From positions 1-39,959 of the forward strand of contig DATKKU010000009.1 of NCBI GenBank assembly GCA_035542755.1: a stretch of DNA of 39,959 bases. Reading direction: 5' to 3'. Source of the stretch: Candidatus Binatia bacterium. GTDB lineage: Bacteria > Patescibacteriota > Saccharimonadia > Saccharimonadales > UBA10212. Shown here in pieces: positions 1 to 39,959 of this stretch. Position 1 is the stretch's first letter; the number at the start of each line of letters is the position of its first letter. The notes under the pieces are model-generated. The model was not told the DNA's origin and did not search any database. It saw only the letters and a program-made list of their open reading frames with translations. The position numbers and the translations under genes are program-made.

Positions 1-1209
1 ATAGAAATTGACGCCGCCAGCAACCGCCGCATTGACGAAATCAGAGATCTGCGCGACAAGGTGCATATTACGCCAACCTCGGCCAAATATAAGGTGTACA
101 TTATTGACGAAGTGCACATGCTAACCCGCGAGGCTTTTAACGCTCTGCTAAAGACCTTAGAAGAGCCGCCGCAGCACGTAATATTTATCTTAGCCACCAC
201 CGAGTCGCACAAACTACCCGACACAATTGTTAGCCGCACCCAGCGCTATAACTTTAAGGCTATGTCTGCTGAAGTTACCTATACCCAGCTGGCAAGTATT
301 GCCAAAAAAGAGAAGATGAAGGCCGACGAGCCGGCGCTGCGCCTGCTGGCCGAGTTCGGCGACGGCAGTATGCGCGATAGCATTAGTTTGCTGGACCAAC
401 TGGGCTCCGGCGGCCAGCACGTGACCGAGGCCGTGGTGCGCGAGCAGCTGGGCCTGCCGGAAGATAAAATGATAACTGCTCTTTTAAAGGCCACGGACGA
501 GGGCAGGTCAAAAGACATCTTAAATCTAGTGGACAAACTGCGGGCTGAAGCTTCGGACCCGGTCAACGTAGCTAAATTACTTGCTAAATCACTGCGCCAG
601 GCTGCTTCTAACGACCAGGACTACTCTGTGGACCTGCTGCGAGACCTACTGGAGGTTAGCTCTAGCTCTAAGCCCTTTGACACGCTGGAAATAGCTCTCC
701 TGGAGGCGGCATCGCAGATTGAGTCAGATAACCCTGTTCAGCCTCAGCCCGAGGTTGTTGAAGAAATAGTAACAGAAACTGAAGAGCCAGAACCAGAAGA
801 GGTTGCCGAAGCTGAGCCACAGCCCCAAAGGCAAAAAGCCGTAACTAAGGCAGGCAACTTTGATTTATCAATGTGGGACGATGTGCTAACAGTTGTTAAA
901 CGCCAAGCTCCATCGCTATATACAGCGCTGCGCCTAGCGGTGCCGACGCTGGACGGCACAAGCCTAACCCTAGCCTTTGAGTTTGCACTGCATCAAAAAA
1001 AGCTAGACCAGGCCAAGCAAAAAGACGTAGTCGCCGCGGCTATAGAGGAAATATCCGGCGCCAAGCTTTTAATCACATGCATAGTGGATAAAACCCAGGC
1101 TCGCTCTAACAGTAGTGAGTCGGCCAGTTTATACACGGCCGATAAGCCCGACGAGCAACTTGAAACCATAAACAATATTTTCGGCTCGGCTGAAGTGTTA
1201 GAATCCTAA
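1..1209 (+). CDS. dnaX: DNA polymerase III subunit gamma/tau (5' end cut by window edge)
   Basis: Frame 1 is open from nt 1 (IEIDAASNRRIDEIRDLRDKV..., AAA+ clamp-loader motifs) and runs into listed ORF 61..1209. It has an acidic P/E-rich linker and a C-terminal domain. Synteny is classic dnaX...ybaB-recR. Confidence 0.9.
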   Translation: MEIDAASNRRIDEIRDLRDKVHITPTSAKYKVYIIDEVHMLTREAFNALLKTLEEPPQHVIFILATTESHKLPDTIVSRTQRYNFKAMSAEVTYTQLASIAKKEKMKADEPALRLLAEFGDGSMRDSISLLDQLGSGGQHVTEAVVREQLGLPEDKMITALLKATDEGRSKDILNLVDKLRAEASDPVNVAKLLAKSLRQAASNDQDYSVDLLRDLLEVSSSSKPFDTLEIALLEAASQIESDNPVQPQPEVVEEIVTETEEPEPEEVAEAEPQPQRQKAVTKAGNFDLSMWDDVLTVVKRQAPSLYTALRLAVPTLDGTSLTLAFEFALHQKKLDQAKQKDVVAAAIEEISGAKLLITCIVDKTQARSNSSESASLYTADKPDEQLETINNIFGSAEVLES

Positions 1210-1226
1210 GGGTAGAGGGGTAGTTT

Positions 1227-2594
1227 ATGGACGACGTTATTGCAAAGGCTAGTACACAGCCTCAGAATCTAGATGTAGAAGCCAGTTTGCTGGGCGGCCT
1301 ACTGATAGATTCTGATGGATTTTTAAAGATTAGCGACATAATTGAGGCCGACGATTTTTTTGACCAGCGCCACCGAGTAATCTTTGCTGGCATGCGCACC
1401 ATTTATAACAAGCGAAGCCCGCTTGATATTTTAACTCTAAGCGAGCAGCTAAAAAGTTCCAAGCAGCTGGATTCGGTAGGCGGCGCCAGCTACTTGACCG
1501 AACTTACTAACACTGTGCCGACCGCCGCTCACATTGAGCAGTACGCTGAAATTGTAGCCGACAAGGCCATCCGCCGCCGCCTAATTTCGGCCTCGCAGGA
1601 CATCGCGGCAGTAGGGTTTGACGAAAAAAAAAGCGTGCAGGAACTGATTGAGGAAGCCGAAACCAGGTTATTTGAAGTCAGTAATCGCCACGTCAAGCAA
1701 GATATTACCAGCCTGGAGTCAATCCTGGGCGAAAGTTTTGACCGCATTGACGATTTGCACCGCAATAAAGGCGGCCTGCGCGGTATCCCGACTGGTTTAA
1801 ATGACGTAGACAAGGCCCTAGCCGGCCTGCAGCGCTCGGACCTGGTCGTCATTGCCGCCCGCCCATCCATGGGTAAAACGGCTTTGATGCTCAATATGTC
1901 GCTGGATATTGCTACAAAGGCCAAGCAGGGCGCGGTGCTGTACTTTAGCCTGGAGATGAGCAAAGAACAGCTAGTAGACCGCCTACTGGCCGCCGAGGCC
2001 GGCGTAGACGCCTGGAAGCTTAGGACTGGCGAGAATATGACCGACAAAGACTTTGAGCGCTTGAGCGCCGCTATGGGCCAGCTGGCCGAGGCACCAATCT
2101 TTATAGACGATACTTCCGGCATAACCGTCAGTGACATGCGCACCAAGGCCCGCCGCCTACATCACCAGCACCCGCTAGCTGTAATTATGGTGGACTACTT
2201 GCAGTTGATGAGCGGCGGCTCGCGCTTTGCGTCGGTTGCCAACCGCGTGCAGGAAATTTCTGAAATTAGCCGCAGCCTTAAAATATTGGCTCGCGAACTA
2301 AACGTACCAGTAGTGGCCGCCAGCCAGCTAAGCCGCTCAGTAGAAAACCGCAGCCCGCAAATCCCGCAACTGGCAGACCTGCGCGAGTCTGGTTCTATTG
2401 AACAAGACGCCGACGTCGTAGCCTTTTTGTACCGTGAAGAATACTATAACCCCGAAACCGACAAGCAAAACATTACCGACATATTAATAAAAAAACACCG
2501 CAATGGCCCAACTAAAAATATAGAAGTTTACTTTGACCGCGACCGCCAGCGCTTCCGCGACCTGGATACCAAGCACGACCAGCCATTTGAGTAA
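1227..2594 (+). CDS. dnaB: replicative DNA helicase
   Basis: 455 aa with Walker A ARPSMGKT, IMVDYLQLM, SQLSR and DLRESGSIEQDADVV motifs typical of DnaB. An SD-like gagggg lies upstream of the ATG. Confidence 0.95.
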   Translation: MDDVIAKASTQPQNLDVEASLLGGLLIDSDGFLKISDIIEADDFFDQRHRVIFAGMRTIYNKRSPLDILTLSEQLKSSKQLDSVGGASYLTELTNTVPTAAHIEQYAEIVADKAIRRRLISASQDIAAVGFDEKKSVQELIEEAETRLFEVSNRHVKQDITSLESILGESFDRIDDLHRNKGGLRGIPTGLNDVDKALAGLQRSDLVVIAARPSMGKTALMLNMSLDIATKAKQGAVLYFSLEMSKEQLVDRLLAAEAGVDAWKLRTGENMTDKDFERLSAAMGQLAEAPIFIDDTSGITVSDMRTKARRLHHQHPLAVIMVDYLQLMSGGSRFASVANRVQEISEISRSLKILARELNVPVVAASQLSRSVENRSPQIPQLADLRESGSIEQDADVVAFLYREEYYNPETDKQNITDILIKKHRNGPTKNIEVYFDRDRQRFRDLDTKHDQPFE

Positions 2595-2597
2595 ATT

Positions 2598-3797
2598 TTG
2601 TTATACTTAACCAATATGTTAGCCCGCCTTAGGCCTGATTTTTCGTGGAGACCGACGCGCACTTTAGTAGTCTACTCAAGTGTTTGGGTAGCTGTTGCGA
2701 TACTGTTTTTGTGGTCACTGGGCACGCAGCCGGCCGGTTTAAGTCCCGCAGAACTAGTTACCAAGCAAACCAGTAATTTAACAGCGCTGGGCAATAATGT
2801 ATTTTATGCCCCATGGAGGTTGATGCAGGACCTCTTTTTACACATAAATCCTCATTCTTCGTTTTTAATGCGCCTGCCATCGGTAATTTTTGGCCTGTCG
2901 TTTCTAGCCGTATTTTATTGGCTGCTGGCCGGATGGCTGGGCAAACCGATTGCCATTTTAAGCACCGCGCTGCTGGGCGTTACGCCGCTTTATCTGCTTC
3001 TGTCACGAGACGGCACGCCGCGGGTGCTCAATATGTCGCTGCTGGCGCTGGTTGGCGGCTATGTTTGGATTACTCGTTCAAAAGGCAGCGCTAGAGCTTG
3101 GATTGGCTTTGGCCTGGCGATAGTACTTTGTCTATACGTGCCGGGGCTAATTTGGTTTCTGCTAATTGGGGCGGCTATGAAACGCCGGTCAATTGCCGCA
3201 GCACTAAGAAACGGCACCGCAAGACCGGGAAGTATTTTTTTGGCTTGCCTGCTTATCTTGCTTTTGCCGATAGTAATTACGCTGGTGCGAGAACCGCGCC
3301 TGGTGCGGGCCTACTTATTGATTCCGACACACTTTGGCGAGCCATTGCAGCAGCTAAAGAACTTTGGCTGGATGATTTGGTCATTATTTATTCAAACCGG
3401 CCAGCACGAAACCTTAATACTGGGCAGGTTGCCAATCCTTGATGCTGCCCAAATAGGGTTGATGGTCTTTGGCGGTTACGTTATGTGGACGCGTTTGAAG
3501 TCGCCGCTTTATTGGCTTATCGGAACGGTACTGCTTAGCTGCCTGCTGGCTGGTCTCAATAATAATTTTTATCTACTGGCCATAAGTTTGCCATTTTTGG
3601 CGATTTTGGTCGCTATGGGACTTAGATATTTGTTTATTGAGTGGGTGCACATTTTTCCGCGTAATCCGCTGCCACGCTACTTTGCCATCACCCTGATGGC
3701 TGCCGTTGTCTTAATTCATGTGTTTTACGGCGTCCGCTATGGTCTGGCGGCCTGGCCGCATAGTTTGGCCGTAAATCATCTGTACGTGTTAAAATAA
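2598..3797 (+). CDS. polytopic integral membrane protein (GT-C/ArnT-like topology, function unassigned)
   Basis: 399-aa ORF with about 10-11 hydrophobic helices. The TTG start at 2598 is uncertain (alternative ATG at 2616). No diagnostic catalytic motif was recognised. Confidence 0.5.
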   Translation: MLYLTNMLARLRPDFSWRPTRTLVVYSSVWVAVAILFLWSLGTQPAGLSPAELVTKQTSNLTALGNNVFYAPWRLMQDLFLHINPHSSFLMRLPSVIFGLSFLAVFYWLLAGWLGKPIAILSTALLGVTPLYLLLSRDGTPRVLNMSLLALVGGYVWITRSKGSARAWIGFGLAIVLCLYVPGLIWFLLIGAAMKRRSIAAALRNGTARPGSIFLACLLILLLPIVITLVREPRLVRAYLLIPTHFGEPLQQLKNFGWMIWSLFIQTGQHETLILGRLPILDAAQIGLMVFGGYVMWTRLKSPLYWLIGTVLLSCLLAGLNNNFYLLAISLPFLAILVAMGLRYLFIEWVHIFPRNPLPRYFAITLMAAVVLIHVFYGVRYGLAAWPHSLAVNHLYVLK

Positions 3798-3818
3798 ACA
3801 GATAAAGAAGGACTAAAT

Positions 3819-4115
3819 ATGGCTAATAAAATGGACCAGGCCAAGCTATTGATGAAGGCCCGCAAACTTCAAAAAGAGCTGGCCAACGAAATAATTTCGG
3901 TTGAGGCCGGCGAAGGGGCAGTCAGGATTGAGATTACCGGCGAGCAAAAAATTAAGAAAATTCACATTGATCCCGACTTAATAGATCTAGACGACATTGG
4001 CGAGCTGGAACTGTGGATTGAAAAAGCCGTCCGCGAAGCTATCAATCAAAGTCAGCAGCTAGCCGCTGAAAAAATGCAGCCAATGATGGGTATGCTGGGC
4101 AACCTGGGTCTTTAG
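3819..4115 (+). CDS. ybaB: YbaB/EbfC family nucleoid-associated protein
   Basis: 98 aa with a KLQKEL...VEAGEGAVRIEITGEQKIKKIHIDPDL pattern. It sits immediately upstream of recR, and an SD agaagga is present. Confidence 0.85.
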   Translation: MANKMDQAKLLMKARKLQKELANEIISVEAGEGAVRIEITGEQKIKKIHIDPDLIDLDDIGELELWIEKAVREAINQSQQLAAEKMQPMMGMLGNLGL

Positions 4116-4138
4116 CTTGTTGATAAGAGGGTAAACTT

Positions 4139-4750
4139 TTGAGTTCTATAATTCCAAAACCGCTAGCCGAGTTGATTGAGGCCTTTGGCCAACTGCCAGG
4201 CGTGGGTCCAAGAACGGCCGAACGCTATGCTTACTATTTGCTCAAAGCCGACCCGTCTAAGTCGGCTATCCTGGCCGAAGCCGCTGCCAACCTGCACGAA
4301 CAAATTTCTACCTGCCCAAAAACTTTTGCCCTGATTGAAGCCGGTCAAAAATATAGCTCGCTTTATACCGACCCCAGACGCAACAAGCAGGTGGTGGCCG
4401 TTGTAGCTGATGCCTTTGATATTGTGGCTCTGGAAAAGACCAATAGCTATAACGGTACTTATCATGTGCTGGGCGGACTACTGTCGCCCATTGACGGCGT
4501 AGGACCCGACCAGCTGCGGGTAAAAGAACTTATGAAGCGAGTTGACGACGATGGGGTTGAGGAACTAATTTTGGCCACCAATGCCAGCGTTGAAGGCGAA
4601 AGTACCGCCCTTTTAATCACTCAACGCCTAGGCAAACGCCCAGTTAAACTAACGCGGCTGGCTCGCGGCTTGCCGGTGGGTGTGGATTTGGAGTACGCTG
4701 ACCAAATTACTCTTACTCGTGCCCTTGAGGGCCGCCAAGCCCTCATCTAG
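4139..4750 (+). CDS. recR: recombination protein RecR (zinc-finger cysteines largely missing)
   Basis: 203 aa with an N-terminal HhH (LPGVGPRTAERYA) and a Toprim region (HVLGGLLSPIDGVGPDQL, ELILATNASVEGESTA). TTG start with SD aagaggg 7 nt upstream. Confidence 0.9.
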   Translation: MSSIIPKPLAELIEAFGQLPGVGPRTAERYAYYLLKADPSKSAILAEAAANLHEQISTCPKTFALIEAGQKYSSLYTDPRRNKQVVAVVADAFDIVALEKTNSYNGTYHVLGGLLSPIDGVGPDQLRVKELMKRVDDDGVEELILATNASVEGESTALLITQRLGKRPVKLTRLARGLPVGVDLEYADQITLTRALEGRQALI

Positions 4751-4773
4751 AAACTAGGACGGCCAAGGCCTGC

Positions 4774-4792
4774 CAACCAGCCAAGCTGGTTG
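4774..4792 (+). terminator. hairpin just downstream of recR (8 bp stem, CAA loop), no T-tract
   Basis: cAACCAGC-caa-GCTGGTTg read directly. It lacks a U-tract, so terminator function is uncertain. Confidence 0.3.
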
Positions 4793-4806
4793 CACCGCCC
4801 GGCCTA

Positions 4807-4842
4807 TTAAGTAATCGCTTCGTTTTAAGTAATCGCTTCGTT
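4807..4842. repeat. perfect tandem duplication, 2 x 18 bp (ttaagtaatcgcttcgtt)
   Basis: 4807-4824 and 4825-4842 are identical. The repeat lies inside the recR-nrnA intergenic region. Confidence 0.95.
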
Positions 4843-4946
4843 GCCGGCTGCGGCGTTCACTCAACGTATCACCTATACGTCTTGCTCCACTCCTCGCCGG
4901 CGCCTTGCGCTTATCTTAATCCTAGTTCCTAGACAGGACTCTAAGG

Positions 4947-4955
4947 TGTTACAAT
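4947..4955 (+). promoter_or_regulatory. extended -10 (TGtTACAAT) positioned for a leaderless nrnA-like transcript
   Basis: TGnTACAAT ends 7 nt before the ATG at 4963. No SD lies in between. Confidence 0.5.
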
Positions 4956-4962
4956 AAGCGCA

Positions 4963-5982
4963 ATGACAAATTATCCCGAAGCCGAGCAGATTAAATCTAT
5001 CTTAGATTCTGCTAACAAAATTGTGGTCGTCCAGGCCGACAATCCCGATGCCGACAGTCTGGCGAGTTCGCTGGCGCTAGAACACATTTTGGAAGAAATG
5101 GGCAAGCAGGTGTCGCTTTACTGCGGCGTAGATTTGCCGTCTTATTTAAAATATTTGCCCGGCTCTGACCGTGTGACGGCTGAGCTGCCAAGTGATTTTG
5201 ACGCCAGTATCATTGTTGATACCGGCAGCGACATGCTTCTGGAGCAACTCAATAAAACCAACACCAAGTCCTGGCTGGCTTCTAAGCCGGCGATTGTCAT
5301 AGACCACCATTCTACAGAGCCAACGATTACTTTTGCGACGGTAGTCTGTAACCATGAGGCCGCCGCAACAGGCGAAATATTATATGAACTGGCAGCCCAG
5401 CTAAGCTGGCCACTTAACCTAGAGGCTAAAGAACTTATCGCCATAGCAATTTTAAGTGACACGCTGGGCCTAACCAGCGAAGGCGCTAGTGCCCGCACCA
5501 TCCACATCATGGCCGAGCTGGTTGATAGCGGCGTTAGCCTGGCCAAAATTGAAAACGCCCGCCGCGAGACTATGCGCCGCGAACAAGAACTTATTCATTA
5601 CAAAGGCCAGCTCCTGCAGCGAGTAGAGTTTTACGGAGACGGCAAAATTGCCATGCTGACCATCCCTTGGGATGAAATTGAAAAATATAGCCCGCTATAT
5701 AACCCGCCGATGCTGGTCATAGACGATATGCGCATGACTAAGGGTACTGATGTCGCCATTTGCTTCAAGCTTTATCCGGACGGCAAAATTACAGCTAAAA
5801 TTCGCAGCAATTACGGCAAAGGCATTGCCGGCAAACTAGCCGAACATTTTGGCGGCGGCGGACACGCCTATGCCAGCGGCTTTAAAATAACCGACGGCCG
5901 AAAATTTGAAGATATTAAAAACGAAGTTATCAAGATAGCCAGCGAATTGCTAGCACAAGAGGGCCCCGATGAAGCTGTATAA
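4963..5982 (+). CDS. DHH/DHHA1 family phosphoesterase (NrnA-like oligoribonuclease/pAp phosphatase)
   Basis: 339 aa with DNPDADSLAS, DTGS, VIDHHS and GGGGHAYASGF motifs. Confidence 0.8.
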   Translation: MTNYPEAEQIKSILDSANKIVVVQADNPDADSLASSLALEHILEEMGKQVSLYCGVDLPSYLKYLPGSDRVTAELPSDFDASIIVDTGSDMLLEQLNKTNTKSWLASKPAIVIDHHSTEPTITFATVVCNHEAAATGEILYELAAQLSWPLNLEAKELIAIAILSDTLGLTSEGASARTIHIMAELVDSGVSLAKIENARRETMRREQELIHYKGQLLQRVEFYGDGKIAMLTIPWDEIEKYSPLYNPPMLVIDDMRMTKGTDVAICFKLYPDGKITAKIRSNYGKGIAGKLAEHFGGGGHAYASGFKITDGRKFEDIKNEVIKIASELLAQEGPDEAV

Positions 5983-7339
5983 CACGCTGACCAAGCAAGT
6001 TGAGGACCTAGAGCCCCAAAACCCAGATGCCGTTACTATCTACACTTGTGGCCCGACTGTTTATGACTATCCGCATATTGGCAACTGGTTTACCTTTATC
6101 CGCTATGACCTGCTGGTCAGGACGCTGAAGGCTAGCGGCCTGCAAACCAAGTGGGTGCTCAACATTACTGATGTTGGGCATTTGGTTAGCGATGCCGATG
6201 AGGGCGAGGACAAGCTGGAAAAGGGTGCTAGACGCGAAGGCAAAACCGCCTGGGAAGTTGCCGAGTTTTATACTGATTATTTTCTAAAGGGCCTGGAGCG
6301 ACTAAACATTACTAAGCCTGATGAGCTGCCAAGAGCGACCGCTCACATAGACGGTCAGATAGATTTTATAAAACAACTTGAGGCCAAGGGCTTTACCTAT
6401 AGAATCAGTGACGGCATTTATTACGACACCAGCAAATTTTCAAAATATGCGAACTTTGCCCAGCTGGACTTAGATGAACAACAAAGTTCAGACCGGGTAG
6501 AACCAAATCCAGAAAAACGTAATCCATCAGACTTTGCGCTTTGGAAATTTAGCCCCAAAGACCATCAACGTGATATGGAATGGGACAGCCCATGGGGTAA
6601 AGGTTTCCCCGGATGGCACATAGAGTGCTCGGCCATGGTTAAAGCCTATTTTGGCGACACCGTGGACATACATTCTGGTGGCATAGACCACGTGCCGGTG
6701 CATCACACCAACGAAATTGCTCAGTCCGAGGCCGTTACTGGCAAACCGCTGGCCAATATTTGGATGCACACCAACCACATTTTGCTCAACGACCAAAAAA
6801 TTGCCAAAAGCGAAGGCAACGGAATTACGTTAGAAGATATTGAAGCTAAGGGTTACGGTTTGCAAGATTTTAGGCTATTGGTTCTGCAATCACACTACCG
6901 CACGCAGTCCACCTTTAGCTGGGAAGTATTGCAAGCCGCTAGCAACAGTCTTAGCAACTTATCTGCATGGGCCGACCTGCGCTTTCAGCCCTTCATCAAC
7001 CCATTACCTGAAGAGCAGGTGGAGGCGGCAAAAAAGACTATCTTAGGGGCCATGGTTGATGACGACATAAATAGCCCCGCTGCCCTTGCCGTGCTAAATG
7101 GGCTAGTAGATGAGGGCCGCCCGAGTTCGGAGCTGCTTTCTTATATAGACTCCTTGCTGGGCACACGGTTTGCAGAAAGTGACGATATTAGCGAATCACA
7201 AAAACAACTAATTAGTGACCGCGAGCAGGCTAGAGAAGCCGGCAATTGGCAAAAGGCCGACGAGCTACGTAAACAACTGGCAGAGCAGGGGATTGAAATC
7301 AACGACACCGAGCACGGGCCGATTTGGTACCGGACTTAG
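5969..7339 (+). CDS. cysS: cysteine--tRNA ligase
   Basis: 456 aa with CGPTVYDYPHIGN (HIGH), WHIECSAM and a KIAKS (KMSKS-like) motif. It overlaps the upstream gene by 14 nt. Confidence 0.95.
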   Translation: MKLYNTLTKQVEDLEPQNPDAVTIYTCGPTVYDYPHIGNWFTFIRYDLLVRTLKASGLQTKWVLNITDVGHLVSDADEGEDKLEKGARREGKTAWEVAEFYTDYFLKGLERLNITKPDELPRATAHIDGQIDFIKQLEAKGFTYRISDGIYYDTSKFSKYANFAQLDLDEQQSSDRVEPNPEKRNPSDFALWKFSPKDHQRDMEWDSPWGKGFPGWHIECSAMVKAYFGDTVDIHSGGIDHVPVHHTNEIAQSEAVTGKPLANIWMHTNHILLNDQKIAKSEGNGITLEDIEAKGYGLQDFRLLVLQSHYRTQSTFSWEVLQAASNSLSNLSAWADLRFQPFINPLPEEQVEAAKKTILGAMVDDDINSPAALAVLNGLVDEGRPSSELLSYIDSLLGTRFAESDDISESQKQLISDREQAREAGNWQKADELRKQLAEQGIEINDTEHGPIWYRT

Positions 7340-8403
7340 GCGTTTTTTAGCCCGCGTTTACTAATTTGGTCTTCTACCAAAATTTTAATGGCGTTGGCTG
7401 TTGGTATGGCAATAATTGCGCCCAGGAAACCGGCAAAACCAATTCCGATAATAGCGGCCATAAACACAATTAGCGGCGATATGTTAGTTAGCTTGGACTG
7501 AATTACCGGCTGGATGGTGTGGCTTTCTATAAAGAAGTAGACAACGAAGTAAATCAGCATTATTAAGGCCAGACTAGCCGAAGTACTTAGGCACACCAGC
7601 ACGACGATAATCGTAGAAATCGGGTTGCCAAATAGCGGAATCAATGCAAAAACCGCCACTATGCCGGCCATAGCTAGGGCGTTGACAGATGAATCGGTTA
7701 GATGCGAGGCAATCTCTAGCGCTGCAAAGGCAAACACCCCGGCGATTATGCCGAGTATTACCTGGCCGTTTACAAAACCAGTTACGCCCCTATACATCTG
7801 ATGGGCCAGGTCTTTGTCGTGGGCCCTTCGCCCGGCAGGCATTAACCCAAAGAATGAGTCCAGCAGTTTTGGACCCTCAACCAGCATCATGAAGGTCATA
7901 ATTACCACCACAATAATAGACACAAAGGCCTCGGCCACCCGCTTGCCGGTGTCAAAAACCGTGCTGCCATAGTTGGCGTAGTTGTTGGCAAAATCTTTGG
8001 CGCCAGTGGTAATTTTATCGTCCAGCTTATAGCGCCGAGCCAGACGGGCGTAGTGAGTATCTTGATTTTGAAAACTATCAACAATTTGCGGAACATCGGA
8101 TATAAATGTCCGGGTTTGGCGAATTAGCGGAGGCGTTACTAGCGCAAAAAACAGGGCAATAAGGGCGATAACCATTAAGTAAGCGGCAGCTGTGGCTCTA
8201 ACCCGGCTTTCTATCTTTAGCCGGCGCGACATAGAGCTAACCACTGGATTAAGCGCCAGGGCCAAAAAGAAAGAAGCGAATATAAGAGTCAACTCGTGCG
8301 TGACCCGGCCAATAAATTTATAAAGCAGTATAAAAACCACAACCCATAAAAAGGTGCGGATAATAGTGCGGTTGGTGATGTTGATGGTTTCTTTACCGCT
8401 CAT
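7336..8403 (-). CDS. AI-2E family transporter (PerM-like permease)
   Basis: 355 aa and polytopic, with the typical AI-2E layout and a C-terminal IPTANAIKILVE-type segment. Confidence 0.75.
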   Translation of the reverse strand: MSGKETINITNRTIIRTFLWVVVFILLYKFIGRVTHELTLIFASFFLALALNPVVSSMSRRLKIESRVRATAAAYLMVIALIALFFALVTPPLIRQTRTFISDVPQIVDSFQNQDTHYARLARRYKLDDKITTGAKDFANNYANYGSTVFDTGKRVAEAFVSIIVVVIMTFMMLVEGPKLLDSFFGLMPAGRRAHDKDLAHQMYRGVTGFVNGQVILGIIAGVFAFAALEIASHLTDSSVNALAMAGIVAVFALIPLFGNPISTIIVVLVCLSTSASLALIMLIYFVVYFFIESHTIQPVIQSKLTNISPLIVFMAAIIGIGFAGFLGAIIAIPTANAIKILVEDQISKRGLKNA

Positions 8404-8412
8404 CGCTTGAGC

Positions 8413-9564
8413 TTAATTATGCCTGTTGCCGCGACGCTTGGCAATTGCCCGTGCATAAAGCGACTCTATTTGTTTGCCAACCACATTTATATCGTAGCGC
8501 TTAACTTCTGATGCCTGCCAGTTGTGTAGTTTTTGCCTGGGCGCAGCATTACTAAGTAAATCAATTAGCAATTTTGCTAATTCGCTTTTACTGCCGGGGT
8601 CAAACAGTAGCTGCGGCTTTTGATCCAGTACGCTGGCATAGCCCGGATTATTGCCGCCAATAACCACTCCCGAGCCAGCCGCCATGGCTTCTATCAATAC
8701 GATGCCAAAACTTTCGCCGCCCAAAGATGGAAAGCAGGCCACTGTACCACTGGCCAAAAAGTCCGGCCGATGCCTGTTATCAATAAAGCCTTTAAACTCA
8801 ATATTTCTGCCAAGGCCTAGTTTGCTTACAAGCTTGGCAAGTTCGGCCTGTTGCGGCCCCTTGCCGCCGATTAGCAGCCTTGCATCGGGTATGGTGTCTA
8901 CGACCAGCCGAAAGGCCTCAATCAGCTGCCGGCAGCCCTTGCGGCTGACTAATCTGCCCAGAAACACGACTTGGCCCGGTTTATTTTTGATGCCGGATTT
9001 AAAGCTGGCTACGTCAATGGTGTTGGGTATAACAGTGGTGTCTAGCCCAAAGACGGCTTTGGCAAAATTAGCAGCCGGCTGGCTAACGCTAACCACTTCG
9101 TCAAATTTTGATAAGCCGCCAAGATAAAGCGGTTTTAGCAACTTAGAGCCGTGTTTGGCGAGCCCATTCATCGGATAAACATGAAAAGTACCGACAATGG
9201 CAGTAGAACCGTCTGCGGCATTAACGACCTTTTGTGCCATAAACGGCGAGTGCGGCATCTGAACGTGCAGTACGTCAAGACCAAGCTCGCTAACTACTTC
9301 ACGGATAATTGCCCCGTTAGCCGGCAGGGGAATAGACATCCGGTTGCCGTTAAACGATACTTTTTGGTTACGCGACAGGCTATATACCTGGCCGTCAGCC
9401 CAACTAGTCATAACAGTTTGGCCCACCAGATAGCTGACGCTGTGGCCTTGCTGGCTCAGCCACTGGCCAATAATTTTTACCTGCCCGGCGACTCCATCCT
9501 GGCTGTCCAGCGTGTCATCAAAAACCAGGCCTATTTTAAGATGCTTTGGCGTGGATTTTTTCAT
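8413..9564 (-). CDS. glycosyltransferase family 4 (GT-B, Glycos_transf_1)
   Basis: GGESFGIVLIEAMAAG (EX7E region). The listed ORF extends to 9624, but ATG at 9564 (MKKSTPKHLKIGLVFDD) avoids most of the overlap with the upstream paralog. Confidence 0.8.
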   Translation of the reverse strand: MKKSTPKHLKIGLVFDDTLDSQDGVAGQVKIIGQWLSQQGHSVSYLVGQTVMTSWADGQVYSLSRNQKVSFNGNRMSIPLPANGAIIREVVSELGLDVLHVQMPHSPFMAQKVVNAADGSTAIVGTFHVYPMNGLAKHGSKLLKPLYLGGLSKFDEVVSVSQPAANFAKAVFGLDTTVIPNTIDVASFKSGIKNKPGQVVFLGRLVSRKGCRQLIEAFRLVVDTIPDARLLIGGKGPQQAELAKLVSKLGLGRNIEFKGFIDNRHRPDFLASGTVACFPSLGGESFGIVLIEAMAAGSGVVIGGNNPGYASVLDQKPQLLFDPGSKSELAKLLIDLLSNAAPRQKLHNWQASEVKRYDINVVGKQIESLYARAIAKRRGNRHN

Positions 9565-10702
9565 GCCTGGCAATAGCTTTCTCGTATGCTTGCTCGTACA
9601 TCTGGGCGACTTTTGGCCAGTCAAACTGCTCGACGTATTTCTCGGCCCAATCTATCCAAATTTTTCTAAGCTCGGGCTGGTACAAGAACACCTCCAGCCG
9701 CCGGCTAAAGTCAATAATGTCCTGGGGGTTTACCAGCGACAGCGCGCCAAGTCCGGTCATAACGCTTTGATAACCAAGATTGTCGCCAGCTACCGTCGGC
9801 AGGCCGGCGGCCATGGCTTCTAGAAGCACTATGCCAAAACTTTCGCCGCGGTGTGACGGGTAGCAGGCGATATCGGCCTTGTGCAAATGACGTATCTTGT
9901 CGGCTTCAGAAATTCGGCCCAAAAAGGTCACCCTTGGAATCTCGTTATCTTTAACGTACTGGCGCAGCTTATCCTCGTCCGGCCCGGCGCCGGCAATTAG
10001 CAGCTGAACGTCATCTTTCTTGCTGGTCAGCTCATGATAGGCTTTGATTAGATACTTAACACCTTTACGGCCTTCTAATCTGCCAACGTAGAGTATGGTT
10101 TTTTGTTTGGGATTTTTAACGGCGCTGGCGGGCCTTGTCCTATACTTGCTAAGATCTATGCCGTTAGGTACATAGCGAATGCTTTTGGCCAGACGGTGGT
10201 CGGGTGCCTTATTAAGAAAAACTGCCGCCGGCGCCGGCGATACGGCTGTAATTATGTCTAATTTATCACCTATGCCCTTTCCGTAGGTAAAGAAGACGTT
10301 TACCAATGATTTGGCGGCCACCGAGTCAACTAGGTTGGCATGAAAAGTACCAACGTGGGCAGTGTCCGACAAAGCTAAAATTTGCCTAGCCAGGATAGGC
10401 GCCCAAGGCTCGTGAAAGTTAATAACATCAAACTTTTCGCTATTTAAAACTCTGGATATCTCCTCGGCCTCAATGTCGTAAGTCCAGGTGCCGTCGGTGG
10501 CCAGGCCGGCGTTAAACTTAGCCGATGTGCCTAGAAATATATAGTCTTTGGGCAGCTTACCCTTAAAACCAGCGGGTCGGGGTGTAATAATTTTTACCTC
10601 GTGACCGCGCTTGACCAACTCATCCCGAAGGTGCGTAACAACCTCGCTGACACCGCCGGAAAGTTCTAACATGTTATACGGACAAACCAGGGCTATTTTC
10701 AT
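9536..10702 (-). CDS. glycosyltransferase family 4 (GT-B, Glycos_transf_1)
   Basis: 388 aa with MKIALVCPY... at the N-terminus and RGESFGIVLLEAMAAGLP. It is a tandem paralog of the downstream gene. Confidence 0.8.
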   Translation of the reverse strand: MKIALVCPYNMLELSGGVSEVVTHLRDELVKRGHEVKIITPRPAGFKGKLPKDYIFLGTSAKFNAGLATDGTWTYDIEAEEISRVLNSEKFDVINFHEPWAPILARQILALSDTAHVGTFHANLVDSVAAKSLVNVFFTYGKGIGDKLDIITAVSPAPAAVFLNKAPDHRLAKSIRYVPNGIDLSKYRTRPASAVKNPKQKTILYVGRLEGRKGVKYLIKAYHELTSKKDDVQLLIAGAGPDEDKLRQYVKDNEIPRVTFLGRISEADKIRHLHKADIACYPSHRGESFGIVLLEAMAAGLPTVAGDNLGYQSVMTGLGALSLVNPQDIIDFSRRLEVFLYQPELRKIWIDWAEKYVEQFDWPKVAQMYEQAYEKAIARHEKIHAKAS

Positions 10703-10721
10703 GCTATTAGTATACCGTTTT

Positions 10722-11660
10722 TCATGCCGACTTTTCGTTTAGCAATCGGCGCAGCCCGGGCGGCACCATAACCGACATTTCTTTTTTTTCGGCTATAACG
10801 CTGGGTACATGGGTCTTAGAGCGCGCCAAAAACTGCCGATATTGCGAAAAGATTTGGCGCATGCGGTTTTCTACACTGATATTGTTAAGATAGTGGTCAT
10901 TCTCAGACACAATATGGACAACTGGTATATTTATGGACTTTTTACAGTTATTTAAGCGGAGCAGCTCAATGGTGGTTAACCAATGAGTACGCACATCGTT
11001 GGCCTGCCAAAGTTTAACCTCAAAGTCTAAGCTGCGGTCAAATTCTTCCGGCGTGACCTCTATAAACCGGTGCTTGGAGTGGGGCATAGTACCAGTCAAA
11101 AACTTTATAACCGGTCTGTTCAGAAAGCCGTATCGGATTACAAAAGCCGTTGGTCGGGCTGCAAAAAAACGCGATAATCCCACATAGAAATATTTGCTGG
11201 TTCGGCTAAAAACAATGTCATCACCGTGCATCAGGCCAACCGAGCCAATTAGCATATCTACTTTTTTAGTTAGTTCTGGGTAGCGCTGCAGCATCCTGGT
11301 GGTGACCGCGAAGCCAAAGGATATAGCGTAAATTCTGACTTTTTTAGTCTTGTAGCGAAGTTTTATAAAGGCTGCCAGATAGTCGGCCAGGGCGTCTAGG
11401 TTGGGCTTTGTGCCAATTTTGGCGAAACTTTCCATGCCGCCAAAACCCGGCAGGTCGGGCATACAGACATTGCCATATTTATCCAGATTCTCAACTAGCC
11501 CCCACCAACGCTCCAGCATGGCGTGGTGACCATATATAACTAGTATTTCACGCCGGCGGTTGCGCTTGGTGGTAGATGGAACATACATCATCCTCCCCTG
11601 TAATCCGTTCATGTTCAGGGGCACTATATAGTCACCAGGTTGTCTGGAACCTTTCGGCAT
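10722..11660 (-). CDS. alpha/beta hydrolase fold protein
   Basis: PDLPGFGG and a nucleophile-elbow-like AISFG. The listed ORF starts at TTG 11672. ATG 11660 is preferred because a minus-strand TATAAT (11677-11672) sits just upstream. Confidence 0.6.
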   Translation of the reverse strand: MPKGSRQPGDYIVPLNMNGLQGRMMYVPSTTKRNRRREILVIYGHHAMLERWWGLVENLDKYGNVCMPDLPGFGGMESFAKIGTKPNLDALADYLAAFIKLRYKTKKVRIYAISFGFAVTTRMLQRYPELTKKVDMLIGSVGLMHGDDIVFSRTSKYFYVGLSRFFAARPTAFVIRYGFLNRPVIKFLTGTMPHSKHRFIEVTPEEFDRSLDFEVKLWQANDVRTHWLTTIELLRLNNCKKSINIPVVHIVSENDHYLNNISVENRMRQIFSQYRQFLARSKTHVPSVIAEKKEMSVMVPPGLRRLLNEKSA

Positions 11661-11755
11661 ACTTGGCACCAATTATACGATAATTACAGATATCGGTAAA
11701 ACGTCGATATAACTTGCGTTATCTCTATAATTGTGGTATTATTTGTTCAAAGATT

Positions 11756-11785
11756 TGGCCTCCGCTGGCCAGGTCTCGTTTTTTT
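11756..11785 (+). promoter_or_regulatory. small hairpin plus T7 tract in the putative 5' leader of the island operon (attenuator/terminator-like)
   Basis: TGGCC-tccgct-GGCCA, then ggtctcg, then ttttttt. It lies downstream of two plus-strand -10-like boxes (TATAAT 11726-11731, TGgTATTAT 11734-11742). Confidence 0.3.
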
Positions 11786-11837
11786 GACAATCTAGTTAAA
11801 GATTAAGTTCAAATTAGCGTTCGGTTTTGTTAGGCAT

Positions 11838-11884
11838 CTAGCTCACGCTCAAGCTGTTCAAAAGACGGTTTAAGTGTGAGCTAG
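11838..11884. promoter_or_regulatory. 9-bp perfect inverted repeat (ctagctcac ... gtgagctag) just upstream of the island operon SD; candidate operator or leader hairpin
   Basis: Arms at 11838-11846 and 11876-11884 with a 29-nt spacer. SD aaggag (11898-11903) and ATG 11912 follow. Confidence 0.4.
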
Positions 11885-11911
11885 ACCAATCCTCAACAAG
11901 GAGATCCGCTA

Positions 11912-13378
11912 ATGCGTGGACGCCGCCGGTACTACACGGTGCGGGCATCCCGGTGGCTGGACGACCACTACTGGGGGCCTTTACTCGCGTACGCGAGTTG
12001 CCTGGTGGTGCTTCTCGGACTGGCCTGTGCTTTCTACGGCGCTGCCAAAGGAGTGCACAACAGCCACATCCACAGGCGCCAGCAATTCGGTCAGCTGATC
12101 TACTCGGTCGGGGAGTCAGCTCATGACAACTCGCCCAGAGCGATTGAGCTCCGCAAGCGCGCCGCAAGCAGGCTCGTGGAGCTAGACCTTCGTTACATCC
12201 AGATCTACGGCAAAAACAGTACGTACTTGCCGCTCAGCAACCACCGTCTGAAGCAGGTGCAGCAGGTAGCCAAGAATGGTCGCGCCATCAACGTGGGCGA
12301 TCTCAACGCTTGGTCCTTTAGTGCCTTTCTGGCGGCGATGGGGCGCTGGTACGTGCTGTTCACGATTTTCTCAGGTTTCGGACTATTCTTCCTGGTGAAC
12401 TTCCTGTTTCAACGGGACGACGGTCATCACAGCCGTTACCTGGCGGAGCTCCCCTGGAACAAACCCTGGCCTTGGGTCGTAACGTTGACTCTTGGGCCTG
12501 TGGGCTGGCTCGGCATGCCGTGCAGTTACCTGATGCTCGACTCCGAGGAGGAGGTTGGAGAAGAACTGCCCGTAGTCGAGCACGAAGAAGGCCTGTATGC
12601 GGACGCCGACGATCCCGCACTAGACCCTCAGGTTCTGCGCAGCTACGTCAGCGCTCCGGCTTCTGCTAGGGAGCTGTACATAAACCTGAGCATAGAGGCA
12701 CTTAGGTTGATTCGTGAAAGACGTCGGGTTCGTCTCGAGGAGAAGATTGACGAGACCCGGGATGAGATTCAGCACCACGCCGACATGGTTCGGATGTGCA
12801 ACACAGAGCTCAACGAGCTGGTGTCAAAGCGCCGAGCTCTGGACGAAGTTGTCGACGAACTCGAAAACTTCGGACCGGAGAAGCGGGCAGAGGAATTCGA
12901 AAGAATTCTCAGCCTGCCGGGCGTAATTGCGGTGCAGGTGGTCAACAGCCGCATCCGCCTAATCGTCCGCGCCAGCATCAGTTACGACGACGCTCTCTAC
13001 GATCTGGGAGATTGGCGGATGGACTTCGGTCCTGACACCACTCACATCGATGCTTACGAGCTTCGGTCCGGCATCAGACCAGAGTGGGATGGCAGCTATC
13101 CGGCCTACCGGCTTGGACGCGGCAACTTCTGCTTTGGCAACCGGGAGGATGAGATCAACCAGCACCTGAGCAAAGGCCAGTACCTGGAGGCTATGGCGCT
13201 TGCAACAGAGTGCCTAAACTCCGTCAACCGTACGGATCAAGAACGGATCCCATATGCCTTCAAGGAGGTTGCAGTCGATGCAGAACAAGAATCAGGAGAC
13301 GGTAATCAGACCGATGGTTCGGATCCCCCTGCACCTGTGGCAGAGGATGATGACCTACGTCATGCTCTGCCCGGTTGA
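11912..13378 (+). CDS. multi-TM, coiled-coil protein with a C-terminal Cys-containing alpha/beta domain (candidate non-canonical E2-like component or effector)
   Basis: 488 aa with SD aaggag 8 nt upstream. Hydrophobic segments lie at about aa 22-44, 132-166 and 185-208, followed by an acidic linker. A heptad-rich helix spans about aa 252-330. The C-terminal domain (aa 331-450) follows a helix, four strands, GNFCFG (Cys407, nt 13130-13132), helix pattern. Confidence 0.75.
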   Translation: MRGRRRYYTVRASRWLDDHYWGPLLAYASCLVVLLGLACAFYGAAKGVHNSHIHRRQQFGQLIYSVGESAHDNSPRAIELRKRAASRLVELDLRYIQIYGKNSTYLPLSNHRLKQVQQVAKNGRAINVGDLNAWSFSAFLAAMGRWYVLFTIFSGFGLFFLVNFLFQRDDGHHSRYLAELPWNKPWPWVVTLTLGPVGWLGMPCSYLMLDSEEEVGEELPVVEHEEGLYADADDPALDPQVLRSYVSAPASARELYINLSIEALRLIRERRRVRLEEKIDETRDEIQHHADMVRMCNTELNELVSKRRALDEVVDELENFGPEKRAEEFERILSLPGVIAVQVVNSRIRLIVRASISYDDALYDLGDWRMDFGPDTTHIDAYELRSGIRPEWDGSYPAYRLGRGNFCFGNREDEINQHLSKGQYLEAMALATECLNSVNRTDQERIPYAFKEVAVDAEQESGDGNQTDGSDPPAPVAEDDDLRHALPG

Positions 13379-13898
13379 GATCAACGGGTTCGGCATCGTC
13401 AACTTCGACAACCCGCAGGTCATCTTGCTAGAGGATGTGTTCATCCTCGATCAGTTGGCCACTCCGGGGAGCGTTGAAACCGACCCGCTGGCTCTCGGCC
13501 GTTACATGCACCAGTTGCACCTGGACGGCGGCGACTCCAGCAAGATCAAGTTCCAGTGGCATAGCCACGTCCAGATGCCGCCCTTCTTCTCGGCAGTCGA
13601 CAAGGACAACATCGAGAATTGGCCGGGGGACTGGCTGGTCAGCCTGGTCCTGAACCAACGCGGCGAGTTTGAGTGCCGCTACGACAGCCTGCGTCCACTA
13701 CGCTTCAGTCAAGTGCTGGAGCCAGTCATCGACGTAACGGTGACCGCCGCCGTCGCTGACGAACTGGCAAAGGAGGTGGCCGGCAAGGTCAAGCAGCCCC
13801 GGTGGGGAGGCCTTGGCACCAGGTCGCTGACGGACGGCAGCGTCGATCCAGACGCCTGGACCCCGACGACTCCGCAGTTCCTCAACCTGGCGGGCTAG
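13278..13898 (+). CDS. JAMM/MPN+ (JAB) metallopeptidase
   Basis: Conserved Glu in CPVEINGFG and an exact HxHx7Sx2D motif (HSHVQMPPFFSAVD, nt 13560-13601). The start is set at ATG 13278 because a strong SD aaggagg (13262-13268) lies 9 nt upstream. The listed ORF begins at 13254. Confidence 0.85.
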   Translation: MQNKNQETVIRPMVRIPLHLWQRMMTYVMLCPVEINGFGIVNFDNPQVILLEDVFILDQLATPGSVETDPLALGRYMHQLHLDGGDSSKIKFQWHSHVQMPPFFSAVDKDNIENWPGDWLVSLVLNQRGEFECRYDSLRPLRFSQVLEPVIDVTVTAAVADELAKEVAGKVKQPRWGGLGTRSLTDGSVDPDAWTPTTPQFLNLAG

Positions 13899-13902
13899 TC
13901 CG

Positions 13903-14571
13903 ATGCACGTAGACTACTCCGGCCAGACCGATATCTTCGACCCCAAGGCCTTTTCCTGGCCGGTGAATGTCATCGGCGTCGGGGGCATCGGCAGCGCAGT
14001 CATACTGCCGCTGGTGAAGCTAGGTCTTGCAAGTTCGCTCCATCTGTGGGACCCTGATTTCGTTGAGTTTCACAATGTGCCGGCCCAGCTGATCTATCGG
14101 GCCAGCGACGTGGGGAGAGCCAAGGTGGAAGCGGCCGCGGACGTTTTGCGGCCGTACCTTTCGCCTTCGTGCGAGCTGGTTCTCCACCAGGAACTTGTCG
14201 GCCCGCAGACACCACTCTCCGGAGTGGTCATCGGCGCCGTCGACAACATGAAAGCACGTTCCGATATATGGGAGGGGGTGAAATTCAACCCCGACATCCC
14301 TCTCTATCTCGACGGCCGAATCGGCGGCGAGCAGATGCAGCTACTTACGCTGAATCCGTTCGACATCGACGCCATCGAGTACTACGAGAAGACATGGTTG
14401 TTCCCGGATGAAGAAGGAGCCGAGCTGCCCTGCGCAGCCCGGACCGTGATTCATCCACCCGTCGTGTTGGCTGGGCATATCATCGCCCAGTTAACGCGAT
14501 TCGCACGCGATCTTCCGACCCGGCAGTACATCGACGTGCACGTTGGGACCACGCAGTTCATCGTGGTCTAG
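13903..14571 (+). CDS. minimal ThiF/MoeB/E1-like adenylyltransferase
   Basis: 222 aa with Rossmann GVGGIG (aa 25-30), WDPDFVEFHNVPAQ, GRAKVEAA and AVDNMKAR motifs. Its only cysteines are Cys90 and Cys177, and there is no CxxC pair. The start lies 4 nt after the JAB stop. Confidence 0.85.
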   Translation: MHVDYSGQTDIFDPKAFSWPVNVIGVGGIGSAVILPLVKLGLASSLHLWDPDFVEFHNVPAQLIYRASDVGRAKVEAAADVLRPYLSPSCELVLHQELVGPQTPLSGVVIGAVDNMKARSDIWEGVKFNPDIPLYLDGRIGGEQMQLLTLNPFDIDAIEYYEKTWLFPDEEGAELPCAARTVIHPPVVLAGHIIAQLTRFARDLPTRQYIDVHVGTTQFIVV

Positions 14572-14615
14572 GCGTGCCAACGATGCCACCCCGAAAGAAA
14601 AGGAGATACCGTACC

Positions 14616-14852
14616 ATGACCGAAGTCGCAGCAGAGACGACCCCGCAGTGGGTCCACGTCGCCATCCTCGGTGGCGACACCCAGCAGCTCGATTTCACCG
14701 CAGGCATGACCGTCGGGCAGGCGCTCGAGGCCGCTGGCCTCACCCGCCAGCGCGGCACCATGGTCCAGGTCAACGGCGTACCCGCCGATGACGACCAGGA
14801 GCTCGAGCCGAACTCCGCGGTCCAGATCACCACCCAGGTCAAGAACGGCTAG
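14616..14852 (+). CDS. ubiquitin-like beta-grasp protein (ThiS/MoaD/Ubl-like), C-terminal Gly
   Basis: 78 aa from ATG 14616 (SD aaaggag 14599-14605). It has a ThiS/MoaD-like pattern (MVQVNGVPA...LEPNSAVQITTQVKNG-stop). The listed ORF starts at GTG 14574, which would add a basic 14-aa extension. Confidence 0.75.
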   Translation: MTEVAAETTPQWVHVAILGGDTQQLDFTAGMTVGQALEAAGLTRQRGTMVQVNGVPADDDQELEPNSAVQITTQVKNG

Positions 14853-14874
14853 CGCCGCTCGCGACCCCGGGAAC

Positions 14875-14898
14875 CCGTTAGCTTTTCGGAGCTAACGG
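14875..14898 (+). terminator. hairpin 1 downstream of the Ubl gene (8 bp stem)
   Basis: CCGTTAGC-ttttcgga-GCTAACGG read directly. No U-tract. Confidence 0.35.
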
Positions 14899-14904
14899 TG
14901 GGTC

Positions 14905-14953
14905 GAACACCGTGGGCGAGAGATTGAAATACATCTCCTCGCCCACGGTGTTC
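14905..14953. terminator. hairpin 2 at the island right edge (16 bp perfect stem, 17 nt loop)
   Basis: GAACACCGTGGGCGAG ... CTCGCCCACGGTGTTC. It lies between the convergent Ubl and purM genes and has no clear U-tract. Confidence 0.45.
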
Positions 14954-15047
14954 CCCGACAACACATTTGCCTAAGCTTAAAAATTTAAACTTAGACAAGT
15001 ATGCTGTTGGAGTAACTTACTGCCTGTGAGGTCTACAGCGAATCTAT

Positions 15048-16178
15048 TTAAAAATGCAGCCACTCATCATGCCGCAAAACACCTTTATTCTTGATGCGGA
15101 GACCGGGTTCATCGGTCACTTCACCAATTCGCTGCGCCGAGATGCCGCTGGCCTCAGCCTGAGCCAAAACCTTATCTGGCTCAGCGGTGGCAATTACCAT
15201 ACCAGGGCCCATGTGCCACTTGCCGTAGGCTTGTTCGTCACTAAAGCCGCGCAAGGTCTGAACGTGCTTCATTATCTCTGGGGGCTCTATGGGGTTATCA
15301 ATGGTCGCGCCGTTGCCGGATGGCTCCAGCATTCGCCCAAGTTTACTGGGTTGACCGCCGCCAGTTATATGCGCTACACCACTAATGCTAGCTCTTGGCT
15401 CTTTATCAATATCAAATCCCCCGGTTAGCTCGGACACAAAACTGGCATATATGGTTGATGGCCTTTGGACTAATTTGCCTAGCGAGACATCTCCAAGCTG
15501 AAGAGCGACGGCGTCTTGCCACTGCGGTCCATAGTTCTCAAGCATGGCTTTTCTGACGTCGGTGATGCCATTAGATCTAAACCCGTGTTCAGCCAGTCCA
15601 ACCAGAGAATCGCCTGGTTTTATCTCGTGACCGGTCAAAATTCGCTCTTTGTGCGCTAGCCATAAAGCAGCCGCCCCCCAGTTATAGTTAAAGTCGCCGT
15701 AGCCGCCAACTCGGTCGCCCAACTCAGCAACCTCACCGTTGACTACTACAACCTTGGCGGCTTTGGCGGCGGCCACATAACCTGCTGCGAGCTGTCTTAC
15801 AGCTTGTCTGGTGTGTTGGCTGTCGTTGAGCTGGCGGACATCCAGGATAGAGCCAATAGCAACCGGTTCTGCACCCCGCACCACCGCGTCGTCACAGACC
15901 ATTGCAAATAAGTCATGAGCTACCACCGAGTGGTCATCTAAGCGTTCAGAAACCTCAACCTTAGTGCCAACGCCGTCAAACCCTAGATTTAGATACAAAT
16001 TGCCGATGTCTTTTAATATTGAGCCGGGAATCGCCCTAAATCCGGAGAATGATTCATGAAACTCAACCAGTAGTCCAGGACGATTGGAGTGAGTGAGCTT
16101 AGATGCTTCGTAGAGCATCCTTGAAACATCATCACCCAGCTCTATGTTTACATCTTGAATTGGAAGTCTGTTAGCCAA
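15048..16178 (-). CDS. purM: phosphoribosylformylglycinamidine cyclo-ligase (AIR synthetase family)
   Basis: 376 aa with FDGVGTKVEV, DDAVVRGAEP, NGEVAELG and AHITGGG motifs. It overlaps the purE stop by 8 nt. Confidence 0.8.
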   Translation of the reverse strand: MANRLPIQDVNIELGDDVSRMLYEASKLTHSNRPGLLVEFHESFSGFRAIPGSILKDIGNLYLNLGFDGVGTKVEVSERLDDHSVVAHDLFAMVCDDAVVRGAEPVAIGSILDVRQLNDSQHTRQAVRQLAAGYVAAAKAAKVVVVNGEVAELGDRVGGYGDFNYNWGAAALWLAHKERILTGHEIKPGDSLVGLAEHGFRSNGITDVRKAMLENYGPQWQDAVALQLGDVSLGKLVQRPSTIYASFVSELTGGFDIDKEPRASISGVAHITGGGQPSKLGRMLEPSGNGATIDNPIEPPEIMKHVQTLRGFSDEQAYGKWHMGPGMVIATAEPDKVLAQAEASGISAQRIGEVTDEPGLRIKNKGVLRHDEWLHF

Positions 16179-16746
16179 AATTACGCTCGTCGGCAGCCAG
16201 CCTTTGGTCGCGTAAATATATTTCGGAACCTTTAGCGGCCAACTCTTTGTCCTTTTTGATTACCCCATCTTTAAGATCAGCTTCGTATTTGAGATACGCT
16301 TCTCTTAGCTCTGGGTTGTGTATGGCTAGCAGTCTAGCGGCAAATAGACCGGCGTTGAAGGCTCCGGTTTCCCCTTGAAAAACGGCCAAAGGCTTGCCTT
16401 CCGGCATGCCAATCATTGAGCCCAGCGCCCGGTTTAGTGTGTCGGGGCTATTTGTCACTGCTACACCCAGAACAGGCACTATAGTCTCGGAGGCTACTAT
16501 GCCGGGCAAATGAGCCGAGCCGCCAGCTCCGGCAATAATTACTTCCAGGCCACGGCCTTCGGCCCTATCGGCATACCTGACAGCCCTGCCCAGCGTCCTA
16601 TGCACAGAAACGACTCTTTCTTCGTAGTGCACATTGCTCTCAAGCCCTACTGCCTGCAAGGCTTCTCCCGCACGACCCATAGTGGGCAGGTCGCTGTCTG
16701 AACCCATGATTATTCCAATTTTTAGGTGCTCTTTTGATTTACTCAT
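16171..16746 (-). CDS. purE: N5-carboxyaminoimidazole ribonucleotide mutase
   Basis: IGIIMGSDSDLPTM and AGAGGSAHLPGIVAS motifs. It is coupled to purK by a 4-nt overlap. Confidence 0.9.
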   Translation of the reverse strand: MSKSKEHLKIGIIMGSDSDLPTMGRAGEALQAVGLESNVHYEERVVSVHRTLGRAVRYADRAEGRGLEVIIAGAGGSAHLPGIVASETIVPVLGVAVTNSPDTLNRALGSMIGMPEGKPLAVFQGETGAFNAGLFAARLLAIHNPELREAYLKYEADLKDGVIKKDKELAAKGSEIYLRDQRLAADERNFG

Positions 16747-17885
16747 ATTGATAGTTCCTTTCTTGCTTCTATTGCTAATTCTATTGCTTTATCTGGTGAA
16801 CTTGCTCTAACGGTTATATGCCCCATTTTTCGGGCGGCTTTGGTCGGCGCCTTTCCGTAAACGTGCAGATGGGCGTCTTCTATGCCCAGTACCTCATGGC
16901 GACCGGTCAGGTTTACCGGTCCGTCTCGCTCTCCAAGAATATTTATCATAGCTGCCGCCGGAGCAAGCATTTCCGTGCTGCCAAGCGGCAGACCGGTAAT
17001 CGCTCGGACATGCTGTTCAAATTGTGAAGTTTTGCTGCCCTCAATCGTCCAGTGCCCAGAATTATGAACCCGCGGGGCAATTTCATTGACCAAAATTCTT
17101 CCGTCAGCGGTAAGAAACATTTCAACCGCAAAAACTCCGGCGCCATCCAGATAATATACTGAATCAAGGGCCAGAAGTTCGGCTTGTCTAGCTAGCTCGG
17201 ACTCTATCCTTGCTGGAGCCACCGCAATGTTGCATTGGCCGTCGCTCTGAATTGTTTCAATTGTCGGGTAAACCCGCATGTTATCCAACTTGTCGCGAGC
17301 CACCAAAACGGATAGCTCCTTATCAAAGTCAATTTTTTGCTCGGCATAAACCTGCGGCATGACATCAAAACGGGCTATTACTTTCGTCCAGTCTGGCTCA
17401 GACAGCTCTAGGTTGCCTCGGCCATCGTAACCACCAAAGCGGGATTTCACTATAACAGGACCCATCTCTTCTATAGCGCTTGCTAGATGAGCTGGTTCAC
17501 GGATATCACGGTAAGCAACTACTGGTATGCCGTGTTTCGACAGAAACTCTTTTTGGCTTAGTTTATCGTTGATAATTTCTAAGGAGCGGGGAGATGGCTG
17601 GATATCTCCGCCCAGCCCCAGGCTCTGCAGCTCCTTGAGCTTTCTGGAGCCTATGTGCTCAATTTCCCAGGTTGTGACTGCGGATTGCCGGACTAGCTGG
17701 TCCAGCGCTTCGTCGTCATGAAGTCCAGCCACTATTTGCTCGGCCCCAGCCTGGGCGGCGGGGCAGGGCGGCTCAGTCGGGTCTATCACTGTGACTTCAA
17801 AGCCCATGGGCTTGGCTGCATCGGTAAGCATCCTACCAAGCTGCCCACCTCCAACTATGCCAATTTGGTTCTCTCGCATTTGCAT
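16743..17885 (-). CDS. purK: N5-carboxyaminoimidazole ribonucleotide synthase (ATP-grasp)
   Basis: IGIVGGGQLGRML at the N-terminus with ATP-grasp body motifs. It is the first gene of the purK-purE-purM operon. Confidence 0.9.
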   Translation of the reverse strand: MQMRENQIGIVGGGQLGRMLTDAAKPMGFEVTVIDPTEPPCPAAQAGAEQIVAGLHDDEALDQLVRQSAVTTWEIEHIGSRKLKELQSLGLGGDIQPSPRSLEIINDKLSQKEFLSKHGIPVVAYRDIREPAHLASAIEEMGPVIVKSRFGGYDGRGNLELSEPDWTKVIARFDVMPQVYAEQKIDFDKELSVLVARDKLDNMRVYPTIETIQSDGQCNIAVAPARIESELARQAELLALDSVYYLDGAGVFAVEMFLTADGRILVNEIAPRVHNSGHWTIEGSKTSQFEQHVRAITGLPLGSTEMLAPAAAMINILGERDGPVNLTGRHEVLGIEDAHLHVYGKAPTKAARKMGHITVRASSPDKAIELAIEARKELSI

Positions 17886-17896
17886 TTATTCTGTTG

Positions 17897-17920
17897 ATGC
17901 TGGCAAGATTTTGCAAGCAT
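17897..17920. promoter_or_regulatory. 24-bp imperfect palindrome in the divergent purK / hypothetical-gene control region (candidate operator)
   Basis: ATGCTGGCAAGA|TTTTGCAAGCAT, with 20 of 24 positions symmetric. Core is GCAA-N4-TTGC. Confidence 0.3.
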
Positions 17921-17971
17921 GAGCCCGTTGAATATGTTCAGCTTATACTTGATATCTAATGTGTTATGTTG

Positions 17972-17977
17972 CATAAT
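17972..17977 (+). promoter_or_regulatory. -10 box (CATAAT) placed for a leaderless transcript
   Basis: It ends 6 nt before the ATG at 17984. Confidence 0.4.
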
Positions 17978-17983
17978 ATTTAC

Positions 17984-18340
17984 ATGAGAGTTAACGAACA
18001 GGCGCAGTTTTGCGACAGCTGTCCTCTAAAAAATTTATGCGATGGGCCTATCGCTGAGGCTAGCCAGCATAATGTTGACGCTGGGCTCTTTTCTATTAGC
18101 GACGACGCGACGGGTGTAGATGTTAGTTTAGCCACCCGTTTTTTTGACGCCGAAGGCCACGAGGCAGATTTTTTTCCACCCCATACCACGCTAGATGATG
18201 TTGCCAACTGTACTGGCCAGGCGGTTGATTACAAAACCGGCTTTTTGCGGCATAAATCAGTGCGAAACTGCGGCGCGTTTGTGGTATCGGTACATAGGTT
18301 TAGAGAATCCATTTGGGGCTCACCCGAACCTAGAAGGTAA
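17984..18340 (+). CDS. hypothetical protein (Cys-containing N-terminus FCDSCPLKNLC)
   Basis: The listed ORF 17966..18340 is trimmed to ATG 17984 because of the -10 box spacing. No family was recognised. Confidence 0.4.
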   Translation: MRVNEQAQFCDSCPLKNLCDGPIAEASQHNVDAGLFSISDDATGVDVSLATRFFDAEGHEADFFPPHTTLDDVANCTGQAVDYKTGFLRHKSVRNCGAFVVSVHRFRESIWGSPEPRR

Positions 18341-18357
18341 CTGCGAATTATTAAAGC

Positions 18358-19311
18358 TTAGTTCAGATGAAAGGTCTGCAAGGTCGGCGTGGTAATTTGC
18401 TGCATCAGGGAAGAAACTCTGCCTTTATCATAGCTGGCAAGGCTCTCGGTGTAGATGGATATGACTATGGCGTTGGTGGAGTTAGTGATAATGGCGGCAT
18501 CGTTTAGACTTGATAGGTACTCGCCGGCTTTATGGTACACCGTGTCGGTGGTTGGCACGGCCGGGATGATTAAATCTCGGTAGTTGGCCCGCTCCATGTA
18601 CGAAAGCAGCAGTTGGGTGTTGGATTCGTTAATCAACTTTCGCCCGTATAAATCACCCAGCAAATTCGTGGTGTCGCCGGCGCTCAGCGTATTGTTTACG
18701 TAGTCGTAGCTATTTATGCCGATGCTTACGGCATAATCTTGCATCTGCGGGTAGCCCAGGTCCTCGTTTAGTACGTGCCAGGCATCGTTATCACTAACTA
18801 CAATCATCTGCTCCATGTCATATTGGGCGGTGTTGCCATCTACCATAACCGTGCTAAGACTTTTGTTGCCCAGCTCAACCTGTTTAAGATAGTCAACAGC
18901 GGTCAGGACCTTAGCTACGCTGGCGGCAGTCATTGGCGCCTGGTTGCCGTAATTATAAATTGTGCCGGTGTTGAGATCTTTTATTGAGATGCCAAAAGTA
19001 ATATCTCCATTACTGCTCATTATGGAGTTTATTTGGCTGTCTAGGCTGGTCGTATCAATCGGCGCCTGGCTGTTTTTTTGGACTAGCTCCCGGAGCTTGC
19101 CACTGTCAACGCTATCAGCACCCAGTGAGTCCTTAGGCGCATCTGCGGGATTGTTCTTCGGGGCGTCAGAAACCGATGTCGTTTCATCGGGTGTTAGGAG
19201 TCGGCTGGCATCGCCGCTATTGCCAATAGCCAGTACCACAACAACCCCAAGAATTATTAAGCCAAATAGTACAAGGTGGTGTCTTTTATACCAAGGCTCG
19301 GGTTCTGGCAT
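18358..19311 (-). CDS. membrane-anchored class A beta-lactamase-like serine hydrolase
   Basis: N-terminal TM helix, SxxK (ASVAKV), SDN (VVSDND) and KTG-like (HKAGE) motifs. Confidence 0.7.
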   Translation of the reverse strand: MPEPEPWYKRHHLVLFGLIILGVVVVLAIGNSGDASRLLTPDETTSVSDAPKNNPADAPKDSLGADSVDSGKLRELVQKNSQAPIDTTSLDSQINSIMSSNGDITFGISIKDLNTGTIYNYGNQAPMTAASVAKVLTAVDYLKQVELGNKSLSTVMVDGNTAQYDMEQMIVVSDNDAWHVLNEDLGYPQMQDYAVSIGINSYDYVNNTLSAGDTTNLLGDLYGRKLINESNTQLLLSYMERANYRDLIIPAVPTTDTVYHKAGEYLSSLNDAAIITNSTNAIVISIYTESLASYDKGRVSSLMQQITTPTLQTFHLN

Positions 19312-19389
19312 AGCGGCGGGCCTCTTTTCTTTACTTAAATGTACGCCAGCGCGACGAAAAACACCAACTATGATTCAGCTTTTAAAAAA

Positions 19390-20070
19390 CTACGACCAGG
19401 CTAGAGATGCCAGGACTATGGCTGCGCCGTTTATAAACCAATGGACCGCGATTGCCGGGACTAAACTGTCGCTTTGGTAGCGTAGAAGATACAGGGCAGC
19501 ACCCGCCGCGCTGGTTACCATAAATATGGCCCCCACAATTAGCAGATTTGAATAGTGGCCTGCCGTTATATTCCCGCTTTTTGGCGTCGTTGAAATATGC
19601 CAAAGCCCGAACAATATGGACGAAACAACCAATATAACCCAGGGCCTGCTGCCCAAATCTTTTAGCAGCGCCGGCATAACTCCCCTAAAGACAAGTTCTT
19701 CAAATATGACTACCTTTAGCGGCAAGATAAAAAGGGAAGCTAGCAGAGCCGGCCCCAAAGCCTGGTTATAGCGAGTATCCCTAAATAGACTTTGGTTTAT
19801 AAAATAAGCAATAACTAGGGCCACGAAGCTTACCGCAATGGCCACCAGGGCATACTTTAGGCCAATTCCAATTCGTGACCGCGACAAGCCAATGTCGCCC
19901 AGCGATAGTCCGCCAATTCTATATACAAAAAATAGACCTCCGAAGCCAAACAGTTGCCAGCCCCACCTCGCCCATCCGCTACTGCGGGCAAACGCCAAGT
20001 TGCAAACGACAAGCATTAATATAAGCAAGCCTAACGAAAGCACCGTGTTGTCTTTGAGTACAACATTCAT
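19390..20070 (-). CDS. CPBP family intramembrane glutamic endopeptidase (CAAX protease-like)
   Basis: FEELVFRG, LFGLWH and AVHWFIN motifs in a polytopic protein. Confidence 0.85.
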   Translation of the reverse strand: MNVVLKDNTVLSLGLLILMLVVCNLAFARSSGWARWGWQLFGFGGLFFVYRIGGLSLGDIGLSRSRIGIGLKYALVAIAVSFVALVIAYFINQSLFRDTRYNQALGPALLASLFILPLKVVIFEELVFRGVMPALLKDLGSRPWVILVVSSILFGLWHISTTPKSGNITAGHYSNLLIVGAIFMVTSAAGAALYLLRYQSDSLVPAIAVHWFINGAAIVLASLAWS

Positions 20071-20072
20071 TG

Positions 20073-21731
20073 CTACTGGCTTAGTACGGCTTTAAGGGCT
20101 TCGGTTTTGGCTGCAGTCCAGCCGTCCGGTGGCGCTACATAACTCCAAGCATCAGTTGGCAGCTTGCCGTATTTATGACCGTGGCCATCGGGCACACCGG
20201 TAGAAAAGACCATGTCGCCGGACACTTCCCAGAAAGTAATTATCGGCAGCCAACGCGTGTCCGAGCTTACGTCGGCACCGCGCGGCTCCTTAAGCCAATC
20301 CGGCTCGTGGAAGAGCAGGGACGGGGACCACCAGACGATTGGGTCAGAGGCGTTTTCTAAATAGGCAGCTTTAGGATAACCCCAAGGCTGGTTTGGATTA
20401 TTAAAATCTTTGGGCACGTTGGCAAACCTCACTGTTTGGCCGTTTTGGTAAATCGGAAGAATTTCTGGCGAGCCGGCGTCGCGGTTAGCAGTAGCTGTTT
20501 TTCTCAAAATATTGAAATTGGGCGGCCCGGCCCAGACCGCACCGTCGGATGTGGCCCTAAAAGTAGCTTCGTTGGCAAAGGCCGCCTCGCCGCCGTAGCT
20601 GCCCAGGCTCTCGCCAAAAACGACCACTTTGGGGCGCTCGGCTTTGGGGATATTCAGCGCTTCGTTATAAACAGCGTTGTACAGCGCATTGCCGGCGTCC
20701 TTAGCTTTTTGCTGGTCAACCAAAAACGATAATGAGCTGGGCAGGTAAGAGTACTGCATAGATACCACGGCATCGTCGCCGTTATACATGTATTCAATTG
20801 GCTGCACACCTTCTTCATCCACCCAACCGGTTCCGGTGGTAGTTACAACCACGATAATTTTTCGGTTAAAGCCACCGGCTCGTTTTAGGTCGGCGACAGC
20901 CAGGTTGGCGCGGTCTTTGATAGATGAAGATGATTCCAGCCCGGAATAAATCCTAATCGGCTGCATAGCCGGCGTCTGATTAAAGGCGCTTAACTGTTTT
21001 GTCGTCGGAGCTCTGCCTATAAAATTTCGGCCTTGGCGGCCAAGCGTGTCCCAGCGGATAAGAGATTGACTGCTGCCGCTTAAGTGGGAATCGGTTGGCT
21101 GGACGATGCCCTCGTCTGTCGTCCCGTTACGGACGCTGTAGGCTTCGTTTAGCAGGCTCATGGCGCCCGATAGGATTACTCCGTTTAAAATGCCCAGCAC
21201 AATCAGCACGGTTAAGACCCAGGCGCCGGTGTAAGCAATGGGCTTAGGGATGTGCTTACTAACCAGTTTTTTGAGCCAGCGGTACAGGCTGTCTATACTG
21301 CGGGCAATAAGTAGAATAAATGCCGTCACTAGTAGCCCCACGACCGTGATGCCCGGCAGCGAGAGGGCGTTTTCTGAGGGTTCGTCAACAAGAGTCCGAA
21401 CCTGGTTTTGCCAGTTGTGACCCAAGACTACCGCAATTACATAAAGCGCCAGAAGGGCAAAAAATGTGTACTTTTTTATCTGATGACGTTTTACAGCCTT
21501 TGGCTCACTGGGGCCAAACTTTCTAATAAAGTGGCTAATTATCAGCCCAATTGCGTAACCAAAGCAGAACAAAACTGCGCTAAGCACACCCTGCAGAACC
21601 ATTCCGCGCGGCAGCAGGGAAGGCATAAAGCTAAGGTAAACAAAAATGGCACCGACTATAGTGCCAAGAAAATTATAGGAATTAAAATAGCTGGTAAACC
21701 CGGACCATATTCGCTTAGTGGGCTGCTTCAA
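20073..21731 (-). CDS. membrane-anchored alpha/beta hydrolase (Abhydrolase_9-like architecture)
   Basis: 552 aa with an N-terminal multi-TM domain and a C-terminal hydrolase domain carrying FGESLGS (GxSxG). Confidence 0.6.
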   Translation of the reverse strand: MKQPTKRIWSGFTSYFNSYNFLGTIVGAIFVYLSFMPSLLPRGMVLQGVLSAVLFCFGYAIGLIISHFIRKFGPSEPKAVKRHQIKKYTFFALLALYVIAVVLGHNWQNQVRTLVDEPSENALSLPGITVVGLLVTAFILLIARSIDSLYRWLKKLVSKHIPKPIAYTGAWVLTVLIVLGILNGVILSGAMSLLNEAYSVRNGTTDEGIVQPTDSHLSGSSQSLIRWDTLGRQGRNFIGRAPTTKQLSAFNQTPAMQPIRIYSGLESSSSIKDRANLAVADLKRAGGFNRKIIVVVTTTGTGWVDEEGVQPIEYMYNGDDAVVSMQYSYLPSSLSFLVDQQKAKDAGNALYNAVYNEALNIPKAERPKVVVFGESLGSYGGEAAFANEATFRATSDGAVWAGPPNFNILRKTATANRDAGSPEILPIYQNGQTVRFANVPKDFNNPNQPWGYPKAAYLENASDPIVWWSPSLLFHEPDWLKEPRGADVSSDTRWLPIITFWEVSGDMVFSTGVPDGHGHKYGKLPTDAWSYVAPPDGWTAAKTEALKAVLSQ

Positions 21732-21842
21732 CTAGACTCCCTTTGCACTCATAATACACCACTTTTCATATGCCGTAGCCACTTGCATTTTGGGGCGTGG
21801 CAAACCATACCGGCTTGAGGTCTTTTGGCGTGTTATTTGGAT

Positions 21843-21848
21843 TATAAT
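21843..21848 (+). promoter_or_regulatory. -10 box (TATAAT) placed for a leaderless transcript
   Basis: It ends 6 nt before the ATG at 21855. Confidence 0.45.
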
Positions 21849-21854
21849 GTGGTT

Positions 21855-22034
21855 ATGAATAAGAAACACCCCTACTACATTTACGTTGTTGGTGTCTTTT
21901 TAGCCTGGGCAGTTGTTCTGCTAGTGGCCTGGCAAACAATTAGCGCCAGCCGGTTTCACAATGTACTTATTTTTGGCTCGGGATTTTTGCTGGGAGTTCT
22001 GGCCGCCAGTCTGGCGCGCAAGGTTTTTAAATAG
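21855..22034 (+). CDS. small membrane protein (59 aa, 2 TM)
   Basis: MNKKHPYYIYVVGVFLAWAVVLLVAW...FLLGVLAASLARKVFK. Trimmed from listed ORF 21825..22034. Confidence 0.5.
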   Translation: MNKKHPYYIYVVGVFLAWAVVLLVAWQTISASRFHNVLIFGSGFLLGVLAASLARKVFK

Positions 22035-22039
22035 CTCGG

Positions 22040-22216
22040 ATGGGAAGAAATATAACGTTGATATTTTACGTCGTGCTTATAGTGGTTGTCATAGTTGCCG
22101 CGGACTTGCTTTTTTTCAGGCACCACTTCCGCGAACGGCTAATAGCGAATGTAACTATTGTGCTGGTTTTTATCGTCTTTTATTTAATGCTTCTGAAACA
22201 TAAAAAGAATACTTGA
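22040..22216 (+). CDS. small membrane protein (58 aa, 2 TM), below the ORF-track cutoff
   Basis: Hand translation: MGRNITLIFYVVLIVVVIVAADLLFFRHHFRERLIANVTIVLVFIVFYLMLLKHKKNT-stop. The start lies 5 nt after the preceding stop. Confidence 0.45.
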   Translation: MGRNITLIFYVVLIVVVIVAADLLFFRHHFRERLIANVTIVLVFIVFYLMLLKHKKNT

Positions 22217-22229
22217 TACTACTTAGACA

Positions 22230-22247
22230 TGGCTGGGACGGTAGGAT
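22230..22247 (-). repeat. 18-nt duplicate of the 3' end of tRNA-Gln (att-like direct repeat)
   Basis: tggctgggacggtaggat is identical to 22412-22429 (tRNA positions 58-75 including CCA) and in the same orientation. Confidence 0.9.
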
Positions 22248-22411
22248 AGCGCACTTCGTACTTTTCCGCTCAGCCATGCTCTAAACTAAGAGGTAGTTTC
22301 TGTGCATGGCTTCGCTTCACCGAACCCTCCGCTCGCTTACGCTCACTAGACGGTTCTCATCCTATGTCTCAAACAGTTTCAAGCATAGGACTAAAGCCCT
22401 ATTTCTGAAAC

Positions 22412-22486
22412 TGGCTGGGACGGTAGGATTCGAACCTACGAATGCTGGTACCAAAAACCAGTGCCTTACCACTTGGCGACGTCCCA
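22412..22486 (-). tRNA. tRNA-Gln (anticodon UUG), CCA encoded
   Basis: Hand-folded cloverleaf with a 7-bp acceptor stem (UGGGACG/CGUCCCA) and a 3-bp D stem. The anticodon stem is CUGGU/ACCAG with loop UUUUGGU. It also has a T arm GUAGG-UUCGAAU-CCUAC and discriminator G. Confidence 0.95.
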
Positions 22487-22573
22487 CCGGCGAACCATAA
22501 AATTATAGCCTGCCAAGAAGTTATAATCTAGGATTATTGCTAAGTTATCCTAAAAGACATAAAGTTTTTATGT

Positions 22574-23269
22574 ATGGATCTTCAGCTGGTGGCTAACTTT
22601 TTGCTGATAACACTCCTGGGGGTGCTGATTGCTTTCAGCCCCATGATAGTCATTCTCAACCTGGTTGTGGTGCTAAAATCGGCCCGGCCGGTAAGAAACT
22701 GCCTAATCCTGATTGCCGGTGTGGCGACACCGCTAATTTTGGTGGCGCTTTTGGCGTTGGCGTTAATTGACCCAAGCCAGGAGATTTCGCTGCGCGGCAT
22801 AGGTGAGAAAATATCTCTCCCAGCCGGCATCAATTTGCTGTTTGGCTTCTGGCTGCTGTTTGTAGCCTTTAAGCGACTCAGCCAAAGGCACGTGGCACCG
22901 AAGCCTTCCAACTTACTCAAAATGCCCACTTCTGTACCGGAAAAGCCGTCAGCGCTTTTTATATTCGCGTTCATAAAGTCCACTCTAAGTGTCACTAACC
23001 TATTCGCCATCTTTGTGGTTGCCAAGGTTTTGATAACCAGCCACTCTCCCAGCATCGTCGGCTTTTTTGCATTTCTGTGGGTGCTTTTGATAGGTATAAT
23101 GCCGTTTTTGACAACGCTCTACCTTTACTTTTTCAAGAAGCAAAGCCTTGACCAGCTAAGTAAGCGCACCGAGGCCCTGCTGGCCATTAATATTCAGCGA
23201 ACTCTGACAATAGTGCTGTTCGTGGTTGGCGCCGGCTTTACAATAAACGGACTTGTTAAGATTTTTTAA
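22574..23269 (+). CDS. polytopic membrane protein (LysE/GAP-like topology, function unassigned)
   Basis: 231 aa with about 6 hydrophobic helices. Confidence 0.5.
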   Translation: MDLQLVANFLLITLLGVLIAFSPMIVILNLVVVLKSARPVRNCLILIAGVATPLILVALLALALIDPSQEISLRGIGEKISLPAGINLLFGFWLLFVAFKRLSQRHVAPKPSNLLKMPTSVPEKPSALFIFAFIKSTLSVTNLFAIFVVAKVLITSHSPSIVGFFAFLWVLLIGIMPFLTTLYLYFFKKQSLDQLSKRTEALLAINIQRTLTIVLFVVGAGFTINGLVKIF

Positions 23270-23305
23270 CTGAATGTGGGCTATAATCACCTTAAGGAAA
23301 GATAA

Positions 23306-24364
23306 GTGAGATTTGATAAGCGAAGCTACCGAAACCTAGTAATTGCCGTTGGCATAGCCCTAGTTTTTGGCGCCTATTTTCTGCGTAATTACATTCCGGT
23401 AATATTGCTGTCGGCCATCATTGCCTTTATCTTCAGCCCTTTGTACCAGCGGTTTCTGCGCCGCTACAAGCGCCCGGGCATATCAGCCACGCTAACTTTT
23501 TTGGTCAGCCTGATAGTTATAATCATCCCGCTGGTACTTATATGCATACTCACCGTCATTCAAATCCGGCAGCTGCTTGATTCGTTAGCCAATAATCCGA
23601 GCGTCCAGGCGGGTAATGCTGCCCAGTCACTGCTAAATACCATCAATAGCATCCTGGCGCACATTCCGGGGACTCATCCGCTGACCATGACAGACGTTTC
23701 TACGGCTATCAATAACGCTCTAACCAACGCCGCCAGCAAACTTTTGGACATTATAACCTCGTCGGTTGGCAGCATTTCCCGGTTTATAACCGAACTGATT
23801 ATCTATATATACCTGTTTGTTAACATCTTAATGCACCAAGAAACGCTGCTTAAAGCCATCAAGGGGCTAAACCCTCTGGGCTCAGAAATGAGCGACATGT
23901 ACCTTCAGAAAATGGGCAGCATGACTACCGCCATGGCCAAAGGCCAATTTATTATCGCTGCCATGCAGGGAACGGAAAGCGCCGCTGTGCTTTACCTGGT
24001 TGGCTTCCACAATTTATTCCTATTTTTCCTAATCTTCCTGAGCTTCCTGTCGCTTATTCCGCTGGGGGCTGGCATTGTAACTATTCCAATCGGCATAGGT
24101 TTAATCTTGACCGGGAATATTTGGCAGGGAGTAGTGGTCATTGCTAACCACTTATTGATAGTGACTAATATTGATAATGTAGTGCGCCCGCGGCTGGTGC
24201 CCAAAAATGCCAGCTTAAACTCGGCGCTAACTATCTTGAGTGTTTTTGCGGGTGTAGCTATGTTTGGCTTTTTGGGCATAATTATTGGCCCGGTAATAAT
24301 GATTGTTATAGTCTCCACTATTCAGGTGTATCTAGCTGCCAGAGAGCCTTACGAAGCGTCATAA
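23306..24364 (+). CDS. AI-2E family transporter (second copy in window)
   Basis: 352 aa with a GTG start, SD aaggaaag and TATAAT upstream. The topology is like that of 7336-8403. Confidence 0.75.
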   Translation: MRFDKRSYRNLVIAVGIALVFGAYFLRNYIPVILLSAIIAFIFSPLYQRFLRRYKRPGISATLTFLVSLIVIIIPLVLICILTVIQIRQLLDSLANNPSVQAGNAAQSLLNTINSILAHIPGTHPLTMTDVSTAINNALTNAASKLLDIITSSVGSISRFITELIIYIYLFVNILMHQETLLKAIKGLNPLGSEMSDMYLQKMGSMTTAMAKGQFIIAAMQGTESAAVLYLVGFHNLFLFFLIFLSFLSLIPLGAGIVTIPIGIGLILTGNIWQGVVVIANHLLIVTNIDNVVRPRLVPKNASLNSALTILSVFAGVAMFGFLGIIIGPVIMIVIVSTIQVYLAAREPYEAS

Positions 24365-24430
24365 TATACCAATTAGCTGACTAAAGACCAACTTAGTGGT
24401 ATGATAGGCTCAAGGATTAAGTGAGGTCTG

Positions 24431-25678
24431 ATGGCTAACCGTACTAACCAGGCAAACAAGAAAGATTCTGTGGCGGCTGAGAACGCTCGGCTTCGGGCTG
24501 AGAACCAGGAATTAAAGAAAGAGCTGAGCGCGGCAACCAAGCCCGCAAATTCCCGTTTGCACCACCGCTGGAAGGGCATAGTAATTTTCTTATGCGCCGC
24601 TTTAGCAGCGGCACTTTTAATCGTCGGCAACATCTTTTTTTGGGCCGGCAACACGCTAGTCGACACCAACAAATTTGTTAGTACCACTGGTCCGGTTATT
24701 TCTCAGCCTTCCGTGCAGTCAGCAGTGGCCGAATATACCACCAACCAACTCTTTATGAATTACGATGTTCAAGGCCTTGTGCAGCAAGTTTTGCCGCCCA
24801 AAGCTGACTTTTTAGCTCCACAAATAACCTCTCAGCTAAAGACCCACACACAAGGTGTCGTCCAAAAGGTAGTTGCCAGCCCAAAATTCCAACAGGCATG
24901 GCTTAGCACCCTGCGTAAAGCGCACGACCGCCTGATAAACTTTGCCAAAACCTATCAGGGTAGCGGCGACATTAATCTGGGCGACATTTTTACCCAGATA
25001 ACCAATAATTTGCAGGGAACCAAGCTATCGTTTTTGGTCGGCAAACAATTGCCCTCAAAATATAGCTCTATTCACATTGCCACGGTTGCCTGGCTGCCGG
25101 CCCTGCACAAGCTGTCCGCGCACATTGGTCTTTACCAATCGTTAACGACCGGTCTATTTATTGTGCTCAGCGCCGTGACTGTTTGGTTGTCTAAAAATCG
25201 TCGCCGAATGGTGTTGTCTTTGGCCATCGGTTTTGGCCTAGCCATGATTGTGACGCTCATTAGCATCCGTGTGGCCAAAGCTATAACGGTGTCTAGGGTT
25301 AATCCCGATTATCAACAGGCCGTCCGCGACACCATGAACATTATCTTCAAACCGTTGGTTATACAGACTTACTCTGTACTGCTGGCTGCGGGTCTAACCG
25401 CACTTGTGGCTTGGGTCAGTGGCCCGTACCGCTCGGCCAAAGCTATGCGAAATCGTACCGAGGCGCTGTTTGCCGGTAAGCTGCACCAGACGTTATTTGC
25501 CAGCGAAAACCGATTAACTAAGTTTTTTGGTAACCACAAGCGAGTCATCCAATGGACAATTGTAGCGCTTACCGCACTGGTACTGCTGGCCATCCAGCTA
25601 ACGCCGCTAGCCATTTTACTATCAGCCATAGTCATGCTAATTTTAGTGCTAATCACCGAAGTTTTGGCCGCTTCTTAG
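24431..25678 (+). CDS. membrane protein with N-terminal coiled-coil segment
   Basis: 415 aa with ENARLRAENQELKKEL, then a TM helix, a large loop and a C-terminal TM bundle. No family was recognised. Confidence 0.55.
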   Translation: MANRTNQANKKDSVAAENARLRAENQELKKELSAATKPANSRLHHRWKGIVIFLCAALAAALLIVGNIFFWAGNTLVDTNKFVSTTGPVISQPSVQSAVAEYTTNQLFMNYDVQGLVQQVLPPKADFLAPQITSQLKTHTQGVVQKVVASPKFQQAWLSTLRKAHDRLINFAKTYQGSGDINLGDIFTQITNNLQGTKLSFLVGKQLPSKYSSIHIATVAWLPALHKLSAHIGLYQSLTTGLFIVLSAVTVWLSKNRRRMVLSLAIGFGLAMIVTLISIRVAKAITVSRVNPDYQQAVRDTMNIIFKPLVIQTYSVLLAAGLTALVAWVSGPYRSAKAMRNRTEALFAGKLHQTLFASENRLTKFFGNHKRVIQWTIVALTALVLLAIQLTPLAILLSAIVMLILVLITEVLAAS

Positions 25679-25742
25679 AGTCTTATTGACAGTACCCCTC
25701 AAGCGGTCAATAATGGGAGTTAGATTTAATTAAGGGGGTCTT

Positions 25743-26138
25743 ATGGCACGATCGAATGAACCAACCGGCTGGGTAGGTTGGATATATTTTGCCAGCGCGG
25801 TAATGCTGGTTATGGGCGGACTCCAAGCTATCTCTGGCTTGGTGGCAATATTTAAAAACGACTTTTACGTCGCCACCCAAAATGGCCTGGTGGCGTTTAA
25901 CTACACCACTTGGGGCTGGATTGACCTGGTGCTTGGTGTAGTTGTTTTCTGTGCTGGCCTGGCGTTAATGAATGGCAGTGCCTGGGCGCGAGTGGTAGCT
26001 GTGTTTCTAACGGTACTTAGCGCACTGGCCAACTTCGCCTTCTTGCCGGCCTATCCAATCTGGTCGATTATCGGCCTGGTTGTCGATGGGTTAGTGCTCT
26101 ATGCACTGACCGTCCACGGCGGAGAGCTCCGCGACTAG
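25743..26138 (+). CDS. small 4-TM membrane protein
   Basis: 131 aa with SD aaggggg. No family was recognised. Confidence 0.6.
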   Translation: MARSNEPTGWVGWIYFASAVMLVMGGLQAISGLVAIFKNDFYVATQNGLVAFNYTTWGWIDLVLGVVVFCAGLALMNGSAWARVVAVFLTVLSALANFAFLPAYPIWSIIGLVVDGLVLYALTVHGGELRD

Positions 26139-26172
26139 TTTGATTTTAGCGGCCCCATGCCCGCTTGTTTTT

Positions 26173-26206
26173 AAAAACGCTCCGGGAAATTTCTCGGGGC
26201 GTTTTT
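26173..26206. terminator. bidirectional rho-independent terminator
   Basis: 14-bp stem AAAAACGCTCCGGG / CTCGGGGCGTTTTT (two G-U pairs) with loop aaattt. An A-tract lies 5' and a T-tract 3'. It sits between convergent genes. Confidence 0.7.
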
Positions 26207-26527
26207 TTATTTTTGCTTGGACTTTTGCCGGCGACCTTCAATTTTTGTGGCTCGGCTGTTTACCCTTTGAGTGCCAAGAACACTAAAGGCTCCGACCACG
26301 GCCGATACGCCTATCAAAATATAAAAGACATCGATTAGTCTGGCGACGTCGGTTGTCGGGTGCAAATCACCATAGCCAACGGTCGTCAGCGTCACTACCG
26401 AGAAATAAACGGCCTGTATCCATGTCCAGGGCTCCAGCTCATGAAAAGTTATGGTGCCAATGGCCATCCAGATAAAGGCTGTAATGGTCGCAGCTCGGAT
26501 CTGCGAGGCGCGTTTAGACTTGAACAT
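26207..26527 (-). CDS. minimal two-TM potassium channel (selectivity filter TVGYGD)
   Basis: TLTTVGYGDLHP filter. ATG 26527 is preferred over the listed TTG 26563 because a minus-strand TAGAAT (26540-26535) lies 7 nt upstream. Confidence 0.75.
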   Translation of the reverse strand: MFKSKRASQIRAATITAFIWMAIGTITFHELEPWTWIQAVYFSVVTLTTVGYGDLHPTTDVARLIDVFYILIGVSAVVGAFSVLGTQRVNSRATKIEGRRQKSKQK

Positions 26528-26534
26528 GCTATTT

Positions 26535-26540
26535 ATTCTA
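26535..26540 (-). promoter_or_regulatory. -10 box (TAGAAT) placed for a leaderless transcript
   Basis: It ends 7 nt upstream of the ATG at 26527. Confidence 0.4.
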
Positions 26541-26634
26541 ATAACTAAGCCCCAATCCTCCAAAAGTTAAATTGACAAACTACCGTTCTAAGAGGATAAA
26601 TGTATATAAGTAATTAAAGCTTGGAGGAAAAGCT

Positions 26635-27180
26635 ATGCAAAGACAGTCTATGTGGGGCGTGGGACTGGTAGCCGGTATTGCAGCTACATTGTTCGGCATT
26701 GCGGCCGTATTTTGGCCTGGTATAACAATATTAACGTTACTCTATCTGTTTGCTGCCTACGTTTTGGTAGACGGCATCGTCAACTTCTTTGGCGGCATCT
26801 TTAGTATCGGCAACAAGGGTTCTTCCTGGTTTCTTAGGCTGATATTGGGCGTTTTAGAAGTAGGTGTAGCCATTTACTTGCTGCGCCACCCGGGCGTGAC
26901 TTTTGCTACCTTTGTGCTGCTAATCGGCTTTACGCTGATTATCCGAGGCATAATTGACGTTGTAGGAGCCTTTACCGATAGACCAAACAACACTCACCGT
27001 GCTTTAGGTGTCGTTGGCGGTCTACTGGCACTGGTTGTTGGAATCATAGTACTGTTTCAACCAGCCGCTAGTGGCGTAGCCTTTGTCTGGCTACTTGGCG
27101 TTTACGCGCTGATTACCGGACCGATTACCATCGCTCTGGCTCTTGACGCACATAGCGCCGAGAAAAAAGCCACTCGCTAA
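26635..27180 (+). CDS. HdeD/DUF308-like membrane protein
   Basis: 181 aa with repeated glycine-rich TM hairpins. SD ggagga. Confidence 0.6.
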   Translation: MQRQSMWGVGLVAGIAATLFGIAAVFWPGITILTLLYLFAAYVLVDGIVNFFGGIFSIGNKGSSWFLRLILGVLEVGVAIYLLRHPGVTFATFVLLIGFTLIIRGIIDVVGAFTDRPNNTHRALGVVGGLLALVVGIIVLFQPAASGVAFVWLLGVYALITGPITIALALDAHSAEKKATR

Positions 27181-27205
27181 GAGTAGTTTTCGCTCAAAAA
27201 AAATT

Positions 27206-27244
27206 AGCCTCTTGGGGGATTACCCCCGGGGGCTTATTTTTTTT
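27206..27244 (+). terminator. rho-independent terminator
   Basis: AGCCTCT(t)GGGGG-atta-CCCCCGGGGGCT stem followed by tatttttttt. Confidence 0.7.
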
Positions 27245-27342
27245 CAAAAGCCCAGTGCCTAAGGCCGGCCTTAAATCACAGTTAAATCTCAGCCGGCAGT
27301 TATAATATAGATAAATCAAACTGAACTTAAAACGGGGGAAAG

Positions 27343-28770
27343 GTGCCCAGCTACGCCCATTTAACTGATTACCTGCAGGCCAACAGCGAGAAACTCGGCA
27401 AAAAAGCCGCGCTGGTCACCGACACTAAGACACTGGACTGGCAGCAGCTGCAGCGCCAGTCAGAGGTTGTCGGTCAGAACCTGACCAAACGTTTGGGCAG
27501 CGACAAGCAGCAGGTGGTGGCACTTTTGATGCCAAATACCTGGGAGTTTGTGGTGGCCTATCTGGGGATTTTGCAGGCCGGCCACATTGCTATGCCGATT
27601 GATGTTATCTATAAACCGCTGGAGATTGAAGCAGTGCTGCATCAAATTCCGCCAAGGCTGCTAATAGCCGACGAGGCCGGCCGGGCCCGCATCACTACTG
27701 ATATTCCAGTGCTGGGACTAGATGATTTGTCGTCGCCGCTTAATGAAAAAATAGAGCCGCTGCGCCTAGCGCCGGATAAGCAAATCGCTACGCTACTGTT
27801 TACTTCTGGCACTACCGGCCAGCCCAAAGCCGTGCCCTACACCCACGCAATCCACGCCTGGAATATTGACGTTTGCTCGCAAGTTTGGGAGTGGACGAGC
27901 GAAGACAGCCAGCTTATTTCGCTGCGGTTGTCCCATATGTACGGCCTGGTCATGGGGCTGTCCGGCACAATCTATCACGGCAATACCATGTACTTGCAGG
28001 ATGGGTTTGACGCTGCCACGACCCTGAAACTGCTAGCCAGCGGGAAGGTTAGCATCTTTACCCACGGGCCGCTTGTCTATGCCAAGTTGCTGGAAACTCC
28101 CAACCCAGAGAGCTACGACCTTAGCAAAGTACGTTTGTTCATTTCGGGTTCGGGGCCGCTAGCGCCGTCAATCTGGCAAAGTTTTAAAGATGTTTTTGGT
28201 CACGAAATTCTAGAGGTCTACGGCACAACCGAAACCGGCCGCATAGCCTCTAACTTACTCAACGAGCGGATTCCCGGCTCGCCCGGCCGGCCCTTGCCCG
28301 GCGTAAAGTTAAAAACTGATGCAAAGGACCAAGTTATGATTAAGTCGGGTGGTGTAATATCTGGCTACTGGAATAATAAAGATGCTACTGCCGAGGCCCG
28401 CACTAGCGACGGGTTTTGGAAAACTGGTGACTTTGGCGAGCTTAAAAACGGGCGGCTAATTTTAAAGGGCAGGCTTCAGGAGCGCATCCGCCGCCAAGGC
28501 TACACCGTATCACCGCGCGATGTAGAGTGGGCGCTATTGACCAATACGCAAATCAAAGAAGCGATTGTAGTGGGCGTACAGCAGCCCGGGCAGCCCAATG
28601 ATAAACTGGTTTATTTTTTACGAACCACACTTAGCGATGAACAAGTTGCCAAATTTTGCGCACAAGCCCTGCCATCGGTCTGGCGGCCAGACAAAGTGAT
28701 AAAACTGCCGCAAATCCCCAGAACCAGGAGCGGTAAGGCCAACTTACACGCTCTGAAGGAGATGCTGTAA
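27343..28770 (+). CDS. AMP-dependent synthetase/ligase (acyl-CoA synthetase family)
   Basis: LLFTSGTTGQPKAV, YGTTE and GDFGE motifs. GTG start with SD gggggaaag. Confidence 0.8.
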   Translation: MPSYAHLTDYLQANSEKLGKKAALVTDTKTLDWQQLQRQSEVVGQNLTKRLGSDKQQVVALLMPNTWEFVVAYLGILQAGHIAMPIDVIYKPLEIEAVLHQIPPRLLIADEAGRARITTDIPVLGLDDLSSPLNEKIEPLRLAPDKQIATLLFTSGTTGQPKAVPYTHAIHAWNIDVCSQVWEWTSEDSQLISLRLSHMYGLVMGLSGTIYHGNTMYLQDGFDAATTLKLLASGKVSIFTHGPLVYAKLLETPNPESYDLSKVRLFISGSGPLAPSIWQSFKDVFGHEILEVYGTTETGRIASNLLNERIPGSPGRPLPGVKLKTDAKDQVMIKSGGVISGYWNNKDATAEARTSDGFWKTGDFGELKNGRLILKGRLQERIRRQGYTVSPRDVEWALLTNTQIKEAIVVGVQQPGQPNDKLVYFLRTTLSDEQVAKFCAQALPSVWRPDKVIKLPQIPRTRSGKANLHALKEML

Positions 28771-28784
28771 ACTAAAAGCTTGCC

Positions 28785-29981
28785 ATGGATGAAGATGTAG
28801 GGACACAAGTCGCACCAAGCAAACGGATAATTGAACTTGATATTATCCGCGGCATTTTTTTGGTGGTCATTTTAATTGACCACATTGAGCTTTATCCCAG
28901 TGGTTTTGATTTATTTACCGGTCGCGGGCGCCTGCTGGTATCGGCTGCCGAGGGCTTTTTCTTTATGTCCGGTCTGTTGGTTGGTATGGTCTACCGCCGA
29001 CGTATAAACCGCGGCATGAAGTTTATATTTAGGAAAATGTGGCGCCGGGCTATTGAGCTCTGGCTGGCCTCAATTGTTCTATCGCTGCTATTTACGGCAG
29101 CCGCAATTTATCTTCATCATACCGGCATTAAAGATGGGCTGCTGCCGGTTACTAACTGGCCGCACATCATAAAAGAGACCGTCTTGATGCGCTACGGCTA
29201 CGGCTGGGCAGACTTTTTGGACCGCTTTGCGATACTGATGTTTTTGGCGCCGTTTGCATTTTGGTTGCTGGTCAAAAAAAAGTGGTGGCTGCTGGCAATC
29301 ATCAGCCTTGTAACCTGGGCTTTTCGCGGCAACAACTTTACGTTTTCCTGGCAGCTTATTTTTGCCGGCGGCATGATAATCGGTTACCACTGGTATCAGC
29401 TGGGTGCTCGCTACCGAAAGCTATCTGCGCAAACCAAAAAGCACGTCCGGTACACTGTTGGCTGGGTGACCGGCATCTCGTTTTTGCTCAGCTACGCCAG
29501 CGTCTTTATATTGTCGGTACTCAACGAAAGGATGTCGTCCTTACCGCTTTGGCTGCAGCACGGCACCAATAGCTGGAATTCAGCCAACGCCTGGGTGTGG
29601 CTATATTCGCAAAAGTGGACGGTTGGTCCGGTGCGCATAGTACTGTTTGCGTTTTGGTTCAGCACGCTGTTTTGGCTGGTCAGCCGCTACTATCGCCGCA
29701 TTAATCCGCGCTTAGTCGGAGCCGTAGAGCTACTTGGACGCAACAGCCTGTTTGTTTATATAATTCACGCCTTTATTGTTTTTGGCTTCAAGCTATTTAT
29801 TCCAAGCGCAACCACGCTTTTGGAAAATTTCCTGATTACGGCAGTAGCTCTCCTGCTGCTAATAATCATTACAAGGCGTTATGAAAAGTGGCAAGTCTCC
29901 AAACAGCCCAAAAAAGCTAAAGCTCACGCCAAGCAGCCCAAACAGGCATATCTAAAGCCCGACTTGGTTAAAAGCCCCTAG
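28785..29981 (+). CDS. OpgC/acyltransferase-3-like polytopic membrane protein
   Basis: N-terminal ELDIIRGIFLVVILIDHI motif and about 10 TM helices. Confidence 0.55.
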   Translation: MDEDVGTQVAPSKRIIELDIIRGIFLVVILIDHIELYPSGFDLFTGRGRLLVSAAEGFFFMSGLLVGMVYRRRINRGMKFIFRKMWRRAIELWLASIVLSLLFTAAAIYLHHTGIKDGLLPVTNWPHIIKETVLMRYGYGWADFLDRFAILMFLAPFAFWLLVKKKWWLLAIISLVTWAFRGNNFTFSWQLIFAGGMIIGYHWYQLGARYRKLSAQTKKHVRYTVGWVTGISFLLSYASVFILSVLNERMSSLPLWLQHGTNSWNSANAWVWLYSQKWTVGPVRIVLFAFWFSTLFWLVSRYYRRINPRLVGAVELLGRNSLFVYIIHAFIVFGFKLFIPSATTLLENFLITAVALLLLIIITRRYEKWQVSKQPKKAKAHAKQPKQAYLKPDLVKSP

Positions 29982-31039
29982 GAGCCCTGGAGCAGCTGAA
30001 GCGAGCGCTGGTATATCTGTGTGCGCTGTTGACCTAGCCCATGATTGCCGCCCTGATAGATAAAATACTGATGGACCTCGCCGGCCTTAGTCAAGGCTTG
30101 GTCCAAATCGGCTGAAAAATGGGGCGGGACCGTACGGTCAGCGGTGCCAACATGTATTTGGATATGCGCCTTAGTGCCGGCTACAAAATTAATCGGCGCC
30201 GTATTGTCCCAAAACCCGGGGTTACTGAGCGGCGTGCCGTGCTTATCCAGCTGGTCCAAGCGAATATTGGCAGCCGTTGGGTTAGACGTATCAGAAATGG
30301 CGATGTAGGACCGAAACATGTCCGCCGGGTAGCCGACCGGGCCAGACAGCAGGATAACATTTTTGATATCCGGACTGATTACCGCAGCCCGCAGGGCTAT
30401 ATAAGCGCCCATACTGTGGCCCCACATGTTTATGTCGGCTTTATTTAGATATACTGTGTTTTTTACGGCCGCTACCAGGCTTAGAACGTCAGTATTGTAG
30501 GCCGAGGAATAAAAGGCCCCCTCGGGCTGGCCATCGGGTATAGATAAGCCCTGGCCCCTAAAGTCCGGTTTTAAAACCGCAAAGCCGTGCTGCGAATAGA
30601 ATTCCATGTCGCTCAAGTAGGCTTTGGTTGTTGAGTAGCTCCACGGATTGGAGTAGCCGTGGCATAGTATTACCACCGGGTAACCGCCAGCCGGCTCGGC
30701 CGTCACTGGCAGGGTCATCAGCCCCTTTTCGGTCAAATTGTCGTGCGGTACGGCAAACTTAAAAATATACTGGTGAGCGTTCGCGCTAACGCCCAAGTCC
30801 TGTACCTTTGTAACTTGCGAGCTGGTATAGCTAACTTTGCGCAGGTCCCGAATGTCCAGGCTTTTATATAGAGACTGCTCGGCAGTGGCCGTGGAGCCTG
30901 ACTTGCCAACCTGGTCCTGGCGGTCGGCATGAGTAAGGATAACTACCACGCCAACAAAAACTGCCAGCAAGCCCAGGGCTATAAAGTATAAGCCATGGTC
31001 AAGCCTAAGCAGTAGTTTTGGTTTTTTTGATTTTGCCAT
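29978..31039 (-). CDS. membrane-anchored alpha/beta hydrolase (S9 / dienelactone hydrolase-like)
   Basis: N-terminal TM helix and a GHSMGA nucleophile elbow. Confidence 0.65.
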   Translation of the reverse strand: MAKSKKPKLLLRLDHGLYFIALGLLAVFVGVVVILTHADRQDQVGKSGSTATAEQSLYKSLDIRDLRKVSYTSSQVTKVQDLGVSANAHQYIFKFAVPHDNLTEKGLMTLPVTAEPAGGYPVVILCHGYSNPWSYSTTKAYLSDMEFYSQHGFAVLKPDFRGQGLSIPDGQPEGAFYSSAYNTDVLSLVAAVKNTVYLNKADINMWGHSMGAYIALRAAVISPDIKNVILLSGPVGYPADMFRSYIAISDTSNPTAANIRLDQLDKHGTPLSNPGFWDNTAPINFVAGTKAHIQIHVGTADRTVPPHFSADLDQALTKAGEVHQYFIYQGGNHGLGQQRTQIYQRSLQLLQGS

Positions 31040-31173
31040 TAAGTATATAAAAGCTTACTTTTTAGTCTTAGGCTATATAATAGCGTGGTTTCAGAGGTTA
31101 GGCTAATGCTTATTTTAAGCTGTCGCTAAAATCTCAGAGGCGGTTTGCCGGCCAAGCGCTTATACTTAATCCT

Positions 31174-31845
31174 GTGGGCAGTATCAATTTTTATAACCTG
31201 GGCAGTCAAGCCGCAGCCGCCAAACTTGTGGCGGCCGCAGTAGAGCAGGCTAGTAGCAGTGGCCGCTCGGTGCTGGTACTGCTGTCCGGCGGCTCGGCCA
31301 TAGGCACTGCCGTTAGATTAAGCGGCCTGATTGATTCGGTTGCCAGCAAATGCACCTTTAGCCTAGTAGACGAGCGTTGGGGCCGTCCAGGACACGCCGA
31401 CTCCAACTGGCAGCAGCTAAAATCGGCTGATCTAAGGCTAGATAAAATTAACTTTTACGAAGTGCTAAACGGTCAAGATGCCACCGCGGCGGCCGGCGAT
31501 TTTAACGCATTTTTACAGCAGGCTTTGAACGACCACGACTATATAATCGGGCTATTTGGCATAGGTGCCGACGGCCATACTGCCGGCATACTGCCGGGTA
31601 GTCCGGCGGTTGCCGCCAAAGGCTACGCCGTAGCATATAGTGCCGACGATTATCAGCGGATTACCATAACTCCGCTAATGATTGCTAAAATAGACGAAGC
31701 GTTTGTGTACGCACTCGGGCCGGCCAAAGCTGAGCAGCTGGACAGGCTGGCGCTAGAGCTGCCGCTTGATAAGCAGCCGGCGCAGGCGCTAAAAACAGTG
31801 CCAAAGTTAGTTATCTTTAATGATTCTAGGGGAGTAAAGCTATGA
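31174..31845 (+). CDS. pgl: 6-phosphogluconolactonase
   Basis: LLSGGS and GIGADGHTAGILPGSP motifs. It is coupled to gnd by an ATGA overlap. Confidence 0.75.
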   Translation: MGSINFYNLGSQAAAAKLVAAAVEQASSSGRSVLVLLSGGSAIGTAVRLSGLIDSVASKCTFSLVDERWGRPGHADSNWQQLKSADLRLDKINFYEVLNGQDATAAAGDFNAFLQQALNDHDYIIGLFGIGADGHTAGILPGSPAVAAKGYAVAYSADDYQRITITPLMIAKIDEAFVYALGPAKAEQLDRLALELPLDKQPAQALKTVPKLVIFNDSRGVKL

Positions 31846-32741
31846 TAATAGGTTTTAGCGGGCTAGGAAAAATGGGCGGCCAAATGGTAGCCAGGTTACT
31901 GGCCGGCGGTCACGAGGTTTACGTAGTTAACCGCAGCCCCGAACCCGTAGATAAAATGGTGGCCCTCGGCGCCAAGCGCGGCGACAGCCTGGAGAATCTG
32001 ACCAAGCTGCTCAAGCCGGTAATTATTTGGCTCATGGTACCGGCCGATGTTGTAGACGAGCAGTTTAACACCATCTTAAAAACCGCGCCGATGAGCTCTA
32101 TTATTATTGACGGCGGCAACTCCAACTTTCGTGACACTCAGCGCCGGGCCGAGACCGCTAAAAGCCGAGGCATCTTTTTTGTAGACGTCGGCACTAGCGG
32201 AGGAATTTTGGGCGAAAAAAACGGCTTTTCTATGATGGTCGGCGGTGACAAGCAAGCCGTTCAGCTAATTACCCCAGTTATAGACAGCCTGGCGGCTCCT
32301 TACGGCTGGCACCACTTTGGGCCGGCCGGCAGCGGACACTACGTAAAGATGGTTCATAACGCTATTGAGTACGGCATGATGGAATCTTACGCCGAGGGTT
32401 ACCGTATGTTAAGAGAGGGGCCATACACCGAGCTGGATCTAGCCGCCGCCGGGCGCATTTGGCAGCACGGCAGCATCATAGACTCGCTGCTCAACCAGCT
32501 AACCATGGAGGCCATTGAGGAGAATCCAAGTCTAGAGGGCATAGACGGCGTAGTAGCCGAGTCCGGTGAGGCCCGCTGGACGCTGGAGCTGGCCCGTGAG
32601 CTAAATATTCCTATGCCGTCAATCCAGGCTTCGTTTGACGTACGGCTGCAGAGCCAGCAAGGCCAGGTTAACTTTGCCACCAAGCTGCTGGCAGCCATGC
32701 GCAACAAGTTCGGTGGACATAATCTAAACCCAGATCAGTAA
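31842..32741 (+). CDS. gnd: 6-phosphogluconate dehydrogenase (short, decarboxylating, YqeC/Gnd-like)
   Basis: GLGKMGGQMVARL Rossmann fold and NAIEYGMMESYAEG. Confidence 0.8.
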   Translation: MIIGFSGLGKMGGQMVARLLAGGHEVYVVNRSPEPVDKMVALGAKRGDSLENLTKLLKPVIIWLMVPADVVDEQFNTILKTAPMSSIIIDGGNSNFRDTQRRAETAKSRGIFFVDVGTSGGILGEKNGFSMMVGGDKQAVQLITPVIDSLAAPYGWHHFGPAGSGHYVKMVHNAIEYGMMESYAEGYRMLREGPYTELDLAAAGRIWQHGSIIDSLLNQLTMEAIEENPSLEGIDGVVAESGEARWTLELARELNIPMPSIQASFDVRLQSQQGQVNFATKLLAAMRNKFGGHNLNPDQ

Positions 32742-32745
32742 CTTC

Positions 32746-33672
32746 TTAAGCCGTGCGACGATGAGCAGCCGCTGCCTTAGGCAGGGCGGGCGCTTTATGC
32801 TTAGCCAGCTGATTTTTTACAAAGCTAATTAAGTACGGCGTAATCAGGTAGCCAAGAACGGCGTAGGTAATGCCGCAAATCACGTCAAAAGCGTAGTGCT
32901 CGCCTTCGTAAACTACTCCAACATAAATAAGTATTGGGTAGATAAGCGACAGCGCACCCCAGCGCCGACCGTAAAGCTTAAATATAAAGATGCTAAACAG
33001 TGTGGCCACGGCGGCGTGCAGGGACGGTACGGCGGCCACCGGGTTGGGGGCGATATGGTTATATAGCGACGGAAAGTTATTGATACCCAAACTAAACCAA
33101 ACGTTGCTAGATATGCGCACAATTGGCTCGATATAGTGATTCTGGCTGGCCAGCCAGGGCGGCGCCGCCGGAAACAGCAAAAACGTCAAAAACGCACTGA
33201 AAAATACCACCATATAGGTCGTGACTACTTGCCAATAGTAGCTGTCGCGGGTCTTCCAGACCAAAATTGCCAGCCCCAGCGGCACCACAAAAAACAGCAT
33301 GTAGGGGACGTAGAGCACCACATCGTACCAGCTTGTATGTCCGCGCCACAGCCAGCGCTGCAAATATATGGTCGGCAGGTTTCCAAACAGTAGCTTGTCA
33401 ACGTGCGGCGCTAGTGTGTAGTTAACATGGCTATTTAAACTATGGGCAATACCCCGAAAAGATTCATAAACCAGCAGCAGTGCTACGAATGGTCCCAGCC
33501 TTAGCAGCATTACTATGGCCTGGCTAAAAATCATAAATACAAAAAACAAAAAAACTATTAACTTATCGGGGGTAGGGAAGCTGGGGTCGCGAATAAAAAT
33601 AGCTAGGCAGGCAGCTGTGCCGGCAACACCCAGTATTTGGAAAACTCTCTGTTTGGTTTTTACCACTAGCAT
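32746..33672 (-). CDS. PAP2-superfamily membrane phosphotransferase/phosphatase (Aur1/Ipt1-like PAP2_3 layout)
   Basis: PSLH (C2-like) and HYAFD (HxxxD, C3-like) motifs in a polytopic protein. Confidence 0.55.
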   Translation of the reverse strand: MLVVKTKQRVFQILGVAGTAACLAIFIRDPSFPTPDKLIVFLFFVFMIFSQAIVMLLRLGPFVALLLVYESFRGIAHSLNSHVNYTLAPHVDKLLFGNLPTIYLQRWLWRGHTSWYDVVLYVPYMLFFVVPLGLAILVWKTRDSYYWQVVTTYMVVFFSAFLTFLLFPAAPPWLASQNHYIEPIVRISSNVWFSLGINNFPSLYNHIAPNPVAAVPSLHAAVATLFSIFIFKLYGRRWGALSLIYPILIYVGVVYEGEHYAFDVICGITYAVLGYLITPYLISFVKNQLAKHKAPALPKAAAAHRRTA

Positions 33673-33747
33673 TCATTGTACATTAGCGGGCTCGCGACAA
33701 GCTATTCAGCCCCATCTCAGGTAGTTTCAAGTAAAATATAGACAGTT

Positions 33748-34428
33748 ATGAGAATTCTAGTTATAGAGGATGAGCACAAGATAGCCAACGCTATTAAGCA
33801 GGGCCTGGTGCAGGAAAAGTACGCTGTAGATTTGGAATACGACAGCGACAGCGGCCTGGCCGCCGGCCTGGCCGAAAGCTACGACGTTATGATTATTGAC
33901 CGCATGCTGCCGGGCAACCTGGAGGGTATGGAAATTTGCCGAGCACTGCGCGAAAAGGGCATCCATACGCCAATACTGCTACTAACCGCCAAGGGCCAAA
34001 TCCGCGACCGGGTAGACGGACTAAACAGCGGCGCCGATGATTATCTGGTCAAGCCTTTCTCGTTTGAGGAGCTGCTAGCTAGGGTGCGGGCTCTGCTGCG
34101 CCGCCCGCCAACCAGCAGCGGCAATACCCTAAAAGTGGCCGATTTATCACTAGACACCATCACCTATCAGGTTAGCCGCGGCGGCAAATCCATTAACTTA
34201 AGCGCCAAAGAGTTTGCTCTTTTAGAGTATCTAATGCGAAGCCAGGGCCAGATTTTATCAAAGGACAACATTATCTCGCACGTTTGGGACTTTGACGCCG
34301 ACATTTTGCCCAACACCGTAGAGGTCTACATGGGTTACCTCCGCAACAAAATTGATAAGCCATTTGACGGCCCAGAGTTAATCCACACTCTGCGCGGCTT
34401 CGGCTACAAACTTGGAGCGAGTAAATGA
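33748..34428 (+). CDS. OmpR-family response regulator
   Basis: Receiver domain (MRILVIEDE..., DVMIIDRMLPG, LLLTAK) plus a winged-helix domain (LRGFGYKL). Confidence 0.9.
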   Translation: MRILVIEDEHKIANAIKQGLVQEKYAVDLEYDSDSGLAAGLAESYDVMIIDRMLPGNLEGMEICRALREKGIHTPILLLTAKGQIRDRVDGLNSGADDYLVKPFSFEELLARVRALLRRPPTSSGNTLKVADLSLDTITYQVSRGGKSINLSAKEFALLEYLMRSQGQILSKDNIISHVWDFDADILPNTVEVYMGYLRNKIDKPFDGPELIHTLRGFGYKLGASK

Positions 34429-35435
34429 TTGATAATATGTTTCACTCGGCAGCGCTCAAGCTGACAGTTTGGTACCTAAGTATTATCATGATTGTCAGCA
34501 TTAGCTTTAGCGGCGCGGTTTATCACTTTGCCAGCAATGAACTTATCCGCACCAGCCAGCGCCAACAGCGTTTTTTTGACCAGTATCAGTACGAGTTTCC
34601 GCCGCAGGTGCCCGGCTATGAGAATTTCCGCGTGCGGACGCTGCAAAGTAGTATGTCGGATATCAGAGACGAGCTAGTGGTGCTTAATTTGTCGGTGCTG
34701 CTTTTGGGCGGGGCCCTTAGCTACTACATGGCCAGAAAGACGCTTCGGCCAATAGAAGATAACATGGAGGCCCAACGCCGCTTTACCGGCGATGCTAGCC
34801 ACGAGCTGCGCACGCCGCTGACTGTTATGCAGGCCGAGAACGAAGTTGCCCTGCGTAACCCCGATTTGACCAAAAAAGAGGCTGTAGACCTACTTAAAAG
34901 TAATCTAGAGGAAGTTGCCAAGCTAAAGGCCCTGTCCGACGGACTGCTGAGGCTAGCCAACATAGACAACAATCAGCTGCGCAGCGATGTCGTTTCGGCC
35001 AAGTTTGTTGCCGAGCGGGCCATTGAGCGCTGGAGCAAGGTTGCCAAAGATAAAAAAATAACCATCAAGACCGACCTAAAAGAAGTAAACGTCCAGGGCG
35101 ACCCGGACAGCCTTACCGATTTAGTATCAATTTTGCTGGACAACGCCATAAAGTACGGCGGCGGCAAGCCGGTTAGCATAAAGACCTACAAAAAAGACAA
35201 ACAAGTATTCATAGAGGTTGCCGACCACGGGCAGGGCATTGCCGCCGCCGATTTACCGCATATTTTTGACCGTTTTTACCGCGCCGATACCTCGCGCAAC
35301 AAGAACCAAATAGACGGCCACGGGCTGGGGCTGGCTATTGCCAAACAGGTGGCTGATTTACACGATGGTTCAATAGAAGTCAAAAGCTCCGCCGGCCACG
35401 GCTCTACCTTTGCCCTGCGCCTGCCAAGCGTATAA
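34425..35435 (+). CDS. sensor histidine kinase (HisKA/HATPase_c)
   Basis: Two TM helices, H-box SHELRTPL, N-box LLDNAIKY, and G-boxes DHGQGI and GHGLGLAI. ATGA overlap with the regulator gene. Confidence 0.9.
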   Translation: MIDNMFHSAALKLTVWYLSIIMIVSISFSGAVYHFASNELIRTSQRQQRFFDQYQYEFPPQVPGYENFRVRTLQSSMSDIRDELVVLNLSVLLLGGALSYYMARKTLRPIEDNMEAQRRFTGDASHELRTPLTVMQAENEVALRNPDLTKKEAVDLLKSNLEEVAKLKALSDGLLRLANIDNNQLRSDVVSAKFVAERAIERWSKVAKDKKITIKTDLKEVNVQGDPDSLTDLVSILLDNAIKYGGGKPVSIKTYKKDKQVFIEVADHGQGIAAADLPHIFDRFYRADTSRNKNQIDGHGLGLAIAKQVADLHDGSIEVKSSAGHGSTFALRLPSV

Positions 35436-35446
35436 AATAAGCGCGT

Positions 35447-36598
35447 ATGCCAAAGCCCGACTCCAGCAAGAAAGCTTTTGATATTCATAAGACTTTGCCT
35501 ACCCACCGGGCGGCCAAAACACACCAGCCCACCGGCAGAAATTCTCGCCTGGAAAAAGTTGCCGAGATTACCCCGGAAGAAAAACGCCGCGGTTTTAGCT
35601 TCAAGCGGGCGCTGGCCTCCGTCTTAGTAATTCTTTTTTTGTTTGTAATTGTTGTTGGCGTTTGGGACGCCCGCAACATCTCCTCGGCTACCAGCAAACT
35701 GTTTGGTACGGACAATGTCTTTAGCCTGCTTAGCCCAACCAGTTTAAAAAAGGATAATAACGGCCGGGTCAACGTTCTGATAGTTGGCTACTCGGCAGAT
35801 GATCCTGGCCATAGTGGCGCTAATTTAACGGATTCTATTTTGCTGCTTTCCATGAACCCATCCAATAAAACCGGCTATATGCTAAGCATCCCGCGAGATT
35901 TATATGTGGAGATTCCGGGCTTTGGCCACGCCAAAATTAACGAGGCTTACCAAGACGGCGGCATGAGCCTGCTGGAACAGGTGGTTACTAGCGATTTTGG
36001 TGTCCAGATTGGTTATTACGTAATAGTTGATTATACGGCTGTAAAACAGACGGTAGACGCTCTGGGCGGCATTACCGTCAATATTCAAAGTACCGACCCG
36101 CGCGGCCTTTACGACCCCAACATCAACACTCAGGACGGTGGCCCGCTGCTACTGCCTAACGGCCCGCAGAAATTGAACGGCCAAACGGCCTTAAACCTCA
36201 CGCGGGCCCGCGGCGACGCCTACAACTCCTACGGTTTTGCCCAGTCAGACTTTGACCGCACCCAGCATCAGCGCCAAATACTGACGGCCATCAAAGACAA
36301 GCTAAGTTGGAAATTGGTGCTCAACCCCAGTAAAAACAGCCAGATTTTAAACGCCGTAGCCAGCAACGTAAAAACCGACGTTGCTATAACCCAAGCCCGG
36401 CCGCTGTTTGGCACGTTTAACTCCATTCCTTCGGCTCAACTGCTGTCGCTTAGCCTGCGCAGTCTAAGTGGCACTAATTACTTAGTCAGCTATACAACTT
36501 CCAGCGGCCAAAGTGCGCTGGTCCCATCAGCCGGTATTGACGATTACAGCCAAATCCAGGCCGCCCTGGCTGATATCGGCAACCAAAAGACCCCTTAG
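35447..36598 (+). CDS. LytR-CpsA-Psr (LCP) family protein
   Basis: N-terminal TM helix, NVLIVGYSADD...SDSILLLSMNP and RDLYVEIPGFGHAKINEAY motifs. Confidence 0.85.
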   Translation: MPKPDSSKKAFDIHKTLPTHRAAKTHQPTGRNSRLEKVAEITPEEKRRGFSFKRALASVLVILFLFVIVVGVWDARNISSATSKLFGTDNVFSLLSPTSLKKDNNGRVNVLIVGYSADDPGHSGANLTDSILLLSMNPSNKTGYMLSIPRDLYVEIPGFGHAKINEAYQDGGMSLLEQVVTSDFGVQIGYYVIVDYTAVKQTVDALGGITVNIQSTDPRGLYDPNINTQDGGPLLLPNGPQKLNGQTALNLTRARGDAYNSYGFAQSDFDRTQHQRQILTAIKDKLSWKLVLNPSKNSQILNAVASNVKTDVAITQARPLFGTFNSIPSAQLLSLSLRSLSGTNYLVSYTTSSGQSALVPSAGIDDYSQIQAALADIGNQKTP

Positions 36599-36623
36599 TT
36601 TACTTTACTAATACTTATATTAG

Positions 36624-36632
36624 TGGTATAAT
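36624..36632 (+). promoter_or_regulatory. extended -10 promoter (TGgTATAAT) for the high-GC orphan gene
   Basis: AT-rich host-like promoter, followed by SD aaggagg (36655-36661) and GTG 36669. Confidence 0.5.
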
Positions 36633-36668
36633 TTATTTTACACAGCCCTTTTACAAGGAGGTTCAGTA

Positions 36669-37400
36669 GTGACCGTTCAGATCGAGCCGTACAGGCGCGA
36701 CGTGGTTCTGCAGACCGTGATGGACGACGAAGCTGTTCGCAGGCACGAGCTTGTGGAGCAGCTGGGCTTCAACCCAGAGCTTCAGCTCGTCGACGAGCAC
36801 GGCGACGAGGCAGCCAGCTTCTACCCGGAGCTGGCCGGCTTCGAGTTGAGCATCTGGACGCTCTTTCACCAGAGCGTCTACAGCAAGAACAAGGAGGAGT
36901 GGTCGGGGTATCACTTCGACCGCATTCCCACCGAAGTGCTGTCGCATATCGGTTTCGCTCAGGAGTTCGGCGGCTTTGACGACATCGAGCTGTGGACTCC
37001 CGAGAGGAAGGTCGAGCTGGATCCGATGGCCGTCGGCGTTGTCGGACATCGTCTGGGACACAGCGAGCTTCGCCACAGCCTCGGCCAGAACTTCGCGTTC
37101 AACCGCAACGCCCGCTTCTTCCCAATCGTCCGCTGGGGCGAGAGCCTGGAGGCGTTCGACCGCATCAAGGAACGTGCTCTTCTCAACACCATTCAGCTGA
37201 CCCACGGCTTCCGCAACAAGGTCGTTCCGCTGGGTGTGCTCAACTACATCGAGGAGCAGCTTCATAGCGGCGTCCGCAGCCCGTTCTGGATTGACAAGGC
37301 TTCGCGCCTTGCAGGCAAGCACTGCGGCGAGCGCCGCGTCTGGGTGTCGCCGCGCGAGGGAGTCGCTGCAAACGTCTGCGGCGTCTGCGGCGCACACTGA
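36669..37400 (+). CDS. hypothetical protein on a high-GC islet, with a C-terminal H/C cluster
   Basis: 243 aa with GTG start and a strong SD. The plus frame is chosen over the mirror minus ORF because of the SD, promoter and downstream terminators. The C-terminus has HC(218-219)...CxxC(237-240)..H243. Confidence 0.65.
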   Translation: MTVQIEPYRRDVVLQTVMDDEAVRRHELVEQLGFNPELQLVDEHGDEAASFYPELAGFELSIWTLFHQSVYSKNKEEWSGYHFDRIPTEVLSHIGFAQEFGGFDDIELWTPERKVELDPMAVGVVGHRLGHSELRHSLGQNFAFNRNARFFPIVRWGESLEAFDRIKERALLNTIQLTHGFRNKVVPLGVLNYIEEQLHSGVRSPFWIDKASRLAGKHCGERRVWVSPREGVAANVCGVCGAH

Positions 37401-37415
37401 ATCACTCCGCTGTCA

Positions 37416-37484
37416 GGGCAGGTAACCCGATTTTTCGGTTGCCTGCCCGGCGGTCTGGGAGCACCCCAGACCGCCGCCTTTTTT
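37416..37484 (+). terminator. tandem GC-rich hairpins ending in a T6 tract (rho-independent terminator)
   Basis: GGGCAGGTAACC(c)G...CGGTTGCCTGCCC, then an 11-bp perfect stem GGCGGTCTGGG-agcac-CCCAGACCGCC followed by gcctttttt. Confidence 0.8.
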
Positions 37485-37528
37485 CAATCTTTCGTTATCA
37501 AGCCCTATCAACTTCTTAGTAACAGAGT

Positions 37529-37534
37529 TATAAT
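37529..37534 (+). promoter_or_regulatory. -10 box (gTTATAAT)
   Basis: It lies upstream of SD aggag (37546-37550) and GTG 37558. Confidence 0.4.
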
Positions 37535-37557
37535 GTCCGTGATTTAGGAGTTAGCCG

Positions 37558-38406
37558 GTGTCATCTATCCCTCAGCCCTCGCGCGAAACATATGCTTGGA
37601 CCTACGACCCTTCCAATTGGCAGGGTGTTGATATATTGCAGGGCGAAAATGAGAACCTGCCGCCCGCCATGGCGCCAAGAGCCAAAGTACGAGAATACTC
37701 CCGCGCCCGAATTAACCTTCGTGCCGGGCTAAATTTGGCGCTGCTAAGCGACCATGTAGAAATGGTCCGCTACGTAGAGGGGACTACCTTTGACCCGCCG
37801 CAAGACCAATTACCTGACGGCACGGTCGTGACACTGGAAAGTGCCCGGCTAATCTATGAGGCCTCTGGCAACCAGCAGGACGAGCAACAGGCCGAAGACG
37901 ATGAACCTCAGGTAGCAGTTTTTAAGGACTACCCCATAACGCGCCCGCACCTAAAGTATTGGCTGGATTATCAAACGCTGGAGCCGGAGCAACAGCTTGG
38001 TCTGCTGGGCACCGAGATAATCGGTATTTCGGACCCCCAAATAGCCTATATACACCAGGTCCATTGGGGAGTCCTTAGAAGTTCTAAAAACGGCTCGCGC
38101 GCGGTCCAGTTATTTAATTTTCAAAAACCACACCTGGCGGAGTTCGGCGGTTTGCCGCTTGTTAAACTTGGGTCTGTTAGTAAAGAAGACGTTGAGGCGA
38201 TGTGGGCTATTGAACTACCTATAGAAATCGGTCAGGTAAAAAACTTGGGGACGCTTGCCCTAGATGGCTTTTATACTGCGGCCATGACTAAAGTTCTTGG
38301 CATTGACGTTATACATATGACCGAGCCCAAGGATAACGGCGGCCGCCGCGGGCCGCGCCTACCCCACAAAAAAAGCCTGCCTAAGTTTTTGCCCAGCCGC
38401 AGCTAG
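37558..38406 (+). CDS. hypothetical protein (282 aa)
   Basis: Long ORF with an SD and host-like GC. No family was recognised. Confidence 0.6.
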   Translation: MSSIPQPSRETYAWTYDPSNWQGVDILQGENENLPPAMAPRAKVREYSRARINLRAGLNLALLSDHVEMVRYVEGTTFDPPQDQLPDGTVVTLESARLIYEASGNQQDEQQAEDDEPQVAVFKDYPITRPHLKYWLDYQTLEPEQQLGLLGTEIIGISDPQIAYIHQVHWGVLRSSKNGSRAVQLFNFQKPHLAEFGGLPLVKLGSVSKEDVEAMWAIELPIEIGQVKNLGTLALDGFYTAAMTKVLGIDVIHMTEPKDNGGRRGPRLPHKKSLPKFLPSRS

Positions 38407-38605
38407 ATATTTGTCCTATCCGCCAGTCAGGCTAAGTTGAAGTATTGATTATTATATGTTAAAGTATGCCTAGCGTGCGACGGGTGTTTTTGACCCCCGC
38501 CATAGCACCTAACAATTTGCCTTACGAACCACCTGAAAGATTAAGGCCAAGCCCCTATGGGGCTAGGCTTAACCCGGGCTTCGGCCCCAATCTACGGGAG
38601 GCTGC

Positions 38606-38920
38606 ATGAAGCGTTTGCTCATGGTACTTTTCTTCCTCGGCGGCCTGGCGCTGGCTGTCTACGTCGGCGTCTTCGTGGTGCTGATGAACGGCATCAGCGA
38701 CACCGTCAACGGCATCAAGGCCACCCCCACCGATGCACACCAAATCGCTTGGGGGCTTGTGCAGGTCTGCGTCCTTGCCGAGGCAGTGGCCGGCAGCATC
38801 TTGCTCGTCTTCTGGCTCATCGCCGGCGTGCTCTTCATGAGTGACGATGGCTTCCGCGGCCGCCCCCTCAGCCGCGGCGGAATCCCGTTCCGTAGCTCCG
38901 GCAAGTGGCCCGGCTTCTAG
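38606..38920 (+). CDS. small membrane protein on a high-GC islet (104 aa, 2-3 TM)
   Basis: SD gggagg upstream, hydrophobic MKRLLMVLFFLGGLALAVYVGVFVVL... and ...VAGSILLVFWLIAGVLFM. Competing same-locus ORFs lack an SD and hydrophobic logic. Confidence 0.6.
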   Translation: MKRLLMVLFFLGGLALAVYVGVFVVLMNGISDTVNGIKATPTDAHQIAWGLVQVCVLAEAVAGSILLVFWLIAGVLFMSDDGFRGRPLSRGGIPFRSSGKWPGF

Positions 38921-38937
38921 GTTCGTTCGTGCAGGCA

Positions 38938-38967
38938 GCCCACAGTCCGGGCAACCGGACTGTGGGC
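38938..38967 (+). terminator. 13-bp perfect hairpin with GCAA tetraloop
   Basis: GCCCACAGTCCGG-gcaa-CCGGACTGTGGGC, then gcacaaattttta (weak T-tract). Confidence 0.55.
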
Positions 38968-39027
38968 GCACAAATTTTTATTAACTACCCCTAATGAAGC
39001 ACCCTATTATCTTCTTTGCAGCAGGGT

Positions 39028-39033
39028 TATAAT
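39028..39033 (+). promoter_or_regulatory. -10 box (gTTATAAT)
   Basis: It lies upstream of SD agagagga and ATG 39064. Confidence 0.4.
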
Positions 39034-39063
39034 TAGCCTAAAGTTCAGAGAGGATGCCTACTT

Positions 39064-39534
39064 ATGAAATTTGATAAGAACCCCCCCACAGACAAGCACA
39101 AGCACGGCCTGGTTTTTGAATCCGAGCACGACGAAGTTGAAGCAGTGGCCGCTGCCTATAGAGAGGTCGTAAATCAGAAGGCCAAGTCAGGTAAGATTAG
39201 CGATATCAAAAAGCACGAGCGCGATTTCTCGCAGTGGGGAAATTTCCCGGACCAAACAATTCTGACCAATCATCCTCTGCAGATAGCTTTGCTGTTAGAA
39301 GGCTTTTATGGCCGAACTGCTGAGGCCGTTCGCGAGATTGTGGCCAGCTGTTTTGAACCGGCTTTTGATAGTGACGCTATAGCCAGGCGGATAGACTTGG
39401 GCGAAAAGGCCTTTCAGCTGGCCGGGCTAATAAAATTAGAGTACGACAACGATACTTTGGACCAAATGCTAGACGACCACGGCGTGTCGCTGTTCGCCAC
39501 GCCCGCAGAAGCCCCCGAACACCCGTTTGACTAG
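39064..39534 (+). CDS. hypothetical protein (156 aa, acidic, helical)
   Basis: ORF with a promoter and SD. No family was recognised. Confidence 0.55.
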   Translation: MKFDKNPPTDKHKHGLVFESEHDEVEAVAAAYREVVNQKAKSGKISDIKKHERDFSQWGNFPDQTILTNHPLQIALLLEGFYGRTAEAVREIVASCFEPAFDSDAIARRIDLGEKAFQLAGLIKLEYDNDTLDQMLDDHGVSLFATPAEAPEHPFD

Positions 39535-39755
39535 CGCCTTATGACTATTAACTTCCCCCGAACAGAGGTATATATTTTTGCTACCTTGGGCGGCAAGGTA
39601 GCACCCACCGCCGGGCTGCGTTCAAACGTAGAGCTACTTCGCTTGCCAAAAATCGGGCCAAGCCGAGCGCCCTTCGGTTGAACGTACGTTTGGCCACGTA
39701 CTTTTTGGCTGCACTCAGTCTTCTGTTTGAGCCGATACCCGGAATATATTAATCC

Positions 39756-39764
39756 TGATACAAT
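39756..39764 (+). promoter_or_regulatory. extended -10 (TGaTACAAT) placed for a leaderless methyltransferase transcript
   Basis: It ends 6 nt before the ATG at 39771. Confidence 0.45.
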
Positions 39765-39770
39765 ATAAGC

Positions 39771-39959
39771 ATGACAAAGATGGCAAGATCGTTAGGGCCA
39801 GTCTCTAGAACAAAAACTAAAAAACGTGGAAGGCCGACATACATTGACTTATTCAGTGGAGCTGGAGGGCTATCACTAGGCTTTGAACAAGCAGGTTTCA
39901 AGAACATATTTTCATTAGACAATGAGGCCTCTTTTAATAAGACCTACCGAAGGAACTTC
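39771..39959 (+). CDS. DNA (cytosine-5)-methyltransferase, N-terminal 63 codons (runs off window)
   Basis: Hand translation: MTKMARSLGPVSRTKTKKRGRPTYIDLFSGAGGLSLGFEQAGFKNIFSLDNEASFNKTYRRNF. It carries C5-MTase motif I (DLFSGAGGLSLGF). It is not in the ORF track because no stop falls in the window. Confidence 0.85.
   Translation, partial: MTKMARSLGPVSRTKTKKRGRPTYIDLFSGAGGLSLGFEQAGFKNIFSLDNEASFNKTYRRNF

Follow-up and report, generated by a model that had tools for sequence, protein, structure and literature searches.

Among the closest described systems is Bil (BilABCD), an anti-phage system that works by a ubiquitination-like reaction (Chambers et al. 2024, Hor et al. 2024, cited in PMC11601596). 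It has four components: an E1, an E2, a free ubiquitin-like protein (Ubl) and a deubiquitinase of the JAB type. They are encoded in an accessory operon without an E3, and the E2 is thought to pick the targets. Bub (6E/DUF6527) is a diverged bacterial E1/E2/Ubl operon whose activity was missed by sequence searches alone, and which lacks catalytic cysteines and forms Tyr and Ser oxyesters (PMC11601596). Here we analyse a four-gene cassette within a 39,959-nt stretch of DNA (the window) from a Saccharibacteria-like genome and propose, with moderate confidence, that it encodes a self-contained Ubl-conjugation module of an undescribed type, served by a diverged and mostly membrane-anchored E2-like enzyme. 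If this is true, the cassette represents an undescribed branch of bacterial ubiquitin-like tagging.

Organisation of the locus

The first-pass annotation had described a compact cassette of four co-directional genes at 11912-14852, and our re-analysis found the overlap, gaps, ribosome-binding sites (SD) and motifs as claimed (Table 1). The motifs are GNFCFG in gene 1, the Glu and HSHx7Sx2D of the JAB protein, GVGGIG and DNMKAR in the E1-like protein and the C-terminal Gly-stop of the Ubl. The SD of gene 1 is GGAGA, 7 nt upstream of its ATG. The JAB start that aligns best with orthologues is preceded by AAGGAGG (13262-13268), and from this start follows the 101-nt overlap with gene 1, which stems from the final ~35 residues of gene 1, unconserved among orthologues. 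Only 4 nt separate the JAB stop from the E1 gene, which lacks an SD, while the Ubl ATG lies 44 nt beyond the E1 stop and is served by AAGGAGA (14599-14605); an alternative GTG start further upstream, at 14574, has none. All four ORFs are genuine genes rather than chance reading frames, because their homologues occur elsewhere in the same arrangement.

Table 1. Features of the cassette and its immediate surroundings (window coordinates).
Feature	Position	Strand	Details
Sigma-70-like promoter candidate	11704..11731	+	TCGATA-16-TATAAT; consensus match only; ~180 nt upstream of gene 1
Gene 1	11912..13378	+	488 aa; candidate E2-like protein with a membrane anchor, a coiled coil and, at the C-terminus, a Cys domain
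Membrane region of gene 1	11975..12532	+	aa 22-207; from hydropathy of 10 orthologues, AF2 helices and invariant residues; inferred topology
Long single helix of gene 1, probably a coiled coil	12656..12862	+	aa 249-317; AF2 helix
C-terminal alpha/beta domain of gene 1	12863..13279	+	aa 318-456; 130-residue domain; candidate catalytic Cys407
JAB/JAMM metallopeptidase	13278..13898	+	206 aa from ATG 13278; ORF opens at 13254
Minimal E1-like adenylyltransferase	13903..14571	+	222 aa; GxGGxG, Asp114/Arg119, Cys177
Ubiquitin-like beta-grasp protein (Ubl)	14616..14852	+	78 aa; ends in Asn-Gly, then stop codon
Two strong stem-loops	14875..14957	+	directly 3' of the Ubl stop; MFE -59 kcal/mol

A terminator-like hairpin (11751-11776) lies between the promoter candidate and gene 1. 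The stem-loops at the other end (z = -7.5 versus shuffles) contain a perfect 16-nt inverted repeat (14905-14920 / 14938-14953) and are not followed by a T-run; they probably mark where the operon stops and where the GC-rich segment has its right border. The first-pass annotation had placed the cassette on a foreign-GC island, and the GC content of the cassette is 0.598 versus 0.485 and 0.498 in the 5-kb flanks. The small genome in which the island was said to sit, however, is not readable from the window, and that statement rests only on the relatives being Saccharibacteria MAGs.

The E1-like protein, the Ubl and the JAB peptidase

The third protein belongs to the E1-like adenylyltransferase superfamily, with a Rossmann GxGxxG, the catalytic Asp/Arg residues and a crossover-loop Cys (conserved residues G25/G27/G28/G30, D114, R119 and C177), and matches Pfam ThiF at 5.3e-17 (62 bits versus a cut-off of 28). 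C177 (14431-14433) is invariant and aligned with E. coli ThiF C184; the zinc CxxC motifs of ThiF have no counterpart. Against the PDB the E1 profile matched UBA3 (1.5e-13), UBA7 (1.4e-12), ThiF (1.2e-11) and MoeB (3.4e-6), so that conjugating E1s (NEDD8/ISG15/ubiquitin) score at least as well as ThiF and well above MoeB. Homologues fall into 97 clusters, all of ~220 aa and 50-79% identical, and public records label them as ThiF or ThiS adenylyltransferases. The NCBIfam scores are 54.5 bits for ThiF (1e-14) versus a cut-off of 275, 30-40 bits for MoeB versus cut-offs of 266-376 and 37 bits for UbaA versus 450. PADLOC models matched only the Rossmann part, with E1-E2 (Cap2-type) models at 6e-10 and a weak partial match to BilD at 2.1e-5 (residues 23-122).

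The Ubl of the window ends in ...VKNG before the stop codon, and the C-terminal Asn-Gly is its only invariant feature (13/13 loci). Its profile is nearest to PF1061 (7e-6) and SAMP2 (1.3e-5), followed by ThiS (0.08) and MoaD (0.13), and the NCBIfam scores are 17.5 bits versus a cut-off of 70 for SAMP2 and 14 versus 80 for ThiS. The JAB protein carries the metal-binding and catalytic motif of JAMM/MPN+ metallopeptidases: the HSHx7Sx2D reported initially is present at 13560-13601, together with the Glu, and none of these residues (Glu, HxH, Ser, Asp) varies among 11 orthologues. Its profile matches Rpn11 (4.7e-7) and archaeal JAMM1 (2.8e-6); the Pfam Prok-JAB match (1.7e-3) falls short of the cut-off and PADLOC gave a generic match only (0.031). 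Judged by these sequence comparisons, E1, Ubl and JAB resemble protein-conjugation machinery more than sulfur carriers.

Gene 1 and its Cys-bearing domain

Gene 1 had been described as a multi-TM, coiled-coil protein, and the sequence indeed shows a single long helix after three hydrophobic segments, which lie at about aa 22-42, 146-166 and 187-207. A helical loop of ~100 aa separates the first two segments and the third is kinked at the invariant G195-P196. The long helix is preceded by the conserved motif Y245-x-S-A-P-x-x-A-x-x-x-Y256, and Pfam gave only weak coiled-coil-type matches in the helix region.

The C-terminal domain carries Cys407 (codon TGC at 13130-13132) in GNFCFG, with a YPxY motif 8-11 residues before it. 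This cysteine is not the single one in the domain, as had been stated, since C434 is also present and is nearly invariant among close relatives. Gene 1 has 10 close homologues. Searches with the domain revealed a large unannotated family (450 representative clusters at E<=1e-3) with a universally conserved cysteine: Cys407 is the sole invariant column across 55 diverse domain sequences and is kept in 152/152 proteins, i.e. in 143/143 single domains and in 9/9 active domains of tandem proteins, while the second (pseudo) domains of the tandem proteins have lost it in seven of nine cases. Soluble and tandem forms lacking the membrane region show the same linkage to E1 and Ubl. No Pfam family covers the domain and we found no publication on it in the literature.

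Is this domain then an E2? The AF2 model (pLDDT 95.9, pTM 0.89) has the topology a1-b1-b2-b3-b4-loop(Cys)-a2-a3-a4, which is the UBC/RWD element order, and places Cys407 in the loop between b4 and the next helix. The Foldseek comparison with the PDB that had been suggested as a check gave an answer in two parts: E2 and RWD structures are enriched among the top matches, but the best E-value is 0.25 and TM-scores do not exceed 0.43. About 10 of the top 50 matches are E2 or RWD proteins (among them L. major E2, UbcH7, UbcH8, CdnG-E2, Atg10, the GCN2 RWD, Csm1 and CENP-O), and one member of the family also gave a weak match to the Knl1 RWD. With hhalign, a1-b3 align in register with eukaryotic E2s, yet at 3% probability. 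Profile searches of PDB sequences with the domain returned no E2 and no significant match, and Pfam searches returned no UQ_con, Prok-E2 or RWD on gene 1 at E<=1 or on 55 Cys-domain sequences at E<=10, and no E2 match at E<=0.1 among 10 diverse relatives. The HPN motif of UBC is absent, both His and Asn being missing; its position is taken by Y-P-x-Y-(R), in which the Pro is conserved in 97% of sequences and stands 10 residues before the Cys. In UbcH5 the HPN Pro stands 9 residues before Cys85. The tandem proteins, with one Cys-bearing and one Cys-less domain, resemble E2/UEV pairs. Thus the idea of an E2 stand-in holds as far as a conserved Cys domain in the expected E2 place is concerned, but the E2 fold match is not significant; on balance, the Cys-bearing domain of gene 1 probably does the job of an E2.

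Conservation and distribution of the cassette

Co-conservation of the four genes was an obvious check on the proposal, and at least 10 independent loci, whose flanks are unrelated, share the gene order. The order Cys-domain protein-JAB-E1-Ubl is found in L001, L002-4, L005/6, L007, L010, L014, L015, L016/17 and L018 (our locus numbers); in L019 the first three genes are followed by one for a Ubl with a long extension fused to its C-terminus. In L008/L009, which lack JAB, the Cys-domain protein, E1 and Ubl make up a three-gene form; in one variant the Ubl gene precedes that for JAB, and on one contig a second, divergent cassette lies in tandem with the first.

The cassette, found so far in Patescibacteria, is accessory, patchy and GC-atypical. 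In five loci its GC content is 5-11 points above that of the flanks, and of the related metagenome loci whose flank is long enough, all 10 lack it upstream of a syntenic hydrolase-GT-GT block. Most neighbouring genes have housekeeping roles (SecA, RmuC, MIP, purMEK, glycosyltransferases), with generic PLD and Fic genes near some loci only. As the first-pass annotation had noted for the window, sulfur-transfer partners are missing: neither the flanks in the window nor at least 10 other loci contain ThiG/H, MoaE, CysM, rhodanese, cysteine desulfurase or siderophore genes. Collections of phages, plasmids and viral contigs did not yield the cassette, and so there is no direct link to phage conflict.

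Proposed mechanism and alternatives

In the mechanism that we propose, the minimal E1 would adenylate Gly78 of the Ubl, as its ThiF/E1 fold and conserved ATP-site residues suggest, and the Ubl would then form a thioester with the crossover-loop Cys177, to which the invariance of this residue and its alignment with ThiF C184 point. From there the Ubl would be handed to Cys407 of gene 1, in a strongly diverged UBC/RWD-like domain on a coiled-coil stalk; this step is suggested by the universally conserved Cys, by the topology and by the strict linkage of the gene to E1 and Ubl. The Ubl would finally be moved onto lysines, either in target proteins or in gene 1 itself, and because no E3 is encoded it is the E2-like protein that would choose the targets. 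The JAB peptidase would take the Ubl off again, but would not be needed for Ubl maturation, since translation already yields a Ubl with an exposed Gly.

In the majority of family members, gene 1 of the window among them, the E2-like domain would be tethered to the membrane. The most consistent topology appears to be an N-terminus inside, TM1, the ~100-aa helical loop outside, TM2 and a re-entrant hairpin, so that the coiled coil and Cys domain would face the cytoplasm and conjugation would therefore take place on the inner side of the membrane. The cytoplasmic location relies on the third hydrophobic segment being re-entrant, because with three spanning segments and the N-terminus inside, the Cys domain would end up on the cell exterior, separated from ATP and E1. 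The biological role is probably an accessory function in conflict or defence, suggested by analogy with Bil and type II CBASS and by the patchy, island-like distribution; this is the least supported step of the proposal.

We consider it rather unlikely that the modification is E2-independent as in archaeal sampylation, where E1 alone activates and attaches the Ubl. Gene 1 would then serve not as a carrier but as the chief substrate, or else as an effector or sensor whose state changes when the Ubl is attached and when JAB takes it off, much as CD-NTases are primed in type II CBASS. Cys407 could, for example, form the active site of an effector, act as a redox switch or bind a metal. Ubl and JAB are indeed closest to SAMP2 and JAMM1, whose system runs without E2, the Cys domain lacks a significant E2 match, the membrane region of gene 1 could be that of a pore-forming or sensing effector, and the operon encodes no separate effector or target. 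However, a lone invariant Cys in the loop between a four-stranded sheet and the following helix, preceded at E2-like spacing by a conserved Pro motif, is the signature of a thioester carrier. In addition, the pairing of a Cys-bearing with a Cys-less domain in the tandem proteins is what E2/UEV pairs show, and the membrane part is not the conserved function, because forms lacking it stay linked to E1 and Ubl.

A sulfur-carrier pathway, in which E1 and Ubl would make a ThiS/MoaD-type thiocarboxylate for a thio-cofactor or thionucleoside, Cys407 would be a persulfide relay and JAB would act like the Mec/QbsD hydrolases, appears improbable. It would agree with the matches of the E1 to ThiF and MoeB models (Pfam 5e-17, NCBIfam ThiF 1e-14) and with its names in public records, with C177 being the residue that forms the ThiF-ThiS acyl disulfide, and with the weak similarity of the Ubl to ThiS and MoaD. 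But the scores are far below the equivalog cut-offs (e.g. 54 versus 275 bits), in at least 10 distinct neighbourhoods acceptor, donor and siderophore genes are absent, the terminus of the Ubl is Asn-Gly instead of Gly-Gly, a Mec/QbsD-like JAB would have nothing to do because the Ubl requires no trimming, the E1 has no zinc CxxC motifs, and the cassette is accessory and GC-atypical. It is even harder to believe that we are dealing with a decaying remnant devoid of current activity: the unconserved 35-residue tail of gene 1 does extend 101 nt into the JAB gene, but all four ORFs are intact, all catalytic residues are kept (JAMM, the E1 ATP site and C177, the terminal Gly of the Ubl and C407), SDs and tight spacing are preserved, and the E1 remains 50-79% identical across 97 clusters. 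Conjugation through an E2-like gene 1 is the explanation that we favour.

Comparison with known systems

The layout had been thought unlike that of known systems, and indeed no known system model in PADLOC fits it. Gene 1 has some architectural parallels. The kinetochore proteins Csm1, Knl1 and CENP-O carry at the end of a coiled-coil stalk a UBC/RWD-type domain that forms a pair with another of this type, RWD domains being without a catalytic Cys, and Ubc6/UBE2J is a membrane-held E2, with Ubc6 a canonical UBC tail-anchored at its C-terminus. Csm1, CENP-O and Knl1 also gave weak Foldseek or profile matches to the Cys domain, although homology is not demonstrated for any of these parallels.

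With ThiF-ThiS and MoeB-MoaD the cassette shares the Rossmann adenylation fold, the equivalent of ThiF C184 and a beta-grasp partner with a C-terminal Gly, but it differs in lacking acceptor enzymes and zinc motifs, in its Asn-Gly terminus, in its accessory distribution and in the added JAB and Cys-domain partner; assignment to either pair fails on equivalog scores, acceptor genes, Gly-Gly and CxxC alike. Archaeal sampylation (UbaA-SAMP-JAMM1) is similar in its Ubl (nearest SAMP2/PF1061), its JAB (close to P. furiosus JAMM1) and its small single-domain E1 with a crossover-loop Cys. However, it has no E2-like partner, whereas the cassette always has a fourth partner with a catalytic-type Cys, and SAMPs end in Gly-Gly and belong to a housekeeping system which doubles as sulfur carrier. 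The resemblance of the profiles to SAMP2 and JAMM1 is genuine, though remote, and NCBIfam scores far below the cut-offs exclude the cassette from SAMP/UbaA.

Type II CBASS has a similar E1 adenylation domain (giving the best PADLOC matches) and a JAB peptidase that reverses conjugation, but its Cap2 is an E1-E2 fusion, in contrast to the separate E1 here, and the CD-NTase C-terminus serves there as the conjugated 'Ubl'. With no CD-NTase or effector gene at any locus examined, the cassette does not belong to this type. Compared with Bil, the E1 is half-size (222 versus ~450 aa) and only weakly and partially matched by the BilD model, and a CEHH-type helical protein is absent. The models of BilA, BilB and BilC gave no match, and gene 1 and the Ubl had no PADLOC matches at all. 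BilB is a recognisable soluble E2, while the cassette has in the E2 position an unclassified Cys domain on a coiled coil, usually membrane-anchored. Finally, like Bub, the cassette is a diverged operon of E1/E2/Ubl type (PMC11601596). It is nevertheless not Bub, as the Pfam search gave no match to the DUF6527 serine protease, the fusions differ (PMC11601596), and an invariant Cys is retained in the E1 as well as in the E2-like protein.

A conserved four-gene unit

The four ORFs of the cassette all lie on the + strand, the first two overlapping by 101 nt and the others following after gaps of 4 and 44 nt, genes 1, 2 and 4 each being preceded by an SD sequence and the E1 gene by none, exactly as the first-pass annotation had described. 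The motifs it had named are all there as well, namely GNFCFG with C407 in gene 1, the Glu and HSHx7Sx2D in the JAMM-type peptidase (JAB), GVGGIG, DNMKAR and C177 in the minimal ThiF-like E1, and the end ...VKNG before the stop in the ubiquitin-like protein (Ubl). One detail was wrong: the ~130-residue C-terminal domain of gene 1 (the Cys domain), said to hold a single Cys, has an additional one, C434. The overlap of gene 1 with the JAB gene arises because the last ~35 residues of gene 1 (13279-13378) form an acidic, low-complexity tail, unconserved in orthologues; elsewhere gene 1 and the JAB gene adjoin without overlapping.

Features of the cassette and its surroundings in the window
Feature	Position	Strand	Remarks
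Promoter-like site	11704-11731		upstream of gene 1
Terminator-like hairpin	11751-11776	+	T7 run; between promoter-like site and gene 1
Imperfect inverted repeat	11837-11885		21 nt; 5' of gene 1
Gene 1	11912-13378	+	488 aa
JAB gene	ORF from 13254, likely start 13278	+	
E1-like gene	13903-14571	+	222 aa
Ubl gene	14616-14852	+	78 aa; alternative GTG at 14574
Two very stable stem-loops	14875-14957		directly 3' of Ubl stop; MFE -59 kcal/mol, z = -7.5
Flank, one side			AI-2E transporter, two GT4 glycosyltransferases, alpha/beta hydrolase
Flank, other side			PurM, PurE, PurK, beta-lactamase-like gene
Second GC-rich patch	36500-38400		GC 0.58-0.59; unannotated ORFs
ORF	36663-37397	-	no Pfam match
ORF	36669-37400	+	overlaps 36663-37397 (-); coding strand of the pair ambiguous
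ORF	37558-38406	+	no Pfam match

The elements upstream of gene 1, from the promoter-like site to the inverted repeat, may form a regulatory leader, or the terminator may be unrelated. At the other end, the stem-loops include a perfect 16-nt inverted repeat, are not followed by a T-run and fall in the same place as the right edge of the GC-rich segment that carries the cassette.

A search of 5.8 billion clustered proteins gives 10 close homologues of gene 1, the sole organism named among them being Saccharimonadales. At the loci of the close homologues P0007-P0010 three genes come after gene 1, a JAB-like one of ~200 aa, one of the ThiF family (~220 aa) and one encoding 80-90 aa, and the flanks of these loci are mutually unrelated; three more Saccharibacteria MAG loci have the same gene order. 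Our genome scan was limited to the close-family alignment because the wide alignment lacks a sufficiently conserved stretch, and it therefore reports only four Saccharibacteria loci. Among distant members, the four-gene order is kept in loci L010, L016/17 and L018. It is also kept in L019, a cassette whose Cys-domain protein is of the tandem type, with two copies of the domain, but here the Ubl carries a long C-terminal extension as a fusion and forms the N-terminal portion of a 456-aa protein (2849-4219), in which the beta-grasp ends in ...KITDG and is followed by ~380 more residues that have no Pfam match. Such a Ubl would have to be released by proteolysis, with the JAB as the presumed enzyme. 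A three-gene variant without a JAB gene (L008:5001-6621 and L009:600-2220) encodes a soluble 250-aa protein with coiled coil and Cys domain, a ThiF-family protein and an 80-85-aa Ubl. The contig of L002 holds a second, divergent cassette (10062-13488) immediately 3' of the first, in a changed order: it begins with the gene of a tandem-domain protein, the Cys-less domain of which precedes the Cys domain, and continues with genes for a 75-aa Ubl, a 198-aa JAB and a ThiF-family protein. Since distant loci keep these neighbours, the linkage of Cys-domain protein, E1 and Ubl is the conserved core of the unit. The co-conservation of the four ORFs in other genomes, on which the earlier reading depended, is thus confirmed by the neighbourhoods of both close and distant members.

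The E1, Ubl and JAB proteins

The E1 is a member of the ThiF family (Pfam ThiF, 5.3e-17), with NCBIfam scores far under every equivalog cut-off. Its five-sequence profile matches NEDD8 E1 (1.5e-13) and UBA7 (1.4e-12) in the PDB slightly above ThiF (1.2e-11), with MoeB (3.4e-6) far below all of these. Alignment with E. coli ThiF equates the invariant C177 with C184, the crossover-loop cysteine, and reveals that both ThiF CxxC zinc motifs are absent. Homologues fall into 97 clusters, all of ~220 aa, and the named ones (Saccharimonadales, Saccharibacteria or Uhrbacteria) are labelled ThiF or MoeB enzymes. Annotation routinely mistakes the partner E1 for a thiamine or molybdopterin enzyme. Phage relatives of the minimal E1 also exist, as small ThiF-like proteins (phrog_15670, 1e-18) in Flavobacterium FpV4-like phages, phages of Bacteroides hosts and Xanthomonas jumbo phages; Flavobacterium phage FpV4 itself carries one (L011, NC_041872.1 63878-64564). 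They are annotated as thiamine biosynthesis and have hypothetical proteins as neighbours.

The Ubl is a beta-grasp protein, the only invariant feature of which, across 13 loci, is the C-terminal Asn-Gly directly before the stop codon. Of the matches to its profile, P. furiosus PF1061 (7e-6) and SAMP2 (1.3e-5) score much better than ThiS (0.08) and MoaD (0.13). The JAB belongs to the JAMM peptidases, with its Glu, HxH, Ser and Asp invariant in 11 orthologues, and in the PDB it matches Rpn11 (4.7e-7) and JAMM1, an archaeal desampylase (2.8e-6), best. As the Ubl is made with its Gly already exposed, the JAB would most simply be a deconjugase.

The Cys domain

What is the Cys domain, then? A profile of the C-terminal 130 residues of gene 1, run against 1.84 billion representative proteins, retrieves 450 clusters at E<=1e-3, 271 of them at E<=1e-10; a word-indexed protein search with an alignment of 55 sequences found 6 proteins. 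Its members number in the hundreds, are diverse and are without exception annotated as hypothetical, and full-text searches of the published literature found no description of the family. Neither the window protein, nor 10 diverse relatives, nor the 55 domain sequences match a Pfam family. Profile searches gave no significant PDB sequence match, an exosome subunit (E=0.2) and NDUFS4 (E ~0.8) being at chance level. With no significant structural match either, this putative carrier protein is missed by every current profile. Cys407 is the sole invariant residue of the 55-sequence alignment, with Y-D-x-G-D-W, an Arg, P-x-Y and F-C-F-G nearly invariant. All 143 single domains have the cysteine, as do the first domains of all 9 tandem proteins, and seven of the nine second domains have lost it, a combination of Cys-bearing and mostly Cys-less domains that recalls E2/UEV pairs.

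Since a full-length AF2 model of gene 1 (pLDDT 70) gave only noise in Foldseek, the search was repeated with a domain-only model built on the 55-sequence alignment, this deeper alignment giving pLDDT 95.9 and pTM 0.89. The modelled elements run a1, b1-b4, a ~25-residue loop with YPxY and then the Cys, and three helices, which is the element order of UBC domains. A conserved Pro precedes the Cys by 10 residues; in UbcH5 the Pro of HPN is 9 residues before Cys85. Against the PDB the best Foldseek E-value was 0.25 and nothing was significant; the UBC/RWD superfold makes up ~10 of the top 50 matches, none significant (L. major E2, UbcH7, UbcH8 with a TM-score of 0.43, CdnG-E2, Atg10, GCN2 RWD, Csm1 twice and CENP-O twice). 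Aligned by hhalign with four eukaryotic E2s, a1-b3 is in register, but at a probability of only 3%, too weak for any use beyond this observation, and one tandem member has a sub-threshold match to the Knl1 RWD. Viral structures (BFVD) gave no meaningful match. Gene 1 does have a conserved Cys-bearing domain where an E2 would be expected, with the UBC element order in the model; a significant match to an E2 was not found. The Cys domain belongs to no described E2 family, and a diverged UBC/RWD-like fold is likely, though not established.

Three hydrophobic segments are conserved across gene 1 orthologues (aa ~22-42, 146-166 and 187-207), the third being weaker, kinked at the invariant G195-P196 and, in several orthologues, flanked by basic residues on both sides. 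Given an Arg-rich N-terminus and partners (E1, Ubl and JAB) that have to act in the cytoplasm, we infer that the N-terminus is inside and is followed by TM1, a ~100-aa outside helical loop, TM2 and a re-entrant hairpin, after which an acidic linker and a 69-residue helix (coiled coil) would lead to a cytoplasmic Cys domain. Among the 152 best representatives of the family, 112 have the membrane form and 22 no hydrophobic segment; the others are soluble tandem proteins (9) and fragments or proteins with one hydrophobic segment (9).

Genomic surroundings and mobility

The segment does have a deviating GC content, as had been noted: 0.598 in the cassette versus 0.485 and 0.498 in the flanks, and in five loci the excess is 5-11 points. 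The second GC-rich patch of the window is listed in the table. The block of alpha/beta hydrolase, two GT4 genes and AI-2E transporter (window 7336-11672) is syntenic in 18 metagenome loci (L021-L038, 49-63% identity), which vary upstream of the hydrolase, and the cassette is absent from all 10 that have enough upstream sequence. An exact empty insertion site was not found via the flanking hydrolase, as relatives keep the block without purMEK opposite. Neighbours in other loci are mostly housekeeping genes (for example SecA, RmuC, MIP, ClpB, RNase Y); L001 and L002 also have generic PLD and Fic genes close by, and L010 a HepT/MNT pair. Patchy presence, GC excess and surroundings together lead us to see the behaviour of the cassette as that of an accessory unit that moves horizontally. 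A tblastn search of phage and plasmid records did not find the Cys domain, nor did a pattern scan across IMG/VR viral contigs. PADLOC reported only generic PLD (DrmC-like), Fic and RmuC in some loci, which we do not count as evidence of a defence island; a role in defence is suggested only by analogy.

Proposed mechanism and alternatives

We rate the cassette, on its sequences, as a probable Ubl-conjugation cassette with an unclassified, mostly membrane-anchored Cys-domain carrier. The families to which the E1, JAB and Ubl belong, the conserved catalytic residues and the gene linkage are shown; the chemistry at each step, the topology and the role in the cell are inferred. In the best-supported model the E1 would adenylate Gly78 of the Ubl and then form a thioester on C177. 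The Ubl would pass to C407 in the E2-like domain, which is carried on the coiled coil and mostly tethered to the membrane, and from there to lysines, with no E3, and the JAB would reverse the modification.

An E2-independent, sampylation-like system, with gene 1 as substrate or effector, seems to us unlikely: the likeness of the Ubl to SAMP2 and of the JAB to a desampylase has to be set beside an invariant cysteine in gene 1 and its conserved linkage to E1 and Ubl. A sulfur-carrier pathway is less probable still. The labels of the E1 homologues point that way, while the Ubl is nearer to SAMP2 than to ThiS or MoaD, and the absence of a sulfur-transfer partner, earlier cited against such a role, holds in the window flanks and in the other loci compared. 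That the cassette is a decaying remnant is very improbable, with the catalytic residues of the E1 and JAB conserved throughout the orthologues.

Going beyond the best-supported conjugation model, we consider it possible, if somewhat doubtful, that the Cys domain is a branch of the E2/UBC superfold not recognised before, or an independently invented thioester carrier, in a Patescibacteria-centred Ubl conjugation at the cytoplasmic membrane. Through the extracytoplasmic loop, something happening outside, for example phage adsorption or contact with the episymbiont's host cell, would be coupled to Ubl tagging inside, and tandem forms would be built-in E2/pseudo-E2 pairs. Were the Cys domain a true E2 relative, it would extend the sequence space known for this fold and be a naturally occurring E2 that is tethered to a membrane and dimerised by a coiled coil; if not, it would be a new kind of Ubl partner.

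Comparison with known systems

Wherever sequences carry an organism name, the cassette is found in Patescibacteria. This host group matters, since Saccharibacteria and other Patescibacteria are reduced-genome episymbionts with a poorly known defence and regulatory repertoire. Experimentally grounded branches of bacterial Ubl conjugation are three, type II CBASS, Bil and Bub, and the cassette would add a fourth. It falls within none of Bil, type II CBASS, Bub, ThiF/ThiS, MoeB/MoaD or SAMP. In its predicted way of working it is most like Bil, which has Ubl, E2, JAB and E1 and no E3, and like archaeal sampylation.

Follow-up and report, generated by a model that had tools for sequence, protein, structure and literature searches.

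The locus and its four-gene cassette

The window, that is, the whole stretch of 39,959 nucleotides that was analysed, carries a cassette of four genes whose order is always the same: a protein that we call X, a JAMM/JAB protease, a minimal ThiF-type E1, and a ThiS/SAMP2-like ubiquitin-like protein (Ubl). Their coordinates, together with those of the domains and the flanking elements, are collected in Table 1. Translation of the first gene returns exactly the 488 residues quoted in an earlier sequence-only reading of this DNA, and its ATG is preceded by a Shine-Dalgarno-like AAGGAG. Since hundreds of homologs exist and the operon context is conserved, X is a real gene and a chance open reading frame is ruled out.

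Table 1. Features of the cassette and its surroundings (positions in the window)
Feature	Position	Strand	Remarks
Sigma-70-like promoter match	11704..11731	+	TCGATA-16-TATAAT, 10/12; upstream of the cassette, weak
Inverted repeat	11837..11885		21-nt arms, 81% complementary, 7-nt spacer; 26 nt before the start of X
Gene X	11912..13378	+	488-aa membrane-anchored, coiled-coil, Cys-domain protein; putative functional E2
X membrane region	11966..12535	+	aa 19-208: TM1 19-49, helical loop of ~90 aa, TM2 143-167
X linker	12536..12655	+	aa 209-248; acidic, disordered
X long helix/coiled coil	12656..12862	+	aa 249-317
X C-terminal Cys domain	12863..13279	+	aa 318-456; conserved core of the family
Cys407 codon TGC	13130..13132	+	only invariant residue of the family; proposed thioester-forming cysteine
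JAB/JAMM metalloprotease gene	13254..13898	+	overlaps the 3' end of X
Minimal ThiF-type E1 gene	13903..14571	+	222 aa, single ThiF domain
E1 Cys177 codon TGC	14431..14433	+	crossover-loop cysteine
Ubl gene, ThiS/SAMP2-like beta-grasp	14574..14852	+	weak SAMP2/ThiS matches
Perfect 16-nt inverted repeat	14905..14953		17-nt loop; 53 nt past the Ubl stop; no T-run

The same gene order and strand are found in all of the approximately 14 distinct loci, in one of which (L017) the X frame is interrupted. Two further loci with X, one of them in Uhrbacteria, were reached through the most divergent E1 relatives, bringing the number to about 16. The hosts seen are Candidatus Saccharibacteria and a single Uhrbacteria genome, all of them CPR bacteria. 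The sequence-only reading had counted homologs without E1, Ubl, or JAB neighbors as evidence against it; every homolog with a readable context adjoins all three. No cassette contains a candidate E2 other than X, and the E1 carries no fused E2. Nor were E1 relatives found beside a recognized E2 instead of X; the divergent E1 relatives with readable DNA keep X, and one further context has no gene of the size of X.

The flanks of the cassette vary from locus to locus, its GC content lies above that of the flanks (8/8 loci), and its taxonomic distribution is patchy. No convincing integration marks (flanking direct repeats, tRNA) were detected, and no defense genes were seen near the cassette. It behaves as an accessory, horizontally moving CPR module, and therefore a role in conflict and defense or in envelope and host contact is likelier than a housekeeping one.

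Two inverted repeats frame the genes. The upstream one is a possible operator or regulatory hairpin, and the downstream one may serve the cassette as a terminator hairpin. Promoter-like sites number three in the region, against 1.5 +/- 1.2 from shuffles, which is not significant alone.

The partner genes

The JAB product comprises 214 aa when read from the ATG at 13254, or 194 aa from the ATG at 13314. Its match to Pfam Prok-JAB is weak (E = 1.7e-3, score 18.7 vs a cut-off of 25); among solved structures, archaeal JAMM1 comes closest to it (5lda_A, E = 5e-7), and the JAMM motif E(INGFG)...HSHx7Sx2D is complete in 10/10 cassettes read. The E1 scores 62.2 bits against Pfam ThiF (PF00899, cut-off 28.1), and its best NCBIfam and PDB matches are ThiF and MoeB. 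The nucleotide loop GVGGIGS and Cys177 are present, and there is no CxxC zinc motif. Cys177 aligns to Cys184 of Escherichia coli ThiF and is invariant in 96/96 homologs, among which G25xGGxG30, D50, K74, and D114 are conserved to at least 95%. The Ubl reaches 19 bits against SAMP2 (cut-off 27). Its true start is probably the ATG at 14616, which has AAGGAG upstream and would give a protein of 78 aa. The C-terminus reads ...QVKNG with the stop codon directly after it, and this Asn-Gly-stop ending is shared by nine of the ten cassettes read, the tenth ending in NGRG.

Proteins of these kinds also occur in sulfur metabolism, where JAMM proteins work in the CysO and QbsE sulfur-carrier pathways. 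In a cassette of the ThiS/MoaD/CysO/QbsE type, the E1 would convert the Ubl into a thiocarboxylate, Cys407 of X would relay or accept a persulfide, and the JAB protein would hydrolyze a Ubl-product adduct, as Mec+ does with CysO-cysteine. The ThiF and MoeB matches of the E1, the ThiS/SAMP2-like character of the Ubl, the JAMM proteins known from the CysO and QbsE pathways, and the invariant cysteines in both E1 and X would all fit such a biosynthetic role. However, no rhodanese, cysteine desulfurase, PP-loop ATPase, or other biosynthetic gene occurs in the cassettes, the Ubl ends in NG rather than GG, and a transmembrane (TM) anchor with a coiled coil would be unexpected in a sulfur relay. In addition, the cassette does not sit in a metabolic operon but forms an accessory island that deviates in GC and has differing flanks. 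We thus regard this alternative as very unlikely.

Protein X: family and architecture

An exhaustive HMM search places X in a family of 538 representative clusters at 50% identity; a word-index search finds 10 clusters of homologs. Against Pfam, NCBIfam, PADLOC, and PDB sequences, X gives no match beyond coiled-coil noise (GajA, an SMC-related protein). Phage relatives were sought as well: a tblastn search of INPHARED with the coiled coil and C-domain found none, and a pattern scan of IMG/VR returned no relative of X.

The four-part architecture proposed in the sequence-only reading (membrane region, acidic linker, coiled coil, and C-terminal domain) is borne out by hydropathy and by the AlphaFold model. 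Kyte-Doolittle windows reveal clear hydrophobic segments at aa 19-49 and 143-167, followed by a Trp-rich, more weakly hydrophobic, and kinked segment at aa 185-208. In the AlphaFold model the corresponding helices span residues 12-62, 145-169, and 185-194/196-208, with the kink of the third at the invariant G195-P196. The region carries the conserved motif LA(D/E)LPW(R/N)KPWPW. The positive-inside charge bias gives no decision on the membrane topology; the N-terminus is R-rich and, with three TM segments, must face outward for the C-domain to be cytoplasmic.

Within the linker, the acidic stretch covers aa 209-233, and pLDDT is below 50 over residues 210-248 of the AlphaFold model; homologs differ in both the length and the sequence of this part. 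Residues 249-317 are modeled as one helix of approximately 70 residues, and across the family the hydrophobic periodicity of this segment peaks at 3.5 residues. All PDB profile matches over this helix are generic coiled coils, and the Uhrbacteria homolog has a much longer one. Oligomerization, which the earlier description of X included, is suggested by this coiled coil only.

The TM part is the fastest-evolving region of X, with 23-34% identity between close relatives, against 52-64% for the C-domain. Soluble paralogs have no TM region at all, yet keep the Cys module and the same partner genes. One of them consists of two tandem modules, the cysteine being kept in the second only, an arrangement that is reminiscent of UEV/E2 pairs.

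The C-terminal Cys domain

Modeled alone, the C-domain reaches a pLDDT of 96.2 and a pTM of 0.89. It is predicted to begin with a helix (322-333) and a four-stranded meander (338-344, 347-358, 361-372, and 381-386), followed by a loop that holds Y396-P397-x-Y399 and C407 (C90 in the numbering of the domain-only model) and by three helices (411-420, 424-435, and 440-449). In the numbering of the domain-only model the elements are H5-16, E21-27, E30-41, E44-55, E65-68, H94-103, H107-118, and H123-132. Conserved positions are Y363, D364, G366, D367, R385, P397, and Y399 and, in the later part, F406, C407, F408, G409, A427, and N439.

Cys407 stands out among them. It forms the single invariant column among 147 aligned homologs, with all other columns varying, and occurs in 97% of the 155 copies of the domain, so that the conservation on which the sequence-only reading had staked its case is indeed found. 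It lies within an FCFG motif between strand 4 and helix 2, which is where E2s hold their catalytic cysteine. It had also been called the lone cysteine of the protein, which is true of its invariance but not of its number: X has cysteines at positions 30, 39, 204, 296, 407, and 434, and C434, likewise in the C-domain, is retained in 92 of the 155 copies. The HPN motif, which canonical eukaryotic E2s carry about 8-10 residues ahead of the cysteine, is absent, as had been claimed, and the region reads Y396-P397-A-Y399-R400...C407. HPN is lacking as well in bacterial E2s, among them BilB and the "6d" E2-like proteins (PMC10557695, PMC1779556), and the motif is therefore not defining for the wider UBC superfamily.

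Two other functions for the cysteine were considered. A His occurs 11 residues after it in the close subfamily of X, but H418 is present in only 69/155 domain copies and its conservation is confined to that subfamily; a Cys-His protease was rejected because no His is conserved family-wide. Metal binding was rejected because only one Cys is invariant.

Is the C-domain a UBC fold?

The order of elements in the predicted C-domain is that of UBC, a comparison made at the level of element order. In a Foldseek search of the PDB the first rank is taken by UBE2L6 (E = 0.36, prob 0.47, TM score 0.42/0.40, 145 columns) and ranks 2 and 3 by UbcH7 and UbcH8, and two UBE2L6/UbcH8 alignments span the whole domain. 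Other members of the UBC superfamily follow, namely the GCN2 RWD (rank 18), the TSG101 UEV (rank 30), and Atg10 (rank 44), whereas ranks 15, 20, and 23 belong to Csm1 and CENP-O. The search of UBC, RWD, and UEV folds that had been suggested thus returns UBC-superfamily members as the best-matching known folds, though below significance: no PDB match to the C-domain has E <= 1e-3, and the best TM score of 0.42 falls below the same-fold convention of 0.5. Unrelated alpha+beta folds (the CorA N-domain, polo box, designed proteins) are also among the matches with TM scores of 0.3-0.42, and the bacterial E2s (Cap2, BilB, and Bub) are absent from the top 50. The full-length model was uninformative in Foldseek (best E = 0.34). 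The best viral match is a 420-aa uncharacterized siphovirus protein (prob 0.97, TMq 0.53).

Profile comparison gives a weak signal. With hhalign, the X profile aligns to four human E2s with a probability of 4% and a score of 20.0, collinearly over 106 columns, placing C407 on Cys85 of UBE2D2 and YDLGDW on YQGGVF. This score exceeds those of all 200 column shuffles (mean 11.8, sd 2.2, maximum 19.2), which aligned at most 52 columns. Sequence databases, on the other hand, give no UBC signal. Among 72 diverse X members, none matches a UBC-clan Pfam family (UQ_con, Prok-E2_A-E, RWD, UEV, Atg3/Atg10-type) at E <= 10; a scan of their C-domains at the same threshold yields scattered single matches only, and three X C-domains searched against Pfam at E <= 10 give nothing. 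PDB profile searches with full-length and domain-only alignments return coiled coils and two chance matches and no E2. An AsnC ligand-binding domain (Pfam, 2/72 members, E = 0.016) was rejected because the model is a four-stranded meander and not ferredoxin-like.

What stands of the E2-like reading is therefore the position, the invariant cysteine, and the topology; homology to the UBC fold falls short of significance, the best E being 0.36. We consider a strongly diverged UBC-like (E2/RWD-type) fold the most likely identity of the domain. A different view would make X a Cys-dependent Ubl transferase whose fold is not homologous to UBC, and thus a convergent new E2/E3-like class in which the resemblance to E2s reflects the generic similarity of alpha+beta meanders. 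Matches in the twilight zone (TM 0.3-0.42) that include unrelated alpha+beta folds, the missing UBC signal in Pfam, strands of 7-12 residues that are much longer than those of E2s, and a cysteine only four residues before helix 2 are in line with this idea. Against it, E2, UEV, RWD, and Atg10 structures recur within the top 50, the best E2 alignments cover the whole domain, and the collinear hhalign alignment sets Cys on Cys with a score above every shuffle. Hence, we consider convergence improbable.

Relation to known conjugation systems

A parallel in organization is the antiphage system BilABCD (Type I/II), in which one operon without an E3 likewise supplies a Ubl, an E2 that depends on a cysteine, a JAB/JAMM peptidase, and an E1. 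BilB ("CEHH") was seen to be an E2 only through its crystal structure (PMC10557695); it has no HPN and a long loop ahead of the catalytic cysteine (PMC10557695, PMC11601596). Its sequence had not revealed it as an E2, and the His found 11 residues after the cysteine in the close subfamily of X is a further likeness. There are also differences. The E1 of Bil, BilD, is large, has the IAD-AAD-CYS architecture, and carries a zinc site, whereas the cassette has a 222-aa ThiF without CxxC; BilA (of the characterized Type II) requires trimming by JAB, whereas the cassette Ubl already ends at Gly; and X, unlike the soluble BilB, has a TM anchor and a coiled coil. The two systems further differ in the order of their genes and in their hosts, which for the cassette are CPR. 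Among the PADLOC Bil models, there is none for X (chance-level GajA only), the JAB protein (generic JAB, E = 0.031), or the Ubl (nothing), and the E1 matches BilD weakly (2e-5, over about 100 residues).

With archaeal SAMP/UbaA/JAMM1 and with the related sulfur carriers ThiS-ThiF and MoaD-MoeB, the cassette shares the minimal E1 and a crossover-loop cysteine equivalent to ThiF C184. The small ThiS/SAMP2-like Ubl and a JAB protein nearest to the JAMM1 crystallized with SAMP2 (5lda) add to this likeness. However, SAMPs end in Gly-Gly and the cassette Ubl in Asn-Gly, and an obligate fourth protein with a Cys domain heads the cassette operon, while SAMP systems, to our knowledge, have neither an E2 nor a membrane partner. 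The cassette is consequently not a full member of the SAMP/UbaA/JAMM group: the type of E1 and the JAMM protease agree, whereas the Ubl end and the fourth protein do not.

As far as we know, SAMP conjugation needs no E2, and because the JAB protein and Ubl are closest to this E2-less archaeal pair, an E2 is not logically required in the cassette either. The E1 could then conjugate the Ubl alone, as in archaeal SAMPylation, and X could be the dedicated effector or target of the cascade. Its membrane domain would be switched, perhaps into a pore or a membrane-disrupting oligomer, either when X is modified or when it senses Ubl conjugates, and the JAB protease would reset it. The kinship with JAMM1-SAMP2, the ThiF/UbaA-sized E1 with its crossover-loop cysteine, the nonsignificant E2 fold match, and the combination of two to three TM segments with an oligomerizing coiled coil (a common architecture of membrane effectors) all speak for this possibility. 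It sits less easily with the conservation of X: no lysine is invariant among the 147 sequences, the sole invariant residue being a cysteine, and conservation is lowest in the TM part and highest in the soluble C-domain. Furthermore, soluble paralogs without the TM region retain the Cys module and the same partners, and the conservation centered on FCFG would be left unexplained. This role for X therefore appears unlikely, though not negligible.

Type II CBASS (Cap2/Cap3) and Bub (6E/DUF6527) also bring bacterial E1, E2, and JAB-type modules together in accessory islands, and the cassette E1 matches the PADLOC "E1-E2" (Cap2-like) models over its adenylation domain (6e-10). In Cap2, however, E1 and E2 are fused, and it is the CD-NTase itself that is conjugated, without a separate Ubl, which is not so in the cassette. 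Bub systems work with fusions (Ubl-E2 or E2-E1), with serine oxyesters, and with a DUF6527 protease (PMC11601596). The cassette has none of these.

Membrane-held E2s are known from eukaryotes, for example the tail-anchored Ubc6/UBE2J1/2 and Atg3, which lipidates Atg8. They act on membrane-proximal targets, namely ERAD substrates or, for Atg3, the lipid PE. X would resemble them in placing a catalytic-Cys domain at the membrane, and Atg10 is among its weak fold matches, but they are attached through a C-terminal tail or an amphipathic helix, whereas X has an N-terminal multi-TM region and a coiled coil; no sequence relationship between them and X was detected. A further likeness concerns kinetochore proteins (Csm1, CENP-O/P, Spc24/25, and Mad1), in which a long dimerizing coiled coil is followed by a C-terminal RWD. 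These RWDs are protein-interaction modules without a catalytic cysteine, and since the likeness is not significant, no homology is claimed.

A proposed conjugation pathway

The genes present and their order, their conservation, the catalytic motifs, and the topology of the domain are direct observations. As their best explanation, we favor with moderate confidence that X is the Cys-dependent Ubl carrier, i.e., the functional E2, of a new membrane-tethered, Bil/SAMP-like four-gene conjugation system. The reasons are, first, its obligate partnership with JAB, E1, and Ubl in all loci and the lack of any other E2 candidate, and second, the invariant Cys407 at the position of the E2 catalytic cysteine. 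The UBC element order, the first three Foldseek ranks, and the Cys-on-Cys alignment add to this, as do a C-domain that forms the conserved core while the TM part drifts and a tandem soluble paralog that keeps the cysteine in its second module only. BilB offers a precedent, having been a "CEHH" protein until its structure revealed an E2. The adenylation residues and Cys177 of the E1, the terminal Gly of the Ubl, and the full JAMM motif fit a cascade formed by these genes. The elevated GC content in 8/8 loci and the patchy taxonomy are likewise consistent with such a system. Speaking against it are the fold and profile matches below significance, the missing HPN and the restricted conservation of His418, the E2-less SAMP parallel, the R-rich N-terminus that would have to face outward, and the lack of nearby defense genes and of relatives in the phage collections.

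We infer every chemical step as follows, together with the cytoplasmic orientation, the dimerization, the target, and the biological role. The Ubl would be made ready for use, ending in Asn-Gly. The E1, presumably a homodimer, would adenylate its C-terminal Gly and take it onto the crossover-loop Cys177, from which it would pass to Cys407 of X by transthioesterification. The TM segments of X would keep it on the cytoplasmic side of the membrane, its coiled coil would probably dimerize it, and X would hand on the Ubl to a target that lies at the membrane or close to it. Finally, the JAMM/JAB protease would take the Ubl off again.

A bolder version of this scheme is that X represents a new class of membrane-embedded Ubl transferase that tags, with the Asn-Gly-ended Ubl, a lipid head group or, at the membrane, a protein of the envelope, of an incoming phage, or of host contact. 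We judge it to be a rather distant prospect. If true, its fold would be either convergent or an extremely diverged UBC, and soluble proteins would not be modified. Attachment to a lipid would parallel the making of Atg8-PE by Atg3, the tandem soluble paralog would be a built-in UEV/E2-like pair, and the ultra-small CPR epibionts would own a ubiquitin-like membrane-tagging system.

Implications

That ubiquitin-like conjugation truly exists in bacteria (CBASS Cap2/3, Bil, and Bub) was demonstrated only recently, and every new operon type has brought unexpected chemistry. The present cassette places a previously unannotated family of 538 clusters in the E2 position of such an operon. We know of no earlier case in bacteria where a conjugating enzyme is part of the membrane, and X would, if our reading is true, be the first. 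The cascade would also be a very compact yet complete one, with a ThiF-sized E1 that has neither zinc site nor CYS domain, a ready-made Ubl of ~78 aa, a JAMM protease, and one Cys domain. It would form a bridge from archaeal SAMPylation, which has no E2, to the E1-E2 cascades known from Bil and from eukaryotes.

The cassette also lends itself to biochemistry. In vitro thioester assays could be done with the soluble part of X (aa 249-458), the E1, and the Ubl, all of which are small, and the ...K-N-G terminus of the Ubl would leave a distinctive tryptic remnant of +171.064 Da, usable in proteomics. The genomes of Saccharibacteria and Uhrbacteria are roughly 1 Mb in size; that a four-gene module is retained and has spread horizontally in them therefore implies a strong selective benefit.

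Architecture of the membrane-anchored Cys protein

The open reading frame of X, the first gene of the cassette, is real, and its translation equals the 488 residues quoted in the sequence-only reading. The domain layout proposed there, namely a membrane part, acidic linker, coiled coil and C-terminal Cys domain (C-domain), was confirmed as a whole. Three hydrophobic segments had been named: hydropathy gives two clear transmembrane (TM) segments (aa 19-49 and 143-167) and only a weaker, Trp-rich third (aa 185-208), although AlphaFold2, run on the first alignment of 10 sequences, has a helix at each of them, the third kinked at the invariant G195-P196. The acidic stretch (aa 209-233) lies within a linker modelled with low confidence (pLDDT below 50 from aa 210 to 248). 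The long coiled coil is borne out by one single helix (aa 249-317); across the family its hydrophobic periodicity is strongest at 3.5 residues, and its PDB profile matches are coiled coils without exception.

The C-domain, modelled separately on a 147-sequence alignment (pLDDT 96.2, pTM 0.89), shows the anticipated order of a helix, four strands, a loop and helices (three in number), the loop holding Y396-P397-x-Y399 and F-C407-F-G. Cys407 is not the lone cysteine it had been taken for, as X has six and C434 sits in the same domain. Its conservation, on the other hand, is firm: it is the sole invariant column in the 147 sequences, and 97% of 155 domain copies have it. Further strongly conserved positions are Y363, D364, G366, D367, R385, P397, Y399, F406, F408, G409, A427 and N439; His418 is invariant in the close subfamily only (69/155 copies overall). 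Among close relatives, identity is 52-64% in the C-domain versus 23-34% in the membrane part; the former is the conserved core of X, and the latter drifts.

The sole well-conserved feature of the fast-evolving membrane part is a strongly conserved LA(D/E)LPW(R/K)KPWPW motif between TM2 and TM3 (window 11912-12535 and homologs), together with the invariant Gly-Pro kink in TM3. At the other end, aa 457-488 form an acidic tail, found in none of the homologs. Up to 125 nt of the gene are shared with the JAB frame here (13254-13378), which suggests loss of the ancestral X stop codon in this lineage. Within this tail, the database copy P0001 has two residues that differ from those of the window.

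A word-indexed search with X returned 10 clusters only; an exhaustive profile search through 1.84 billion representatives raised this to 538 at E <= 1e-3, of which 178 reach E <= 1e-30. Homologs are named 'hypothetical protein' at source, apart from one 'ZapB', a mis-annotation. The X sequence matched nothing in Pfam, NCBIfam, PADLOC or PDB sequences, and the family profiles found no family match either. The 152 family proteins examined comprise the first 10 clusters and the new entries of the profile search listing; most are predicted to have 2-4 TM segments, and a few have none and carry two tandem C-domain copies.

The four-gene cassette

X is followed by three tightly packed genes on the same strand, encoding a JAB/JAMM protease, an E1 and a ubiquitin-like protein (Ubl). 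The closest solved relative of the JAB is archaeal JAMM1 (5lda_A, E = 5e-7). Cys177 of the E1 aligns exactly with E. coli ThiF Cys184 and is invariant (96/96 homologs), as are the adenylation residues; neither a CxxC zinc motif nor a fused E2 is found. The Ubl ends in Asn-Gly-stop in 9 of the 10 cassettes read and in NGRG in the tenth. This tenth is the most divergent cassette (L020:5676-5942), with ...GNGRG instead of ...NG; here alone, the reactive glycine might have to be exposed by JAB trimming. Rhodanese, desulfurase or biosynthetic genes are present in no cassette, which makes a sulfur-carrier pathway very unlikely.

Features of the cassette and of the wider window
Feature	Position	Strand	Details
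Inverted repeat, imperfect, 21 nt	11837-11885		26 nt upstream of X start codon
X	11912-13378	+	488 aa; ATG preceded by AAGGAG Shine-Dalgarno-like sequence
JAB/JAMM protease	13254 or 13314 to 13898	+	complete E...HSHx7Sx2D motif
ThiF-type E1	13903-14571	+	222 aa; Pfam ThiF 62 bits
Ubl, small, ThiS/SAMP2-like	14574-14852 (probable start 14616)	+	ends ...VKNG, then stop codon
Inverted repeat, perfect, 16 nt, 17-nt loop	14905-14953		53 nt after Ubl stop; without T-run
Second GC-rich stretch	36600-39534		GC 0.55-0.58 vs about 0.50
Antisense ORF pair	36663-37397 / 36669-37400	- / +	almost fully overlapping

The upstream repeat may be an operator and the downstream one a terminator. The second GC-rich stretch may also have been acquired as an island; its ORFs, the antisense pair among them, match no Pfam family.

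Is the C-domain an E2?

The operon contains no E2 candidate other than X. In the model, the C-domain elements follow a UBC-like order, and the loop that joins strand 4 to helix 2 carries the one invariant Cys. Foldseek against 350,542 PDB chains places E2s at the top, namely UBE2L6 (TM 0.42/0.40 over 145 columns), then UbcH7 and UbcH8, with GCN2 RWD, TSG101 UEV, Atg10 and the coiled-coil RWD proteins Csm1 and CENP-O lower down. No PDB match is significant (best E = 0.36, for UBE2L6; TM below 0.5), and bacterial E2s are absent from the top 50. An hhalign profile-profile comparison with four human E2s is collinear over 106 columns; C407 falls on Cys85, and YDLGDW on the YxGGxF motif of E2s. Its score is 20.0 versus 11.8 +/- 2.2 for 200 column shuffles (maximum 19.2, <=52 columns), at an hhalign probability of 4%. 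UBC-clan Pfam models match 0/72 family members, and the HPN motif is absent, as had been remarked. Among viral proteins, the C-domain fold is matched best by BFVD A0A8S5PR93, a 420-aa protein of Siphoviridae sp. ct96x5 (Foldseek prob 0.97, TMq 0.53, E = 0.088); INPHARED and IMG/VR yielded no sequence relative.

There is a precedent in BilB, a 'CEHH' protein that was recognised as an E2 only from its crystal structure (PMC10557695). Bacterial E2-like proteins without HPN were also noted by Iyer et al. (PMC1779556). The proposal of an E2-like X stands in part: position, invariant Cys and element order support it, whereas a significant fold match and a UBC-clan Pfam match are missing. Context and conservation give good support to an E2-like function, and the domain may plausibly be a homolog of the UBC fold; a Cys transferase of convergent, non-UBC origin is less likely but compatible with the structural evidence.

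The partner proteins are akin to JAMM1/SAMP2, in keeping with another reading, in which the system is SAMP-like and has no E2, and X is its effector or target. That reading is rather improbable, as X has no invariant Lys, its conserved core is the soluble domain and not the TM part, and TM-less paralogs retain the Cys module and the same partners. We consider X to be, with fair likelihood, the cysteine-dependent Ubl carrier (functional E2) of a membrane-tethered conjugation cassette.

From family knowledge, the E1 would adenylate the Ubl C-terminal Gly and form a thioester on Cys177, after which the Ubl would pass to Cys407 of X. Membrane-tethered and probably dimerised by its coiled coil, X would hand the Ubl to a membrane-proximal target, and the JAMM protease would undo the modification. 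Charge bias did not settle the topology of X; the C-domain would be cytoplasmic because it must meet the E1 and Ubl, both assumed to be cytoplasmic.

Distribution and genomic setting

The same four genes occur in the same order in all ~14 distinct loci (genomes and metagenomes), with differing flanking genes, so X homologs lacking these partners, which would have spoken against the E2-like reading, were not encountered there. Two more loci were reached via the most divergent E1 relatives. In one of these two, from Candidatus Uhrbacteria, X has 590 aa and a much longer coiled coil; all other named sources are Candidatus Saccharibacteria or Saccharimonadales. Cassette GC exceeds flank GC in 8/8 loci (0.60 vs 0.50 in the window, where the neighbours are housekeeping genes, with glycosyltransferases and an alpha/beta hydrolase on one side and purM/purE/purK on the other). 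Such a pattern marks an accessory module that moves horizontally; no relatives turned up in the phage collections searched.

Several loci show peculiarities. In L017 (5001-6470), an X homolog matching aa 5-488 (tblastn, 44% identity) has an interrupted frame (longest stop-to-stop stretch 251 aa), which may be due to pseudogenisation or misassembly. L002 (10062-13488) and L016 (3980-6531) carry a second, paralogous cassette directly downstream of the TM-type one, ordered differently: a 479-aa soluble protein, a Ubl ending RNG, JAB and E1. The soluble protein has two tandem coiled-coil + C-domain modules (BLASTP vs X 3e-14) and keeps WFCFG in the second only, which recalls a pair made up of one inactive, UEV-like copy and one active E2 copy. 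On the apparently phage- or plasmid-like P0254 contig (JGI 3300056388), an E1 relative (43% identity) lies amid many small ORFs and an AAA_25 gene, with no X-sized gene nearby, and may represent a variant without X or one on a mobile element. Lipid-related genes recur beside the cassette (L001:4248-5708, L002:4506-5507, L005:6742-9552, L007:988-3630), with PLDc_2 (phospholipase D / cardiolipin synthase-like) genes directly adjacent in two loci and GDSL-lipase-domain proteins of very large size in another two, which may be shared synteny or coincidence.

Relation to known systems and biological role

Bacterial Ubl-conjugation operons are a known kind of system. Like Bil, the cassette comprises Ubl, putative E2, JAB and E1 without an E3, but it failed the tests of Bil membership, as its X, JAB and Ubl match no Bil profile and its E1 has another architecture (222-aa ThiF-type). 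Its E1, JAB and Ubl resemble the archaeal SAMP machinery, to which it adds an obligate Cys-domain protein and a Ubl ending in Asn-Gly. Our literature search found no link between CPR bacteria or Saccharibacteria and a Ubl system, and no description of a TM-anchored bacterial E2. What is new in this Ubl-conjugation operon are the minimal E1 and the E2-like protein, which is membrane-anchored and belongs to a family not described before. Since the cassette is accessory and GC-deviant, we favour a role in conflict/defence, or an envelope/host-contact function.

What the first reader, a model, noticed from the sequence alone, without database searches (positions are those of the whole stretch)
14616..14852. 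Ubiquitin-sized (78 aa) beta-grasp protein ending in a single exposed Gly (KNG-stop), not GG and with no pro-peptide
The C-terminus reads ...SAVQITTQVKNG-stop, so the activating glycine is already exposed. This contrasts with systems where a JAB peptidase must trim a C-terminal extension (CysO/Mec+, some polyubiquitin-like precursors). An intact JAMM peptidase nonetheless sits in the same operon. That suggests a deconjugating or regulatory role rather than maturation. The start-codon choice matters: ATG 14616 has a good SD, while GTG 14574 would add a Lys/Arg-rich tail (PPRKKRRYRT).
Basis: partly seen in the sequence, partly recalled or inferred. Interest (0 to 1): 0.6.

Follow-up and report, generated by a model that had tools for sequence, protein, structure and literature searches.

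The report
Ubiquitin-like tag with ready-made glycine end
A 78-residue ubiquitin-like protein in a very small bacterial genome is made with its reactive end glycine already exposed and sits in a four-gene protein-tagging cassette; it is a real but fairly ordinary variant of a kind known from bacterial anti-phage systems.

Summary
Window 14616-14852 encodes a 78-aa protein that ends ...QVKNG-stop. It folds as a beta-grasp (AF2 pLDDT 83; SAMP1 Z 9.3), and its family profile matches SAMP2, MoaD, TtuB and ThiS.

It is the last gene of a foreign-GC cassette: a membrane E2-like Cys protein, a JAB with an intact JAMM motif, a 222-aa ThiF-type E1, then the Ubl. ATG 14616 is the supported start.

I recognised 30 distinct related Ubls in 87 loci. 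Seven end in an exposed Gly, and at least five of those cassettes keep a JAB. Most of the others carry tails of 1 to about 140 residues, or are tandem or fused precursors.

The same genome holds a second cassette whose Ubl ends KGG-RR. So pro-peptides come and go while the JAB stays.

This arrangement is already in print for Bil systems. Type I BilA ends in an exposed Gly, and mature E. aridi BilA ends Ala-Gly. The Asn-Gly end is a rare but recurrent variant (3 of the 149 best representatives).

The scan has noted the same kind of cassette on other DNA (e1-879325; crAss-like phages). Conjugation itself is untested.

Verdict: a new variant of a known kind, of moderate interest.

The parts
14616..14852 (+). 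Ubl gene: 78 aa with a beta-grasp fold. The flexible tail is Q74-V-K-N-G78; the terminal Gly codon is 14847-14849 and the stop is 14850-14852.
14601..14605 (+). AGGAG Shine-Dalgarno-like motif 10 nt upstream of ATG 14616.
   Evidence: read from the sequence; start supported by L012 and P0005
14574..14615 (+). In-frame upstream stretch (GTG 14574, ATG 14583) that would add a Lys/Arg-rich extension. It is not conserved in relatives and is probably untranslated leader.
13903..14571 (+). Minimal ThiF-type E1 of 222 aa with a single adenylation domain. It has GxGGxG and an invariant Cys177 that aligns with the Cys of E. coli ThiF in ...ERNC....
13254..13898 (+). JAB/JAMM metallopeptidase. The ORF runs from ATG 13254; a second ATG lies at 13278. 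The E...HxH...S..D motif is intact.
11912..13378 (+). 488-aa membrane and coiled-coil protein. Its C-terminal domain (...GNFCFGN) carries the family's near-invariant Cys and gives middling matches to the UBC/UEV/RWD fold.
14875..14953 (.). Two perfect hairpins after the stop codon: a 9-bp stem at 14875-14898 and a 16-bp stem at 14905-14953. Neither has a T tract. They lie at the 3' edge of the high-GC island.

Best explanation
The gene encodes the modifier of a compact ubiquitin-like conjugation cassette.

Shown here:
- It is a ThiS/MoaD/SAMP-type beta-grasp with a flexible five-residue tail that ends in a free Gly.
- It is co-transcriptionally placed behind a ThiF-type E1, an active-looking JAB and a Cys-bearing E2-like protein.
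- This gene set recurs in many metagenomic loci.

Inferred mechanism:
1. The E1, probably a ThiF-like homodimer, adenylates the Gly78 carboxylate.
2. The Ubl is passed, possibly through E1 Cys177, to the conserved Cys of the membrane-anchored E2-like protein.
3. It is then attached to amino groups of targets at or near the membrane.
4. Because the protein is made in its mature form, the JAB is not needed to expose the Gly. It most likely removes the tag from targets or from the enzymes, for recycling, editing or regulation, as BilC and Cap3 do.

In the alignment Asn77 takes the place of the first Gly of the usual Gly-Gly. The biological role is probably defence or conflict on a mobile island, but this is the weakest step.
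For: Fold and family: AF2 pLDDT 83.3. Ubl-type matches in Foldseek and VIA-align. Family profile to SAMP2 at 4e-11, PF1061 at 5.5e-11, and MoaD, TtuB and ThiS.

End position: in the 23-sequence alignment, G78 falls in the column of the second Gly of GG-ended relatives.

Synteny: the Ubl lies directly after the E1 in 22 of 31 Ubl ORFs, before the E2-like or JAB gene in 8, and is fused to the E2-like protein in 1.

Enzymes: JAB catalytic residues are invariant in 15 of 15 sequences, and the profile hits Rpn11 at 2e-10 and JAMM1 at 3e-7. E1 Cys177 is invariant in 5 of 5 sequences and aligns with the ThiF Cys of ...ERNC.... The E2-like Cys is conserved in at least 90% of 14 sequences. The E2-like model gives UBC/UEV/RWD, CdnG-E2 and Cap2 matches at Z 5.2-6.8.

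Pro-peptides vary while the JAB stays.

No sulfur-carrier pathway was found. The own genome (91% complete) has no ThiG or MoaE match, and its only two ThiF genes are the two cassette E1s.

Precedent: Bil systems have an exposed or trimmed single Gly and a JAB that both trims and deconjugates (passages).
Against: - No biochemical or expression evidence: no RNA run holds the stretch.
- P0001 alone stays below the Pfam and NCBIfam cut-offs: ThiS 19.6 bits against 22.5, SAMP2 19.7 against 27.
- The E2-like assignment is soft. Foldseek gave nothing at E<=1e-3, VIA-align Z stayed under 8, only 1 of 14 members touched UQ_con (E 0.04), and the PDB sequence search hit only coiled coils.
- The E1 reads HNVPAQ where ThiF has SNLQRQ, so the Arg is lost. 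It also lacks the CxxC pairs.
- JAB-less relatives still have tails (L016, L029), so the presence of a tail does not predict a JAB.
- The same short E1 and JAB pair occurs in 72 phage records, so a host-defence role is not secure.
- Whether an Asn-Gly end is accepted by the E1 is unknown.
Confidence: 0.6

Rival explanations
1. Sulfur carrier. The protein is a ThiS/MoaD/TtuB-like carrier whose Gly78 is thiocarboxylated by the E1 to supply sulfur for a cofactor, tRNA thiolation or a small molecule. The JAB then regulates it, as in CysO/Mec+ or SAMP systems.
For: The nearest sequence relatives of the family profile are SAMP2, MoaD, TtuB and ThiS. The E1 has ThiF architecture over residues 18-193, and its Cys aligns with the ThiF Cys.
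Against: - The own genome (91% complete) has no ThiG or MoaE match.
- No rhodanese or sulfurtransferase match was seen in P0004.
- The cassette always carries a Cys-bearing E2-like protein and, in relatives, tandem or fused Ubl precursors, which fit conjugation rather than sulfur transfer.
- I did not search for TtuA/NcsA-type partners.
Confidence: 0.1
2. The chemistry is the same, but the cassette is a phage- or mobile-element-type module rather than a host anti-phage system. It would serve the element, or some regulatory task of the cell, instead of defence.
For: - Related short E1 genes lie in 72 phage records: Flavobacterium 29, Bacteroides 29 including crAss-like genera.
- In phage FpV4 the JAB (7.5e-20) and E1 (1.8e-50) are adjacent.
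- Both cassettes of this genome, and L012, differ in GC from their flanks.
- PADLOC recognises none of the four proteins as Bil, apart from a partial BilD match.
- Earlier notes of this scan call the type 'phage-type'.
Against: No phage or mobility genes flank the window cassette; the neighbours are a hydrolase and purM/E/K. The same is true of L012, which lies between RecG/RsmD and trigger factor. There was no plasmid hit.
Confidence: 0.2
3. The protein is longer. Translation starts at GTG 14574 or ATG 14583, giving a Lys/Arg-rich N-terminal tail on the Ubl.
For: The frame is open from 14574. Some relatives carry N-terminal extensions, for example P0006 with about 35 Pro/Glu/Ala-rich residues.
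Against: - In the printed sequence I saw no AGGAG-type motif in the bases just before GTG 14574, whereas one lies before ATG 14616.
- L012 has a stop two codons upstream of the equivalent Met.
- P0005 starts at the same place.
- Residues 1-11 are already disordered in the model.
Confidence: 0.08

Closest known systems
Bil (bacterial ISG15-like) operons, Type I and II: BilA Ubl, BilB E2, BilC JAB, BilD E1
   Same: - The same four parts.
- Eight related loci even have the Bil gene order Ubl-E2-JAB-E1.
- The reactive residue is a C-terminal Gly that is either exposed (Type I) or followed by 1-9 residues (passages).
- Mature E. aridi BilA ends Ala-Gly, also a single Gly.
- The JAB both trims and deconjugates.
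   Different: - The E1 is 222 aa with one ThiF-like domain. The PADLOC BilD model is 453 positions long, and only its positions 213-317 match, at 2e-5.
- No PADLOC BilA, BilB or BilC hit.
- By profile the Ubl is nearer to SAMP2/ThiS than to ubiquitin or ISG15.
- The E2-like protein is membrane-anchored and matches no Pfam family.
- The end is Asn-Gly.
Archaeal SAMP2 / UbaA / JAMM1 (sampylation)
   Same: It is the best sequence relative of the Ubl family (5lda_B, 4e-11). It pairs a small ThiF-type E1 with a JAMM peptidase. JAMM1 matches the cassette JAB profile at 3e-7.
   Different: From recall, SAMPs end in Gly-Gly and need no E2. Here an E2-like Cys protein is always present. The NCBIfam SAMP2 score is 18.2 bits against a cut-off of 70.
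ThiS-ThiF and MoaD-MoeB sulfur-carrier pairs; CysO/Mec+
   Same: A beta-grasp with a C-terminal Gly is activated by a roughly 250-aa ThiF-type enzyme. The E1 Cys177 aligns with the ThiF Cys. From recall, Mec+ is a JAB that trims CysO.
   Different: - No ThiG or MoaE in the genome.
- An E2-like partner is present.
- The end is Asn-Gly, not Gly-Gly.
- There is no pro-peptide.
Type II CBASS Cap2 (E2-E1) / Cap3 (JAB)
   Same: It has E1 and E2 chemistry plus a JAB that reverses conjugation. PADLOC 'E1-E2' (Cap2-type) models are the best PADLOC hits of P0004, at 6e-10. Cap2 and CdnG-E2 appear among the fold matches of the E2-like domain at Z 5.2-5.9.
   Different: There is no CD-NTase. The modifier is a dedicated beta-grasp protein. 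The E1 and E2-like proteins are separate.
Phage-type Ubl cassettes noted earlier by this scan (e1-879325, e1-5994809, e1-3685267)
   Same: They share the short E1 with a JAB, an E2-like protein and a small tag. I confirmed that related E1 and JAB pairs occur in Flavobacterium and Bacteroides (crAss-like) phages, and that Gly-Asn ends dominate the wider Ubl family, at 80 of 149.
   Different: Those tags end Gly-Asn, lack a Gly, or are peptides. This one ends Asn-Gly and lies in a bacterial chromosome.

Membership tests
Bil (BilABCD) | Beta-grasp Ubl with a conserved reactive C-terminal Gly | tested here: met
   Fold; terminal Gly.
Bil (BilABCD) | E1 (BilD) with an inactive plus an active adenylation domain and a CYS insertion, about 450 aa | tested here: not met
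   P0004 is 222 aa with a single ThiF domain. Only positions 213-317 of the 453-position PADLOC BilD model match, at 2e-5.
Bil (BilABCD) | UBC-fold E2 (BilB) with a catalytic Cys | tested here: inconclusive
   The Cys is conserved. VIA-align gives Z 5.2-6.8 to UBC/UEV/RWD, CdnG-E2 and Cap2. Foldseek gives nothing at E<=1e-3. There is no Pfam or PADLOC hit.
Bil (BilABCD) | JAB/JAMM peptidase (BilC) | tested here: met
   The JAMM residues are invariant. The profile hits Rpn11, CSN5, JAMM1 and AMSH.
Bil (BilABCD) | Recognition by the PADLOC BilA, BilB and BilC models | tested here: not met
   No such hit for P0001-P0003 or for 10 related Ubls.
Bil (BilABCD) | Anti-phage activity; conjugation to a phage tail protein | not testable with these tools
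   This needs experiments.
ThiS/MoaD (Pfam PF02597) sulfur carriers | Score above the Pfam gathering cut-off | tested here: not met
   P0001 scores 19.6 bits against 22.5. Seven of the 10 relatives scanned pass the 22.5-bit cut-off (P0127, P0139 and P0006...: P0127 at 20.8 and P0139 at 21.2 do not), and the family profile hits ThiS, MoaD and TtuB structures.
ThiS/MoaD (Pfam PF02597) sulfur carriers | C-terminal Gly-Gly | tested here: not met
   The end is Asn-Gly.
ThiS/MoaD (Pfam PF02597) sulfur carriers | Acceptor enzymes (ThiG, MoaE) in the genome | tested here: not met
   No match in the own genome, which is 91% complete; the controls were positive.
SAMP2 (NCBIfam NF041919 / Pfam PF21965) | Score above the curated cut-off | tested here: not met
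   18.2 bits against 70, and 19.7 against 27. The profile-level relation is clear: 5lda_B at 4e-11.
Bub (Type I/II) | DUF6527 serine protease (BubE); E2-E1 or JAB-E1 fusions | tested here: not met
   Separate genes, and no such Pfam hit in P0001-P0004. The operon definitions come from passages of Gong et al..

The most novel reading that the evidence does not exclude
The Asn-Gly end, and the far commoner Gly-Asn end of its relatives, may not be a neutral stand-in for Gly-Gly. It could mark a distinct, minimal conjugation chemistry. In this reading a one-domain E1 and a membrane-anchored E2-like protein attach the tag to envelope proteins or lipids, in the manner of ATG8/ATG12. The Asn next to the reactive Gly would give built-in lability or a timer through succinimide or deamidation. 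The system would then work in an ultra-small symbiotic bacterium that carries two copies of it.
Probability: 0.1. Interest if true: 0.75.

Novelty: new variant of a known kind. Interest (0 to 1): 0.4.

Why it matters
If the reading is right, this is a very compact full Ubl-conjugation kit: a 222-aa E1 and a 78-aa tag made ready for use. It sits in a 0.76-Mb genome that spends about 6 kb on two such cassettes.

Its family offers a natural experiment. Close relatives have no pro-peptide, short pro-peptides, or tandem or fused precursors, and they come with and without a JAB. This separates the two jobs of Ubl proteases, maturation and deconjugation.

For the narrower point of the finding (an exposed single Gly beside a JAB), the value is mainly confirmatory, because Bil systems already show it.

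Tried and rejected
- Close-relative search with P0001 alone gave only one homologue, P0005. I reached further relatives through the E1.
- The genome-contig scan with the 5-sequence E1 alignment found no conserved stretch. A 3-sequence alignment gave 3 loci, one of which (L011, Deinococcus) is only a generic ThiF.
- My HMMs saw a Ubl in 31 of 87 loci. The other 56 are short contigs or more distant E1 clades (for example L062-L077, which are JAB-E1 pairs). A look at small neighbouring ORFs found a few further candidates ending ...KGN or ...GGQ (L046, L058, L021, L043). I did not count these.
- I dropped multi-domain or unclear Ubls (L006, L032, L038, L054, L064, L082, L090), L057 and the duplicate L017 from alignment A5.
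- For representative P0048 I shifted the model end by one residue to read KNG.
- I rejected a clean 'tail implies JAB' rule, because L016 and L029 break it.
- I rejected an 'NG clade'. By E1 identity to the window, GG-ended L013 (47%) and L009 (43%) are nearer than NG-ended L010 (37%). L006, also NG-ended, is 37%.
- The PDB sequence search with the E2-like profile gave only coiled-coil noise.
- No BilA or BilC chain was recognisable by name among the PDB hits of the Ubl and JAB profiles. This is no proof of distance.
- No RNA holder was listed for the stretch. The laid contigs show only that a second wetland sample carries 13584-14945 with one other letter.
- There was no plasmid match.
- Literature searches found no paper on this cassette type in Saccharibacteria/CPR bacteria or crAss-like phages. 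Supplementary tables of the Bil and Bub papers were closed and may list related operons.
I did not test it.

Full report
**The observation**

Window 14616-14852 (+) translates to a 78-residue protein that ends ...SAVQITTQVKNG followed by TAG. An AGGAG lies at 14601-14605, 10 nt before the ATG. The frame is open back to GTG 14574, which would add VPTMPPRKKRRYRT.

The short form is the conserved one:
- The closest relative is on metagenome contig L012 (E1 63% identical, Ubl 55%). Its Ubl is also 78 aa and begins at the equivalent Met, with an in-frame TAG two codons upstream.
- The only close database homologue, P0005 (78% identical, 80 aa), starts at the same place and also ends VKNG.

**Fold and family**

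P0001 alone gives only sub-threshold Pfam and NCBIfam matches: SAMP2 19.7 bits against 27, ThiS 19.6 against 22.5, and NCBIfam SAMP2 18.2 against 70.

A 23-sequence alignment of cassette Ubls (A5) matches solved structures much better:
- SAMP2 5lda_B at 4e-11
- PF1061 1rws at 5.5e-11
- MoaD 1vjk at 2e-6
- TtuB and ThiS

AlphaFold2 on A5 gives pLDDT 83.3 and pTM 0.65, with strands at 12-17, 22-26, 48-52 and 67-73 and a helix at 33-39. Residues 1-11 are disordered and the C-terminal tail is flexible. Foldseek found 24 PDB hits at E<=1e-3; the rows it lists are Ubls or sulfur carriers (SUMO2, NEDD8, TtuB, ISG15, ubiquitin, Urm1, SAMP1, MoaD), though the listing omits further chains of entries already shown. 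VIA-align gave Z 9.3 to SAMP1 3po0 (rmsd 1.9 A over 68 residues) and to RnfH, 8.2 to MoaD and 7.0 to SAMP2 in its JAMM1 complex.

**The cassette**

The Ubl is the last of four co-directional genes:
1. A 488-aa membrane and coiled-coil protein with a C-terminal Cys domain.
2. A JAB.
3. A 222-aa ThiF-type E1 (Pfam 5e-17).
4. The Ubl.

The block has 58-60% GC in a window of about 49% GC. It lies between a hydrolase gene and purM/E/K.

JAB: the catalytic residues E42, H103, H105, S113 and D116 are invariant in 15 of 15 aligned cassette JABs. The profile hits Rpn11 (2e-10), CSN5, JAMM1 (3e-7) and AMSH.

E1: it aligns with E. coli ThiF over residues 18-193. Its Cys177 is invariant in 5 of 5 cassette E1s and falls on the ThiF Cys of ...ERNC.... 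By my count from the printed alignment this is chain residue 184. A passage of Iyer et al. 2006 states that ThiS becomes linked to a conserved ThiF cysteine. The E1 reads HNVPAQ where ThiF has SNLQRQ, and it lacks the ThiF CxxC pair.

E2-like domain: it carries a Cys conserved in at least 90% of 14 sequences and is modelled at pLDDT 82.3. Foldseek gives nothing at E<=1e-3, although most of its top rows are E2 enzymes. VIA-align gives Z 6.8 to Ubc13/Mms2, 6.2 to E2S, 5.9 to bacterial CdnG-E2 and 5.2 to Cap2, mixed with UEV and RWD domains. This is suggestive, not proof.

**A second cassette in the same genome**

The 761-kb, 50-contig genome is 91% complete. It holds a paralogous four-gene cassette on contig C32, also of high GC at 58-66%. 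Identities to the window cassette are E1 40%, JAB 30% and E2-like 22% over 100 residues. Its Ubl (P0006, 105 aa, 32-35% identical) has a Pro/Glu/Ala-rich N-terminal extension and ends ...KIKGG-RR. One genome therefore carries both a ready-made and a tailed form.

**Relatives elsewhere**

The E1 is rare in the phylum sample: 3 of 400 other genomes matched at E<=1e-10. A metagenome scan gave 352 confirmed loci, of which the best 80 were kept. Iterated HMMs on 87 loci found 88 E1, 62 JAB, 40 E2-like and 31 Ubl ORFs. The 31 Ubl ORFs are 30 distinct, because L017 repeats the C32 cassette.

The C-termini of the 30 distinct Ubls fall into these groups:

| Group | Count | Loci and endings |
|---|---|---|
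| Exposed terminal Gly | 7 | window, L010, L012 end NG; L013, L022, L028, L078 end GG |
| Ends GN or GA with nothing after | 2 | L053, L055 |
| Gly plus 1-3 residues | 10 | L003 RR, L016 RA, L029 RL, L018 Q, L040 C, L027 A, L025 VSL, L045 L, L049 I, L057 R |
| Tandem Ubls with KGN junctions and 1-2 end residues | 2 | L032, L064 |
| Longer tails or fusions | 6 | L006 KPNG+23, L009 GG+6, L019 GG+17, L059 GN+31, L090 GA+about 140, L054 fused to the E2-like protein |
| Unclear | 3 | L007, L038, L082 |

Of the 7 exposed-Gly cases, 5 have a JAB in the cassette, 1 (L010) has none between the E2-like gene and the E1, and 1 contig is cut. Among JAB-less cassettes with a Ubl in view, L010 is exposed but L016 and L029 have two-residue tails. 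The correlation is therefore loose.

**The wider family**

The A5 profile finds 3358 representatives at E<=1e-3 and 459 at E<=1e-10. Among the best 149:

| Last two model positions | Count | With no tail | Note |
|---|---|---|---|
| GN | 80 | 31 of 80 | all tandem Ubls |
| GG | 41 | 5 of 41 | |
| GA | 12 | 7 of 12 | |
| NG | 3 | 3 of 3 | includes P0048, a four-domain tandem with KNG junctions |
| other | 13 | | |

Seven of the 10 relatives scanned pass the Pfam ThiS cut-off. Asn-Gly is thus a rare but recurrent ending. These sequences are kin, so the counts are not independent.

**What is known**

- Passages of Hor et al. (preprint) say Type I BilA ends in a fully conserved terminal Gly, and that G163L abolishes defence. 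Twelve homologues have overhangs of 2-9 residues.
- Passages of Chambers et al. (preprint) say E. aridi BilC cuts BilA between Gly97 and Ala98, and that the remnant on targets is Ala-Gly. Type II BilA proteins have up to nine residues after the Gly, and BilC also cleaves conjugates.
- Sections of Gong et al. define Bil as Ubl, E2, JAB and E1, and Bub by other parts.
- Iyer et al. 2006, Table 1 row 6d, lists Ubl, JAB, E1-like and E2-like operons.

So an exposed single Gly beside a JAB is in print. The differences here are:
- the one-domain 222-aa E1, with only a partial PADLOC BilD match;
- the absence of BilA, BilB and BilC hits;
- the SAMP2/ThiS-like Ubl;
- the membrane-anchored E2-like protein, which matches no catalogue.

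**Rivals**

- Sulfur carrier: disfavoured. The own genome has no ThiG or MoaE, and its only two ThiF genes are the cassette E1s.
- Host defence: not secure. Related short E1s occur in 72 phage records, and in phage FpV4 the JAB and E1 are adjacent. Earlier notes of this scan describe the same kind of cassette in phages and in another small genome, with Gly-Asn ends.

**Verdict**

This is a new variant of a known kind. Conjugation, JAB function and the role of Asn77 all remain to be tested.

Noticed in passing
G000:C32, L003 3949-6890 (- strand): A second, paralogous four-gene cassette in the same 761-kb genome, also a high-GC island (58-66%). Its genes are a 460-aa E2-like protein (no transmembrane stretch evident by eye; HPHVDNGGAICFGN), a JAB, an E1, and a 105-aa Ubl ending KIKGG-RR. 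A cassette with identical proteins lies on metagenome contig L017.
   Followed up: partly
representatives P0010-P0158; loci L032, L053, L059, L064: Most relatives are tandem 'poly-Ubl' proteins of 2-4 domains whose junctions and ends read [IV]KGN. GN accounts for 80 of 149 ends and 111 of 176 junctions. Many end in Asn with nothing after it, so either Asn is removed or the reactive residue is not Gly. I have no explanation.
   Followed up: partly
L016, L029, L010, L007, L014, L047: These are cassettes in which the E2-like gene abuts the E1 with no JAB between them. Two of them (L016, L029) still encode Ubls with two-residue tails (GG-RA, GG-RL).
   Followed up: partly
L012 1986-3367: In the closest relative, the membrane part (216 aa, 24% identical to the N-terminus of P0002, E 3e-19) and the E2-like part (244 aa) are separate, overlapping genes. 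In the window they are one 488-aa protein. There the cassette GC (46-55%) is below the flanks (about 60%), the opposite of the window.
   Followed up: partly
L054 2026-3315; L006 703-1314; P0108: Architectural variants. L054 has a Ubl fused in front of the E2-like protein (VKGG-SGL...). L006 is a di-Ubl whose KPNG is followed by a 23-residue tail with CxxC. One representative (P0108) has a Cys-rich tail after KGN.
   Followed up: no
window 13903-14571: The E1 reads HNVPAQ where ThiF has SNLQRQ, so the Arg is lost, and it lacks the ThiF CxxC pair. The Asn is invariant in the five cassette E1s aligned, and three of them (P0009, L005, L006) also keep the Gln and lack the Arg.
   Followed up: partly
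window 14616-14852: The Ubl has a single Lys (K76, two residues before the terminal Gly) and 10 acidic residues. Self-chains through Lys would therefore be limited to that site or to the N-terminus.
   Followed up: no
L094 (Flavobacterium phage FpV4, KT876724.1 60441-67920): The phage carries an adjacent JAB (423 aa) and short E1 (228 aa) of this family. Two genes upstream of the JAB is a 289-aa protein with a Ubl-like N-terminus by eye that ends ...KMFG. My Ubl HMM did not match it.
   Followed up: partly
L026 1522-2188: Three consecutive small ORFs after a JAB-E1 pair each end ...WKG[PK][KR]R. They may be a different kind of Gly-tailed substrate set.
   Followed up: no
window 14875-14953: Two perfect hairpins (9-bp and 16-bp stems) without T tracts lie directly after the Ubl stop, at the edge of the high-GC island.
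   Followed up: no
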